Translations under genes and position numbers: made by a program
Source of the DNA: a virus
DNA length: 64,000 nucleotides
Direction: 5' to 3' (one strand)
IMG/VR virus record: IMGVR_UViG_3300020205_002287
Location: 4,225 to 68,224 of that record
Shown: positions 1-64,000 of the stretch, piece after piece
How positions within the stretch are numbered: the first letter of the stretch is position 1
How the letters are laid out: each line of letters starts with the position of its first letter
Notes under the pieces: generated by a model
Seen by the model: only the letters and a program-made list of their open reading frames with translations
What the model was told of the DNA's origin: nothing
Databases searched by the model: none

Positions 1-3000
1 TTTGACCCTAAAAGGTGATTGATCATACATATTTTTTTGTACTTCTGCTTGTACAGTATCTAAAGATTCTTGATTACTCCTAAATATATTCCTAATATTT
101 ATTTTATGTTTTTCTATATTTACTTCTGGTAGGTAATAGAATATTGTTCCAATTGTTCTTTGAAATTGATCTTTGATATAATTTGCATCGATGTTTTGTG
201 ACGCTCCAGCCTCATAGTCCTGCTCTAATACAGCCGTCTTTCCAACTCTAGTTGGATTAACTCTAAGAACAAAAATTTTATCCGTCAACGCTTTTGTAGT
301 AAACAGTTTAGCTCTACCACCTGGAGTAGAAAGATCTAATAAACTAATAGTATCATTCGCAGTTACTGGATTTGTTGGAGTATCTGGATACCCAACTTTA
401 CCTTCCATAGTATTAATTTCAGATGTATTCATTCCATCAAAACGAACTTTAAAAATAGCTCCAGATAATACATCCTGCACTTCGATTGTGTCACCGTCGA
501 CAAAGTGAATTACTTTGCACAGTACCCTAAATTGTGGTTCAAGTCCAGCTTTTTCTGGGCCAAGTCCTGCCATCTTAAGAACGCGCGCGTGCACTAGGGC
601 ATTTTCGTAACTTACGTGTCTAACCAAGTCTGTAATTTGACTTTCATTCCATCCAAGACTCTTAAATAGATCATCGCTTCTGATGTATGCGTTTCCTTCC
701 GGTGTTCTGACATTAGCCCTAACTCCAAGTATTCCAGGTAGAAGAGCCTTGGAGTGATACTTCCCAACAACCATTCCCTGGTTATAAGAAAGTCCTGCGT
801 CCATTGGTTGACCGTTTTTATTTAAATATTGAACATAACAACCGTGCTGATCAAGAACTTTGTCTCTAATCCAACTCCATCCTTTCCAGGCAAGTTGCCC
901 CACTAGAGGCCCACCTATTGCTGCGCCAACTAAGCCTATCGGGGTCACTGCCCCTAGAAGAGCACCTGCTGCTAGACCACCAGCCAACATTTTAAATCCT
1001 ACACCCGCACCTTCCTTGTTAGCTGAGGCCTGGGCTATTAGCTGGTCCTTGGCATCTGGAAGACTCTGCGCAGTTTGGTTAGCCATAACATCTTTCACCA
1101 AAGCGCTTGAGCCATGAGTAAATTGTAGCCCTCCTAATAGTTGAGGGGACAGTGCTTCTCCAAGAGCATCCATAGATATATTTCCGCCAACAGATATTCC
1201 TGAGTTGCCTGATCTAATTCTGCTTAAATACATTCTAGTATCGTTTCGAATTGTTTGAACGTTCATCCAAGAATGAATCCAAGATGTCATAAACCATCTT
1301 GCTGGGTCATTCACTGTAACTAGGGCATTGGGTGTTATCGATGTTATATATCCTAATTCTGCCGTAAAGTGATGCACCACTTGTTCGACTTCAAATATGC
1401 CGTACATTCTTTCGTAAACGTCAGCCAAATAAATTAAATCGTGCGGTCTAATATCTGAATTTCCTATAACTATTAATTCTCCGCCATAAATATCTTTAAT
1501 TGATTCTTTTAAGTGAGCCAATGCAACTCTTCTTGCAGACAATTCATCAGGAGCTCCTTGGACATTTTTTGCAACTCCCCTGAATGTTTCGAGCGGGTGC
1601 ATTAGGGGATGTAGGAATCCAGTAAATCCTGAACCGGTCATATTATCAAAGTATAATCCAGTTTCAACAGTTTTTTCTACCTGTCTTTCAGCTGGAGCGC
1701 CCTTATCTAAGGCTACGGTAACAGGGTATTTACCGTCCGATATGGCTGTGACAGTTGTTGCAACGCCGTTAATATTTTCTTGGATTTCATTAGACAAGAT
1801 GTGTGAGAAAGAACTTATATAATGAAGTCTCTGGAATGGTTCACGCACTTCTATGACTGGTTCTCCATATTCTCTACTAAATGGATTATCTACAGCTCTA
1901 AGAAGTGTCCCAGGTCTTCCTAGTGAATAGTAGATAGAATCGTTAAGTGCCTTATTTAAAATGTTTGCTTGCTTTTTAAAGTTACCTGCTTCGGACAGGG
2001 CATAACCCATTTGTTGCATGGCTAATGCAAACATTGACATTATGCCGGATAAAGCATCTCCTATAGCTGTAAAGATTGGTCCTACATTTGCATTCCAAAA
2101 ATCATTAATTCCGTCAGCAGCGTCGCCAACAATATTGGTTGAACTATTACCTTCGCCTTTTGTTGCGGCTAATAATTTCAAAAATTTATCTTGTTTGCCC
2201 GGCTTAGCGTAATCGCTATATGGATCAATGAACGCTCTGAATATTTTATCCACTGGCTTAAAGCTCCATTGATCGTCTCCAGCTTTCTTTCTATCTGGCT
2301 TAAGTACCAGCCAGGCTCTTGCATATGCATCTTCCCACATTCTTTGTCTGAAGATACCAACCATTAATAAGAATAATTGTTTTGGTGTTTTAATTTTTTT
2401 AACTAACTCAGATGTAAGTGTTGGATTATCTCTATCCGCGGAGAGGCTAAAGCTCAATACGTTATTCACAGTAGCATTATCAGTGCTTAAGAAGTTTGTA
2501 TGGATTGAAAGTAATGATTTTTTGATAACTGCATTAAAATACTCTACTATTCCACCTTGATCTATCTTTGCATCAATATAATTTGCTCTAGCAAACTCAA
2601 TAGCTTCTTTAAAGTTTTGGTTGGAAGTACTATCTGCACTAGATTCACTAGAAGAATTATTGGTACTTTGTAAATTACTTATAAAATCTGAACCTAATAA
2701 AATTTTAAACTCATCTAAAGCTCCAGCTTGACCATCCCCAGTAGTATCGTTAAACCTCGGCATCGCGTCTCCACTGTATCCAGATCCAGTAAGTATATTT
2801 TTATAAAACTCTGGAAATTCATTTTCGTTATCGGGATCTAAGCTGAAAGCGTCAAAAAATATTTGTTTAACACTTTCATAATTATGATAACCAAATCTAA
2901 ATTGATCCCAGATATCTTCTGCTTGCCTTAGAGTTCTACCATCTCCGGCAATGACTGAAACTGATGCATCAAAGTTTTCATCGTAGTAAGATCTTGCTTC

Positions 3001-6000
3001 AACGCTAATTATATCTAATGGAGAATAAACTGGGGCAAATGAAACTCTTCCAGTTGCAGTATCACCCTCTCCAGTGTCAGGTAATTCGTCAGCTAGTATA
3101 TTGTAAAGATTTTCTCTTGCCAGGGGACTATACTCTGCATCAATTACGGCTTGGAAATAAGTTTTTTGATCGCCCTCTTTTACGACATTTAATGCATTAC
3201 CTCCATATTGTAAGCCTTCGACATTTGATACCATATAAGTATCCAATGGCTTATACGCATTTAATGAATCATTTATGGCGATAGCTCTTCTTTCTATCGT
3301 ATCTGCCGAACCACTTGTATCTCCTGATGCTATCCGTTGTACTGCATAATTTACATCACCTTCTTTTGGCTTAAAGGATCCAAAACCGATTGTGAGACCT
3401 TGATCTTCCTCAATTTCTTCTCCATTTTGACCCTTTAATGAGAAGGGTGACGCTGGTGCAACTGCATCCGCTATAACTCCAACAGGAACATTATCCGGGA
3501 CAAATGCCATATAGCACTCTTGCATAAGAGGATACGGTCTGAATCCAGAATTTCTCCAGTTATTCATGTCTTCAACGCCTTTTGTTGCGTTGGAGACCAC
3601 CATATCTTTTTCGTCAGAATTTCGCGTAATTATGCCTAAGTAATAGGCTGCGTCGGGTGATACTACTGCGGCTGCAAGGCCATGTTCTCTGTCTCCGTCA
3701 GACTGTATTACATCAATAGCCTCTTCATTGCCCCAAAGGAAATAAGCCGGACGACAAACTACTGCTCTTTTATTAGCTGGATTATAAACTAAAACTTTTC
3801 TAGATTTATAATCTTTTACTGTTCCATATAGATGTTCGAAATCATAATTAGATTTAAATTGACTAATAGTATCTTCATCCGCCCCAGTTCTATTTGTTTC
3901 GCTCTGAGAGACTGGGTTATATGGCCATCTCATGGCTATGTAAAATTGTTCATCCTCAGCTGTAGCAGGAGTGCCCCATTCCTTATAGGTTAATTCTCCA
4001 TAATTACCTGATTGGTATTCAAAGGAAAAGTTATCATCAACATTTTCTTGCCTTATTGTGGCTGAACCGATAGACCCCGATGCATTTGTCGAAAGACCTA
4101 TTCTTGGCAATGGGACCATTACTTTTCGTGCGTCTGGATATAATTTTGCTGCCTGTTCATTAAGTTGTCCAAAATTTAATGGATTATCAAGATTAATAAT
4201 GTCATCATTGGGAATAAGTGTTTGCTTTGTTTCTTCAAAGAAAATATATTCTAAACTTTGAAGTTTTAATAAATTATTATAATAGTCCTTATTGCCCGTG
4301 GTTATATGATCTCCATTAGATTCATCCATAAAAGTTTTAATATCATCAGCTAAGTTTATAAATGAGGAATTTATAAGTTGATCGTCAGGGAGATCTTCAT
4401 TTGCTGTAAAATAGGGAAAACTAAATCTTGGCGGAAGATTGGGCAGTTGCTTATGTTTATCTTGTTGAAGAGCTAAGGTATCTTCTGTTCCTCCCCCAGT
4501 AACGCCTACTGGTAAGTGGAATCCAATATTAACATAACCTTTAGATATTGGTAATCTAGCCAATATTTTAGTTGTGTCATATGGATCATAATATGTTGTA
4601 GACGGTTCCGAATAAAAGTTTAATATTTTTCCAGTTACCTTTGATGTAGGTGCATAAATGCCACCGGAACTTAGCATGGCTCCAGACATCTCCTGAATTG
4701 TTTGACTTGGTTCTGATGCTTGGAAAAAAGCTGCGTAGTCAGCAAGGGGATTGGAGTCTTTATTGATCTTATCTAAAATGGATACAAGATCTTGATCTGG
4801 TTGCTTAATCTGAGGAGGAATGATTCCTAATTCCTCAGCCTTTTCCTGCCCAGGAAAACCAGTCGTCACTGGAACTACGCCAGATGTGTAGAGCCAATGT
4901 GGCTTACCATAAAATACTGTAGACCTATCTTCAAATGGTCTAACTGCTACAATGTAATTGGGTAGCAGTTTTGCGCACATTTGGAATAAATCCCAAACAG
5001 TTCTCATATAAGTTTGAGCTCTAAACGAGACTTCGTCCAAACCAGGTAAATCATCATCAGAATTAGGCGATATAATTCCCATGGTTCTAAATATATTAGT
5101 GCCACCTCTGCCACGTAGCACCCCAAGCAATCCTGATCCAGCTATAGCTGCGGTAGCTGGTCCACCTAATGCAAAGGCTCCTGCAGTTATGCCGGCTCCA
5201 AATAGACCTTTAACTAATCCAGCTCTTCCATCTGAATTCACAAGTTGATTATCTTCTGTTAAAAAAGATAATGTGCCATTTGCACCAGTATCTAATAGGC
5301 CATCATTTTCCAATTCCGAATTAGAGACTAAATCATTCCAAGTTCTATCGGTCAATCTGCCAAGATAGCCCTCCATTCTTTCATTGTAGCTATCCTCTTT
5401 AGTCAAGGACGCTGCTGTAGACCATCCGTCATCTAGATCCCCACCAAGGAATTGAGCAATGCCAGTTCCATTTCCAGGATAGATATTTCTTTTAAATATT
5501 TCAAGATCTACTTGGGCGCAGAAGTTAGCGAATAATTGGCTAATTGCGGAAAATGTATTACCTCTATAATTCATACTAAAGCCTTCGGTAATTCCGACAG
5601 CTCTATTCATGAAACTATTATTTCCTCCTGCAATACTAAATGCTCCAGTTATACTGTCCCGAACGGCGTCGTTCTTTGCTTCCTCCCCCTTAGTTAATGG
5701 CTCATATAGAATATTGCCAAAGTGTCTAATGCCAAATCTATTTTCTGAGAATACTGTCCCCCTTGTTGCATGGGCTATAGCTTCTCTTGTTCTGGAGGCA
5801 CCCATGGAAAGTAACCTTACCATCAAGTCTCTAGGCTCTGATAGATACATCCCGGTATCAACTCCGCCATCAATTTTTCCACTATCGCCTTTTTTATTTA
5901 CTGAATTAATTACTGCGCCTAATTCAATTGCATCAGATTGCGCTGTAATTGTCACGATTTCACCTTGTTCGACATTGGTAATAATCCCATTAAAAAGAGT

Positions 6001-9000
6001 TTGAAGTGAGTTTGGATTTGATCCATAACCTGCCCTTAAATGGACTCTTACTCCTGGCTTCAATCGGATGTTAGCTATATCAACAACATATTCATTTCTC
6101 ATATGTCCAAGAATATTTTTTGACATATTTAAAGTTCTTTCAATAATAGAACTTAAACCATCAGTCAAAGAAAGTGGGTCGTTACTTCCATTGTTATTAT
6201 TAGGGTTAAATATTTTACTAGATTCATTCTTTGTTAATTTACTATAAAGATTAGAAACTCTAAAAATTAAAGTATCACCTAATAAATCTTCTGAGCTGAC
6301 TACAGAGAAATCAATAATAGATTGTAGTCCATAGAAATTGTCAAACAGTTTAACGCCTGCGAACATACCGCCTTCATCTATCAACCATAGCATGTATGTT
6401 GGGAATGCACGTAGCATTCGGCCTGATACGTCTCGATAAGAGGCATCTACCATCATAGTCTCCCAATGTGATTGTACATCACCGGTATAAGCATTTTGGT
6501 ATTCAGAAACTGCTTTTGCCCCAGAAACCCCTGTATTAACAGTAGTGTTTCCAGTTTCTGGAGTCTGTACATCTTTTATAAAATTAGTTGTTAATTTTGT
6601 AACCCCTGAATTAGAGGAATCATTTTCGATAGTAACCTTCTTGACATTAGTGCCGTTAGCGGTTAAATAAAATCTACCATTATCTCTACTAACATATCCA
6701 AAATGAGTACCTGCCGCTGTTTGCAAGATAGATGGAATTTTATTATTTAATATATCAGCTGGATCTGATGCAGGTACTGTAAAAATTTGTTTATGAAAAT
6801 CAACTTCATCTGGATCAAAACTTACAAATTCTTCACCGGGTAGGTTAAAGGCTCCGATCAAGGCTCCTTCAATAGACCTGGCGTTAGCTGCATCATTGGG
6901 AGATAGGTCCCCCTGCTGAAAACGAGCTGGAGTAACTGCATCAAAGAATGGATTTGTTTCACTAGTTTCTTCGGTTAATGTAATGAAATCAGTCAATAGT
7001 TGCACATTTGTAGAGCTACTATAATCTGTGTTGCCAGTAACAACATTTCTTAGTAAATGAATAAATCTAGATAATCCAATTTGATTTGCAATTATATAAT
7101 CTTTCATTTGCTGCACAACGTCTGTAGAAGCTATAGTATCTTCTACATTATTATATAATTGAATAAATTCTAATATCTTTGCAGTTATCCCTAACGTATC
7201 AAAACCTGGGCCTCCCCATCCGCTTGTAAATTCACCTGTCTCAAAATTGTAGTCTTGGATTTTTGAACGCTGTGTACTAAAGCTATTTACCACATCTCTA
7301 TCAAACATTTCAAAACTTCTGAAGTAATAATCTGGATCTAAATGCCCTACAACATCTCCCTCAGAATTTTTTAAACTTAAAGGAAAATCCGGATACGCAT
7401 TAAATGTTCCCCAGAATTGTTTAATTCTTAAAAATGGATTTTTCTTTGTACTGAATTGTTGTATTAATTCTTCTTGTTGAGTGCTACTAAGTTCTTCTCG
7501 TTTTTGCTGAAATATGTCAAAGTCTATTAGACTTAATTGTACATTGTATGCGTGAGGATAATTAGGTATTGTACTAACATTATAGCTTAGTGGTAAGACA
7601 TATTTAATTCCACACAATGCAGTAATAATATTTTTAATACCTAAGAAGCCGATTACTCCAGTAGCATGCTCTAATCTTGCTAAATTAGATATGTGATCAA
7701 AAACATTTTTTAATTTAATTAATTCTTTTTCACCAATTACAGTCATAGATATACTAATGCTGCTGTCTCTCCCGCCAATATGTTGATAGGTTGGCTCATC
7801 TTGCATTTGTACTTGCAATTTGGCGAGACTGTTACCCATGGATACTGTTACGCCGTTGACAATCACTGAGTGAGGATCTAGGTCAACTCGTATCATCGGA
7901 ACTTCCCATTCCTTGAAAGAGTAACCACTTTCCCTAATTACATTTCCATCTTCATCTATACTATAATTACCTTTGGCTCTTGCTGCTTCCATTAAAGATT
8001 GGATAGGCCCACTCATAAAAAATCTTTGGTATAAAGACACGCTAAATGCTTGAGCTAATTCATTCTTAGTACTTTTTTCAATAGAGGTCCTCATTTCATC
8101 TGTAATCTCACCACCAGCTGCTTGCGCTTTACGTATCTTTTCTTCACTTATTCCACTCTTTATTAAGTCTAGGTAAGATACTGGATTTCTTGAGATCGTA
8201 GTAAATGAATCTTTCATACCATTAAGTGATACATTATTTATAAACTTTCCTTGAAAAATATATGTGCCCTGTTCAGGATAATCCCCCGCTGAAGTATTAA
8301 AGTTACTCTTTAACCAATCTGCTTGAGTCTTAGTAATCGTTTTATTTTCAAGAATAAATGAAGTAACAAAAAACGCATATATCTGTTCAGCTTTATCGTC
8401 TGATGTAATGCCAGCTGTCAATATATCTATAGAGTCTTTTATTGTATTAGCTATTGATTTGGAATAAGAATTTGAAAGTGATATATCTTGGACTTCTTCT
8501 AAAGACACGCCGTATGATTCTGATTGATTAATGTCTATGCCAAACTTAGAAAGTAAACCTTGCCAAGTATTTTGCCCTAGATCGGTAAACATCTTTTCCT
8601 GTTTAGTTCTAAAAGAAGCTGTACTAGGTAAGTATATTTTTGTTTGAGTTTCTGCTGGGGCAAATAGAGAAATATTATTTCCATTTTTCCATTCAGAAAT
8701 TACATTGATATTTAATACATCATTTTCAAATACATTCGGCGGAACTGCAGGTGTTTCTGGATCTGTGTCAGTGTCAGTGCCAGTATCAGTTACAGGTTTT
8801 CCAGTAATAGTCGTAGGAGTTACATCCACTTCTTTGACATCAGACTGCTTTAATAGAAATTCTTCATTAACATAGTCATGAAGATGTCCTGCTGCCTTGC
8901 CCATGTAATGGCGATATTTACCCCAATGAATTGCTTGATTAAAGTCTTTAATCATTGGAAGAAATGGTTGGTGATTAAAATTTAATAATTCAATATCAAC

Positions 9001-10830
9001 AGCGAGTGCAAAAGGATAATTTGGAATAGTTGAAATACTCATACTAGAAAGAGCCACTGCTGTTATTCCATGGACGGCATTTAAATAATGATTTTTAATT
9101 GGGAGAATTGGAGAGTATTTAAATGCAGCGACTAAGCCTCTTAGTGAGGAAAGAAATTTATCTATCTTTATTTCAGTATCCCCGCCATTTTTAAAATCAA
9201 TTTTGAATGTATCGTTTAGATCTATTTTTGATAATGCGTCTACCGACAATCCCCAGATTTCTTCATAGTTTGGAAAAAACAATCTCATTCTAATACTGGT
9301 CTCTTTATATCCTGAATTAAACTTAGGACTATTCTTTTGCCTAATAGCCGCACCGGTAAGGCTTCCAGTTTTAAAATTAGAATTTACATCTATTGATACA
9401 GGGGGAACATAGAAGTTTGCTGCACCCAGCCTTAGGTGAAAATTATCTGGAGTATTTGGAGCTATATTAGCTCTAAATGGTGATGTCTCTAATACATTCT
9501 GAATACGTTGCGATGTATTAGTAAACTTGTAAGCCATCTGAAAAATTGCTCTTGCAGTTTGACTAAAGCCAACTCCAAATCGACGCTCTTCAATACCGGG
9601 AGCTACAAGTACGGAAGTAACACCAAAAGCTTTTTCTAAAGATAATACAAAGTCGTCTGCATTATTGAGAGTATCTTCTTCTCCTCCACCTCTACCATTA
9701 TCAGAATAATCACCAACAACAGCTAATGCATCAATTAAAAAGGTTGTTAGGCTTGGAAAGTAATAACTTATTCCTGCAAAAGTTAAAGGATCATGTTTTA
9801 GCCTTTGTATAACTTCTCCTAATGAGATTAACCAAGGTAGATCTACAGTAGGATCCACTACATTTTCTGCAGAAGCTTGTAACGTATCTTTAGTTCTCAA
9901 TCTTTTCTTTGCAAAATTAGAAATTTCATAGGCGTAGGATGCCAGATTGAATAATCCAATTTCTTCCATTTTATTAAATAATGTTGATACTTCGTGAGCC
10001 TGAAGGTCTCCAACTTGTGAATTAGTTCCACGAAAGATATTGAAAAAATTACTACTATTTTTAATATCCCTATTACCATAAGCTGCCCTTAATAAAGGGT
10101 CAAAAATATATTTTTCATCTGTTTGGTTTACGTTATTATAAGCTTTTGCTATGAAAGAAATAAAAGCTTGATTGTTAAATACGCTAGTTGCGTCATCACC
10201 TGAGTTAATTACTTCTAATTCCGATGAATAAACGGATTCATATCTTTCTAGTTCTGAATATTCCTCGTCAGATAAATCATTATTGCCTCCAGAAAATTGA
10301 TACCAAGTATTTAATCTTTGGAATGCATATTTTTGATATGTAAAGAACGACCTGTCTTCATAAAACATTAAATTGTTATAGTCAAAATGCTCTCTGAGTA
10401 ACTTTGCATTCTTCTCTGCAGCTCGTTGTTCTTGCGCAGTTTCTGGTGTCCAAGTTGGAAAAGCACTTAGTATAAATCCATCCAATAATGCTGCTGTAGC
10501 TTGAGCTACTGCTTCGTATTCCTTAGCTACAATTGCTACACCTGAGACTTCAGCTCCGACCACTGCCATAGATATGCAGTAATTGAAGACGGCAACCGAG
10601 TATGGATCGCTTTCCTGTAGTGCAATTATATTACCACCGGCAGCAATGCTAAAACCGTTTACATCGTCTCCGTCAATTGTTCCATATAGAAAAAATTCTC
10701 TTATCTGCTCTTTTGTTCCAGCAGTGCTGGTTTTATTATCTGGATTTAAAAAGTCATATAGCCAAAAATAAAGATTATCATTTTCTACAATACCTTTTAT
10801 ATAATCTTTAGAAGTATTATTAATAGCCAT
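1..10830 (-). CDS. Giant (>3610 aa, 3'-truncated by window edge) baseplate hub / tail-tip protein with two tube/Dit-like repeats, gp27/Tal-like hub segments, an RlpA-like segment and a thermonuclease (SNase) domain
   Basis: ATG at 10830 (MAINNTSKDY...) with GGA upstream. The frame was open in every segment I translated, and the ORF track lists no terminated ORF from this start, so it runs off the edge. Motifs: RLKPGVRVHLRAGYGSN..LFNGII, RTVWDLFQMC..VAVRPFEDRSTVFYGKP and GELIVIGNSDIRPHD..GIFEVEQVVHHF (hub-like); VIHFVDGDTIEV..VRFDGMNTSE..DQFQRTIG (SNase-like). Confidence 0.85.
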   Translation of the reverse strand, partial: MAINNTSKDYIKGIVENDNLYFWLYDFLNPDNKTSTAGTKEQIREFFLYGTIDGDDVNGFSIAAGGNIIALQESDPYSVAVFNYCISMAVVGAEVSGVAIVAKEYEAVAQATAALLDGFILSAFPTWTPETAQEQRAAEKNAKLLREHFDYNNLMFYEDRSFFTYQKYAFQRLNTWYQFSGGNNDLSDEEYSELERYESVYSSELEVINSGDDATSVFNNQAFISFIAKAYNNVNQTDEKYIFDPLLRAAYGNRDIKNSSNFFNIFRGTNSQVGDLQAHEVSTLFNKMEEIGLFNLASYAYEISNFAKKRLRTKDTLQASAENVVDPTVDLPWLISLGEVIQRLKHDPLTFAGISYYFPSLTTFLIDALAVVGDYSDNGRGGGEEDTLNNADDFVLSLEKAFGVTSVLVAPGIEERRFGVGFSQTARAIFQMAYKFTNTSQRIQNVLETSPFRANIAPNTPDNFHLRLGAANFYVPPVSIDVNSNFKTGSLTGAAIRQKNSPKFNSGYKETSIRMRLFFPNYEEIWGLSVDALSKIDLNDTFKIDFKNGGDTEIKIDKFLSSLRGLVAAFKYSPILPIKNHYLNAVHGITAVALSSMSISTIPNYPFALAVDIELLNFNHQPFLPMIKDFNQAIHWGKYRHYMGKAAGHLHDYVNEEFLLKQSDVKEVDVTPTTITGKPVTDTGTDTDTDPETPAVPPNVFENDVLNINVISEWKNGNNISLFAPAETQTKIYLPSTASFRTKQEKMFTDLGQNTWQGLLSKFGIDINQSESYGVSLEEVQDISLSNSYSKSIANTIKDSIDILTAGITSDDKAEQIYAFFVTSFILENKTITKTQADWLKSNFNTSAGDYPEQGTYIFQGKFINNVSLNGMKDSFTTISRNPVSYLDLIKSGISEEKIRKAQAAGGEITDEMRTSIEKSTKNELAQAFSVSLYQRFFMSGPIQSLMEAARAKGNYSIDEDGNVIRESGYSFKEWEVPMIRVDLDPHSVIVNGVTVSMGNSLAKLQVQMQDEPTYQHIGGRDSSISISMTVIGEKELIKLKNVFDHISNLARLEHATGVIGFLGIKNIITALCGIKYVLPLSYNVSTIPNYPHAYNVQLSLIDFDIFQQKREELSSTQQEELIQQFSTKKNPFLRIKQFWGTFNAYPDFPLSLKNSEGDVVGHLDPDYYFRSFEMFDRDVVNSFSTQRSKIQDYNFETGEFTSGWGGPGFDTLGITAKILEFIQLYNNVEDTIASTDVVQQMKDYIIANQIGLSRFIHLLRNVVTGNTDYSSSTNVQLLTDFITLTEETSETNPFFDAVTPARFQQGDLSPNDAANARSIEGALIGAFNLPGEEFVSFDPDEVDFHKQIFTVPASDPADILNNKIPSILQTAAGTHFGYVSRDNGRFYLTANGTNVKKVTIENDSSNSGVTKLTTNFIKDVQTPETGNTTVNTGVSGAKAVSEYQNAYTGDVQSHWETMMVDASYRDVSGRMLRAFPTYMLWLIDEGGMFAGVKLFDNFYGLQSIIDFSVVSSEDLLGDTLIFRVSNLYSKLTKNESSKIFNPNNNNGSNDPLSLTDGLSSIIERTLNMSKNILGHMRNEYVVDIANIRLKPGVRVHLRAGYGSNPNSLQTLFNGIITNVEQGEIVTITAQSDAIELGAVINSVNKKGDSGKIDGGVDTGMYLSEPRDLMVRLLSMGASRTREAIAHATRGTVFSENRFGIRHFGNILYEPLTKGEEAKNDAVRDSITGAFSIAGGNNSFMNRAVGITEGFSMNYRGNTFSAISQLFANFCAQVDLEIFKRNIYPGNGTGIAQFLGGDLDDGWSTAASLTKEDSYNERMEGYLGRLTDRTWNDLVSNSELENDGLLDTGANGTLSFLTEDNQLVNSDGRAGLVKGLFGAGITAGAFALGGPATAAIAGSGLLGVLRGRGGTNIFRTMGIISPNSDDDLPGLDEVSFRAQTYMRTVWDLFQMCAKLLPNYIVAVRPFEDRSTVFYGKPHWLYTSGVVPVTTGFPGQEKAEELGIIPPQIKQPDQDLVSILDKINKDSNPLADYAAFFQASEPSQTIQEMSGAMLSSGGIYAPTSKVTGKILNFYSEPSTTYYDPYDTTKILARLPISKGYVNIGFHLPVGVTGGGTEDTLALQQDKHKQLPNLPPRFSFPYFTANEDLPDDQLINSSFINLADDIKTFMDESNGDHITTGNKDYYNNLLKLQSLEYIFFEETKQTLIPNDDIINLDNPLNFGQLNEQAAKLYPDARKVMVPLPRIGLSTNASGSIGSATIRQENVDDNFSFEYQSGNYGELTYKEWGTPATAEDEQFYIAMRWPYNPVSQSETNRTGADEDTISQFKSNYDFEHLYGTVKDYKSRKVLVYNPANKRAVVCRPAYFLWGNEEAIDVIQSDGDREHGLAAAVVSPDAAYYLGIITRNSDEKDMVVSNATKGVEDMNNWRNSGFRPYPLMQECYMAFVPDNVPVGVIADAVAPASPFSLKGQNGEEIEEDQGLTIGFGSFKPKEGDVNYAVQRIASGDTSGSADTIERRAIAINDSLNAYKPLDTYMVSNVEGLQYGGNALNVVKEGDQKTYFQAVIDAEYSPLARENLYNILADELPDTGEGDTATGRVSFAPVYSPLDIISVEARSYYDENFDASVSVIAGDGRTLRQAEDIWDQFRFGYHNYESVKQIFFDAFSLDPDNENEFPEFYKNILTGSGYSGDAMPRFNDTTGDGQAGALDEFKILLGSDFISNLQSTNNSSSESSADSTSNQNFKEAIEFARANYIDAKIDQGGIVEYFNAVIKKSLLSIHTNFLSTDNATVNNVLSFSLSADRDNPTLTSELVKKIKTPKQLFLLMVGIFRQRMWEDAYARAWLVLKPDRKKAGDDQWSFKPVDKIFRAFIDPYSDYAKPGKQDKFLKLLAATKGEGNSSTNIVGDAADGINDFWNANVGPIFTAIGDALSGIMSMFALAMQQMGYALSEAGNFKKQANILNKALNDSIYYSLGRPGTLLRAVDNPFSREYGEPVIEVREPFQRLHYISSFSHILSNEIQENINGVATTVTAISDGKYPVTVALDKGAPAERQVEKTVETGLYFDNMTGSGFTGFLHPLMHPLETFRGVAKNVQGAPDELSARRVALAHLKESIKDIYGGELIVIGNSDIRPHDLIYLADVYERMYGIFEVEQVVHHFTAELGYITSITPNALVTVNDPARWFMTSWIHSWMNVQTIRNDTRMYLSRIRSGNSGISVGGNISMDALGEALSPQLLGGLQFTHGSSALVKDVMANQTAQSLPDAKDQLIAQASANKEGAGVGFKMLAGGLAAGALLGAVTPIGLVGAAIGGPLVGQLAWKGWSWIRDKVLDQHGCYVQYLNKNGQPMDAGLSYNQGMVVGKYHSKALLPGILGVRANVRTPEGNAYIRSDDLFKSLGWNESQITDLVRHVSYENALVHARVLKMAGLGPEKAGLEPQFRVLCKVIHFVDGDTIEVQDVLSGAIFKVRFDGMNTSEINTMEGKVGYPDTPTNPVTANDTISLLDLSTPGGRAKLFTTKALTDKIFVLRVNPTRVGKTAVLEQDYEAGASQNIDANYIKDQFQRTIGTIFYYLPEVNIEKHKINIRNIFRSNQESLDTVQAEVQKNMYDQSPFRVK

Positions 10831-10839
10831 GTAATTTTC

Positions 10840-11283
10840 CTATTTAAACATCATATTATTTTTAACTATATTGCTAATTTTATTACTAGATGATCCAGTC
10901 GCAGACATGGAACTGTAATTATCCATTATACTATAATTTTTATTAACAGGTGCCATATTAAAATTAAAGTTGTGATCATTATGCGATACTTGATTTTTGT
11001 TATACCGGGCATTTTGTACCGCTTTATTGTCATAGCCTACGCCATCCATTTGCAGGACGGTGGAAGAACTATGCTGCAGGCCTTCGTATGAGCCTTTTAG
11101 CTTGGCAGAATTAGATTTTCTGACAGTAGCTTTTGATTCACCAATAGTTTTATTTGCAGAAGACTTACTGGAAGAAATCTTACCTGAGTAGCTATCTGCA
11201 TTTTGTTTTCTGTAAGATGTATCTTTTGGACGACCAGCTGCACTACTCAGCCTTTTATTCTGATCACCAGCACCAAAAATCAT
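10840..11283 (-). CDS. Hypothetical basic Ser/Asn/Lys-rich protein (147 aa)
   Basis: ORF fills the gap between two large genes with 9-12 nt spacers; AGGT upstream. No recognisable domain. Confidence 0.75.
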   Translation of the reverse strand: MIFGAGDQNKRLSSAAGRPKDTSYRKQNADSYSGKISSSKSSANKTIGESKATVRKSNSAKLKGSYEGLQHSSSTVLQMDGVGYDNKAVQNARYNKNQVSHNDHNFNFNMAPVNKNYSIMDNYSSMSATGSSSNKISNIVKNNMMFK

Positions 11284-11295
11284 AAATACCTAACC

Positions 11296-14200
11296 TTAAT
11301 AATTGGCTGCCATTTCCGCATATGGATCCTGGCCCACATTGGGGATTCTGTTATACATAGTAGTGTTAATATTACCATTAACTAACCCTCCTGCAGCAGC
11401 ATTAAATCTTCCAACAGCGTCTTGGTCCCCATATAAGTTCACTTTATAGCTGACGCCAGGATCAGAGCCTGGTCCACCAAAAGTGCCAATCTGCGGAATT
11501 CTATTTGGATAACCGCTTTCATAGGCAGATCCGCCTGGAAGTAGTGGGGGGCCGGCCATATCTTGATGCGTTCTATCTCTGATCTCTGTATAGGCTAGGC
11601 TCCCTGCTATTAAGGCGCCAATTGCCAAAGCGCCTTTTTTAATAGTAGGGTTCTTGAAAAGATCTTTAAGATCTCCCATTTTTTCGCCTATTCTTTTATA
11701 CACTCCCTTATTCTCTACTAGTCCATCGTCTAGGTCTGTAATTGAATTAATAATATTATCAGCTAGTCCATCATCTCCAAATGCTGTTCTGGCAGCATCG
11801 GCATCTAGCACACCAGCTGTTCCTAGGGTTCCTGGTGTTACATCATCTATTAGCCCTGTCGATGGATCAATATTTATTAATCCAGCTTGCGCTAGTTGCT
11901 CTTTTTGTATTTGAGCTTTTATCAATGCTACCTGATGATTAGCATTTCCTCGTACCAAATCATCAGCAATTTTATCCGAGTCACCTAGTATCGCTCTAAA
12001 AACATCATTTTGTTCGTTAGTCGTTTCAAAAATATCGAGCATTGTGTTTGTGCCGTCATCTATCCTTCTTTGAGCTTCTTTTACGGAGTCTAATCTTTTT
12101 TGAGCCTCTACCTCCAAGTCCTTGATGGTACCTTTATTCCCGAGGCTAGCTCTGACTTGATTGGCATAATCTTGATCAAAAGATTCATAATGCTTTACTC
12201 TTCTGTAGGTTCTAACATCTTGTATTGCTTTAGCTGCCCTTTCCGCGTCCTCTGGTAGCTCTCCTGCTTGCAGCGACGTTAAACGCCTTAAGCCTCCAAT
12301 ATCAACTCTAGTTCCAGCTGTTACTTTATCTATTGCATTTACTAAATCTACTGATGACATTCCTATTAATTTAGAGGCTTGATCTATATCTGTTAAGACC
12401 TTTTGGCCTATATTATCTAAAAGTGCAGTGTGATTAAACTGTTCAATTTGACTCATTTCCTTAAAAGCATCCGTAGTCGTACCAAATATCTCATCTAGCT
12501 CATCCTTATGAGTAGCAAGAATTGATCGAGCAACCGAATCAGCTTCCCTAGAAGTTCGAGTTGAAGATAGAATGTCGTCAGATGGAATTCTAGATATTGA
12601 GGACCTTTTCACAGAATCAAGATATGACGACATTCGAACCGCTGTGTCATGTGAAGTAGCTAAGGCTGCAAATCGGTGATCTGACTTTAGGCCAATTCTT
12701 TTTACTAATTCCTCTTTAATCTTACTTGCATCATTAGTGGAGGATACAGCTTTTAATTGTTTTAATGTTTCATCTAAATCAACAGCTGTTGATAGCCCTT
12801 GTCTTTGGGCATCTTCCATACCTTTAATCATATTGTCTAATATAGATTTTGTATCTGTATCTCTAATCCTATCTTTCAATAGAAACTCATCAATACCTAA
12901 TTGGAGGCTATCATCAGGGGAGCCAACTGCGCGCGAGAAGCCAATCATTTTTCCTAGCGTCTCGATGCTTTGTCCACCAAAAACGTCAAGCCCTAAATCT
13001 GCTCCAGATAGTCCTAATTTTACTAGCGCTTTTTGAATTCCTACATCATTTGTGTAATTAGCACTATCCGCTGCAGATAGAACGCTTCCTACATCATTAA
13101 TTAGTCTCCTTTCGTTGGCAAAGTTTACAGCAACGGAGGCGTCAATTGCTGCATCCTGTGACAGTAAGCCAATCTTATAGTTTTCTAACATGTACTTTTT
13201 GGTGGCGCTAGAGGTACCTGCGTCATTCAAGAAAGCTTCATATTGATTTAAAACACTGCCAACTGTCATCGATCTATTGACGTACACTCCAAGAATGTCA
13301 CCACCTTCAATAGCTTTTTTTACACTAAAATCTTCTATTGCTGTTTGAAAAATTGCTCGCAAAGCCGGGTCTGTCTGAAAGGTGGCTTCCATCATCTTTA
13401 GCATTTCGTCAAAATTTGCAGCTCCTGAAAATTGATTTATCATTTTTTGATCAAAATTGTTTGCTCTCATTGTTTCCAAGAAATCATCTTTCATATCAAA
13501 AGAGCCTGATTCTACAAAAACTTTAAATATTCCTTCTCTAGTATAATTTGGTTGGTTCGTCAAATCATCAACGCTTAATGTAGAGGACCCATAATCAAAT
13601 ATTTTTTGCGCTCGTTTTGTGTCTAATTTTTGTATTGTAGTTACTCCACGTCTTTCCAAATCTCCAAAAACATTTATTATAGCTTGTTCGAAATCATCTA
13701 TATGATTTAGGGATAGTGTTCTGTCTTTTGTGACAATTTGCCCTTTAACAGTTGTTTGTGTAGTGTGCCTACCATCTAGTATGTCTTGAAGAATTCTGTA
13801 CGTTGTTTTATGAGCTGTATTGCTAGTTGATTGTGTTAAAGAGTCTAAAGATTCCCTAAATGCTATAACTGAAGAAGAATCTTCCTTGCCTCCAAATAAT
13901 CCCCTAATAGTATCTTGATCCATATTCATTCTAGCAAAGATTAATTCTTCGGGGCCAGATGGCTGACGACTAATGTTGAAGCCTAATCGAGTCAATCCCT
14001 GATTATCTTTATATGTTAGAATTTTTTCTAGTACCTTGTCGTCTAAGTCGAATCCACCAAGAGCATGTCTATATTTACCAATAGAGTCAGCAGGCAGCAT
14101 CATTTTATGGCCACTAACTCTAAACTTTAATATGTCGTGTTGTACATCACCTAAACCATCTATGGATATCCGATCATATCCCCTGCCTTTATTTAGGATC

Positions 14201-16209
14201 ATTTTTCCTTTTTTGTTTCCCATCAAAATTGCTTCACTGTCAATTGCAAAACGATGAGTGTCAGGAATAACCATTTGCATGAAATTACCCTTCATTCTAA
14301 ACGCTTCCGTTGCAAAGAAGTTATGCATCAAGTTCATCATTGTCGGACTTTGCTTTGGACTAACGCCACTACGCATCATGTCTAATATAGAATTAGCATA
14401 TTCTTTATTTCTAAGCGCCGAAACACGTGCGTGTGATGGGAGGTGATCTATATCGCGCTGTGATGCTTCTTCTAGCATTGCTCTTACCTTACGAGGGACT
14501 GTGTTACTGTTAATTGCTTCTTCAAATTCTTTAAGAACACTTCGACCTCTTTGTTCCATCGCATCCAGTGTCGCTCGATCAGCAAAAACTTCTGGATGAA
14601 AGGCAGCGGATACTGGATCCGAATACACTAACTCGCGCCCTGAGCCCATTCCACTTAAAAGTAACTCATCAGTATCTGCTGCCATACCTAATTCTGTCTT
14701 AAATGCAAATTTGCTGGCAATCATTGTGTATTTTTGTAAGGATACTTTTACGCCGTTAACAATTTTCTCGTCAAAATCCACTGCTTGACCAGCTGTTTTA
14801 ATATTCCCATATACAGCGTCGTTACCCCTCAAGGTAAACTGCTCAAGTCCTCCAGTGGCTTTAGCTCTAGAAGTTTGTCCTTTAATATTCTCCAATTCTT
14901 TTATTTCAATTGCCATATCTTCCATTTGTTGAGAAGTAAGAGGCCGACCTAAACCTCGTTGAGCATTAGATAACTTTTTTTTCAAAGAATTTATTTTTTT
15001 GTCCATCGATGAAATGTATCCACTGATGTTTTTCATATTGATCAAATCAGATCCGTCGTACGCATACTCAATATTATCAAATAATTGTTTTACAAGACTT
15101 GCTCGTTTTTTATCAACAACACCATTAACTTTAACAAATTTTTTTTCTAAATGTTCCATTAACTGGTCACTGGCAAACTTTTTACCAGTTTTTCCGTCTT
15201 TGTCGTATGCAAAGTTTCTAGAACGTATAACTTTTTCAAATTCTGTTTTTTCTTTGTTACTAAATTGGTTCATTATGCTTCCGACAAAATCCTCTGCATC
15301 TACGTTATCATAATAGAGGGCTAGCTCTTTACCTCTCATAGTGTTTCCAAAAACTTTTGTTTTATCAGTTCCTTGATAGGTCATTTTTTTCAATAACTCA
15401 TACTGAGGATCTACCATAAATATGGAAGCGTTCAAAGTGGAATTTTTGCCCCCTCCAATAAAGTCTTGTAAATTCGATCCAGCCAAAGATACTTCTCTTT
15501 CAGAAGCTAATGATTTAAATCTTTTGGGCATTTTCAACAAATAGTCAGCTAGTCTTCCAGATCTAAGTGCTTTTGGATTGGCACTAAGGATTTTATCGGA
15601 CAGTGCTTTTGGATCTAATATGTTATGACCTGTCACGGATAGTAGTAGATGCGACTGATAACTAGTTAGCATCTTGCCGCCAGCTCTCATGGTTATCAAT
15701 CTTGCACTTTCGTCATCGATCATAGTTATCCCATGCAGTGAACCACGTTTTTTTAGTTTCTCTAGCTCCATAGCAATATTTTTAACTCCACCTTTGCCCT
15801 CATGAAGAGTTGAAATATCTACTTGCATATCTTTTATCGCACTTACGTCGATTCCAGCATCTTGCAGTAATTTGATTTGGCTTGCTGACAATGTCTGTGA
15901 TTTTTCTTTTATGTTAGACATTATTTCAGCCATACCAGCTACTTTACTTCCTAATTTTGACTCTCCTCGTTTACTACCTGAATTGGACAGATTGTTAAAT
16001 TGGGAAATTCTTAGTGTGCTTGCTTGAGCAAAGGCTCTCTCAATAGATTTAAATGATTCACCAGTAACACTTAAGACGAATTTTATTTCATCTCCATCAG
16101 GTTCTATCTTGATGGCACCACCCATGCCATAAGACGTTCTCATTAAAGCAGATCTTGCGGCAGCCATTCTCTCTGGAAGCGTGTCGTACATTTTATTAAT
16201 GTCTACCAT
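11296..16209 (-). CDS. 1637-aa probable virion protein; putative single-subunit two-barrel (QDE-1/YonO-like) DNA-dependent RNA polymerase
   Basis: Ordered motifs YDGSDLIN, QFTLR..GNIK, IASKFAFK, LGGFDLDDK, SRQPSGPEE and DILGVYVN. Start codon overlaps the upstream stop (TAATG). The CDS is certain; the function is inferred from motifs only. Confidence 0.6.
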   Translation of the reverse strand: MVDINKMYDTLPERMAAARSALMRTSYGMGGAIKIEPDGDEIKFVLSVTGESFKSIERAFAQASTLRISQFNNLSNSGSKRGESKLGSKVAGMAEIMSNIKEKSQTLSASQIKLLQDAGIDVSAIKDMQVDISTLHEGKGGVKNIAMELEKLKKRGSLHGITMIDDESARLITMRAGGKMLTSYQSHLLLSVTGHNILDPKALSDKILSANPKALRSGRLADYLLKMPKRFKSLASEREVSLAGSNLQDFIGGGKNSTLNASIFMVDPQYELLKKMTYQGTDKTKVFGNTMRGKELALYYDNVDAEDFVGSIMNQFSNKEKTEFEKVIRSRNFAYDKDGKTGKKFASDQLMEHLEKKFVKVNGVVDKKRASLVKQLFDNIEYAYDGSDLINMKNISGYISSMDKKINSLKKKLSNAQRGLGRPLTSQQMEDMAIEIKELENIKGQTSRAKATGGLEQFTLRGNDAVYGNIKTAGQAVDFDEKIVNGVKVSLQKYTMIASKFAFKTELGMAADTDELLLSGMGSGRELVYSDPVSAAFHPEVFADRATLDAMEQRGRSVLKEFEEAINSNTVPRKVRAMLEEASQRDIDHLPSHARVSALRNKEYANSILDMMRSGVSPKQSPTMMNLMHNFFATEAFRMKGNFMQMVIPDTHRFAIDSEAILMGNKKGKMILNKGRGYDRISIDGLGDVQHDILKFRVSGHKMMLPADSIGKYRHALGGFDLDDKVLEKILTYKDNQGLTRLGFNISRQPSGPEELIFARMNMDQDTIRGLFGGKEDSSSVIAFRESLDSLTQSTSNTAHKTTYRILQDILDGRHTTQTTVKGQIVTKDRTLSLNHIDDFEQAIINVFGDLERRGVTTIQKLDTKRAQKIFDYGSSTLSVDDLTNQPNYTREGIFKVFVESGSFDMKDDFLETMRANNFDQKMINQFSGAANFDEMLKMMEATFQTDPALRAIFQTAIEDFSVKKAIEGGDILGVYVNRSMTVGSVLNQYEAFLNDAGTSSATKKYMLENYKIGLLSQDAAIDASVAVNFANERRLINDVGSVLSAADSANYTNDVGIQKALVKLGLSGADLGLDVFGGQSIETLGKMIGFSRAVGSPDDSLQLGIDEFLLKDRIRDTDTKSILDNMIKGMEDAQRQGLSTAVDLDETLKQLKAVSSTNDASKIKEELVKRIGLKSDHRFAALATSHDTAVRMSSYLDSVKRSSISRIPSDDILSSTRTSREADSVARSILATHKDELDEIFGTTTDAFKEMSQIEQFNHTALLDNIGQKVLTDIDQASKLIGMSSVDLVNAIDKVTAGTRVDIGGLRRLTSLQAGELPEDAERAAKAIQDVRTYRRVKHYESFDQDYANQVRASLGNKGTIKDLEVEAQKRLDSVKEAQRRIDDGTNTMLDIFETTNEQNDVFRAILGDSDKIADDLVRGNANHQVALIKAQIQKEQLAQAGLINIDPSTGLIDDVTPGTLGTAGVLDADAARTAFGDDGLADNIINSITDLDDGLVENKGVYKRIGEKMGDLKDLFKNPTIKKGALAIGALIAGSLAYTEIRDRTHQDMAGPPLLPGGSAYESGYPNRIPQIGTFGGPGSDPGVSYKVNLYGDQDAVGRFNAAAGGLVNGNINTTMYNRIPNVGQDPYAEMAANY

Positions 16210-19200
16210 TATCTAACTCCCGCCGAAACGTCAATGCCCTGTGAGCCAAAAGGATTCATAACTGGAGTAACACTTCCGGAAAATCCAAATCCATTCATCA
16301 ATTGGCGCAATTTATCAAGAGTGCTATTTCCATCACTGCTTTTCCCAAATTGAGGATAACTAGGATTAGCTAAATTTGCTTCACGAATCTGCTGAGGGAA
16401 ATATCCCATTTGAGACATTTCTATACCCATAGATTCTCCTGTTTTAATTTTTACTTGTTCTAAGTTTGTGTTAGGGTGCCATCCTTCCCATGACGCATCT
16501 GGTAGTTCGTGCCGCGTAAAATAATCGTCCAAATCTGGTCTTTGCTCAACATTCATGCCCCATGATGCCTCATATATTCTTCTCTCTAGACGTCCTGCAG
16601 TAGAAAGTATTCTGCCCCTTTCTCCTTCTGGAGCATTAAGCATGGCTTTGAAGTGTTCTCTTTTTCTTTTAGGAATAGATAAGGATAACGTGTCAATGTC
16701 TTTACCGTAAAGATCCGCACCGTACATTGTTCTTTTTGCTGCCATCCCATAGTCTAATGCCGCTTTTTCATCCCCTGAAGATTTAGCCATAGTTTCTAAT
16801 CTTTTATTTTTTACATAACTTAAAATATCAGAGTATTCTTCTAATGCTAATTCCTTTTTCCTTTGCTTTGGCATAAATCTTTCTCCAGTTATCAATTCTG
16901 AAGCCTGCCCGTATGTTGATGCTGCCAGACCGGTAGTCACACCAACCGCTGTTCCTAGTAGTTTAGCTTTAGCTGTTCTACCGAAAAGCGATCCGGCAAT
17001 GCCTAGCCCAGTCGCTGCTGTTATAGGATCTCTTTGTGTAGATTTGTCAATCATTGGTTTAATATAACTATCAAATGGTCTTTGCCATTCAGGGAACGTG
17101 GCACCGTATACGTGCTTCCTTTCCCAATCTTCAGTAGCTGTTCTTTTTCCTATTGTTTTGTTAATAGCAAAGTTATCCGAATGAGCTATATATTCGCCAA
17201 TTCTTCCTGCGCCAAATTTTAATGGATGTTGTCCCATTTCTTCAGCTGATGACCCCTTGTATTTGTAATCAGTAAATTCATTTTTAGTTGCCATACTTTC
17301 AACTTGGGATCTTATATCAGTTACTTTATTTCTTTCGGCCGGACCTAAATCCATGCTATCAATTTTTTTATCTAATGTTTTATATTGTTGCGAGAATGGT
17401 GCGACATCTCCTAATATTTTTAATTGATCTAATGCGCCGTATGATCCAGTTGAATCTGGGTTTAATCTATTAAACCTTTCATAGCCCACTCCCGGCAGTC
17501 TTAATTCACCTTCTTGCACCTTAGTGTATGGATCGCCTCTAGTGAAATCTGTGAAATATTCAGAACCAGGAAGAAATGGATACTGTTTACCCATTGTGTT
17601 TTCTATTGGATTTATATAGTCTACGCCAGTTCTTTCTTTTGGAATAAATCTTCTAACAATTTCAGAGAATTCCAGGTTACCCAATCCCTCTCTGTTACCC
17701 AGTGGTGCATCTCCTAAGCCTCCAAGATTTAAATCCCAAAACGCTCGAGTGCTTCCATAGGCTTTTGACGCGGACTGTAAAACGCTTCTTTGCGGTTGAT
17801 AATCTGACTGACCAAATCCTAATGATTTTCTTAGATTGCCAAAACCAAAACCATAGATACCAGCCATTTCTTGCATTCTGAATCCAAGCTCACCTGCCTG
17901 GAAAGAACTAGTACTGGGTTCTAACGGAGCACCGGCTCCAACTATTCTCGGAGCCATTACGCCAGACGTCTTAGGAGGACCATAGGACAAGTCGCTGTAT
18001 TGAGAGTTTACATCTTTCAGTGAAGACCTGACCATCGAACCAGCTGCTCCGGTGCTTCCAGCTCTGCTAGCCAACATTGAGTTGACCCCAGAGATGCCTG
18101 TAGCTCCGCTGGAGCCGATTGGTGAACCAGGCCTAGCTGTCATTGCCCCAGAGCCAGTCAGGGCCATTTGAGGGGACCCTCCGGCCATATCTCTTGTGAA
18201 TCCCACTCCGTCTATGTAGCTTGAAGTCATTCCATACGCAGACGCGTCATAGGCCCCAGATTGACCTGCATTTGTATAATTAGACAATCCTTGTGCTGTT
18301 TCATTCTCGTGCATTAGCACTTGGGGCTTTAGTAGTTTTCCGACTGTCATATTTGCCAGTGGGACAAGTGGACCAAAAGGACCAGTAAAATACTCGCCAC
18401 TAACTGGGTATGGTCTGTCTTCGTAGTGCTTACGCTCAAATCTGTAAGGATCTAATGGTCTTAGTGGCGAAATATCATTATAAAATAAGAACTTTTCAGC
18501 TGGACTTCCGTATGTATCGCTAGTGAACATAGCGCCTGCTTGAAGTTTTCGGTACCAAGAAGGCCTGTAGTATTGGATCTTTCCGCCTTTAAATGGAGTA
18601 TTACCTAAAGGCCAAAATCTTCCTTGTCTTATTGGTACTTCTCCCTCAACCAATTGCTCTTTCTTTTCGTCATACGTCATTCCACCAGGAGTCAGACCAG
18701 CAGATAGGGATTGCAGTTCCATCGCACCTTTTGCTACCTGGCCCAACACTAATGGAGAATAAACTCTTTCCCCTCTGTCATCTTTTTCATTGACCATCCC
18801 ACCCATTGTTCTGTCTACAGTGAGTGCCGTAACTCCAGCTGCATACATTGGCAATACTCTTTTGCCAACCATTCCTGTTGCAAAAAGGTCTAGTGGTCCT
18901 TTGAAGTCAGAAACATTTAACTGCATTCCCAGTGTACCGAAATATCTATTTAGTCTTTCTACGCCCTGAGAAACTGGTATGCTTGCGGTAGAGAAGCTTT
19001 GTGGATCAGAATACGTTGTTAATCCAATTGCGCTTTTGATCGCACCCATTGGATCTCTTCCGAAAACTGTTCCAAAAGTTGGAACAACAGTTATACTTTG
19101 CCCGGAACCAAGTGGGTCTACAGCTAAATCATCCGCCTGGTATCCAGATGTTCCAAGTGCTTTTTGCTTTAAGGAAACTAGTGGTGAGAATTTTTTACGA

Positions 19201-22200
19201 ATACCAGTAGAAACTTTGCTCATCTCTGACTTAGCAAAGGGGTCAAACATACTCTTTAGACTACCGTTATTGGATCTTGAAAGTTCAAACATCTCTACTG
19301 CACCAGCGCGAGCGTTTTCTAAATTCCCAGCCGAGTGTTTAAATGTTTTAAATGCACTCATGTTAAACATAGTGGACAGAGCTGCCGCTTGAGCTTCAAC
19401 CCTTTCTGATGCACTGATAGCTCCAGATTTAACTAATTTGTCAACAACGGTTTGCATTTCGATAAATAGATTTCCGCTAGTACCCGCTTGCATCTGATTG
19501 GATTGAGAAATGTATCTAAATATTTCATTTTTTAACTGATCTAATTTAGTCGTAATAGTTGGAGATTTTTCCGCCATTTGTGACATTGCATTGAGATTGG
19601 TAGAATCCTTTAAAGTTCTCATTCTCGATGAAGAAGCGTCCAACATTGTTGGGTCTACGCCCTTTTTCCTGAGTTGTTGAGATACTAGTTTTTGAGCTGC
19701 TAATAAATCATCTGCGAACTGGACAGCTTGTTCAGCTGTTTCGATTGAGCTAGCAGTTCTTCCGCCAAATGTAAATAGACCTGGGTTAATAGTTTCTAAT
19801 TCTTTCATTACCTTGACTGGAGTGCCATATCTAAGGGATTCCTTAGATAAAGAGTGCATTCCCTTTAAGAGATCTGCTTCAGAAAAATCGTCTACTACAT
19901 TTCCAAGATCATCTACTACACGAAGCCCCCCACTTGTTTGTTTGTCTATTCTTATTAATCTTTCTTTTCCGCCAGAATTATATTTCAAGTCATCGCCAGA
20001 TAATAACCGAGCCATAACTCCATTATTACTTAAATCCGTAGAACGGTTCTTAAACCTAGAAGCTAGTCCGAACAATGAGTTTGGTTGCTCAGGATCAATA
20101 CTCATCTTTTTCTTAAAACGTATTGCTCTTTCTCCACCAAGAATTCTATCTAAAAATTTTGAACCGCTTGAATCTCTAATCTCATTAATTGTTTGACCCT
20201 GCATATTTGATGCAAAACGAGAGTGTCTTGTTAGCAGGTCTGTGGTATTCGTGGGCAAAGCTCTATATGTTCCACTCATCAAAGAACTATGAATTGTTTC
20301 CGATACATTATCTGTATCAAAAGCCATCAATTTACCCTTGGAGCCTTTTGTTTTAAACCACATATGGAAATCAGATTTAGTACTAGCTCCCTGGGGCATA
20401 AATGGTTGGACAGATCTAGACGACACATACTGAAGTGGTGATCTATTGGCCATTTCCGAGAATGACCTGTACCCGAATAAGTCAGCTGGGTTGAACCCTA
20501 GAATTGGGATCTTAAACTCTGAGGCAAAGAAGTTTGCTGTTTTAGTAAATGTAGATTTAACTGATGTAAAATCTAATATTTGACCAGACCTAGATTGATA
20601 TACTCCATCCATTTTGCTAAATCCGATTGATTTAGAAACTGGATCGTTAATAGCCATTCTTGAAGCTAAGTCGTGGATTATCTTCTGTTCTGGTTCTGAC
20701 ATATGAGAGAAGCGTCCAGATTGTCGAGCTTCGTCAATTGTTAAAGATTTTAATCCGAATAAATTATGTCCACCGCCAGAAACGCCAGAAGTCATTTGAC
20801 GATTCTTAATTAAGAAAGCTCTTAAGTCTGTAAACTGATTGGGATCAAAGCCACGTTTTCTGAGACCCGCTGTGACTATGTCGTTAGATACTTGTCGCCC
20901 AGTGCTATCTGTTAAATTTATTCCTAATGTTTGAGCAGTTTTTCTTTGCAAAAATTCTGTTTTAGCTGCGGTGTGTGGACCGGTGAAATCATTGTAATTA
21001 GCCTTCATTGGCTTTAGTATTCCGCCACCAATTGTAGTTAAATCATCTCTATAAAATTTATTCCAGTTTTTTGCTATTTTATTATTTAAACCTTTTTGGA
21101 ATTCCTTGGAAGCAAATATATCTCTTGCGTCTTCAACCGAGTTCTTGAGCGCATTGGGTTGAATTGCATCCTCAAAAGTTTTACCGCCAGAGACTCCCTT
21201 ATATCTTTGTATTACTCTTGAAAAAAAGTCTTCACTTAAGCTTGCTGCGTCTGCACCTTCTTCATAAATTTTAGTTTTACCAATAGTTATTATATTGGTG
21301 CTATCCATATTAGATTTTGGTAGTCGCACCTTTAAGTAGTCTGTAAATTGTTTAGCCTGCTTACCGTCAAGCCCTCTTGATATTAACTGATCCTGAAGAA
21401 GATCCTTAAAAGCGTCTGTCTGTTGATTGTATGCAAAGTTAGACCTTGGAAGAGCTTCATTACCCGGGCCCCCTCCGCCCATTATCTTTACTCCTCTTGC
21501 AAAACTAGACAACCTACTAGAATGCTGAGACTGAATTCTGTGCATTGCGCTTTCTAGCGTTTGTGCAGCATTTGGAACGCCTACCATCGACTTCAGTACT
21601 CTAGCGTGAGCAATTGAATTTTCTAAGGCGTCATAACCTCTTCCTAGATTCTTGTATTCTTCTTTACCAGCAACAAATGCTTTTCTTAACCCACGGAATG
21701 CGGAGGGGAGTTCTGTGATAGATGCTGAGGTTTCACCAGAAGCGTCTGTAAAGCCTTTTTTAAATGCACTAAATCCAGCTTTCTTGATGGCTTGTCTAGA
21801 AGCGCCCTGTGCTGCCTGCGCATCGCGTGCGGCTTTAACTCCATGTCTAAGGCTCTGGAGATTTTGTACGAAACCCTGTTGATTTTGCGTGTAAGCCTTA
21901 GTGGCAGTGCTAAGTGCTCCTGAAGTTTGTGCAGAAGTTTTTAGAAATTTGTTAGTCATAGTGGCAAAGTCATGACCGACATCTGCCAAAGTTTCCGTTA
22001 CATCAACAAAACCTTGACGTAATTTTTTATTAAAAGGAGTTAAATTTCGCATATCGTTCATTGAATACCTCAGGGTATTTAACGAACTCTTGCCAGCTCC
22101 TAATGCTGCTCCTGCGCCTTCAAATGGGGCTATCATAGTAGCCATCATAGTTAATGATGACTTGGTAAAATCAGCAATCACATCTGCTGGGTTATACCAT

Positions 22201-22847
22201 TTTACTTTTCTTTGACCTTCTTCGCGTTCTCCAAAGATTGGGTCGACAATTGCTTTTTGCGCACCATACATTGCTGGTAATTCGTAGGGCATTCTTCGGC
22301 CAGCTCGGACCAATCTTTGCTGTAGCTCGTCCCTGTATTGCCATATGGCTGGAGGCTCATTGCCTAAAAAGTTAGATCCTGCAAGATTTTTTTCTTCTTT
22401 GGTTAGGTATTGATAACCGTGTCTTTCACTAACAATCCCATCGTATCCGGTAGTTAGCTGCCCCTTGCGTTCATATACTAGCTTAGAATAAACATCGCTT
22501 TCACCTTCCACATACCTGCTGACACCTTGTAGCTCATCTAAATGGCGACGAATTTCAACAGCGCTTTTAACCATTTTTGTTGCAAGCGGTTTGCCATTGT
22601 CAGAAGAAGTTTGTAAAAACTTTGCTAGTTTTAATCCACCACGCTTAGTGACTTTTGAAGCTACGCCAGAAGCTACCATTACAGTAGCCGTTGAGGCAAA
22701 GAATTTCATTATAGGATGGCCATTTAAGGCCCTGCTAATCATTCCAGAGTTTGATGCTGTACCATTAGATTCACCCTCATTTATGGGCAAATCTCTAGAT
22801 GTTACACCGTATCCTAAGTTTTGTATTGGCCCTGGATCGCGTATCAA
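16209..22847 (-). CDS. 2212-aa virion protein, tape-measure candidate
   Basis: Lies directly downstream of two tail-chaperone-like genes and the tube genes, the usual tape-measure position. Ala/Gly/Lys-rich with Gly-rich hydrophobic segments near both ends; GGGAG SD upstream of a TTG start. Confidence 0.55.
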   Translation of the reverse strand: MIRDPGPIQNLGYGVTSRDLPINEGESNGTASNSGMISRALNGHPIMKFFASTATVMVASGVASKVTKRGGLKLAKFLQTSSDNGKPLATKMVKSAVEIRRHLDELQGVSRYVEGESDVYSKLVYERKGQLTTGYDGIVSERHGYQYLTKEEKNLAGSNFLGNEPPAIWQYRDELQQRLVRAGRRMPYELPAMYGAQKAIVDPIFGEREEGQRKVKWYNPADVIADFTKSSLTMMATMIAPFEGAGAALGAGKSSLNTLRYSMNDMRNLTPFNKKLRQGFVDVTETLADVGHDFATMTNKFLKTSAQTSGALSTATKAYTQNQQGFVQNLQSLRHGVKAARDAQAAQGASRQAIKKAGFSAFKKGFTDASGETSASITELPSAFRGLRKAFVAGKEEYKNLGRGYDALENSIAHARVLKSMVGVPNAAQTLESAMHRIQSQHSSRLSSFARGVKIMGGGGPGNEALPRSNFAYNQQTDAFKDLLQDQLISRGLDGKQAKQFTDYLKVRLPKSNMDSTNIITIGKTKIYEEGADAASLSEDFFSRVIQRYKGVSGGKTFEDAIQPNALKNSVEDARDIFASKEFQKGLNNKIAKNWNKFYRDDLTTIGGGILKPMKANYNDFTGPHTAAKTEFLQRKTAQTLGINLTDSTGRQVSNDIVTAGLRKRGFDPNQFTDLRAFLIKNRQMTSGVSGGGHNLFGLKSLTIDEARQSGRFSHMSEPEQKIIHDLASRMAINDPVSKSIGFSKMDGVYQSRSGQILDFTSVKSTFTKTANFFASEFKIPILGFNPADLFGYRSFSEMANRSPLQYVSSRSVQPFMPQGASTKSDFHMWFKTKGSKGKLMAFDTDNVSETIHSSLMSGTYRALPTNTTDLLTRHSRFASNMQGQTINEIRDSSGSKFLDRILGGERAIRFKKKMSIDPEQPNSLFGLASRFKNRSTDLSNNGVMARLLSGDDLKYNSGGKERLIRIDKQTSGGLRVVDDLGNVVDDFSEADLLKGMHSLSKESLRYGTPVKVMKELETINPGLFTFGGRTASSIETAEQAVQFADDLLAAQKLVSQQLRKKGVDPTMLDASSSRMRTLKDSTNLNAMSQMAEKSPTITTKLDQLKNEIFRYISQSNQMQAGTSGNLFIEMQTVVDKLVKSGAISASERVEAQAAALSTMFNMSAFKTFKHSAGNLENARAGAVEMFELSRSNNGSLKSMFDPFAKSEMSKVSTGIRKKFSPLVSLKQKALGTSGYQADDLAVDPLGSGQSITVVPTFGTVFGRDPMGAIKSAIGLTTYSDPQSFSTASIPVSQGVERLNRYFGTLGMQLNVSDFKGPLDLFATGMVGKRVLPMYAAGVTALTVDRTMGGMVNEKDDRGERVYSPLVLGQVAKGAMELQSLSAGLTPGGMTYDEKKEQLVEGEVPIRQGRFWPLGNTPFKGGKIQYYRPSWYRKLQAGAMFTSDTYGSPAEKFLFYNDISPLRPLDPYRFERKHYEDRPYPVSGEYFTGPFGPLVPLANMTVGKLLKPQVLMHENETAQGLSNYTNAGQSGAYDASAYGMTSSYIDGVGFTRDMAGGSPQMALTGSGAMTARPGSPIGSSGATGISGVNSMLASRAGSTGAAGSMVRSSLKDVNSQYSDLSYGPPKTSGVMAPRIVGAGAPLEPSTSSFQAGELGFRMQEMAGIYGFGFGNLRKSLGFGQSDYQPQRSVLQSASKAYGSTRAFWDLNLGGLGDAPLGNREGLGNLEFSEIVRRFIPKERTGVDYINPIENTMGKQYPFLPGSEYFTDFTRGDPYTKVQEGELRLPGVGYERFNRLNPDSTGSYGALDQLKILGDVAPFSQQYKTLDKKIDSMDLGPAERNKVTDIRSQVESMATKNEFTDYKYKGSSAEEMGQHPLKFGAGRIGEYIAHSDNFAINKTIGKRTATEDWERKHVYGATFPEWQRPFDSYIKPMIDKSTQRDPITAATGLGIAGSLFGRTAKAKLLGTAVGVTTGLAASTYGQASELITGERFMPKQRKKELALEEYSDILSYVKNKRLETMAKSSGDEKAALDYGMAAKRTMYGADLYGKDIDTLSLSIPKRKREHFKAMLNAPEGERGRILSTAGRLERRIYEASWGMNVEQRPDLDDYFTRHELPDASWEGWHPNTNLEQVKIKTGESMGIEMSQMGYFPQQIREANLANPSYPQFGKSSDGNSTLDKLRQLMNGFGFSGSVTPVMNPFGSQGIDVSAGVR

Positions 22848-22864
22848 TCTAACTCCCTAGATTA

Positions 22865-23488
22865 TTATCCCCATAGTTTTTGAGCGATGGGGTCTTCATA
22901 TGTTGATGTTCCTGGCATCTTAGACAGATTGTGTCGTGCTGCATGCATTTTCTGTTTTTCTAACTCTTCTTCAGGATCTATTAACTGAAGAGTTAGATTA
23001 GTAGATTCAATGCCGTTAATGCCTTGTTTAATTTCTATTATTTTTTCAGCTAGGGCAACTCTTTCTGCTAATTGAGAAAAAGTCATTTCGTCTAATTGCT
23101 CTGGGCTGTATGTACTTATAGTAGCGAGAACAAAGGCTTTCATTAAATTTTTAACCTCTGATGCTTCTTCTCTTTTTTCTTGAAGAATTCTTTTTGCAAG
23201 TTTTGCAGAAGTTATCCCAGATATATCTAATACCTCCTGGGCTAAAGAAGAAACATTCCCAGGAGGTATTCGAGCAATATCAAAATCTTCAGGATAAACA
23301 ATGGTAAATTCTAAGACTAGATCCTCAACATCAGCTGAAGAAAAATCTTCCAGATCTTTATAATAAAGAATTTGATTATATTCTTTAAATGTTAGTTCTC
23401 TAAAAATTATATCTTTATTTTTAATATTAACAGAATAGATATTTCCATATCTGTTTTTAAGATCAAAGATTAATTGGCTATCTAGCAT
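22865..23488 (-). CDS. Probable tail assembly chaperone (paralogue 2)
   Basis: Acidic 207-aa protein between tube genes and the tape-measure candidate. Shares K..YG.(I/V)Y, (F/W)R.L...EY, YP and G..S.(L/I)AQEVL..SG with the upstream gene. Confidence 0.6.
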   Translation of the reverse strand: MLDSQLIFDLKNRYGNIYSVNIKNKDIIFRELTFKEYNQILYYKDLEDFSSADVEDLVLEFTIVYPEDFDIARIPPGNVSSLAQEVLDISGITSAKLAKRILQEKREEASEVKNLMKAFVLATISTYSPEQLDEMTFSQLAERVALAEKIIEIKQGINGIESTNLTLQLIDPEEELEKQKMHAARHNLSKMPGTSTYEDPIAQKLWG

Positions 23489-23492
23489 CTAA

Positions 23493-24041
23493 TTAGAGTT
23501 GTCTAACCTCAAGGGCAACAAAGCCTGAAGCTTCGAGCACTTCTTGAGCAATAAGAGATGGCATACCAGCCATAACTCCAAGTGCTGTTTTTTTGTCGTA
23601 CTTAGGATACAGTACGCAGAGTTCAGTGATTGCTTCTTCGTTCCACATGTTAGCTTCAGCAGAAGTCAGCTGTCCACCCTGGACCAATTGCTCCATCTTC
23701 TTAACAACCTGCTTATATTCAACTCGATTCAGTACTCGCCAAACAATGTGCTTGTCATAAGAAATAGATGTAACATAAACGTCTCCGTAATGTTGCTTCC
23801 ATTGCTTAATCATTCCAGCATTGGGGCCACCGTCCCAGATTTCTACATCATCTGCCAGATCTTCAATGTCTTTTGACTCTTCAACTTCAAGATCAAGATC
23901 GTATTCTTCGATTGCTTCTTGAGCTCTTACGTCGATGGCATCTGGATCATCGGTTGTGACCAATGTGACTGCTTCATCAAAACCTAAATTTTTGATATCC
24001 TCTGGGGTATCTCCTATTACTACTTTTCTTTGATTTGCCAT
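23493..24041 (-). CDS. Probable tail assembly chaperone (paralogue 1)
   Basis: AAGGAG SD; acidic 182 aa; same motif set as 22865..23488; syntenic chaperone position. Confidence 0.6.
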   Translation of the reverse strand: MANQRKVVIGDTPEDIKNLGFDEAVTLVTTDDPDAIDVRAQEAIEEYDLDLEVEESKDIEDLADDVEIWDGGPNAGMIKQWKQHYGDVYVTSISYDKHIVWRVLNRVEYKQVVKKMEQLVQGGQLTSAEANMWNEEAITELCVLYPKYDKKTALGVMAGMPSLIAQEVLEASGFVALEVRQL

Positions 24042-24072
24042 ATTAATGTTTCTCCTTAGTATGTATCAGTAC

Positions 24073-24101
24073 ATAATATCATAAAATTACTTTTTTTTCA
24101 A
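24073..24101 (-). promoter_or_regulatory. Sigma70/SigA-type promoter (TTGAAA-17-TATTAT, extended -10 TG)
   Basis: Minus strand reads TTGAAA AAAAAGTAATTTTATGA TATTAT, about 30 nt upstream of the ATG at 24041. Confidence 0.6.
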
Positions 24102-24117
24102 TTATAAATCACTAAAA

Positions 24118-25083
24118 TTAAAAGCTCCAGCTAGTACTTGGATCTTGTAATAACTGGTCATAAGTAAGTGAGCTAGGATCAATATTAGATGGCGCATCAG
24201 AATCTGAAGTATTATTAGCAGACATTCCTTTTATGAAATCAAGCTTTGCTTCAGTAAAATAATAATCTCTAGCTATAAATTGATAACTCTCACCAATTGC
24301 CATACCACCTGGGTTATAGGTTGTTGACATATTCATTAAATTAACTTGCTGAAGTATTATTTTCATTGGACTTACTTTATTGTCCATTTTAATAGTTCTT
24401 TGATTAACGTCAAAAGACATTTGATTATTTAAATAACTAGAAGTACTTGTGTCTTCAGAAGCATTGGCGCTGAATGGACTTAGGGCTGTTTCTTCTAGTC
24501 CGTACAAAATAACAAAATTAAATGGTGGGTGGGCGCTGAATATATTGGTAGTGTCATATCCAGAAACTGCCGGGTCAGAAGTTATTCTATCCAATTGACT
24601 ATAGGCCCAAAATTTTTCTATATTACTTTCATCGCTTGAAGAAAGTTGTGAATCTAATCGTGAAACAATTGTGTCTTTTGGTGTCCTAGTACTTTTATTC
24701 ATCGCTCGAGATTTTGCTGCTTTTTCTAGAAGCTCTGTCATTCTGCGCGGATACCTGGTGAATATACTTATTTCACCACTAATGATTCTTGAACCCAGCA
24801 TGACCGTATCATAATTGTATGACCAGAATCCGTAAACAGGTTGTTTTTCCTGTCTAACGGAATAGGAAAAGGAAGCAATATCTAATTCATCTTCTGGACC
24901 AAAAAGACCATCAATGTATACTTTTACATCTTCCCCACTGAAGTAGTAATCATAATAATTATTAAAAGTTTTGTCAGTATCTGGTGCCCTACCTGCGTAG
25001 ACTCTATCTATGTGATTTGATAAGGGATCGTATTCTTTATCAAATTTCCAAAACTTTTTATTATCTAATCTTGATTCCGGCAT
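24118..25083 (-). CDS. Tail-tube-fold protein (tube initiator / baseplate-tube junction-like), 321 aa
   Basis: YFSGEDV..IASFSYSVRQEKQPVYGF..GSRIISGEI..PPFNFVI..YQFIARD, paralogous to the tube gene at 25924..26601. Confidence 0.65.
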   Translation of the reverse strand: MPESRLDNKKFWKFDKEYDPLSNHIDRVYAGRAPDTDKTFNNYYDYYFSGEDVKVYIDGLFGPEDELDIASFSYSVRQEKQPVYGFWSYNYDTVMLGSRIISGEISIFTRYPRRMTELLEKAAKSRAMNKSTRTPKDTIVSRLDSQLSSSDESNIEKFWAYSQLDRITSDPAVSGYDTTNIFSAHPPFNFVILYGLEETALSPFSANASEDTSTSSYLNNQMSFDVNQRTIKMDNKVSPMKIILQQVNLMNMSTTYNPGGMAIGESYQFIARDYYFTEAKLDFIKGMSANNTSDSDAPSNIDPSSLTYDQLLQDPSTSWSF

Positions 25084-25112
25084 TATTACCTGCTATCTAG
25101 CGATGTTTTCTA

Positions 25113-25847
25113 TCATATTGGGATGATACGTTCTACCATATTTTGATTATAAAATTCAGATATTTTGTCTACAGCTTCGTCACCAAATATATTTCTAGAT
25201 ATTTGCACATCTCTTTGGGTTACTGCTGGATCTTTCGTCGAGTCTATTTCAGAACTAATATCCATTTTGACCATGGGTTGAATACCACGAGCCATGTAGG
25301 TGTAAGTCTGTTCAGTAATTAAGTCATCAATTGATATTGTTTGACCTTCATCTACAATAGTAATGCCAAAGATCTTCATTTTAGCAGATTGGCCATACTC
25401 ATTGAAGAAAGAAATTACTATGTCAAATGGCGGAAGCATGTCAGCTAGCGGGGCGAAGAAACCGTTTCTTCTTCCTAGAAGTTCTCTATATTTTTTAATT
25501 TTATAAAATGCATACTCGTTAAAAACAGTAAATATTAAGCTTCCAGCTATTGTTCTGCCACCCTTAATGAAGCCTCTTACATTTACATGCCCAAGAGTTC
25601 TAACAGGAGAATTCTCTCTATGTATTGAATATGATAATGTTTGCAGTTCGCCCAATTCAATAACATCACCATCATTAGTGATTTTTCCGTCCTCGCCTAT
25701 AACTGGGATGATCATTGTTGCTACGGCATCTGCGCCAGAAAACGATATATTCTGAAAAGATAATTTAGGATCATAAGTCCCATGAGGCTCAGTATCCTGC
25801 GGCGGATCAATATTAATCTTTGGTTTACCAGTATAAATCTTTGTCAT
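25113..25847 (-). CDS. Tail-tube-fold protein (second tube paralogue), 244 aa
   Basis: SFSGADA..LQTLSYSIHRENSPVRTLG..GGRTIAGSLIFTVF..LADMLPPFDIVISFFNEYGQ..DDLITEQTYTYMAR, strongly similar to 25924..26601; AAGGA SD. Confidence 0.7.
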   Translation of the reverse strand: MTKIYTGKPKINIDPPQDTEPHGTYDPKLSFQNISFSGADAVATMIIPVIGEDGKITNDGDVIELGELQTLSYSIHRENSPVRTLGHVNVRGFIKGGRTIAGSLIFTVFNEYAFYKIKKYRELLGRRNGFFAPLADMLPPFDIVISFFNEYGQSAKMKIFGITIVDEGQTISIDDLITEQTYTYMARGIQPMVKMDISSEIDSTKDPAVTQRDVQISRNIFGDEAVDKISEFYNQNMVERIIPI

Positions 25848-25864
25848 TATTCCTTATCCTTATA

Positions 25865-25899
25865 ATGAAATGTGCACGGGGGAAGATCCCCCGTGCACA
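25865..25899 (-). terminator. Intrinsic terminator downstream of the tail tube gene
   Basis: Perfect 13-bp inverted repeat TGTGCACGGGGGA / TCCCCCGTGCACA followed by TTTCATT on the minus strand. Confidence 0.75.
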
Positions 25900-25923
25900 C
25901 CTGTCAACCTAGAGTAGTTTCTA

Positions 25924-26601
25924 TTACGGTCTGATGATATCTGACTTAAGGGCATTTGCTTGGATAAAGTCAAGAGCGTCCACGTCAGCGTTGTCAATGA
26001 GACCATCTGTTTTAATTGTGTACATCGGGCCGAGTTCACGAGCAACATAAGTCATTGTTTCTTCAATGACGATGTCATCCATTGAAGCGCCTGAACCTTC
26101 GTTCAAGAGTTCGCAACCATAGATCGATCTAACGGCAGATTGGCCATACTCGTTCACAAATGTGATAGTAATATCAAAGGGAGGAATTTGGTCAGCGTAG
26201 TAAGGAACTTTCTTTACAACACTGAGCGCCTGGTCATTGACATCGGCTATTCCGCGATACTTATAAGATGTATCCCCAGGAAGTGCGTTATGGCTTCTTG
26301 TGTAGAAAACCTGTGTCGGATCACCATTTGCACGATTCTTGTCCAACATTGTATACAACGCTGGGCGATCAAAAACTGTGAAAATTAATGAGCCTGCAAT
26401 ACCTCTTTTTCCTCTTGAGAATGAACGAGGATTAGGTGAACCCATTGTGTAAATGGGAGCTTTTTCTCTAGTGACAGAGAAAGTAATGCCCGAAAGAGCA
26501 CCAATTTCAATTCCACCAAAAGTGGCTACAATGTCTGCACCTGAGAAGGTGGTGTAGGTATTTAGGTATTTATTTACTGATGTATAATCTTCAGTTGCCA
26601 T
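25924..26601 (-). CDS. Major tail tube protein
   Basis: Directly follows the sheath gene, has a strong GGAGG SD and is followed by a terminator. TFSGADIVATF..ITFSVTREKAPIYTMG..RGKRGIAGSLIFTVFDR..DQIPPFDITI..SMDDIVIEETMTYVAR is typical of large-myophage tube proteins. Confidence 0.8.
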   Translation of the reverse strand: MATEDYTSVNKYLNTYTTFSGADIVATFGGIEIGALSGITFSVTREKAPIYTMGSPNPRSFSRGKRGIAGSLIFTVFDRPALYTMLDKNRANGDPTQVFYTRSHNALPGDTSYKYRGIADVNDQALSVVKKVPYYADQIPPFDITITFVNEYGQSAVRSIYGCELLNEGSGASMDDIVIEETMTYVARELGPMYTIKTDGLIDNADVDALDFIQANALKSDIIRP

Positions 26602-26626
26602 TTTGAATTACCCTCCAATCGGTATA

Positions 26627-27898
26627 TTATAAGTTAATGGCTACCTGGACTTCGATTGTTTTAAGTTCGAAGGCAGGTGTTAAAACGAGGTCAACAATCG
26701 CTTTATTTTGGTTGGGAACATACGAAACTGTAAAATCGCTTCCCAATAAAGCACCCATGAGCTGCATTCCTCTTAGACCAGAAGTAATTGCTGTTTCCAT
26801 CGCATTGCGAACTTGAATGTTCGATGGCTCACCAATAAACTTCTGGCAAACTTGTCTAATGACAAGAGAAGCTTCGTCAACAATTCTCTTCGTTGACAAA
26901 CGAGTGTAGTCTGATGTTGTCTGAGCAAATGTCAAACCCTCACCAAAAACTGCTACTTTATTAAAGTTAAGAACAACAGTATTAATACCCTTTTCACTCA
27001 AAGCTTGCTGCTGAGTTCTTGTTGGAGCATAACGAAGAGCCTCAACATTGTAAAGTGGCTTATTAACCACTGAACTATATGAAGCCAGTCTGCTCATTGA
27101 GGCTGCTAAAAAGGCTGCACCATTTGAATAGCCGAATTGTGTCGTTCCCGATGAATAATTAACTGGCTTGATCTCAGTAGCAATGATAGTGACGTACGGT
27201 CCGACTGTCTTCCATGCATCTCCAGAATCTCTGTCCGGTAATCCAGACAAAGCAATTTTAGTTGCTATTTGACCTGGGGTCATTCTTTCATAGGTGGCAG
27301 TTCCGCCAAGAGTTGTACTAGCCAAGAAAGGCTTAACGCCCATAACGCCTATACAGGGGTTTGTGCTTTCTGAAATTTCTTTAACCTTAACTGCGACTTT
27401 ATAGGCCCAGTTTGTTGCATAGGCGGTATTGTTGTCAGCGTGAAAACCGTATTCTCTGTCATCACTGGGTGTAGCAGCATTTGCATTCCAGTCATTGGGG
27501 TCCGAACCACGGCCCCAAGGGATGATGATATCCGGAACTGCTGATTCTGCTGCGACAAAAGCTGGGTCAAAAACAGATCCACCAAAGGTCGAACTTGTTA
27601 CTGTGCAGAGTGTATGATCAAATACTGTATCACTTGGAAGTGGAACGATGAAAATTCTTTCAGCACCAGCGGTGACCAATTCGACGAATGCACGGTGTGC
27701 GTCTGATCCATTACCAAATGCGGTAATTGCATCAGCTTCGTTTGATACTCTAACTACGTCAAGGTCGGGAACTCCACCGGTATTGTCAGCAGTGCTGCGC
27801 TTTGCGATGGTTACAATTCTCGGACCAACAGGTGCGTCTTGTCTCGACACACTGTAAAAACGATCTCTTATTAAGGTTGTTACTCCAGGTATAGCCAT
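26627..27898 (-). CDS. Tail sheath protein
   Basis: N-terminal MAIPGV; C-terminal sheath-type region L..KGIN.V..GLT...SDYTRLSTKRIVD..FIGEP..L.L.PAFELKTI.V.V; GGAGG SD; directly upstream of the tube gene. Confidence 0.82.
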   Translation of the reverse strand: MAIPGVTTLIRDRFYSVSRQDAPVGPRIVTIAKRSTADNTGGVPDLDVVRVSNEADAITAFGNGSDAHRAFVELVTAGAERIFIVPLPSDTVFDHTLCTVTSSTFGGSVFDPAFVAAESAVPDIIIPWGRGSDPNDWNANAATPSDDREYGFHADNNTAYATNWAYKVAVKVKEISESTNPCIGVMGVKPFLASTTLGGTATYERMTPGQIATKIALSGLPDRDSGDAWKTVGPYVTIIATEIKPVNYSSGTTQFGYSNGAAFLAASMSRLASYSSVVNKPLYNVEALRYAPTRTQQQALSEKGINTVVLNFNKVAVFGEGLTFAQTTSDYTRLSTKRIVDEASLVIRQVCQKFIGEPSNIQVRNAMETAITSGLRGMQLMGALLGSDFTVSYVPNQNKAIVDLVLTPAFELKTIEVQVAINL

Positions 27899-27942
27899 AT
27901 TATTTTTAGACCTCCGATTGGGAATCTTTTAGAATCTTCATT

Positions 27943-27964
27943 TATAGTAACAGGCAAGTTATAA
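27943..27964 (-). promoter_or_regulatory. Putative phage-specific late promoter TTATAA-N8-TTACTATA upstream of the sheath gene
   Basis: Identical bipartite motif and spacing at 39635..39656; the TTACTAT core recurs in other intergenic gaps. Confidence 0.55.
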
Positions 27965-28010
27965 AAACAACTTCACAAACATTTATCTGAAGATAAATAT
28001 ATAGGTTTGG

Positions 28011-28907
28011 CTAGTAATTTGGGGTGGCAGATTGCTGTAAGTCAACTATATTTATAGTGACATCTTCAAAATTTGGTGTCGCTAATGATTCAACGATACT
28101 TCTTTCATATGCCATCCAAGTTCTTGCATCCACTGCGATCTTCTGGATTCTTTCATTCTTAATCGCAAATGTTTTTTCTGTAGTTAACATATAGGTTACA
28201 GTTCTTTTATGCAGGTCTTTTCCATCTCTATTTATTTCAGAATCGGAAAGTCTTCTAGAATACACTAGTTCTGAGGCACCCGCAGCTTTAAAGACTGGAG
28301 TATATTCCAACATAAAATCTTCAAAAGCTTCTATAACCTGATCAGCTAATACTGACGCATCGAGATCATCCCTAGTTGTTGTAATATTATTATTTTGAAA
28401 TGTTCCCACTTTTGTAAGAACTGAAAATGAAACTATGTTTTGAAATTTTTGACCATACACTGTTACGGTATTTTCCAATACATTTTGTCTCATTCTAGGC
28501 TTTGGCTCTGTAGTATGAGTTTTTCTTAATTCCAAAGAATAAACAATAATTGCTGGGAATTCTTCTAAAGCTGTTAATCCAGAACTTGATGACGCTGGCG
28601 CAGAAGATATCTCACTAACTTGTGTGCTAGATGCCATGGTATCGGAATAGGTACTACTAGTCTCCCTATTGATACCGCTGGGCAGGATGGGTATTGTAGG
28701 ATAACTTTCTTCCCATACTTTTTTTACTAAACCTATAAATTCAAGATAACTTAGATTTCCAGAATATATTTCTTCTACGCCATTCTCATCCAGTCTTCGG
28801 TAGCCTGGAGATTGGAGCACTGAATCTTTTAGCTGACTAGCCCAAATTGGTTCTGTAAATCTACTTTTTCTTCCATGGGAAGGGAACCCCCTATTTATAT
28901 ATGCCAT
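28011..28907 (-). CDS. Probable tail completion/terminator protein
   Basis: Start moved to ATG 28907 (MAYINRG; AGGAG SD, abuts the upstream stop). Lies between neck and sheath genes; PAIIVYSL..GQKFQNIVSF..ADQVIEAFEDFM..RTVTY pattern. Confidence 0.55.
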   Translation of the reverse strand: MAYINRGFPSHGRKSRFTEPIWASQLKDSVLQSPGYRRLDENGVEEIYSGNLSYLEFIGLVKKVWEESYPTIPILPSGINRETSSTYSDTMASSTQVSEISSAPASSSSGLTALEEFPAIIVYSLELRKTHTTEPKPRMRQNVLENTVTVYGQKFQNIVSFSVLTKVGTFQNNNITTTRDDLDASVLADQVIEAFEDFMLEYTPVFKAAGASELVYSRRLSDSEINRDGKDLHKRTVTYMLTTEKTFAIKNERIQKIAVDARTWMAYERSIVESLATPNFEDVTINIVDLQQSATPNY

Positions 28908-28908
28908 A

Positions 28909-30519
28909 TTAAACTCCTGGTCCTGTTGATAAAGCGAAGTCAATTTTCTTTAGCCCTAGAGCAGAAAGAACTTCTATATAGAATATTATATTTCCAACAG
29001 TGGTACTACTTACTTCTACGTTAAAAGAATAAGTAACTATAATTTTATCGCTCTTTAAAGATTCTAATAAAGATCTTACATCGTCTACGACTTTATCGTA
29101 TCCGAGTTGACCGATAGCCTTATATCCATATCCTCTAATCCTACTTACTAGAAGAGCTACAAGTCTCATTTGTGCCGCTTTATGCAAGGTGGATTCTGGA
29201 TGAGAGAGGGTATACTCATTGGTTAAATACACTTCAAATGGAACAGATCTTCTAGTCTTTTTGCCTCTATATATAGTATTGACCCCTATATCATCTAATC
29301 TTTGATATTCAGATTGAGATAAGTCTGCCCCATACAATGACATTGCTCCTGGTATTCTTGTTCTAATGAGACCCATATTCAGTGGTCTTGAGGCGAACAT
29401 TCCCGCTAGCGACGCAGCGATTGATGAAACATAGGAAGTTTTAATCTGATCATGCTGATAGACAGCTTCGCCATATACTGGGATAACAAATCTTCCATTA
29501 TCTGAAGAAATTTGACCAGTCATATTTATTGTAGTTAATTTATCAGTTAGGACAGAATTTGCTTCTAATAAATCAATATCTGAAGACGTAACACCACCAC
29601 TTCTTGATCCGATTACTCCAATTTGAACATAACCAGTAGTGTTGTGGAAATCAGCGCAATAATCAGCTAACTGGGTTACGAAATCAACTCCACCTGTTTT
29701 AATGATAGAAGTTTCTAATGGAACAATAATATCAATAAAATCTAAGTCTTGAATTATGGAATATGTTTCTTCTAATCTTTCGTAATATTTTTCATAAAAA
29801 GTATATTCACTCGGTGTGGCGGCGTTTCTGTCAAATAGAGTATTAGAAATATTTCTATCAGAATATTTATCTACATATTCAGACATGGGAGCTGTTGCAC
29901 AAATCATAATATCTCTAGCCCCCGCGGCGTATGCATCGAATACACCTCTTAGCAGAGGGCTAGAAAGATCTGCTCCAAGAAGATCAATCGCACTTTGCAT
30001 TGACCTAACATTAACGGGGTTATTAAATTCCATTCCATTTGCGTGGCCAATTAATAAAATTGTACTAGTATTATTTGAGTTTAACTGTTCATAACTTGGC
30101 TTATAGTTTACTACGGTACTTTTATTTGGAGAAATAACTATTGGACTTAAAGTCGATACTTCACCTTGAACTTGAAACTTTGCACTTATGTTTAAATTTC
30201 CGGTGGAGTTAGTTGTTTGCGCAATAACAGAATAAATTCCCTCGTATAATTTATCTGGAATTTTGTAATAAAAAGTAAATTCTTTGGAATTACTTTTTTG
30301 ACTAGAGGTATGCACACGGTGGTCGCCCTCTAAAGGATATTCTGGTTGCATTAAATAAGAATAAGGACCGTCAATTATTGGACCGCTACCATACTCTCCT
30401 CTAATGACAGAGAAATATATATCTAATGGTGTTGAATTATTAGTTGGGTCATATATATTTCCTTCTGAAATAAATATAAATTTAAATTGTACCGACTGAC
30501 CTCTGCTAACTATTAACAT
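28909..30519 (-). CDS. Second tail-sheath-like protein with an N-terminal Ig-like extension
   Basis: Start moved to ATG 30519 (MLIVSRG). The C-terminal ~380 aa parallels the sheath (ILLIGHA..AYAAGARDI..LDDIGVNTIYR..RLV..LGLKKIDF). Confidence 0.6.
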   Translation of the reverse strand: MLIVSRGQSVQFKFIFISEGNIYDPTNNSTPLDIYFSVIRGEYGSGPIIDGPYSYLMQPEYPLEGDHRVHTSSQKSNSKEFTFYYKIPDKLYEGIYSVIAQTTNSTGNLNISAKFQVQGEVSTLSPIVISPNKSTVVNYKPSYEQLNSNNTSTILLIGHANGMEFNNPVNVRSMQSAIDLLGADLSSPLLRGVFDAYAAGARDIMICATAPMSEYVDKYSDRNISNTLFDRNAATPSEYTFYEKYYERLEETYSIIQDLDFIDIIVPLETSIIKTGGVDFVTQLADYCADFHNTTGYVQIGVIGSRSGGVTSSDIDLLEANSVLTDKLTTINMTGQISSDNGRFVIPVYGEAVYQHDQIKTSYVSSIAASLAGMFASRPLNMGLIRTRIPGAMSLYGADLSQSEYQRLDDIGVNTIYRGKKTRRSVPFEVYLTNEYTLSHPESTLHKAAQMRLVALLVSRIRGYGYKAIGQLGYDKVVDDVRSLLESLKSDKIIVTYSFNVEVSSTTVGNIIFYIEVLSALGLKKIDFALSTGPGV

Positions 30520-30520
30520 A

Positions 30521-30892
30521 TTATTTCTCTCTAGTTGCGCCAACTATCCAATAGTTAATCTTACCATGTCTGCCTCTTACTGCAGTGATAGCATCAATCT
30601 TGAACATTGTATAGTTTTTTGTTGCTTTGGCGGAATAATTCTCATATATCCTATCACCCTCTTTGGGGTAAACGGTGTCTTCGAAATAATATACTGCATC
30701 ATATTTGGTCAAAAGACCTTCATCATATTCTTGTGTTGAATTAGAATTTGCAGCTCCTGATTGACCAACCTGCCTAGTTGTTACTAATTCAAATTGATTA
30801 TAATGATTTCCATTTGCAAGTATTCTTTGAATGTGAACATTATGCCCCCATTCTCTAAGAATCTTTTTGAATGTTTTTTTGACATCAATCAC
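30521..30892 (-). CDS. Probable head-closure / head-tail joining protein
   Basis: Likely GTG start at 30892 overlapping the upstream stop. YYFE..YPKEGDRIYE..FKID....RGRHGKI.YW pattern; neck-gene position. Confidence 0.55.
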   Translation of the reverse strand: MIDVKKTFKKILREWGHNVHIQRILANGNHYNQFELVTTRQVGQSGAANSNSTQEYDEGLLTKYDAVYYFEDTVYPKEGDRIYENYSAKATKNYTMFKIDAITAVRGRHGKINYWIVGATREK

Positions 30893-31787
30893 GGCTTCTA
30901 AAACCTCTATTGGGCATAGGGTCATGGCTTGCTGGGACAGTTCTTACTGGACCGTATAATTCTCTATCCGTAAGATAAGCCACTTTTCCGCCATCTACTT
31001 GTGGCATTTTGCCACCAGAATAAACTGGACCCATAGTTGGTAGGCCTTTCATCTGAAATCCCCTTGGACTAACTTTATTCGATAGCATTTCTTTTCTAAG
31101 CGCTGTGGCAATCTGACACCATGTAGTAGCATTGTCTCTTGTGACTTTATTTCTTGGTATAGATTTATTTGTAAGACTAAAATCCCCAAGGCTTATAGAT
31201 ATCTCGTCATCACTGCCGTAGCCATAAGTTCTACTTAGCTCACATGCTGTAGCAGCTTTAATGTATTCATATACAATAAATGAAAGATCACTACCGTCGT
31301 CGGTCTCTACCAGACTGTAGATACCTTTAACCTCATTAGAGAAGTTGTGGGCAATTTCGCCTATTTCTAACATCGTTGCGTCAGGAAAATAAGAGAGTAA
31401 TTGCTCAGGGTCAATATAAAGAGGGAGTACATCTGGTGCAAAAGTGATTGTTTCATCATTTTTGAGAGTTATTGTTGGCTGATATTCTTCTACTGTGGAA
31501 CTAACGTATAATCTTTGTTCTATAACTACAGTATTAGAATTAGCTAATATACCAGTAAACTTAACCGTATATGTATCGGCTATAGTTGGAGTATAATCAA
31601 AGTAAAATATTGAACTAGATATTTGACTAGAAGTATCCGTGACCACAGTCGCATTGGAAGAGTTTTTTATTATTACTTGTGGGTTGGCTACAGGAGATAA
31701 TGCTACTTCATTTCCATTGGCGTCAATATCTTTAAATTTTACAGTTATTCTAACTGTGTCACTGACTACAACTCTATCTGTTGACAT
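30885..31787 (-). CDS. Probable neck / head-tail adaptor protein with N-terminal Ig-like domain
   Basis: Beta-rich N-terminus followed by a helical connector-like region (YIDPEQL..EYIKAATACEL..SISLGDFSL); AGAGG SD; neck position. Confidence 0.55.
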   Translation of the reverse strand: MSTDRVVVSDTVRITVKFKDIDANGNEVALSPVANPQVIIKNSSNATVVTDTSSQISSSIFYFDYTPTIADTYTVKFTGILANSNTVVIEQRLYVSSTVEEYQPTITLKNDETITFAPDVLPLYIDPEQLLSYFPDATMLEIGEIAHNFSNEVKGIYSLVETDDGSDLSFIVYEYIKAATACELSRTYGYGSDDEISISLGDFSLTNKSIPRNKVTRDNATTWCQIATALRKEMLSNKVSPRGFQMKGLPTMGPVYSGGKMPQVDGGKVAYLTDRELYGPVRTVPASHDPMPNRGFRSRD

Positions 31788-31802
31788 TTTTTACCTCTTA
31801 GT

Positions 31803-32255
31803 TTATGCGTTAGATATGATAGTAACGTTAATTGTTCCAGCTGAGTTGTCCTCTAGAATAATACTTTCTGCACTGGAAATAGCATAAGCTTCATTCTTAT
31901 CTATTGATATTGCTATATATCCAGAGCTATATATTTCTTCGCTATCCAGACTTGAAATAGCAAAGGCGTCTGCGTTTATTATATCTATCTCCGAAGATCC
32001 GTAACCGTCAAACATGGCGAATGTCATCGAGGATGAAGTTTCTGTATTTTCTAGTATTCCACTTGGGGTAAGAACAGAATGACTATCAACAAAAACTAAT
32101 GTGCTATTTACAGACGGTGGTGATATAACAATAACACCTAATACTTTTAGGCCACCAAAATTAGTAGTTATTCCAAAAGACTGAGGAGAAACTACATACA
32201 CACCACTGTAGTTGAAATGAGCTTGATTATAGGCTATATCTCCATTGTAGAGCAT
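31803..32255 (-). CDS. Hypothetical virion protein (150 aa, acidic, beta-rich)
   Basis: AAAGGA SD; fills the gap between fibre and neck genes. Confidence 0.7.
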   Translation of the reverse strand: MLYNGDIAYNQAHFNYSGVYVVSPQSFGITTNFGGLKVLGVIVISPPSVNSTLVFVDSHSVLTPSGILENTETSSSMTFAMFDGYGSSEIDIINADAFAISSLDSEEIYSSGYIAISIDKNEAYAISSAESIILEDNSAGTINVTIISNA

Positions 32256-32268
32256 CTAAATCCTTTTA

Positions 32269-34401
32269 TTAGAATGTTCCACAATCGAATGTTATACCAT
32301 CTATAGAACCACCGGTAATCGAAACGTTGCTAGAAGCTTGCGTGGCCATTGATCCCAGTCCAAGAGTGGTGCGCGATGCAGCAGCATCTACGTCATCAAC
32401 CAATGATCTACCGAATGAAGAAAAATCTGCAAGAGCTGCAGCCCCAGAACCAGTGAAGTATGGAAGCTTATCTGCTGCTGACGTTAGTCCGGCAAGAGCA
32501 GCGAGTTCTGCGTCATAGGCTTGAACATCTGAGCCGATGGCTAGACCAAGGCTTGTGCGGGCGCCTGATGCGCTAGTTGCTCCAGTTCCGCCATTAGCTA
32601 AGGCGATTGTGCTGCCATTCCAGGTTCCAGCTACAATAGTTCCAACGGTCACTATACTGTCGTCGCCAGAATAGGTTCCACCAGCCACTGCAGCGAGTGT
32701 AGCGTTGTATGCCTGAACATCAGTGCCAATAGCTAGGCCAAGAGCAGTTCTAGCTGCTCCAGCATCTGTAGCTCCAGTTCCACCATTAGCTATTGCTATA
32801 GCTGTACCATTCCAGACACCAGTTGCAATCGTTCCAACCGAAGTAAGGCTTGAGGCAGTTACTCCTGAGCCAAGAGTAGATCCACTAAGAACATCGGTCC
32901 CATTAATCTTAAAAGTCTTGCCAGTTAGAAGATTAAGATTTTCCGATGAGGTCCATGCGTCGGTTGCATCAATCCAGTTAAAGGTCTTGTCTGTATCGCC
33001 CTTGAGCGTAAGACCTCCACCATCAGCACCTGCGTCTGTTGGAGAGGCGCTTGAACCAAGCTCAATGTTCTTATCGTCAACAGTTACAGTAGTTGAGTTA
33101 ATTGTAGTTGTTGTGCCATTGACTGTTAAATCACCTGAAAGTACAAGGGATGTACCAGTGGCAGCGCCAATATTTGGTGTGACAAGTGTTGGAGTATTAG
33201 CAAACACAAGTGCGCCAGAACCAGTTTCGTCTGAAATGACTGAAATAAGTTCTGCTGAAGAAGTAGATGCAAAAGCTGAAAGCTTATTGGCAGTAAGAGC
33301 TACTGTACCAGTTGCATCTGGAAGGGTGATTGTGCGATCTCCGGTTGGATCACCAGCAGATAACGTAGTTTCAAACGCATCATCTGTGGTTCCTTCAAAG
33401 ATTATTGTTCCAGCTGCATTCAGGTTAAGCCCATTAAATGATGGACTAGCAGAAGTTGCAACGCTCTGACCAATTGCAATAGTCGGAGTTCCGCCTTCTG
33501 TTGCTGTGTCATTTGAAAGCGTGACACCAGTGCCAGCGACAAGTGATGTTACATAGTTTCCACTGGTATTAGTTCCAAGCGCAATTTCTATAGTTGTTGA
33601 ACTTGCTGCAGTCAAACGACCTTGGGCATCAACTGTGAAAGTTCCGACCGATGAAGCAGAACCATATGAAGCGGGTGTAACTGCAGTGTTGTCAAGATTT
33701 AAGGTAAGTGTGTCAGTTGCCGAGGCCACCGATGTTAGGCCTGTGCCACCAACTATAGTGAAGGTATCTCCACCGGAAATTGTTAAATCGGCACCGCTGT
33801 CTGCATCTACTGTAAATGAAGTAGAAATAGAGGCTGTTCCTGCTGCGGTCAAACGACCTTGAGCATCGACTGTAAAAGTTGGAATTGCGCTAGCTGAACC
33901 ATAAGATCCTGCGGATACTGCAGTGTTATCTAAGTTCAATGTAATGGTATTAGTTGCGCTAGCCACAGAGGATAGGCCTACTCCACCAGATATAGTTACT
34001 GTCTCTTCGTCATCAATTGTCTGACTAGTTCCAGTGTCTCCGGCAAGCGCGAAAGTGTATGTAGCTGCAGTTACAGCGCCATCTACATATGCTGTAGTCA
34101 CTACCGATGTTGAGTTGTTACCAGCTGTTTTTGTTGTTGCAGTTGCAGAACCACCAAGAGCTAATGTACCGGAAAATGTTTTATTTCCAGTAATAGTTTG
34201 AGTGCCCGACAAGCCTACGTAGGCGCCAGAGCCAGCAATGGCTTGAACTGTAGTTGCAGTTCCGCCTGCTCCACCCGTTCCCTTGCCATAATAAAGGACG
34301 TCATCAGCTTCATTGTATGCCAGCTCTGCATTTTCTAGACTTGTGGGTGCGCCAGCGGCTCCGCCAGAAGCTCTTCTTTTGATTCTGATTGTATTAGCCA
34401 T
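32269..34401 (-). CDS. Head/neck fibre protein with internal repeats (710 aa)
   Basis: N-terminus IRIKR..AP.SL..AELAYNE....LYYG typical of phage fibre anchors. Gly/Ala/Thr/Ser-rich, with two ~80-aa repeats ending [12 protein letters not shown] and two ~60-aa repeats containing GGTGAT...AR..LGLAIG.DVQAY; ends DCGTF. Confidence 0.75.
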
Positions 34402-34403
34402 GA

Positions 34404-34742
34404 TTAGAAATTTCCTCCATCAGTCAGGTTTGATTCAGCGTGATTCACCCAGGCTGAACCGTTATAACGTAAAATATTACCTGAGTTCACCGTTGTAATA
34501 GTAACGTCAGTCAATCCATTTAAAACTGATTGCGTAGTAATTGCAGTTTCTGCAGATATTATTCTATCTTTAACTGTTAAATGACCTCCCGCTGGATTTA
34601 ATCCAATAACCGTTTGCATGGCTTCAATGGCGTCATTCGCGTTAGCATGTTGTTGATGGTGAGGTACTGTTGCTGAATTGAGTGGGTCAGACGATGTCGG
34701 ATTGATCAATACGTCTAACGCTGCGGGATACTGGGTGCTCAT
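34404..34742 (-). CDS. Small virion/fibre-associated protein (112 aa)
   Basis: YP..LD...[18 protein letters not shown] and L..LTDV.I.....[12 protein letters not shown] fibre-type motifs; ends DGGNF. Confidence 0.65.
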
Positions 34743-34751
34743 AAAAATCCT

Positions 34752-35162
34752 TTATAAACTAAATATTTTATATTGTTCGTTACTCCAACTAATTGTAATG
34801 GAGATAGGACTAGCAGTAGCAGCTATTGGCAAACCTGTAGCTGTATCTATATAGGCTAAAAGCCTTGATGTAGATCTAACTCCAGTATCCTTATACAAAA
34901 CCAGATAGGCAAAACCGCTAGTCCCGTAATCTTCTATTGTAATATTATCAGCGTCAAAGACACCAGAAGCTGTTGTTTTTCCGGCTAGTAAACTAGTAGT
35001 TGCTGCGACTGAATCTTCACTAATGCTTGACAAGAATTCATGTGTACTTAAATTTACTGTATAAGTATTTTTTACTAGTGCAATTTTTATATTATTGTCA
35101 GTCAAATCAAATAGGCCTTCTAATAAGCCTTCTTTGCCTTTCGCATATAATGAATTAGCCAT
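34752..35162 (-). CDS. Small virion structural protein (136 aa)
   Basis: MANSLY..GKE..L...DL....IK.ALV..GVFDAD..LLAYID...GLP..ITI.W....IFSL, a pattern seen in phage virion proteins; start overlaps the upstream stop. Confidence 0.65.
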   Translation of the reverse strand: MANSLYAKGKEGLLEGLFDLTDNNIKIALVKNTYTVNLSTHEFLSSISEDSVAATTSLLAGKTTASGVFDADNITIEDYGTSGFAYLVLYKDTGVRSTSRLLAYIDTATGLPIAATASPISITISWSNEQYKIFSL

Positions 35163-35935
35163 TATATGCCGACTTCCGAAGAGACAATAACTCTATATTT
35201 ATATCCAGTCTCGAAATAAGTCTTGCTATCTGTATAATAAACCGGAGTTGCGTCGGTAGAAGGAAAGTCTATATAAACATCTGGTTTCCACGAATGCATC
35301 GAGACTTGAGCAGGAAGCGTTTCCCACCTGGTTGGCGTTTTTTGTATCTTTTTACGTTGTGCTTTAAAATACTTACTGGTTAAAAAGTTTGATGCTGGAC
35401 GAGAACTAAATGAGATAATAGTTCTTCCATTATTCTCATCATTTCCTATATAAAAATCTCCATTATTTGGACTAACAGATTCTATATAGAAATTAGGATT
35501 TTTAGCTAATATTTGATAACCAGTTTCAATATCTGTTCTAATAGATTTATCTTCTACTAAAACTTCATTTAAAACAGTAGCTTTACTTTCCTGTAGGGTT
35601 GACGGAGTTGCAGACTGTGTTTGACTCGTGAAACTGATTCTTTCTTCAGGAACAGTCATACCCGAGGAATCTAATAAGTTTTGAACGCGGACAACATAGT
35701 TTACATTAGGGGATAGAATAACATCCCAATATAAAGTTAAAGTTCTACTAATCTGATTATAATCAGTAATAGTATTGATAACCCTAAATGGCGAACTTAC
35801 CTGAACAGGTGTAGCTGCGTCAGTATATACTAAAAAATTTGCATCAACTAAAGATGCTATTTTAATAGTCCTACCGAATTTAATATTAACAGTATTAACG
35901 CTTACTGTAGCGTTATCAATAAGATATAAGGCCAC
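35162..35935 (-). CDS. Ig-like-domain capsid decoration/accessory protein (257 aa)
   Basis: Two beta-sandwich-like segments (I.F...I..ASL...NF..RTLTL..L.PN..Y.V.V; IESVSP.NG..I.FS..F.TG.KY.V.VS); directly downstream of the major capsid gene; GGAG SD. Confidence 0.6.
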   Translation of the reverse strand: MALYLIDNATVSVNTVNIKFGRTIKIASLVDANFLVYTDAATPVQVSSPFRVINTITDYNQISRTLTLYWDVILSPNVNYVVRVQNLLDSSGMTVPEERISFTSQTQSATPSTLQESKATVLNEVLVEDKSIRTDIETGYQILAKNPNFYIESVSPNNGDFYIGNDENNGRTIISFSSRPASNFLTSKYFKAQRKKIQKTPTRWETLPAQVSMHSWKPDVYIDFPSTDATPVYYTDSKTYFETGYKYRVIVSSEVGI

Positions 35936-35966
35936 TCAACACACTCCAAATTCAAAACCTATTGTA

Positions 35967-35973
35967 ATAGTAA
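35967..35973 (-). promoter_or_regulatory. TTACTAT putative late-promoter core downstream of the capsid terminator
   Basis: Minus strand TTACTATT about 30 nt upstream of the start at 35935, just after the terminator U-tract. Confidence 0.45.
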
Positions 35974-35985
35974 TAAATCAATTCA

Positions 35986-36025
35986 ATAAAAAGCAGAGGG
36001 GGCAGTAGATTTCTCCACCGCCCCC
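35986..36025 (-). terminator. Intrinsic terminator downstream of the major capsid gene
   Basis: Minus strand GGGGGCGGTGGA-GAAA-TCTACTGCCCCC hairpin (with G-U pairs) followed by TCTGCTTTTTATT. Confidence 0.8.
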
Positions 36026-36069
36026 AAGCTTCAGGGTAATTTGTAACTATAACGACCCTAAGGTTTCTA

Positions 36070-37128
36070 TCAGGCTGTTTCGTTAGTAACCATGACTTCG
36101 TAGTTACGGCTGAGTCTGACGTTCTTAGCAACAGTAATACCTTCACCGTCACCCAACATTACGATGTCGTAACGCTCTTTCATCTTGAGCTGGCGAATAT
36201 CCCGGCCCGGATCGTCGAACTGATCGGTGCTCATCTCGTCTTTAACGAGAAGTGTTCCGACTTCATTGCGATCAATGAGGAAGAGGTCTGACTTAGCTGC
36301 TGTTGCACCACTCTTAGCTGTGAAGCTAACGAAAGGAGAAACAATAACGTTCAGTCCCATAGGGGCAGTCTGATTCAATGCGCCGTCTGCAGACTGGGGA
36401 CGATAGCCCCAGCTTGTTCCAACGCCAGATGCTGCGCCACCTTGATGGAAGATGGCATCCTTGAGGAAGATCGACCACATGAGGGGGTGTAGAATAAAGT
36501 CTGTCGGAATATGGTTTTCAGCCATGAGAACGGCAGCCATGTCGATGATATCATCCCACTTGATTGTCTTATTGGCAGTGCCAGTAATATCAAGACCGGT
36601 TGTGTCGTCATAGCCAGCGTCGTCGTTGTCAAAAACGATTGTAGCTGCATCTTTGAATCGGCTCAGAGCAATTTGCTCCTTAAGGCGAGCCATAGCACGG
36701 CCAGCTGCGCGAACATGTAGACCAACAATGTCCCAAAGTGAATCAGCGATCACTTCTTCTGTGAAAGAAAGCTTAACGCCCTTCTTTGAGACCTTGCCCT
36801 CTACCTGCTTTGCGAAAGCGAGTGCTTGTTCTGGATACTCTTGTCCTTCTGGGATCTCAGCAGCTTGAATAGCATTGACGGCCGGGAATTCCAAAGAACG
36901 TCCCTTGCCGAGACGAACAGTGGAAAGCAATGGAGTCACTAAAAGCTGTGGCTCTGCTGCTTCTCTGAGCGTACGTGAGAGAACTTTCGGGAAAAGTGCT
37001 GCTGCGTCTGACGATGCAAAAGCTTCCTTAATTGTTACTCTATTGTCTGCGTCGATATACCCGTCCTCGGTCATTGCTGTCTCCCAAGCTGGGAGACCCG
37101 AGAGGAGCTCTTGGATTGTCTTAGTCAT
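36070..37128 (-). CDS. Major capsid protein (HK97 fold)
   Basis: 352 aa after protease and cement genes. AAEIPEGQEYPE..KKGVKLSFTEEVIADS.WD..AGRAMARLKEQ..PTDFILHP..GLNVIVSPFV..KMKERYD; GGAGG SD; followed by a terminator. Confidence 0.9.
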   Translation of the reverse strand: MTKTIQELLSGLPAWETAMTEDGYIDADNRVTIKEAFASSDAAALFPKVLSRTLREAAEPQLLVTPLLSTVRLGKGRSLEFPAVNAIQAAEIPEGQEYPEQALAFAKQVEGKVSKKGVKLSFTEEVIADSLWDIVGLHVRAAGRAMARLKEQIALSRFKDAATIVFDNDDAGYDDTTGLDITGTANKTIKWDDIIDMAAVLMAENHIPTDFILHPLMWSIFLKDAIFHQGGAASGVGTSWGYRPQSADGALNQTAPMGLNVIVSPFVSFTAKSGATAAKSDLFLIDRNEVGTLLVKDEMSTDQFDDPGRDIRQLKMKERYDIVMLGDGEGITVAKNVRLSRNYEVMVTNETA

Positions 37129-37166
37129 CTTAGGAATATTCCTCCTGTGTAATTGTTTCTTATTTA

Positions 37167-37943
37167 TTAAAGTGTCAGGTTGACGCGGAATGCACCAATG
37201 ACATTAGTTACATCTAGATTCGAACGAATACCGAGCTTACCATTATTAGGACCAGCCTTGGTAAGTTCATAAACGGTCTTCAACGCACCCGGATCTGATG
37301 GGAGTTGCATGTAGCTCAAGAGGCCGTCATCAAAGTTTGTAGCAAACTTTTCGACTTCGACAACTTTACCTACCTGCAAATAGCTGTATACGGCACTGCT
37401 GTCGTAAAAATCGCCAGCTGCAGCCAATACTGGACGTCCCATTACGTCGGAACGAACTACTGAACCAACTGTCACGTTATTATTAATACCGTTGACCATT
37501 GGATACTCTACATAGCCATGTGTGATAAATCCTGCACCTTGTGAGGTACCTTTATCGAAGGGTCTGTAAAGATCATATTGTGCGCAACCGATAGGAATCG
37601 AACGAGCAGGCACAGTAACTGTGTCAGTTGCTCCGGACGAGTAAGCGGGTGTTGCACCAGCTGTGGGGTCCCACGCTGTGTTGCTCATGTCGTCGCCCCA
37701 GGCCTTGCTTGAGGACGTACCGTTAGCGGGAACGATGCGGGCATCGCCGTTTGAATCGGCTATAACTGAAAGAATAGTTCCCTTAGGAATAACAATTTCA
37801 AAACGATCATCTTCACTGTCATAGTACCAGGTAGGAAGACCGGGGTGTGGCAACAGGTATGCTGCGGGGGCTATGCCCTCGGAAACAACGAAGCGACCAG
37901 AACCGGTCTTACTATGTACTTTGCGAAATTTTGCTAAACTCAT
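37167..37943 (-). CDS. Capsid cement/decoration (minor capsid) protein
   Basis: Between scaffold/protease and major capsid genes; VIPKGTILS..IVPANG..PIGCAQYD..G.VV pattern; AAGGAG SD. Confidence 0.6.
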   Translation of the reverse strand: MSLAKFRKVHSKTGSGRFVVSEGIAPAAYLLPHPGLPTWYYDSEDDRFEIVIPKGTILSVIADSNGDARIVPANGTSSSKAWGDDMSNTAWDPTAGATPAYSSGATDTVTVPARSIPIGCAQYDLYRPFDKGTSQGAGFITHGYVEYPMVNGINNNVTVGSVVRSDVMGRPVLAAAGDFYDSSAVYSYLQVGKVVEVEKFATNFDDGLLSYMQLPSDPGALKTVYELTKAGPNNGKLGIRSNLDVTNVIGAFRVNLTL

Positions 37944-37960
37944 TTTTTATCTCCTTAGTG

Positions 37961-39601
37961 TTAAAGTTTACGTCTACCCATAAGGGCATCAACTAGAATT
38001 TGTTCAAAAGACTCTTTGGGATCCGAAACCTTGATGGGCTCGTCTTCCATGTCTATAGTAAGCACATTTTCTTCTTTTACCGAAACTTCGGCTTCTGAAG
38101 CAATTGTGGGCATATTCAACATCTCGCCAATTCTTTTACCAAACTTACTTGGTGTCTTAGCAAGATCTCTCAGGCTATCGGCCAAAGAAGATGCTGTTCT
38201 TGTGGCATACTCTTCAATTAGTTTTTCACGATCATCTGATAGTTCAAAACCAAGTCCGATCCTAGTATCGACAACTCTTTCAATTAGTGTTCTATGTAAT
38301 GCACTCTTGAGTTTTTTATTTTCTTCTTCAAGGAATTGAATTCTAGCTTTTGCATTTGCATCCTGCTCAGAGACTACGTTTACGTCAGTGAGGTCTGCTC
38401 CTGTTGTTTCTTTCCCTTGATCTTCTTCGGCCTCAGATGAATTAGCTGAATCAACTTCTTGATTACCTATTTCTTCTGCTTCTTCAGGCAAAGCCTTAGA
38501 TCCATTTTCTTTTGACTCAGCTTCTTCAGAAGGCACTGTTTCCACAGTGCTCTCAGAATCTGCCTCAGTAACAACGACTTCTGATTCAACGGTCTCTTCT
38601 GATACAACTGTCTCTTCTAGTTCAACCGTCTCTTCTGAAACTTCTGATTCCTTAGCTACTGACATTGTAGAAAGATCGTCACTTAATTCTTGAACTGCAG
38701 CGAGGATGTCGTCGCCGTTAGTGTCTTGATCCATATTGGAATTCTCCTGACAATTATCGATATTTTCATTCTCATCAGATAGTAATGAACTATCATTGTA
38801 TTTGTAATTTTCGTTCTCCTGTATGGACAGAGCTGTAAGAAATGCTCCTTTTAATTGGAGGTAAATCGGCTTGGATTCCTTTTTCTTCATTTCTGAAAAA
38901 ATTGATTTATTCTCTGCAATGGAGAAAATATCTTCATTATCCATACTGAGTACAAATGCATTGCTCCGCGCAACCCAACCCTCTGAACTAGGAACTTCAC
39001 TTTGACCGTCAACAGGCTTTAGTGCCCTAACACCAGACTTTTGATCTGCTGGTTGATTGACAAATGAATACTCTTTAAAACTAATATCTTTCATTTCTAC
39101 GTAGGCTAGTTTGCCCTTGTATACTTTGCCTCTTTTGTACTTTGCGGGCTTCGGTCTACCAGATGCATCTTCTGCAGCTAGATCGTCGCCAGAGACGCTA
39201 CAGACTGCTTTACCAGCCCTTCCACCAACTGAACCAGTCAAGTATCTCTTATCGAGAACTTTTTGTGCGGCGACAGGATCGGTGATTGCTATCTGCAGGC
39301 GAACAAACGAAGAACCATCTTCTTCTTTATCCATCTTAGCAGCCATGACCCTGCCAATAGCTTCTGTATTTAAATCATGATTAAGAATGATTGGCTTCGG
39401 GTATGGATCCACCCATGATTGGAGTGCCTTTTCTAATTCTTCTGCAGAATAATTATTATAGTTAGAAGTAAGCCCTTCATGAATGGCAGCGACTTCTATT
39501 ATCAAACCGTTCTTCGAATTAAAGGACTCTGAAAAATTGATATCCGACTTAGAGAAGTCAGGTAATTGTAATATAAAATTTTCTGTAAAGTCAAATGACA
39601 T
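37961..39601 (-). CDS. Prohead protease fused to an acidic scaffold domain
   Basis: AIHEG..N...Y..EEL..W..PYPKPIILNHD...AIGRV..YLTGSVGG..EYSFVNQPAD protease-type N-terminus, then a long Glu-rich region and coiled coil. Start probably ATG 39601 (MSFDF). Confidence 0.8.
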   Translation of the reverse strand: MSFDFTENFILQLPDFSKSDINFSESFNSKNGLIIEVAAIHEGLTSNYNNYSAEELEKALQSWVDPYPKPIILNHDLNTEAIGRVMAAKMDKEEDGSSFVRLQIAITDPVAAQKVLDKRYLTGSVGGRAGKAVCSVSGDDLAAEDASGRPKPAKYKRGKVYKGKLAYVEMKDISFKEYSFVNQPADQKSGVRALKPVDGQSEVPSSEGWVARSNAFVLSMDNEDIFSIAENKSIFSEMKKKESKPIYLQLKGAFLTALSIQENENYKYNDSSLLSDENENIDNCQENSNMDQDTNGDDILAAVQELSDDLSTMSVAKESEVSEETVELEETVVSEETVESEVVVTEADSESTVETVPSEEAESKENGSKALPEEAEEIGNQEVDSANSSEAEEDQGKETTGADLTDVNVVSEQDANAKARIQFLEEENKKLKSALHRTLIERVVDTRIGLGFELSDDREKLIEEYATRTASSLADSLRDLAKTPSKFGKRIGEMLNMPTIASEAEVSVKEENVLTIDMEDEPIKVSDPKESFEQILVDALMGRRKL

Positions 39602-39634
39602 GTAAATCACCCATTTATGTATAATTCTTTTTTA

Positions 39635-49104: not shown

Positions 49105-50832
49105 TTAAATTACTTCCGTATATAAAATTTCATATTCATGAGTATTTAATGTAATGTCATCTACTTCAATAGAAATAACTGTATCAAATACTGGAATTCC
49201 GCCAGGAATTATATCAGATACAAATCCATCAACTGTTACAGATAATGGCTTAATAGCGTATATTGCGTCAGTTGTATTCTGAATTCTAATATTATCATAA
49301 TCAATATCTGTAGACTTAATACGACGGGAGCCATCTGAACCCGTGTGTGCGTGCTCACTTAAGTCAACCCCATCTATAGTAATTCCTTCTTCTACAAATA
49401 TATCTCCAGTAATATTTCCTTTGTCTTTTAATAGATATTGAGGATGATCGTCATCTAATAATCCATCAAGTCGCGAATGACTAGATAGAAATGTATTGTT
49501 TCTATTTGTATTAGTATAAATATTTCTAAATAATGGGGCGTAGAGGTCATTCTCTACTGTTTTTAAGACTTGTCTTTTTTGGACAGATTTGTTTCCTAAT
49601 TGAGAAATATAGTTTGCGTACTTTCTTTTCTCGTGTATTAAAGACATCATCGAGTCAACACGAGCTGACATCATTTCGAATCTCTGCATGCAGTCCGCAT
49701 GGATAGACGCAAAGTTTCCTTTTATTATATTAGTAGCTACAACTAATTCTCCAGATAATATTGGATTATCTTTAGAAAATCTAGTTGTTAAAAAATCGAA
49801 TTCCAGAGGATTAGATATATCCTTAGATATTCTTAATGACGGACTAATAAATCTATTGTAAAATATTTCACAATTATCTACTAGATCTCTTTTTAAGGAA
49901 GCTATTTGGTCATTAATTTCAGAGTCAACAGCGTTTAATCTAATCGCAAAAAAAGCTTGGAATTGAGCGGCTTGTTTCTTAGATATCTTATCCAGTTCGG
50001 CATCGGGGATTTGTCCTGGCTTTGAAACGATTGTTTTTGCAATCCGTTGCGAATAGTGTACTGCGATTTTCCCCCATGTGTCATATTGTAATGCGATTTG
50101 CTGCTGTGTTGGATTTTCATAATCATCCCCAAAATCAAGTAGTAGTGAATTTTTAATATAACTAATTTCATTTAAAAATAAGTTTAGTAATTTTCTTAAT
50201 TGATAAAAATATGAGAATGTTGCTTGGGCTACTGCTTGATCATATTCATTGACCAATCTTCTTCCTGCAGTGGATGCGTGTCTTTCGGCAAATAAATATT
50301 CGTCAAAACAGATATACCCTGGTGGGTTATCTTTTGTTACTGTGTCTGGGTCATTAATAATTATTGGAAAATCTTCCAGGTTGTCTTGCATACTATTGAG
50401 CGCTGTCAGCCCACTTTTTATCGCTTCAGTAATTGCTTCAGCGTTTTGCTGAATAAAAAAAAGATTTTCATCTTTTTTATCTGGAATATTCATCAGGGGT
50501 GATGCTTCGTTCCAAATTCTAAAATGAGACTCTTCAAGATCTGGATCAAGATATGGATTAATATAAATTTTTCTTAATAAATTATTTTCTATATTATCTT
50601 TAGTTCCAACTAAGATATTTTCAGAATTTAATATCTGTTGCTTGACTGAACTTAGCGGAATGTAGTAATCAGTTCTAAAGTTATAATCTGACGCATTGGG
50701 AAGAACTGCTGCTAAACCAGGTGGCATTTGACTTGTAGAAGTTTTATCTCTGTAAAAAGTGTCGCCAAATTTATAATCTGCATAGATTTCTTTGGAGTCA
50801 GTTGAGTAATTTTGGATATTGTTTATAGACAT
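49105..50832 (-). CDS. Virion/tail-tip protein (575 aa) with DDHPQY and HxH motifs
   Basis: Helical N-terminal two thirds; H..L.GL..DDHPQYL, then ITGDI.V..G.TIDGVDLSEHAHTG; AAGGA SD. Confidence 0.6.
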   Translation of the reverse strand: MSINNIQNYSTDSKEIYADYKFGDTFYRDKTSTSQMPPGLAAVLPNASDYNFRTDYYIPLSSVKQQILNSENILVGTKDNIENNLLRKIYINPYLDPDLEESHFRIWNEASPLMNIPDKKDENLFFIQQNAEAITEAIKSGLTALNSMQDNLEDFPIIINDPDTVTKDNPPGYICFDEYLFAERHASTAGRRLVNEYDQAVAQATFSYFYQLRKLLNLFLNEISYIKNSLLLDFGDDYENPTQQQIALQYDTWGKIAVHYSQRIAKTIVSKPGQIPDAELDKISKKQAAQFQAFFAIRLNAVDSEINDQIASLKRDLVDNCEIFYNRFISPSLRISKDISNPLEFDFLTTRFSKDNPILSGELVVATNIIKGNFASIHADCMQRFEMMSARVDSMMSLIHEKRKYANYISQLGNKSVQKRQVLKTVENDLYAPLFRNIYTNTNRNNTFLSSHSRLDGLLDDDHPQYLLKDKGNITGDIFVEEGITIDGVDLSEHAHTGSDGSRRIKSTDIDYDNIRIQNTTDAIYAIKPLSVTVDGFVSDIIPGGIPVFDTVISIEVDDITLNTHEYEILYTEVI

Positions 50833-50840
50833 AATAATCC

Positions 50841-52697
50841 TTAAAACATCTTTCTAGAGATTCGACTACTAGAATTCTTCTTGCGACTCATCCCAGTGGA
50901 TAAAGCTTGAACTCTTCCAGTAATAAAACTACTGGGATTCTTCTCTTCTTCATCATCTTTAGTACCAGGTTTAGTCATAAAAAACTCATTAGAAAATGAT
51001 TGAGTCTTGTCTGCATAATTGGTTCTAGCAAATTCCCCATAGTTTTGGGTGATAGCGAGCAGAGAGAGCATTAGAGCGTCATGAGCGTGGTCTACAGCTG
51101 ATCCACCAGCCTCAAAGACTGGTCTACCACTACTTGTCATCCTAACGACTACATACGAAATTAATTGAAGATACATTTCTTCATCATCTTCTGAAAATAG
51201 TATATCTTCGCGCTCTAAATACTGACGAAGATTATCAACCATATAAGGTTTCATTTCTTTCTTAATCATTAATTTAGTATAAGGATCTCGCACTTCTATG
51301 GACTCCCCAAATCCAATACCCTTAACTCTTTCTTTCATTTTTGAAGATGGATTTTCGACGCCGTATTTTCTTAATAGTTCTACTTGAACTTCTCCATATC
51401 CACGGTCAACATATATGTGTTTAGGATTAAAAATTTGATTAAGTTCAATAATTCTATCTACCGCGCGCGTGAGCGTATATTCAGACTTGCTAATTTCTTC
51501 TCGATAGTACAGTCTAACTTTACCCCTAAATCTTGGGTCTTCATAGTTGTCAGCACATACCTCTAAAACAACTATATTAGTACCTGCTCCATACTTGTCC
51601 CAGTCAACACCAATCACATGGAATGATCGAGCAGACATAATCTCAGCATGATACTTCCATGGTGGAGATACAAATGCCCGGTCTATAAACTTTCTTGGGT
51701 ATACTCCTTCTGAGTCTTCTCCCCAGTCAGCTTCTATTTCATGTCGATATCCACTAGAAGAATATTGTTCTCTAAATTCTTCTTCTTGTTCTTTACTAAA
51801 AAATGGATTACAGTATGACGGAAACCAAAATTCTTTAAACCTTGCACTGTTGCACCATTCCCAGAATCTTTCTCTACGACCAGTTGGGGTAGATGCGCCA
51901 ATCATTACTTTGTCGGGCTGATCTTCTGCGGTTTTCTGGAGCATGGCGTATAGGGCATCAAGGTCGTCCGCGTGCATATAGTCCATTTCGTCAAGAACAA
52001 TAAGATGCGCTTCTTGACCACGAGCAACGTCGCTCTTTCCACCCGACTTCATACCAGAAGTAAAGAATCTGATTGTTGATCCATTAGAGAATTGAATCAT
52101 AAACTGCGGACTAGTAACTTTTCTAGTAATAGAATTAGTTACTACTTCATTCTTTGCAGATATTCTTAATATTTCTTGATAGATAAGTTCTACTTGAGTT
52201 TTCATTGGCGCGATAACCAATGATCTTCCATCTTTGTGGGTATAACTATAATGTAATAACTGTATTGCAAGACTGAATGTTTTACCTAAACGACGACCAG
52301 CTCTAAGAACTTTTCTTAAAGATGGATCTCGCAAAATGAGAATTTGATACACTCTCAGATCTGCTTGCAAAAATTGTTTTGCCCAAACAACCGCATCTTT
52401 TGCAATATGTAATTGCCTTTGATGTTCTGAACTAATTCCGGCAGATAATAATTCTTTATCTAATTCAAATGGTTCGTCTATAAGAAGTGATAATTCTTGA
52501 TTACTTAATTTCCTATTTAATACAGGCGTTCCGTCATTCCATGACAAATGGTTTAGCTTATTTTCAAAGACCCATTCAATTCTATTAATTTGTTTTATTA
52601 ATTCAGGATCTTGTGCTTTAATTATTTCAAGAAGATCTTCTCTTGACAGAGCTTCTAAAGATTCTCTAAATTCTTTTGTTTTACTTGATACAGTCAT
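50841..52697 (-). CDS. terL: Terminase large subunit
   Basis: YQ..IL adenine-binding motif, Walker A RAGRRLGKT, ARGQ, Walker B LIVLDE, coupling motif ASTPTG, RNase H-like nuclease motifs IGVDW, YVDRG and DHAHDA. Confidence 0.95.
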   Translation of the reverse strand: MTVSSKTKEFRESLEALSREDLLEIIKAQDPELIKQINRIEWVFENKLNHLSWNDGTPVLNRKLSNQELSLLIDEPFELDKELLSAGISSEHQRQLHIAKDAVVWAKQFLQADLRVYQILILRDPSLRKVLRAGRRLGKTFSLAIQLLHYSYTHKDGRSLVIAPMKTQVELIYQEILRISAKNEVVTNSITRKVTSPQFMIQFSNGSTIRFFTSGMKSGGKSDVARGQEAHLIVLDEMDYMHADDLDALYAMLQKTAEDQPDKVMIGASTPTGRRERFWEWCNSARFKEFWFPSYCNPFFSKEQEEEFREQYSSSGYRHEIEADWGEDSEGVYPRKFIDRAFVSPPWKYHAEIMSARSFHVIGVDWDKYGAGTNIVVLEVCADNYEDPRFRGKVRLYYREEISKSEYTLTRAVDRIIELNQIFNPKHIYVDRGYGEVQVELLRKYGVENPSSKMKERVKGIGFGESIEVRDPYTKLMIKKEMKPYMVDNLRQYLEREDILFSEDDEEMYLQLISYVVVRMTSSGRPVFEAGGSAVDHAHDALMLSLLAITQNYGEFARTNYADKTQSFSNEFFMTKPGTKDDEEEKNPSSFITGRVQALSTGMSRKKNSSSRISRKMF

Positions 52698-52700
52698 AAA

Positions 52701-54383
52701 TCATCCATAGTGGGCAGCCATCATTGCGCCCTCTGATCCTAGCATACTTCTCGCATTTAATCTAGAGTTTTGAATAGCCATAACTCCTCGTGACCTTGAA
52801 GTCGCTGCTGCTTCTGTATCTTTATAGCCCATGCCGAATAATGGTTTATTAATATCTCCTTGCAAAGATTTTCCAGCGTCTTTTGCTAGGTTGATTCCAC
52901 TTTTAACAACTTCTCCTGCCATCTTACCTAGGTCATACACTAAGGCTGCTGTAGCTATAACATTTAATCCAGGTATAGCAAATGCTGCTGCCCTGGCTCC
53001 AAGAACTTTTGCACCAGCTTTTGTGCCAAATGCTTCCATGACTCCTTTTCTACCGAGTGTTTTAAAGGCACCATTTTCTAGAACATGATGTGCTGCTTCT
53101 AGACCAACTTTACCCGCAATTTGCTTTTGCCCTAAAGATTCTGCCATATGAGCAACTGCTTTTTCTGCACCACTCAAAGCTTTCCCTTCTAGTCCGGCTT
53201 TACGAGCATATCCTTGAGCTCCCCTGAAATAACCTGCTGCATACCTAGTTGCTTGACCGGACATAGATGATGCTATTAGGTTACCTCTAGATCCACTTTT
53301 TAGGCCGTCATCTAGAATACTTATATTCTGTCCCAATTGAACATTAACATCTCTAAATCGAGCAGCTTGAGGCACAAAATTTCCTGCACCTTTAAATCCA
53401 CGTCTAGTGGATGGACCTGCCCCTGTCCCATGATATGTTTTACCATTATAATCAAGAGATTTGCCTTTTCTCATATGAAGTTGTCCAGTTTTGGCATTTC
53501 CTTCTAGAAGAGCTGGATGACCCGGTAAGGAATTCGCTCTTCCAGTGTAGACTTTTCCATTCATAATAACTCTTTGACCAGCTGGTACTCGAAGTCCTTT
53601 AGTCAGATCGTGCCTAAGAACTCCTGGAAGTGTTTTTTCAGCCATCAGTCCTGGATTATTCATTGCAGCTAAGCTGCGTATATTTCTATCTAATACATCT
53701 AATTTTTTTCGAGCTCTAGCTGCACGTCCCCCTGTTCCAGCAGCTCTCCTTTCCAATAGGTCCGCTTTTCTACCCGCACTTACAAAAGAAAGTAAACCTG
53801 GACCAAATGCTGATTCTCCTGCAGCAGGAGTTGCTCCTATACTTGAAGCGAACTTTTTACCCATTTTAGTATTGCCTAAGAAACCTGATGCGCCAAATGG
53901 AGTATACATTCCGCCTTGGCCCATAGTGCTCACAGAATGAAGACGGCCCACAGCCCTTGGTCTCATAGTTATGTTGTTAAGTCTAGCTCCACGGAAAAAT
54001 CCAGCTTTTTGAGTTGGGCTTGCCCCTAGTAGACCTCCTACTCCACTAGTGGAGGCAGTTTGTGTGGTTAGTCTGCTTGCTCGCCTTCCAAGTATTCCAC
54101 GACCACCTGCTATCTTTCCGCCACCAACAAAATTAGCTTTGTTTCTTGCTGAAAGAGCTCCAGTTTGATCCATGACTCTAAACTTATTGGCCATGCGTGA
54201 CCCTTTTGCGTATTTATAATCCATATAACCACCACGCATTATGGTATTGGATCCTCTTGCAGAACTAAACCCTACAGAAGTTGCTATACCTGGTAGATTT
54301 TCCATCATACGCATTGCTAAAGGTGCCTGGACATTAGCTGTATCCATGGCTTCTTGCATTACTTGTTCCCTCATAACTGCCAT
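52701..54383 (-). CDS. Highly basic Gly/Ala/Arg/Lys-rich protein (560 aa), probable internal/ejected virion protein
   Basis: Composition; hydrophobic segment AAAFAIPGLNVIATAALVY; C-terminal DTEAAATSRSRG..AIQNSRLNARS.LGSE. Confidence 0.6.
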   Translation of the reverse strand: MAVMREQVMQEAMDTANVQAPLAMRMMENLPGIATSVGFSSARGSNTIMRGGYMDYKYAKGSRMANKFRVMDQTGALSARNKANFVGGGKIAGGRGILGRRASRLTTQTASTSGVGGLLGASPTQKAGFFRGARLNNITMRPRAVGRLHSVSTMGQGGMYTPFGASGFLGNTKMGKKFASSIGATPAAGESAFGPGLLSFVSAGRKADLLERRAAGTGGRAARARKKLDVLDRNIRSLAAMNNPGLMAEKTLPGVLRHDLTKGLRVPAGQRVIMNGKVYTGRANSLPGHPALLEGNAKTGQLHMRKGKSLDYNGKTYHGTGAGPSTRRGFKGAGNFVPQAARFRDVNVQLGQNISILDDGLKSGSRGNLIASSMSGQATRYAAGYFRGAQGYARKAGLEGKALSGAEKAVAHMAESLGQKQIAGKVGLEAAHHVLENGAFKTLGRKGVMEAFGTKAGAKVLGARAAAFAIPGLNVIATAALVYDLGKMAGEVVKSGINLAKDAGKSLQGDINKPLFGMGYKDTEAAATSRSRGVMAIQNSRLNARSMLGSEGAMMAAHYG

Positions 54384-54385
54384 GA

Positions 54386-55204
54386 TTAATAGCCCTTTCT
54401 GGAGTTATGCATTCCTAGAACTATATTGCCTGACGCACCGGTGTCATTCATTATTTGTTGCGTACCTCTACCGGAGTAAGGTGAACTAGCAAAGAATTCT
54501 GCATTGTCGTTCATATAAGATTTAGTTGAAATTCCAGCTGCGGTTATGGGTGCAGCACCACCGATAGTAGCTCCCATTCCTGCGCCCATGACTCCACCAA
54601 CTATTCCCTTAGCAACTTTTCCGAATGTGCTACCGCCAGATTTAACTCCCAATAAGGCCCCGCCTATGCCCCCTGCTGCTCCTCCAAGTCCAACTCCAGC
54701 AACCGTTTGTCCACCTATACCGTCAGAAGCGAGTGTCCCCATACCTCCGCCAACTACGGCTCCTATTAGAGCTCCTGCTACTCCACTTTTAATTCCTTTT
54801 TTTGCACCTAACATTCCTCCTGCAGCAGCCCCGAACGTTCCGCCCATAAGAGCTCCTCCGGCAGCTGCTCCTGGTGCGCCGGGTAAAATTGAATTAGTTT
54901 TAGTAAAGTCCTTAGGGCTAGTCATTTGAATGGCTGTTCCTAACGAACCGCCTATTCCCGCACCAACTAATGACCTCGCAGAAAATTTACTTCCCATAAA
55001 ATATCTGTCTGCATTAGGATCGCCTAACCCAACATCTAAAACTGCGTCTCTTGCTGCTGGGCCAACTTTACTTGCAAGACCAGCAGTTCCTGCAATAGCT
55101 CCAATTGCCATTAAAGATCCCCTATTTGTGCCAAGCCTAGAAAGACCCCTTCCAGCTGCCTGCAATGGTTCTGTTACTCTCCCTAATGAACTTAACAATG
55201 ACAT
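54386..55204 (-). CDS. Glycine-zipper protein (272 aa), probable membrane-inserting ejected protein
   Basis: Several GxxxGxxxG hydrophobic helices separated by Lys-rich turns; GGAGG SD. Confidence 0.65.
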   Translation of the reverse strand: MSLLSSLGRVTEPLQAAGRGLSRLGTNRGSLMAIGAIAGTAGLASKVGPAARDAVLDVGLGDPNADRYFMGSKFSARSLVGAGIGGSLGTAIQMTSPKDFTKTNSILPGAPGAAAGGALMGGTFGAAAGGMLGAKKGIKSGVAGALIGAVVGGGMGTLASDGIGGQTVAGVGLGGAAGGIGGALLGVKSGGSTFGKVAKGIVGGVMGAGMGATIGGAAPITAAGISTKSYMNDNAEFFASSPYSGRGTQQIMNDTGASGNIVLGMHNSRKGY

Positions 55205-55208
55205 TTAG

Positions 55209-58200
55209 CTATCCTCCAAAAAGATGATTATATTTATTTGGGCCCATTTGAGTATGCCCAATCTTTGCTCGATCTAGATTTCCAACAACTCCAGCGGTAC
55301 CCAATGGATCACTTCTAGTGGAAGAGACTTGACTGAATGCTCTACTTGAAACCCTCATGTCATCAGTGGTTATATTTCTTTCAGTAGGCTGTTGTTGTAA
55401 GGTTTCTTCATAAAGCTGTTTTTCTCTACCCTTTTTATAAGCATAGTAACCAGTAGCTGCTATTCCTAAACCTAATGCCCCATATCCCATTTTGACTTTA
55501 TGGGATGCATAGAATTCTGCTATTTTATTAACTTCAAGACCAGATTTACCACGACGAATGTTTTTTCCGATTTTTGTAGCACTAGATGGATCTGCTTCTA
55601 TCATCTCTGTAAGTTGATTAGCGTTATGTGCTGATTTGGATATCTTTCTTCCATTGCCAAGATCTACAAGTTCTTCAGCTTCTTTTACCTGACCCGATAA
55701 TCCGGCAGCGTCTGCTGCTTCGCGGTCAAAGTATGGACCAACAACAAAATTATCTGCCGTATGACCTGTGGTTTGTTCTGCGGCTGTTCTAGTATTGAGA
55801 AGCACATCATTGTCAGTTGGAACACCTAATTGTCGCATATTAGATATGATTTCCGCGGAAGCAGTTTCGTCTGCGTGAGCTACGACAATTCCTCTATCCC
55901 TAATAGACCTATTTAAGTCCTCAATTTGTGCCTCAGCGATTTGAGGCACTCCAGTTGGTCCTATTGGCCCAACTTTTGCTGCAGCTTGTACATCACTAAC
56001 TGCGGCTAATACTGAAGCGTCTACCTTGGCTTCGTCCCCTCCCATTAATGATATCACCCTAGCCCGATCCTGCATAATTTCTAATATATTTCTAGAAAGT
56101 TGTTTTGATTCTGCTTCCTCCATTTGCCTGCCGACTAGCCAAACTGCGTTAACTTGGTCTGCGCCTCCAGCTTTAGAATCTTTAAATATGGATATTCCTA
56201 CATGCTTTATTGTATCATCAGGATTCATCATCCTTAGGGCTTCGCGTGCTATTTCTGGAGGAAGACGTACTTTGTTAACTGTGTCTGTTGCTATTGCATT
56301 AATAACTTTTGTATTTCTTTGTGATTTAAAGAAAGTCATTCCAAGTTCAGATATAAGATTAGGCTTAGCTGAATGTGAGATATCTTGCGCTAAATAGCCA
56401 ACTGCGGGTCCAGCCCTATTTGCTGCATGCGCTGTGCTACTTGTGGCACTAGACATAATTGTGGAATAGACTCTGTCATTCATGTCCATTACGCCTGCGT
56501 AAGGATCCCCAATGTCAGAAAAAGCTTTAGCTATCTGTTCAGCTTTTCCAAGATCATAATTATTTAATCCTTGTTGGAAAACTGACTGAGCTGGAGCTCT
56601 GCCTCGAGCAACTCTCATTTGATCACTCTGAGATAAACCGCTTCCTAATTCCCTATATGTAGTTCCTAAGGTATCTGTCACATCTTGTATCGTAGCGGAA
56701 TTTCTACCCGCAACACTCGCAGCTTGTCTCATGCCATGTGTCGGTTGTATTGCTGTAGATATTCGCGCTAGTTCATCTATCCCTGAAGCACGCCCGTAGG
56801 AAATGCCAGTGTCAAGAATTGATTCTTGTGCCCTATTCCTAGGACCAGTTAGACTGCCTACCGTAATATTAGGAAGATTCCTAGATCCTCCTAATGCAAA
56901 ATCTGTATCATTTCTAGCATCATCAAGTATTTTAGTAATTATTTTCTGAGATTCTGTCTCATCAACAAGTTGTTTTTTAGTAGGTGATGTTGCAAAATAG
57001 AATCCCTCAACTGAATTACTTGTTGCCTTGTGATATGCCAATGTTCCTTGTTTAGTTTGATTCCCGACGAGACCTAATCCAGACATTTGATTTATCTGTT
57101 CTCTAGATAATGATAAAGATACTTCTTTCAAACCTTTTGGTGTATCTCTCACATGTTTGAAAACTGTTTCAGACATGTGTTGCACGTCAGCAATATTTGT
57201 TGTTGCATTCACTGCACTGGACTGAGCTACCTTTGATCTACCAAAATTACCAAAGTCAGTTTTCCCTAATGCTTCATCAGCTATTTCCTGTGCGGTCTTG
57301 CCTATAGATTCTTCATCAGCTATGGATCGTATTTTTAATCTACCTGACTGAACATAATTACCTATATACGTCTGAAGGTGTACGTCAGTTTCAGCTACGT
57401 GTGAACCTTTTTGGATTAGACCAAATAATTCTTCTGCCTGTCCATCTTTTTCTATTAACTCAAAGAGGTTAGTATTTAGTGCTAAGTTTGTAACGGATCC
57501 GTATGATGCGCTACCGCCGATGTGCACTTTACTTAGTGTTTCTTGAGCAAAGAGATTTTTAACATAAAATTCAGCGCGCTCAATTTCGGTTAATTCCCTT
57601 CCAAGATTACCAGCGGCTTTTAGAGCCTGAATATCAGTGGCTTGTTCAGCCTGATTCTTAATATACGCTCTTGTAGATTCAAGGGTATCGACAAAATACT
57701 CTTTATCATCCATCGCCCTTTGAGTGAATTGATCTATTGCTTTTTGTGCTCCTAAATGAGATCCAAAACCATCCTGCTTCATCGCAGTGCTTATCATATG
57801 ATCTATGTCGAAGTTAAGGTTGTGACCAGCAACTCTGTCTGCCTCAAGAAGCTTATTGAAAAACCTTTCTACTTCATCTAGATATGTAGAGCCACCTTCG
57901 CCCATTGGCTTTGCAGTGGTGCCAACTTCAATATTTGCTAGGTGTTCGGTCAGAGATTTTACTGCCTGATTTTGAGTCTTCGTATCAAATGTAGTTACAT
58001 TTACTCCAGATAATTTATTAGATTGAAAAGAAACGTTAAAATCTTGAAGAGTTGTAGGCTTGCTTATTTGTCCAGTGTCGTCCAATATTGACTCAGCGAT
58101 AGTCATAGATCTTGTATCAGAAAATATATCTACTCCTGTTGTTTCAATATCTATAGTAGCTATCTTTAAAGTTTGACCTTGAGTCGGCGTTTGCCCGAAT

Positions 58201-58820
58201 ATTTTTTCAGGGCTACGTCCTTTTGATGAATGGAAAAGGTTTGATAATGAACGATGTGACATTTGTTGACCGCTGCCAATATTTAGTGAATCCAATCCTC
58301 TTTTATTGGGATCAAAGTTAACGGACATTCTGTTTAATAATATTTGAGCTGGATGGACAATACCCTGTTCGTTGTCAACTGAAAATTGAAATAAATCTTT
58401 GTATAAGTTTGCGTTTGGTGTATCGTATCTTGGTAGGCCTACCTCTTTGATAAGATCGCCCATTCTCATAACATCATTCATATATGATTTATATAGTTTA
58501 TCTGCAGTTTCTCTATTTAAAACTGATAAATCTGTTTTACCTTGCCTTTTCATTAATTCAACATTTACTTTTGCGCCCTTAGCATGATTTAATTTATTAC
58601 CTATTGCGGCTTCGTAATCTTTTTGAAATCTTCCATATCTTTCTAAGAACTCATCTTCTGTTCCAAATACTTTATTCATCTGACTTTCGGTAATTGGTCC
58701 TTGTTGAAAAAAAGAATCTTGAGTTATTTTTTGACCCACTCTAGCTTTGGGATCTAGATTACCTTCAAGAGCTTTTAGTAGATTAGACCTGGCCAGAGCG
58801 CTGTCTCTTATCCTGGCCAT
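55209..58820 (-). CDS. 1203-aa protein with a DEDDh 3'-5' exonuclease domain
   Basis: ExoI IATIDIETTG, ExoII VAGHNLNFDI, VDTL and ExoIII SHVAETDV; C-terminal basic-flanked hydrophobic helix YGALGLGIAATGYYAYKK. Confidence 0.75.
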   Translation of the reverse strand: MARIRDSALARSNLLKALEGNLDPKARVGQKITQDSFFQQGPITESQMNKVFGTEDEFLERYGRFQKDYEAAIGNKLNHAKGAKVNVELMKRQGKTDLSVLNRETADKLYKSYMNDVMRMGDLIKEVGLPRYDTPNANLYKDLFQFSVDNEQGIVHPAQILLNRMSVNFDPNKRGLDSLNIGSGQQMSHRSLSNLFHSSKGRSPEKIFGQTPTQGQTLKIATIDIETTGVDIFSDTRSMTIAESILDDTGQISKPTTLQDFNVSFQSNKLSGVNVTTFDTKTQNQAVKSLTEHLANIEVGTTAKPMGEGGSTYLDEVERFFNKLLEADRVAGHNLNFDIDHMISTAMKQDGFGSHLGAQKAIDQFTQRAMDDKEYFVDTLESTRAYIKNQAEQATDIQALKAAGNLGRELTEIERAEFYVKNLFAQETLSKVHIGGSASYGSVTNLALNTNLFELIEKDGQAEELFGLIQKGSHVAETDVHLQTYIGNYVQSGRLKIRSIADEESIGKTAQEIADEALGKTDFGNFGRSKVAQSSAVNATTNIADVQHMSETVFKHVRDTPKGLKEVSLSLSREQINQMSGLGLVGNQTKQGTLAYHKATSNSVEGFYFATSPTKKQLVDETESQKIITKILDDARNDTDFALGGSRNLPNITVGSLTGPRNRAQESILDTGISYGRASGIDELARISTAIQPTHGMRQAASVAGRNSATIQDVTDTLGTTYRELGSGLSQSDQMRVARGRAPAQSVFQQGLNNYDLGKAEQIAKAFSDIGDPYAGVMDMNDRVYSTIMSSATSSTAHAANRAGPAVGYLAQDISHSAKPNLISELGMTFFKSQRNTKVINAIATDTVNKVRLPPEIAREALRMMNPDDTIKHVGISIFKDSKAGGADQVNAVWLVGRQMEEAESKQLSRNILEIMQDRARVISLMGGDEAKVDASVLAAVSDVQAAAKVGPIGPTGVPQIAEAQIEDLNRSIRDRGIVVAHADETASAEIISNMRQLGVPTDNDVLLNTRTAAEQTTGHTADNFVVGPYFDREAADAAGLSGQVKEAEELVDLGNGRKISKSAHNANQLTEMIEADPSSATKIGKNIRRGKSGLEVNKIAEFYASHKVKMGYGALGLGIAATGYYAYKKGREKQLYEETLQQQPTERNITTDDMRVSSRAFSQVSSTRSDPLGTAGVVGNLDRAKIGHTQMGPNKYNHLFGG

Positions 58821-58822
58821 TT

Positions 58823-59539
58823 TTAAATCTCTTCCTTATCTTCTTCTATTGTGATGTAATCATCTTTGTCGTAAGTGCCAAGCTTCTTCTTGATAAGCTT
58901 TTCTCTTTCAATCTCAATATGCTGAACTTTATGAATAATGTCTGAAATTGCTTGAGCTGTATCAAGTTGAGTCTGCCCAATTCTAGCCTTAGCTTCTCTT
59001 GTTGCCAATAGTTGATTGCGCAAATCTTTTCTACGCTTGTGCAAACGATCTTCTAATTCTACGGCTAAGTGAAGTTCTTTCTTAATGATTGGTTGACCCT
59101 GATGGTCAATGCCAATAATGTTTTCTTGAATGAAATGTTCTTTTGCAAGTAATTTAGTTTTACGAATGTATTGCACTTCTTGATCTACTAGATCTCTAAT
59201 CATGGATACTTCAACTAAGTTATCAGATTGGACATCCAGTTGTTCCATATACTCTGCTGTAAACTGTGCAACTATTGACATTTCAATGGGACATGGATTG
59301 CCTTTTGGCGCAAGATTTTCTTTGAGTAATGGACATGTGTCTGCGAATGTACACTTCGTTGCTTCGCAATTCATAGGGATAGAAGAGAACATTGAAGTCC
59401 TAGTTTTTTGCGGGCGAACTAATTCAACCGCTCTTTCTTTCTCATCATCAGTCCATGTTTCAGGGAAGAAAAGATCTGGTCGCAAAGACTCAAACTGTTT
59501 CATGAAATCACTTTTATCTGCTTTTTCTATATTAGACAT
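58823..59539 (-). CDS. Cys-motif helical protein, probable terminase small subunit
   Basis: PMNC...KC.FADTCPL..P.G.PCPIE followed by long helical/coiled-coil segments ending LLATREAK. Size and position upstream of terL are compatible; no diagnostic motif. Confidence 0.45.
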   Translation of the reverse strand: MSNIEKADKSDFMKQFESLRPDLFFPETWTDDEKERAVELVRPQKTRTSMFSSIPMNCEATKCTFADTCPLLKENLAPKGNPCPIEMSIVAQFTAEYMEQLDVQSDNLVEVSMIRDLVDQEVQYIRKTKLLAKEHFIQENIIGIDHQGQPIIKKELHLAVELEDRLHKRRKDLRNQLLATREAKARIGQTQLDTAQAISDIIHKVQHIEIEREKLIKKKLGTYDKDDYITIEEDKEEI

Positions 59540-59702
59540 TTAAATCAATCCATTCGGTACTGTAGGAACTATCTGAATAGAACCTTTGTATGGTAGCACT
59601 TTTGCAATACGAACAATAATCATCACGAACTAAACAGTCACTTTTGAAATCATAATGTTCACTAACTGTTTCAGTTTTCTTGTCACATCTAGGACAATTC
59701 AT
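59532..59702 (-). CDS. Small zinc-ribbon protein (56 aa), not in the ORF track
   Basis: Hand translation MNCPRCDKKTETVSEHYDFKSDCLVRDDYCSYCKSATIQRFYSDSSYSTEWIDLNV*; two CxxC pairs; fills the gap and overlaps both neighbours. Confidence 0.75.
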   Translation of the reverse strand: MNCPRCDKKTETVSEHYDFKSDCLVRDDYCSYCKSATIQRFYSDSSYSTEWIDLNV

Positions 59703-60102
59703 CCAAGGCTTTCATTAAACCTTTTTGCAGTTTACCTGCGAGGTCTGCGTTCTGTGCCGCGTTAAAGAAGATTCCAATTTCTCTAATTTCATCAGAGTTT
59801 AAATACGAAGATAACTTATATCTTGCGCCTTTGCATATTTCACAATAAGTTTCTGGAACTTCATTGTAACAAATGCACTCTTCTATGATATCAAAGAATT
59901 CTAAGGATTGAGCTATTTCAAACCATTTGTTTTTAAACAACTTTTTAGTTTGCTCTTTATAAGCTCTAAGCTTATGAGGATCATTTGACAGAAGTGTTCC
60001 CATATCAAGAGAATGTTTCATAAGGTCATTGATACCTTTATATAAAAAATTAGCTAACTGAAAATCACCATTAACATCTGTAAACTTTTTCCAATCATTC
60101 AT
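59689..60102 (-). CDS. Hypothetical protein with CxC...CxxCxG zinc-binding motif (137 aa)
   Basis: EECIC......YCEICKGARY. Confidence 0.75.
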   Translation of the reverse strand: MNDWKKFTDVNGDFQLANFLYKGINDLMKHSLDMGTLLSNDPHKLRAYKEQTKKLFKNKWFEIAQSLEFFDIIEECICYNEVPETYCEICKGARYKLSSYLNSDEIREIGIFFNAAQNADLAGKLQKGLMKALDELS

Positions 60103-60126
60103 GACATACTACATCTTTCTTATTAA

Positions 60127-60405
60127 TTAAACGTATCTTCCAGATCCTTTAGCTGTTGGTTGAGGGTTCATAGGTTCAGGCTTTCTTCTTGAGGCCATAC
60201 CAAGTCCACCAACTGCAGCCATTCCTGCACCCGCTCTAAGTCCTAATTGCGTTTGTCTCATTCTGATGATTTGATTATGATCAAACCCCATGTTCGCACC
60301 TTTAGCTCGCAATTTTTCTGCGTTCTTTGCGCCAGACTTTAAATATGACGCAGCTCTTCCAGAATCCATTCTTAAAGCTTTTCCTATTGTGTTCTTATAT
60401 CCCAT
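60127..60405 (-). CDS. Small basic Gly/Ala-rich protein (92 aa)
   Basis: GGGAG SD; start overlaps the upstream stop; hydrophobic Gly-rich helix, then a KGSGRYV tail. Confidence 0.75.
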   Translation of the reverse strand: MGYKNTIGKALRMDSGRAASYLKSGAKNAEKLRAKGANMGFDHNQIIRMRQTQLGLRAGAGMAAVGGLGMASRRKPEPMNPQPTAKGSGRYV

Positions 60406-60728
60406 TATGCGAATCTCCCTACGCCTCTACCTGTTTGCATTGGTCCACGATAGGCTGTTCTAGATTGATTTGAATTGGGTCTGGCTGCAGTCATTGATCC
60501 AGCACCAAGAACTCCCATTCCTATTAAAGTTGGCTTTCTACCTGCTTTGACATGAACTTGATTACGAGCGGCAATTCCCGCCTTCATTCTTCCTGTCGAG
60601 GTACCCCTCATACCTATGGGCATTCCCGCTGGATTTGAGGCTGCTTTATATGCTGCTTTTCCAGCTGCTTTTCCCTTAGGAAGGATGCCTCCCACTGTCC
60701 CGTATAATGCCTTCATTGCTGACCTCAT
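60405..60728 (-). CDS. Small basic Gly/Ala-rich protein (107 aa)
   Basis: GGGAG SD; no acidic residues; hydrophobic helix, then a GRGVGRFA tail. Confidence 0.75.
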   Translation of the reverse strand: MRSAMKALYGTVGGILPKGKAAGKAAYKAASNPAGMPIGMRGTSTGRMKAGIAARNQVHVKAGRKPTLIGMGVLGAGSMTAARPNSNQSRTAYRGPMQTGRGVGRFA

Positions 60729-60730
60729 AA

Positions 60731-61033
60731 TTATCTCCCGTACATTCCGGTAGGTCTGCCACCTGCAAATTTATCTACACCACGACCTCTTCGACCACTC
60801 AAGCCATACGCTCCAACGCTAGCAGCCCCTAGGCCAATAGCTGCTGACTTTCCAGGATTATTTACTATCCGTTGTGCCGTTTTATTATTCTTAGCAAAAC
60901 CCCTAACGGCAGATGAACTACCAGTAGCTGCGCGTGTAGCATTTGCAGCAGATGTAGCTTTTGATCTTCCAGCATTCATACCCTGTTTCATAAAGCCTGT
61001 AAGCCTAGCTCCCATTGTAAGTTTATTTGCCAT
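60731..61033 (-). CDS. Small basic Gly/Ala-rich protein (100 aa)
   Basis: AGGAG SD; one acidic residue; hydrophobic helix, then a GRPTGMYGR tail. Confidence 0.75.
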   Translation of the reverse strand: MANKLTMGARLTGFMKQGMNAGRSKATSAANATRAATGSSSAVRGFAKNNKTAQRIVNNPGKSAAIGLGAASVGAYGLSGRRGRGVDKFAGGRPTGMYGR

Positions 61034-61048
61034 TGTTAATTTCTCCTG

Positions 61049-62467
61049 TTAGGATAATTGAGATCGTATTCTTTTTATTGGTTTTTGTATATCAAAAGTA
61101 AAGCTTTTATTGACATAGTCGATATGGAATATAGTACCTTTAGGTACGTTACTATGCACAATTGTTTTTGCTAAAGGTGTTTCTATGACATCTCTTCTTA
61201 CTTGGGCTATACCACGAGCACCTTTGATACTGTCAATTCCACGTTCAATGAGACCATCAATAACATTATCAGTATAGGAAACCGAAATGCCTTTTTTGGA
61301 AAGCTTATCTGCAATTACTGACATTTCTAACTCAGCTATCTTTTCGCAATCTTGTCGATTCAAGTGATTGAAGACAACTATTTTATCTATTCTATTAATA
61401 AATTCTGGTCTAAAATATTTATCAATTGCCTGATGGGTATTTCTTTCCACAATAGATCGAACAGGTATTTCTGAAGTCTGACGATCAAAAACAATGCTTC
61501 TAGCAAATCCTGTTCCAGTGGAAATTAAATTCTCAACTGTTTTTTCATTACCTAGGTTGGTAGTCATAATAATAATTGTATTTCTAAAGTTTACCATTTC
61601 ACCTTTATTATCTGTCACTATTCCCTCATCAAATATCCTTAAGAAGGTGTTCCAAATATCTTGATGTGCTTTTTCAACTTCATCTATCAAAACAACAGAA
61701 TAAGGATTCTTTTTAACTTGATTAGTCAGCTGCCCACCTTCATCATGGCCTATGTACCCTGGAGGGGAACCTAGTAGCTTTTGATTCTCATGCTTATGTT
61801 GGAATTCTCCACAGTCCATTCTCACTATTTGAGATCCACTACCAAACATATAAGAATTCAGCATGTTTGCTAAGTGTGTTTTGCCAACGCCGGAAGAACC
61901 CGCAAATAAGAATACTCCTAATGGTCTATTTGAGTCATGTAAATCTGCCTGTGATCTAAATAAAGCTGAAACTATTTCCTCTATTGCTTGGTCTTGACCA
62001 ATTACGTTTGACTTTAAAAATCCTTCTAATCCTAAAAACTTTTCTTTAGCAATCTTTTTATTCTTAGGAACAATCTCTTTGACTGTTTTTCTTTTAATAT
62101 TCTTCTGGGCTTCTTGTAAAAACTTCTTTACTTCATTAAGATCATAATCTTCGTCGTCAGGAGAAATCTCCACAGGAGCAGTCGAGTAGGCAATGCTTAC
62201 CCAGTAATCAATATCCAAACCGGGGTTAAGCATAACACATCCAGCATAGATAGCTTCCAGTGCGCGTTCTGCCGCTGTACGAGACATAACAGCCAAAGAT
62301 GCCGAAACATCCGTACTTAAATTAAAAACTACGTACTGTAGAACTTGTCTACGAAGATCTTTACTTTTCTTATGCTTGACAACAAATGCTTCTACATCTT
62401 CCGTCGGAATAATTTTAAATTTTACGTTAGCGTTTAACTCGGGTACAAAAATCTGGTATATCTGCAT
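61049..62467 (-). CDS. Clp/Hsp100-family AAA+ ATPase with a single (D2-type) ATPase module
   Basis: VIGQDQAI, RPLGVFLFAGSSGVGKT (Walker A), LLGSPPGYIG (pore loop), VVLIDEVEKAH (Walker B), IIMTTN, FRPEFINRID, GARG. Start probably ATG 62467 (MQIYQ). Confidence 0.92.
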   Translation of the reverse strand: MQIYQIFVPELNANVKFKIIPTEDVEAFVVKHKKSKDLRRQVLQYVVFNLSTDVSASLAVMSRTAAERALEAIYAGCVMLNPGLDIDYWVSIAYSTAPVEISPDDEDYDLNEVKKFLQEAQKNIKRKTVKEIVPKNKKIAKEKFLGLEGFLKSNVIGQDQAIEEIVSALFRSQADLHDSNRPLGVFLFAGSSGVGKTHLANMLNSYMFGSGSQIVRMDCGEFQHKHENQKLLGSPPGYIGHDEGGQLTNQVKKNPYSVVLIDEVEKAHQDIWNTFLRIFDEGIVTDNKGEMVNFRNTIIIMTTNLGNEKTVENLISTGTGFARSIVFDRQTSEIPVRSIVERNTHQAIDKYFRPEFINRIDKIVVFNHLNRQDCEKIAELEMSVIADKLSKKGISVSYTDNVIDGLIERGIDSIKGARGIAQVRRDVIETPLAKTIVHSNVPKGTIFHIDYVNKSFTFDIQKPIKRIRSQLS

Positions 62468-62492
62468 TATCGACTTCTCTCTTGTTTTTTGC

Positions 62493-62599
62493 ACATATAA
62501 GTATATAGGATAATATTATTATATATTAACATATAAGAATATATTATTATATGTTAACATATAAGTATATAGTAAAGGGGGGAAGGGGGGAAGGGGGGG
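62493..62599. repeat. AT-rich direct repeats with an 18-bp palindrome, followed by a G6-AA-G6-AA-G7 tract
   Basis: ACATATAAG at 62493, 62529 and 62557; 25-mer ATATTATTATAT(A/G)TTAACATATAAG at 62513 and 62541; perfect palindrome TTATATGTTAACATATAA at 62547..62564; G-runs at 62577..62599. Confidence 0.85.
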
Positions 62600-62607
62600 T
62601 TATGGCT

Positions 62608-62637
62608 AGCTTATCATATGAAAGCAAGTCGTGTCTA
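62608..62637 (-). promoter_or_regulatory. Sigma70/SigA-type promoter candidate (TAGACA-18-TAAGCT, extended -10 TG)
   Basis: Minus strand TAGACA CGACTTGCTTTCATATGA TAAGCT, pointing into the repeat region and the ATPase gene. Confidence 0.45.
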
Positions 62638-62640
62638 GCT

Positions 62641-62802
62641 TCAACCATTTTTCTTATAATCTTCTATGCTAGGATGATCTTCTATGCAAGGGCCCGCAAA
62701 AGACCAGTATTTAATTAAATCAATAGGTCTATTGAATCTTTTATTTAATAAATACAACGCCAATTGTAATTCTTCTTTTTGTTGCTCTTGCGACTTGCTC
62801 AT
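62641..62802 (-). CDS. Small hypothetical protein (53 aa), not in the ORF track
   Basis: AAGGAG SD; hand translation MSKSQEQQKEELQLALYLLNKRFNRPIDLIKYWSFAGPCIEDHPSIEDYKKNG*. Confidence 0.7.
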   Translation of the reverse strand: MSKSQEQQKEELQLALYLLNKRFNRPIDLIKYWSFAGPCIEDHPSIEDYKKNG

Positions 62803-62823
62803 TCAATCTCCTTAAGATATAAT
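62795..62823 (+). promoter_or_regulatory. Sigma70/SigA-type promoter (TTGCTC-17-TATAAT) for the plus-strand genes including recA
   Basis: TTGCTC at 62795-62800, 17-nt spacer, TATAAT at 62818-62823. Confidence 0.65.
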
Positions 62824-62833
62824 ATACATATCA

Positions 62834-62842
62834 ATTATACCA
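62834..62842 (-). promoter_or_regulatory. Extended -10 promoter (TGgTATAAT) for the 53-aa minus-strand gene
   Basis: Perfect TGnTATAAT about 30 nt upstream of ATG 62802, overlapping face-to-face with the plus-strand promoter. Confidence 0.55.
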
Positions 62843-62863
62843 TTATTGAAAGGTTATTACCAG

Positions 62864-63163
62864 GTGGAATATCCCCAGCGTAACGAAACAAATTCTACAT
62901 TTAGACAACACGCGGAAGACATAGATATGCGTGATGTGACTCGTGCATTAACAGCCTTGCGCGAGAATACAATATCAATGCTCGATACAATCGAAAAAGA
63001 TTTTTATGATTTTCATTCTACGGACGTAAAAGTAATCAAATTTGTTGAAAAAGAAATTATGGACAAAATTCTTCAGTTCAAGCAAGATGTCAAGAAAATT
63101 GTTGTATACTCTAAGAACATGCACAATATTCATGAGGTACAAGGGAGATTATTCTATGACTGA
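62864..63163 (+). CDS. Hypothetical helical protein (~99 aa)
   Basis: Likely GTG start at 62864 with GAAAGG SD; stop overlaps the recA start region. Confidence 0.7.
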   Translation: MEYPQRNETNSTFRQHAEDIDMRDVTRALTALRENTISMLDTIEKDFYDFHSTDVKVIKFVEKEIMDKILQFKQDVKKIVVYSKNMHNIHEVQGRLFYD

Positions 63164-64000
63164 AGAATTCGATATGGAGACTGGCGAGATTCTCATTCCC
63201 GCATCTAAAAAAGGTATTGAAAAAGAAGATTCAAAAATACTAGAACTTGCAATCGCACAATTGCAGAGACAGTACGGAGTTGGCGCAGTTGTAAGACTCG
63301 GCTCAACAAATATAAAACCATGGGACTCAATCTCCACTGGAGCACTTACTTTAGACAGTGCACTTGGAATTGGTGGTTTCCCGCGCGGGCGCGTAGTAGA
63401 AATCTATGGACCTGAGTCATCAGGTAAGTCTACTCTCGCTCTAGCAACAGTGGCCAAGGCCCAGCAGATGGGCCTCACGTGCGCCTACATCGACGCTGAG
63501 CATGCTTTAGACCCAGTTTACATGCAAGCTGTAGGAATCGACCTAGACAACCTACTACTAGCTCAACCTGATTATGGCGAGCAGGGTTTTGACATTGCTG
63601 ACAGACTCCTGCGCACAGGTGAAATTGGCGTTATTGTTATTGACTCAGTAGCAGCATTGGTTCCTAAGGCTGAGCTTGATGGCGAAATGGAACAGGCTCA
63701 CATGGGCTTGCAGGCGCGCATGATGGCCAAGGCTATGCGTAAGCTTACTGGACTCGCTGCCCAGCATAACACTCTTATTATATTCATTAACCAGCTGCGC
63801 AATAAAATTGGAGTTATGTTTGGTAATCCAGAGACAACTCCTGGCGGTATGTCATTGAAGTTCTATGCTTCAGTCCGAATTGACGTCCGCAAAAAAGAAG
63901 ATCTTAAGGACAAGGCCGGAAATCCAATTGGCGTCAAAGTCAAAGCTAAGGTTATTAAGAATAAGATGGCACCCCCAATGAAAATCGTAGAGTTCGATAT
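63156..64000 (+). CDS. recA: RecA recombinase (3'-truncated by window edge; not in the ORF track)
   Basis: AGGGAG SD then ATG 63156. Translation includes ISTGALTLDSALGIGGFPRGRVVEIYGPESSGKST, YIDAEHALDP, VIDSVAALVPKAE and FINQLRNKIGVMFGNPETTPGG..LKFYASVR. Confidence 0.98.
   Translation, partial: MTEEFDMETGEILIPASKKGIEKEDSKILELAIAQLQRQYGVGAVVRLGSTNIKPWDSISTGALTLDSALGIGGFPRGRVVEIYGPESSGKSTLALATVAKAQQMGLTCAYIDAEHALDPVYMQAVGIDLDNLLLAQPDYGEQGFDIADRLLRTGEIGVIVIDSVAALVPKAELDGEMEQAHMGLQARMMAKAMRKLTGLAAQHNTLIIFINQLRNKIGVMFGNPETTPGGMSLKFYASVRIDVRKKEDLKDKAGNPIGVKVKAKVIKNKMAPPMKIVEFD

What the first reader, a model, noticed from the sequence alone, without database searches (positions are those of the whole stretch)
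11296..16209. Candidate virion-packaged two-barrel RNA polymerase with a variant DxDD catalytic loop and RxP after it
Seen in sequence: the 1637-aa protein has, in order, YDGSDLIN (~15038-15060), QFTLR..YGNIK (~14797-14840), IASKFAFK (~14698-14720), LGGFDLDDK (GGFDLDD at 14038-14058), SRQPSGPEE (~13945-13970) and DILGVYVN (~13276-13300). Established: single-chain double-psi beta-barrel polymerases (Neurospora QDE-1, SPbeta YonO, crAss-like phi14:2 gp66) have DGxGxxS, QxR..GxKG and SxxK motifs in the first barrel, RxP and DxDxD in the second, and QDE-1-like enzymes have a downstream LGxxxN helix. Inference: this is a divergent member with two oddities, DLDD instead of DxDGD/DFDID, and RxP about 25 aa after the aspartates instead of before, which suggests a circularly permuted catalytic barrel. 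It is translationally coupled to the tape-measure candidate inside the tail operon of a sheath-bearing phage, so it may be packaged and ejected to transcribe early genes or pull DNA into the cell.
Basis: partly seen in the sequence, partly recalled or inferred. Interest (0 to 1): 0.92.

Follow-up and report, generated by a model that had tools for sequence, protein, structure and literature searches.

The report
Rewired RNA polymerase in phage tail module
A 1637-residue gene among the tail genes of an uncultured giant phage is predicted to fold like a single-chain cellular-type RNA polymerase with a shortened metal-binding loop and a reordered active site, so the phage probably carries its own transcription enzyme.

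Summary
ORF 11296-16209 (minus strand) encodes 1637 aa, and every quoted motif sits at the stated coordinates.

Conservation across 170 homologues:
- D385: 136/136
- K471: 135/136
- K504: 142/145
- D721, D723, D724: 162/162 each
- R748, P750, E755: 163/163 each
- G974: 136/136

No Pfam, PHROG or PDB sequence match exists.

AlphaFold models (pLDDT 87.7 and 89.4) have QDE-1, maize RDR2 and Thermus-phage gp62 as best matches among 48,161 chains, with 174-225 residues aligned. gp96 follows at ranks 18-19 (131-133 aligned). Z is only 3.7-5.7.

The D-x-D-D loop and the R-x-P after it are real. A circular permutation was not shown.

By synteny with Bacillus phage 0305phi8-36, the gene sits in the slot annotated as tape measure.

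New here: relatives carry one or two compact paralogues outside the tail module, also with R-x-P after the Asp loop. One type keeps a canonical DxDGD.

Polymerase activity and virion packaging are untested.

The scan has noted this same family before on other genomes.

The parts
11296..16209 (-). Whole gene, 1637 aa (P0001): candidate tail-module two-barrel RNA polymerase
   Evidence: Open frame and translation. 27 homologues and 168 clusters at 50% identity.
15037..15060 (-). YDGSDLIN (aa 384-391); D385 is the proposed fourth metal-site Asp of the first barrel (QDE-1 D709 equivalent)
   Evidence: D385 136/136, G386 135/136. The model-1 alignment starts at 45<->QDE-1 700, which puts D385 at about 711. 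The D709 role is from PMC9508822.
14854..15036 (-). Long helical hairpin (aa 392-452) inserted in the first barrel; absent from the compact paralogues
   Evidence: Helices 63-88 and 97-123 of model 1. It fills the top of the fold search. It is gapped in the profile alignment to the compact family.
14797..14841 (-). QFTLRG...GNIK (aa 457-471): first-barrel strands carrying R461 and K471
   Evidence: R461 130/138, K471 135/136, Q457 80/138. The model-2 alignment 1<->QDE-1 732 puts R461 at 738.
14698..14715 (-). SKFAFK (aa 499-504): the second conserved Lys, K504
   Evidence: K504 142/145, K500 51/144.
14311..14577 (-). Helical connector between the two barrels (aa 545-633)
   Evidence: Helices 91-114, 119-129, 138-159 and 168-179 of model 2.
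13927..14301 (-). Second (catalytic) barrel region, aa 637-761
   Evidence: Strand and helix order in model 2. Aligned to QDE-1 up to residues 1017-1023.
14104..14124 (-). FRVSGHK (aa 696-702), 24 residues before the Asp loop. It looks like the canonical F-R-x-P-x-x-H of relatives but lacks the Pro.
   Evidence: F696 140/161, R697 130/161, H701 100/161. Compare FRNPVMGH in gp96 and FRSPLIHK in 0305phi8-36 ORF99. The resemblance is by eye only.
14035..14058 (-). GGFDLDDK (aa 718-725): D-x-D-D metal loop, one residue shorter than DxDGD
   Evidence: D721, D723, D724 162/162 each. Range ends 276-279<->QDE-1 1017-1020 put D721 at about 1008. A paralogue type in relatives keeps WDQDGD in this region; the profile alignment does not cover the loop itself.
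13945..13968 (-). RQPSGPEE (aa 748-755): invariant R-x-P in a beta-hairpin loop after the Asp loop; candidate relocated Pro-gate loop
   Evidence: R748, P750, E755 163/163 each. Strands 286-294 and 302-307 of model 2 flank it. Both compact paralogue types show the same order.
13273..13293 (-). LGVYVNR (aa 973-979): candidate bridge-helix motif
   Evidence: G974 136/136, N978 134/136, R979 118/136. The model-1 range end 663<->QDE-1 1103 puts N978 at about 1089.
11581..11634 (-). Gly/Ala-rich moderately hydrophobic helix (aa 1526-1543) near the C-terminus
   Evidence: Sequence. Mean hydropathy stays below 1.4 over 19 residues, so it is not a clear membrane helix.
11518..11553 (-). GPPLLPGGSAYE (aa 1553-1564): invariant C-terminal motif of unknown role
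   Evidence: Invariant columns G1553 to G1560, Y1563 and E1564 in 22 sequences.
16209..22847 (-). Upstream 2212-aa gene; its stop overlaps the ATG (TAATG). Homologue of 0305phi8-36 gp145.
   Evidence: Present upstream in 71 of 73 related loci.
10840..11283 (-). Downstream 147-aa gene, conserved neighbour
   Evidence: Found in 64 of 73 related loci; the other loci end before it.
1..10830 (-). Giant hub-position gene of more than 3610 aa (runs off the window)
   Evidence: The hub position follows the 0305phi8-36 gene order.

Best explanation
The gene encodes a very divergent single-chain two-barrel (double-psi beta-barrel) nucleotide polymerase, most likely a DNA-dependent RNA polymerase. It is built into a large tail-module protein that occupies the tape-measure slot of a jumbo myophage of about 200 kb, related to Bacillus phage 0305phi8-36.

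Proposed active site (inferred):
- D385 of the first barrel, with D721, D723 and D724 of the second, hold two Mg ions.
- R461, K471 and K504 hold the RNA 3' end and the NTP phosphates.
- The invariant R748-Q-P750 hairpin acts as the ribose-sensing Pro-gate, although it follows the Asp loop.
- The LGxYVNR helix acts as the bridge helix.

Proposed biology (inferred from gene position and from the P23-45 precedent): the protein is assembled in the tail, leaves with the DNA and transcribes the first genes. Compact paralogues found elsewhere in the genomes of relatives would then take over.

Shown here: motif conservation, the predicted fold, synteny and the paralogues.
Not shown here: catalysis, template type, packaging, and the paralogues in this genome itself, which is a 32% fragment.
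For: (1) Fold.
- Model of aa 455-790: pLDDT 89.4.
- Among 48,161 chains only one reaches Z>=5, and it is QDE-1 (Z 5.5, rmsd 5.4, 219 aligned).
- Rank 2 is maize RDR2 (Z 4.9, 201 aligned). Rank 3 is P74-26 gp62, a non-virion RNAP (Z 4.7, 174 aligned).
- Ranks 18-19 are the P23-45 gp96 virion RNAP (Z 3.7, 131-133 aligned).
- No unrelated row aligns more than 106 residues.
- In the second look, seven QDE-1/RDR2 entries score Z 4.9-5.7; the next row scores 3.2 with 76 aligned.
- Model of aa 330-1010: pLDDT 87.7. Eight of the top nine rows are QDE-1 or RDR2 with 269-334 residues aligned; all other rows align 116 or fewer.

(2) Residues.
- The invariant positions are the set that PMC9508822 describes for QDE-1: one Asp in barrel 1, three in barrel 2, basic residues in barrel 1, R-x-P, and bridge-helix Asn/Arg (passages read).
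- They fall within 0-3 residues of those positions by range arithmetic.

(3) Paralogues.
- A compact family of 804-889 aa with the same motif order occurs in 4 of 4 near-complete relatives and shares 7 contigs with the large gene.
- Profile-profile E 3.1e-5 over 309 columns; reversed control E 0.26.
- A further type in G001 and G002 carries WDQDGD followed by RSP. This suggests DxDD descends from a canonical loop.

(4) Context.
- The gene order tube, chaperone-position genes, 2212 aa, this gene, 147 aa, hub holds in all 73 related loci as far as each reaches.
- The slot equals 0305phi8-36 gp146, which was found in virions by mass spectrometry according to the record's annotation.
- Four near-complete relatives have no match to PF00623, PF00562 or PF05183.
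- A TMP-fused virion RNAP with a non-virion paralogue is established for P23-45 (PMC10770324, Results read).
Against: - Absolute structural scores are modest. Z is 3.7-7.7, and Foldseek E-values are 0.05 or worse against the PDB. The tool warns that Z under 8 can reflect a common arrangement only.
- No sequence method links the family to any known polymerase:
  - Pfam, PHROGs and PDB profile searches are empty.
  - hhalign against the gp66 family gives E 0.062, and against the ORF99/RdRP family E 0.3.
- The canonical DxDxD signature is absent, and R-x-P is in the wrong place.
- Residue equivalences come from range ends, not from a residue-level superposition.
- The link to the compact paralogues leans on the loop region that I used to find them. 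The N-terminal part alone gives only E 0.024.
- The T7-like search (PF00940) had no working control.
- The gene is broken into 2-4 open frames at several different places in relatives. That fits a modular enzyme but fits a continuous tape measure poorly.
- No virion, expression or activity data exist, and no cultured phage carries the gene.
Confidence: 0.6

Rival explanations
1. The fold is a two-barrel polymerase but the chemistry or role differs. It could be an RNA-dependent polymerase, a primer-making or DNA-polymerising enzyme (as archaeal PolD is within this superfamily), or mainly a motor that pulls the genome in.
For: - The closest structural matches are RNA-dependent enzymes, QDE-1 and RDR2.
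- QDE-1 uses both DNA and RNA templates (PMC9508822 abstract).
- The shortened metal loop and the moved R-x-P could change sugar or template selection.
- Hardies et al. raised an injection role for the 0305phi8-36 polymerase (PMC2147016, passage).
Against: - Per the papers read here, gp66, gp96 and gp64 are DNA-dependent RNA polymerases; YonO's title and abstract in a search listing say the same.
- Four near-complete relatives matched no multisubunit (PF00623, PF00562) or RdRP-type (PF05183) RNAP family. The T7-like search had no working control.
- In G001 a paralogue gene lies directly downstream of a promoter-like motif, which fits a transcription cascade.
Confidence: 0.15
2. It is a working RNA polymerase but is not carried in the virion. 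It is merely encoded in the late tail operon and acts in the cytoplasm.
For: Packaging rests only on gene position. In relatives the gene is split into separate frames, so N-terminal pieces would lack the C-terminal region that might anchor them in the tail.
Against: - The gene keeps its place between two virion-gene homologues in all 73 loci, with an overlapping stop and start.
- Its positional counterpart gp146 is a virion protein by mass spectrometry, per the record annotation.
- Compact paralogues already exist on the non-structural arm of relatives, which leaves the tail copy free for a virion role.
Confidence: 0.12
3. It is not a polymerase. It is a tape-measure or tail-lumen structural protein whose conserved acidic loop binds metal or serves another enzyme (for example a DPBB-type wall hydrolase), and the resemblance to QDE-1 is a weak or over-fitted prediction.
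For: - The gene sits in the tape-measure slot.
- The ESM Atlas nearest clusters are tape-measure-like, but at chance-level scores of 0.78-0.81.
- All structural Z-scores are below 8.
- No sequence-level link to polymerases exists.
Against: - The only matches spanning more than one domain, out of 48,161 chains, are two-barrel RNA polymerases from four different families.
- The invariant residues are exactly the polymerase catalytic set, in the expected order apart from R-x-P.
- A paralogue type carries a textbook DxDGD.
Confidence: 0.1

Closest known systems
Thermus phage P23-45 gp96 (tape-measure-fused virion RNAP) with its non-virion paralogue gp64 / P74-26 gp62 (PMC10770324; PDB 8h2m, 8h2n, 8f5m)
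   Same: - A single-chain two-barrel core inside a very large tail-module protein at the tape-measure position.
- A second, compact paralogue elsewhere in the genome (seen here in relatives).
- gp62 ranks 3 and gp96 ranks 18-19 of 48,161 chains in the fold search.
   Different: - No detectable sequence similarity.
- gp96 has DFDGD with FRNP before it; this family has DxDD with RQP after it.
- gp96 belongs to a siphovirus and carries a metallopeptidase domain; this is a sheathed phage and no such domain was found.
- Here the core is central (aa ~380-1000), not N-terminal.
Neurospora QDE-1 and plant RDR2 (cellular RNAi polymerases, Pfam PF05183), and the PF05183-type ORF99 of Bacillus phage 0305phi8-36
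   Same: - Best structural matches: 201-334 residues aligned.
- Gln/Arg before the first-barrel Lys, as in QDE-1 Q736/R738.
- 0305phi8-36 is among the nearest cultured relatives of this phage and encodes such an enzyme.
   Different: - PF05183 does not match this protein, its family or four related genomes.
- hhalign against the ORF99 family gives E 0.3.
- ORF99 has FRSP before DTDGD and lies on the non-structural arm.
crAss-like phage phi14:2 gp66 virion RNAP (PDB 6VR4; bioRxiv 10.1101/2020.03.07.982082)
   Same: - A giant virion-module protein with a two-barrel core that is delivered to the host, per the abstract and passages read.
- A downstream G-x-G-x-x-x-N helix motif lines up with LGxYVNR in a non-significant profile alignment.
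   Different: - hhalign against a 63-sequence gp66 family gives E 0.062.
- gp66 has RIPNQ 39 residues before DFDID.
- It belongs to a podovirus-like phage.
- It did not appear in the listed fold-search rows.

Membership tests
Two-barrel (DPBB) polymerase superfamily, single-chain clade | Two double-psi beta-barrels in one chain, beta-like barrel first, with a helical connector | tested here: met
   By predicted structure only. QDE-1, RDR2 and gp62 are ranks 1-3 of 48,161 chains, and gp96 ranks 18-19. QDE-1/RDR2 stand at Z 4.9-5.7 against 3.2 for the next row. Absolute Z is modest.
Two-barrel (DPBB) polymerase superfamily, single-chain clade | D-x-D-x-D metal-binding signature in the second barrel | tested here: not met
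   The loop is D-x-D-D in 162 of 162 homologues. Three Asp are kept, but the loop is one residue short.
Two-barrel (DPBB) polymerase superfamily, single-chain clade | The Asp loop lies at the structural position of the catalytic loop (QDE-1 D1007-D1011) | tested here: inconclusive
   Range ends 276-279<->1017-1020 put D721 at about 1008. No residue-level alignment or coordinates were available.
Two-barrel (DPBB) polymerase superfamily, single-chain clade | A further Asp and two basic residues in the first barrel | tested here: met
   D385 136/136, R461 130/138, K471 135/136, K504 142/145. Positions by range arithmetic are within 0-2 residues of QDE-1 D709 and R738.
Two-barrel (DPBB) polymerase superfamily, single-chain clade | R-x-P (Pro-gate) loop upstream of the Asp loop | tested here: not met
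   The invariant R-x-P lies 24 residues after the loop (163/163). Upstream there is only F-R-x-x-G-H without Pro (R697 130/161). RxP precedes the loop in QDE-1 (residues cited), gp66, gp96 and ORF99.
Two-barrel (DPBB) polymerase superfamily, single-chain clade | Bridge helix after the second barrel | tested here: inconclusive
   LGxYVNR (G974 136/136, N978 134/136) falls at about QDE-1 1084-1090 by range arithmetic.
Two-barrel (DPBB) polymerase superfamily, single-chain clade | Template-dependent NTP polymerisation | not testable with these tools
   Needs purified protein.
Pfam PF05183 (RdRP; QDE-1/RDR/ORF99 type) | Match to the family model | tested here: not met
   No hit for this protein or 22 family members, nor in G000-G004. 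The same model finds 0305phi8-36 ORF99 at 1.1e-20.
Tape-measure-fused virion RNAP (P23-45 gp96 type) | Polymerase core in the protein that occupies the tape-measure position of the tail module | tested here: inconclusive
   The slot equals 0305phi8-36 gp146, annotated 'hypothetical tape measure protein'. There is no homology to gp146, and which of the two giant proteins measures the tail is unknown.
Tape-measure-fused virion RNAP (P23-45 gp96 type) | Presence in the virion and delivery to the host | not testable with these tools
   No cultured member: tblastn against 50,697 phage records found nothing.
Tape-measure-fused virion RNAP (P23-45 gp96 type) | A paralogous non-virion polymerase in the same genome | tested here: inconclusive
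   Met in relatives: 4 of 4 near-complete genomes and 7 shared contigs. It cannot be tested in this genome, a 68-kb fragment estimated at 32% complete.

The most novel reading that the evidence does not exclude
A whole lineage of phages of about 200 kb runs transcription with a private clade of two-barrel RNA polymerases: one tail-borne enzyme plus one or two compact ones. In this clade the catalytic barrel is wired in a different order, with the Asp loop before the Pro-gate hairpin. In most members the metal loop has also lost a residue. This would be the first topologically rearranged active site known in the superfamily that includes all cellular RNA polymerases.
Probability: 0.3. Interest if true: 0.9.

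Novelty: new variant of a known kind. Interest (0 to 1): 0.78.

Why it matters
- The DxDxD loop and the R-x-P loop that precedes it were present, in that order, in every characterised two-barrel polymerase I checked here: QDE-1 (paper passages), gp66, gp96 and 0305phi8-36 ORF99. A large natural family that keeps all catalytic residues but shortens the loop and moves R-x-P would show how much the oldest polymerase active site can be rearranged.
- It would add a third phage group, after crAss-like phages and Thermus phage P23-45, that carries a two-barrel polymerase in the virion. It would be the first of these with a contractile tail.
- The family is abundant: 168 clusters at 50% identity and 195 IMG/VR stretches. 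It has no match in the Pfam, PHROGs or PDB sequence searches run here, so many jumbo-phage genomes probably lack a transcription annotation.

Tried and rejected
Searches that found nothing significant
- Pfam and PHROGs on the protein and its neighbours. Pfam on 22 members.
- phmmer and a family profile against PDB sequences.
- tblastn against 50,697 phage records.
- hhalign of the family against single gp66 or gp96 sequences, a 63-sequence gp66 family (E 0.062) and a 66-sequence ORF99/RdRP family (E 0.3).
  - These greedy alignments do put DG on DG and GGFDLD-D on GGADTDGD, but they are not significant. I use them only as illustration.
- ESM Atlas gave tape-measure-like clusters at 0.78-0.81, which is chance level.

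Homology to positional counterparts
- No homology to 0305phi8-36 gp146 or Moorella phage CDS0027.
- A C-terminal resemblance to gp146 scored -1.8 bits. I dropped it.

Wall-hydrolase alternative
- No MltA-, RlpA- or expansin-type chain is in the listed rows. This is an absence among listed rows only.

Promoter motif
- TTTATGRCTAG is clustered in G001 and G002 but not enriched over the reversed control in five closer, incomplete relatives.
- A de novo k-mer scan of the closest relative, G006, found only (TAAG)n runs.

Permutation
- It could not be tested.

Literature
- Searches returned no listed title or abstract describing this family, and none of the papers I opened did. 'DxDD' together with 'two-barrel' gave 0 papers.
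- The 23 family alignments in the supplements of PMC10770324 could include it. Supplements were closed.

Not used: complex prediction, sequencing-run tools, metagenome and genome contig scans.
Full report
**What is there.** The minus-strand ORF 11296-16209 encodes 1637 aa. Its ATG shares a base with the stop of the upstream 2212-aa gene (TAATG, with GGAG ten bases upstream).

The window belongs to a 68-kb IMG/VR virus record estimated at 32% complete. Its structural module runs on the minus strand in this order:
- terminase, portal, major capsid protein;
- sheath, then tube-like genes;
- two small genes;
- the 2212-aa gene, this gene, a 147-aa gene;
- a gene of more than 3610 aa.

**Family and conservation.** Nothing in Pfam, PHROGs, PDB sequences or 50,697 phage records matches. 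The big protein collections hold 27 homologues at 26-99% identity and 168 clusters at 50% identity. IMG/VR holds 195 confirmed stretches, of which I kept 73 loci on contigs of up to 216 kb.

I aligned 170 proteins or fragments to a profile of aa 330-1010.
- Invariant wherever covered:
  - D385: 136/136
  - D721, D723, D724: 162/162 each
  - R748, P750, E755: 163/163 each
  - G974: 136/136
- Nearly invariant:
  - G386: 135/136
  - K471: 135/136
  - K504: 142/145
  - R461: 130/138
  - R653: 153/159
  - N978: 134/136
- Weaker: Q457 80/138, S387 73/136, K500 51/144.
- The loop is never DxDxD.

**Fold.** AlphaFold2 with a 64-sequence alignment gave pLDDT 87.7 and pTM 0.83 for aa 330-1010, and pLDDT 89.4 for aa 455-790.

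Foldseek against the PDB found nothing at E<=0.001. Ranks 1-10 for the large model were nevertheless all QDE-1 chains, at E 0.05-0.35.

For the large model, a 60-residue helical hairpin (aa 392-452) fills the top of the full VIA search. QDE-1 is the only row that spans several domains: Z 7.7, rmsd 5.6, 327 aligned. In the second look, eight of the top nine rows are QDE-1 or maize RDR2 with 269-334 residues aligned, and no other row aligns more than 116.

For the hairpin-free model, results against 48,161 chains were:

| Rank | Chain | Z | Aligned | Model range <-> chain range |
|---|---|---|---|---|
| 1 | QDE-1 | 5.5 | 219 | 1-279 <-> 732-1020 |
| 2 | maize RDR2 | 4.9 | 201 | 1-277 <-> 573-835 |
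| 3 | P74-26 gp62 | 4.7 | 174 | 1-291 <-> 129-347 |
| 18-19 | P23-45 gp96 | 3.7 | 131-133 | 1-289/301 <-> 527-796/812 |

Only the QDE-1 row reaches Z>=5. In the second look on this model, QDE-1 and RDR2 score 4.9-5.7 and the next row 3.2. The scores are modest in absolute terms. The argument rests on the ranking and on the aligned lengths.

**Residue equivalences.** PMC9508822 (passages read) assigns these roles in QDE-1:
- D709, D1007, D1009 and D1011 bind two cations.
- Q736, R738, K743 and K767 hold the product and the NTP.
- R962-x-P964 is the Pro-gate loop.
- L1082, N1087 and R1091 belong to the bridge helix.

Counting from the ends of the aligned ranges gives D385 at about 711, R461 at 738, D721 at about 1008 and N978 at about 1089. 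This is arithmetic on ranges, not a residue alignment.

**The two oddities.** DxDD is real.

R-x-P 24 residues after the loop is also real, and it is better conserved than the upstream F696-R697-x-x-G-H701 (R697 130/161). By eye that upstream motif resembles FRNPVMGH of gp96 and FRSPLIHK of 0305phi8-36 ORF99.

In gp66, gp96 and ORF99 the R-x-P precedes the Asp loop, as it does in QDE-1 by the residue numbers cited.

The model has strands and helices in the usual number and order before the Asp loop, and an extra hairpin carrying RQP after it. Whether that hairpin sits where the Pro-gate should be, and whether the barrel is permuted, I could not test.

**Context.** The gene order holds in all 73 related loci as far as each reaches. 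The 2212-aa gene lies upstream in 71 loci and the 147-aa gene downstream in 64.

The nearest cultured relatives by terminase and by the 2212-aa protein are Moorella phage MTATph1, Bacillus phage 0305phi8-36 and its kin, and Acinetobacter phage ME3.

In 0305phi8-36 the 2212-aa homologue is gp145, annotated 'virion structural protein'. The next gene, gp146, is annotated 'hypothetical tape measure protein' and was found in virions by mass spectrometry. So the candidate sits in the tape-measure slot.

It shows no homology to gp146 or to the Moorella counterpart. 0305phi8-36 itself has a PF05183-type polymerase, ORF99, on its other arm.

Four near-complete relatives (194-216 kb) have one copy of the large gene each. 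They have no match to PF00623, PF00562 or PF05183. The PF00940 search had no working control.

A regular expression for GGxDxDD followed by R-x-P found one further ORF each in G001 and G006, both on the non-structural arm.

They belong to one family of 804-889 aa.
- It is present in 4 of 4 near-complete relatives.
- It shares 7 contigs with the large gene.
- Its profile matches the core of the large family at E 3.1e-5 over 309 columns. DG aligns with DG, R with R, K with K, the Asp loop with the Asp loop and R-x-P with R-x-P. The helical hairpin is absent.
- A reversed control gave E 0.26. The N-terminal part alone gave E 0.024, so most of the signal comes from the region I selected on.
- It has no PDB or Pfam match.

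G001 and G002 hold a third type (898- and 1132-aa open frames). It is homologous to the compact family at 3.3e-16 and 3e-19 for the best domains. Its loop reads WDQDGD and is followed about 45 residues later by RSP.

Thus all three paralogue types place R-x-P after the Asp loop, and DxDD looks like a one-residue deletion in a canonical loop.

This genome fragment does not reach that arm, so the paralogues are inferred for it.

**Other observations.**
- In relatives the large gene is broken into two to four frames, near aa 100, 250-308, 510-525, 666-690, 795-835, 1117 and 1195.
- G001 has 15 forward copies of TTTATGRCTAG between 136.9 and 148.8 kb, and G002 has 7 between 50.5 and 55.7 kb. Most follow GC-rich hairpin-like sequences. 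The reversed control found none.
- In G001 the last copy lies just upstream of the DxDGD paralogue gene.
- Closer but incomplete relatives show no such enrichment.

**Reading.** The most likely explanation is a new, very divergent family of single-chain two-barrel RNA polymerases carried in the tail-module protein at the tape-measure slot. It would work with compact non-virion paralogues, as in P23-45 (PMC10770324, Results read).

Catalysis, template, packaging and barrel topology remain inferred. The scan has reported the same family from other genomes, with similar verdicts. I did not rely on those verdicts.

Noticed in passing
G001:C1:160138-162756 (+) = L105; G006:C1:131359-133788 (+) = L099; also L100-L111: A compact paralogue family of 804-889 aa with DG, R..KG, GGxDxDD and RxP in the same order as the tail-module gene.
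   Followed up: yes
G001:C1:148785-151478 (+); G002:C1:58309-61704 (+) = L112: A third paralogue type (898- and 1132-aa open frames) whose metal loop is the canonical WDQDGD but whose RSP still follows the loop, about 45 residues later. G003 has instead a second DxDD copy, with one in-frame TGA.
   Followed up: partly
G001:C1:136936-148784; G002:C1:50529-55714 (L114): A promoter-like motif, TTTATGRCTAG. There are 15 and 7 copies, all on the forward strand, upstream of short same-strand genes; most follow GC-rich hairpin-like sequences, seen by eye. The reversed control found none. It is not enriched in five closer, incomplete relatives.
   Followed up: partly
Loci L014, L016, L030, L032, L040, L043, L051, L053, L059, L060, L069, L070 (match region 10001-15300): In relatives the large gene is divided into 2-4 adjacent or overlapping frames at recurrent places (near aa 100, 250-308, 510-525, 666-690, 795-835, 1117, 1195). 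Real gene splits, programmed frameshifts and assembly errors were not told apart.
   Followed up: partly
L078:22278-29891 (0305phi8-36 gp146): The positional counterpart in 0305phi8-36, annotated as a hypothetical tape measure protein, carries a DEDD-exonuclease-like YLDIETTG stretch and a C-terminal Gly/Ala-rich helix. The slot therefore seems to hold different enzymes in different lineages.
   Followed up: no
window 24118-26601 (-): Three genes after the sheath match phrog_9206, which is labelled 'major head protein'. They lie where 0305phi8-36 has its tail tube and tube paralogue, so the PHROG label looks wrong for them.
   Followed up: no
window 26627-27898 and 28909-30543 (-): Two sheath-like genes (a sheath and a weaker sheath paralogue), as annotated for 0305phi8-36 ORF139 and ORF137.
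   Followed up: no
L079:20178-21665 (Moorella phage MTATph1): A transposase gene is annotated directly after the slot gene, between it and the hub-region genes.
   Followed up: no
G001:C1:1-127 and 209575-209701: The last 120 bases tested recur starting at base 7 of the record, implying a direct terminal repeat of about 127 bp. This fits IMG/VR's class for the record.
   Followed up: no
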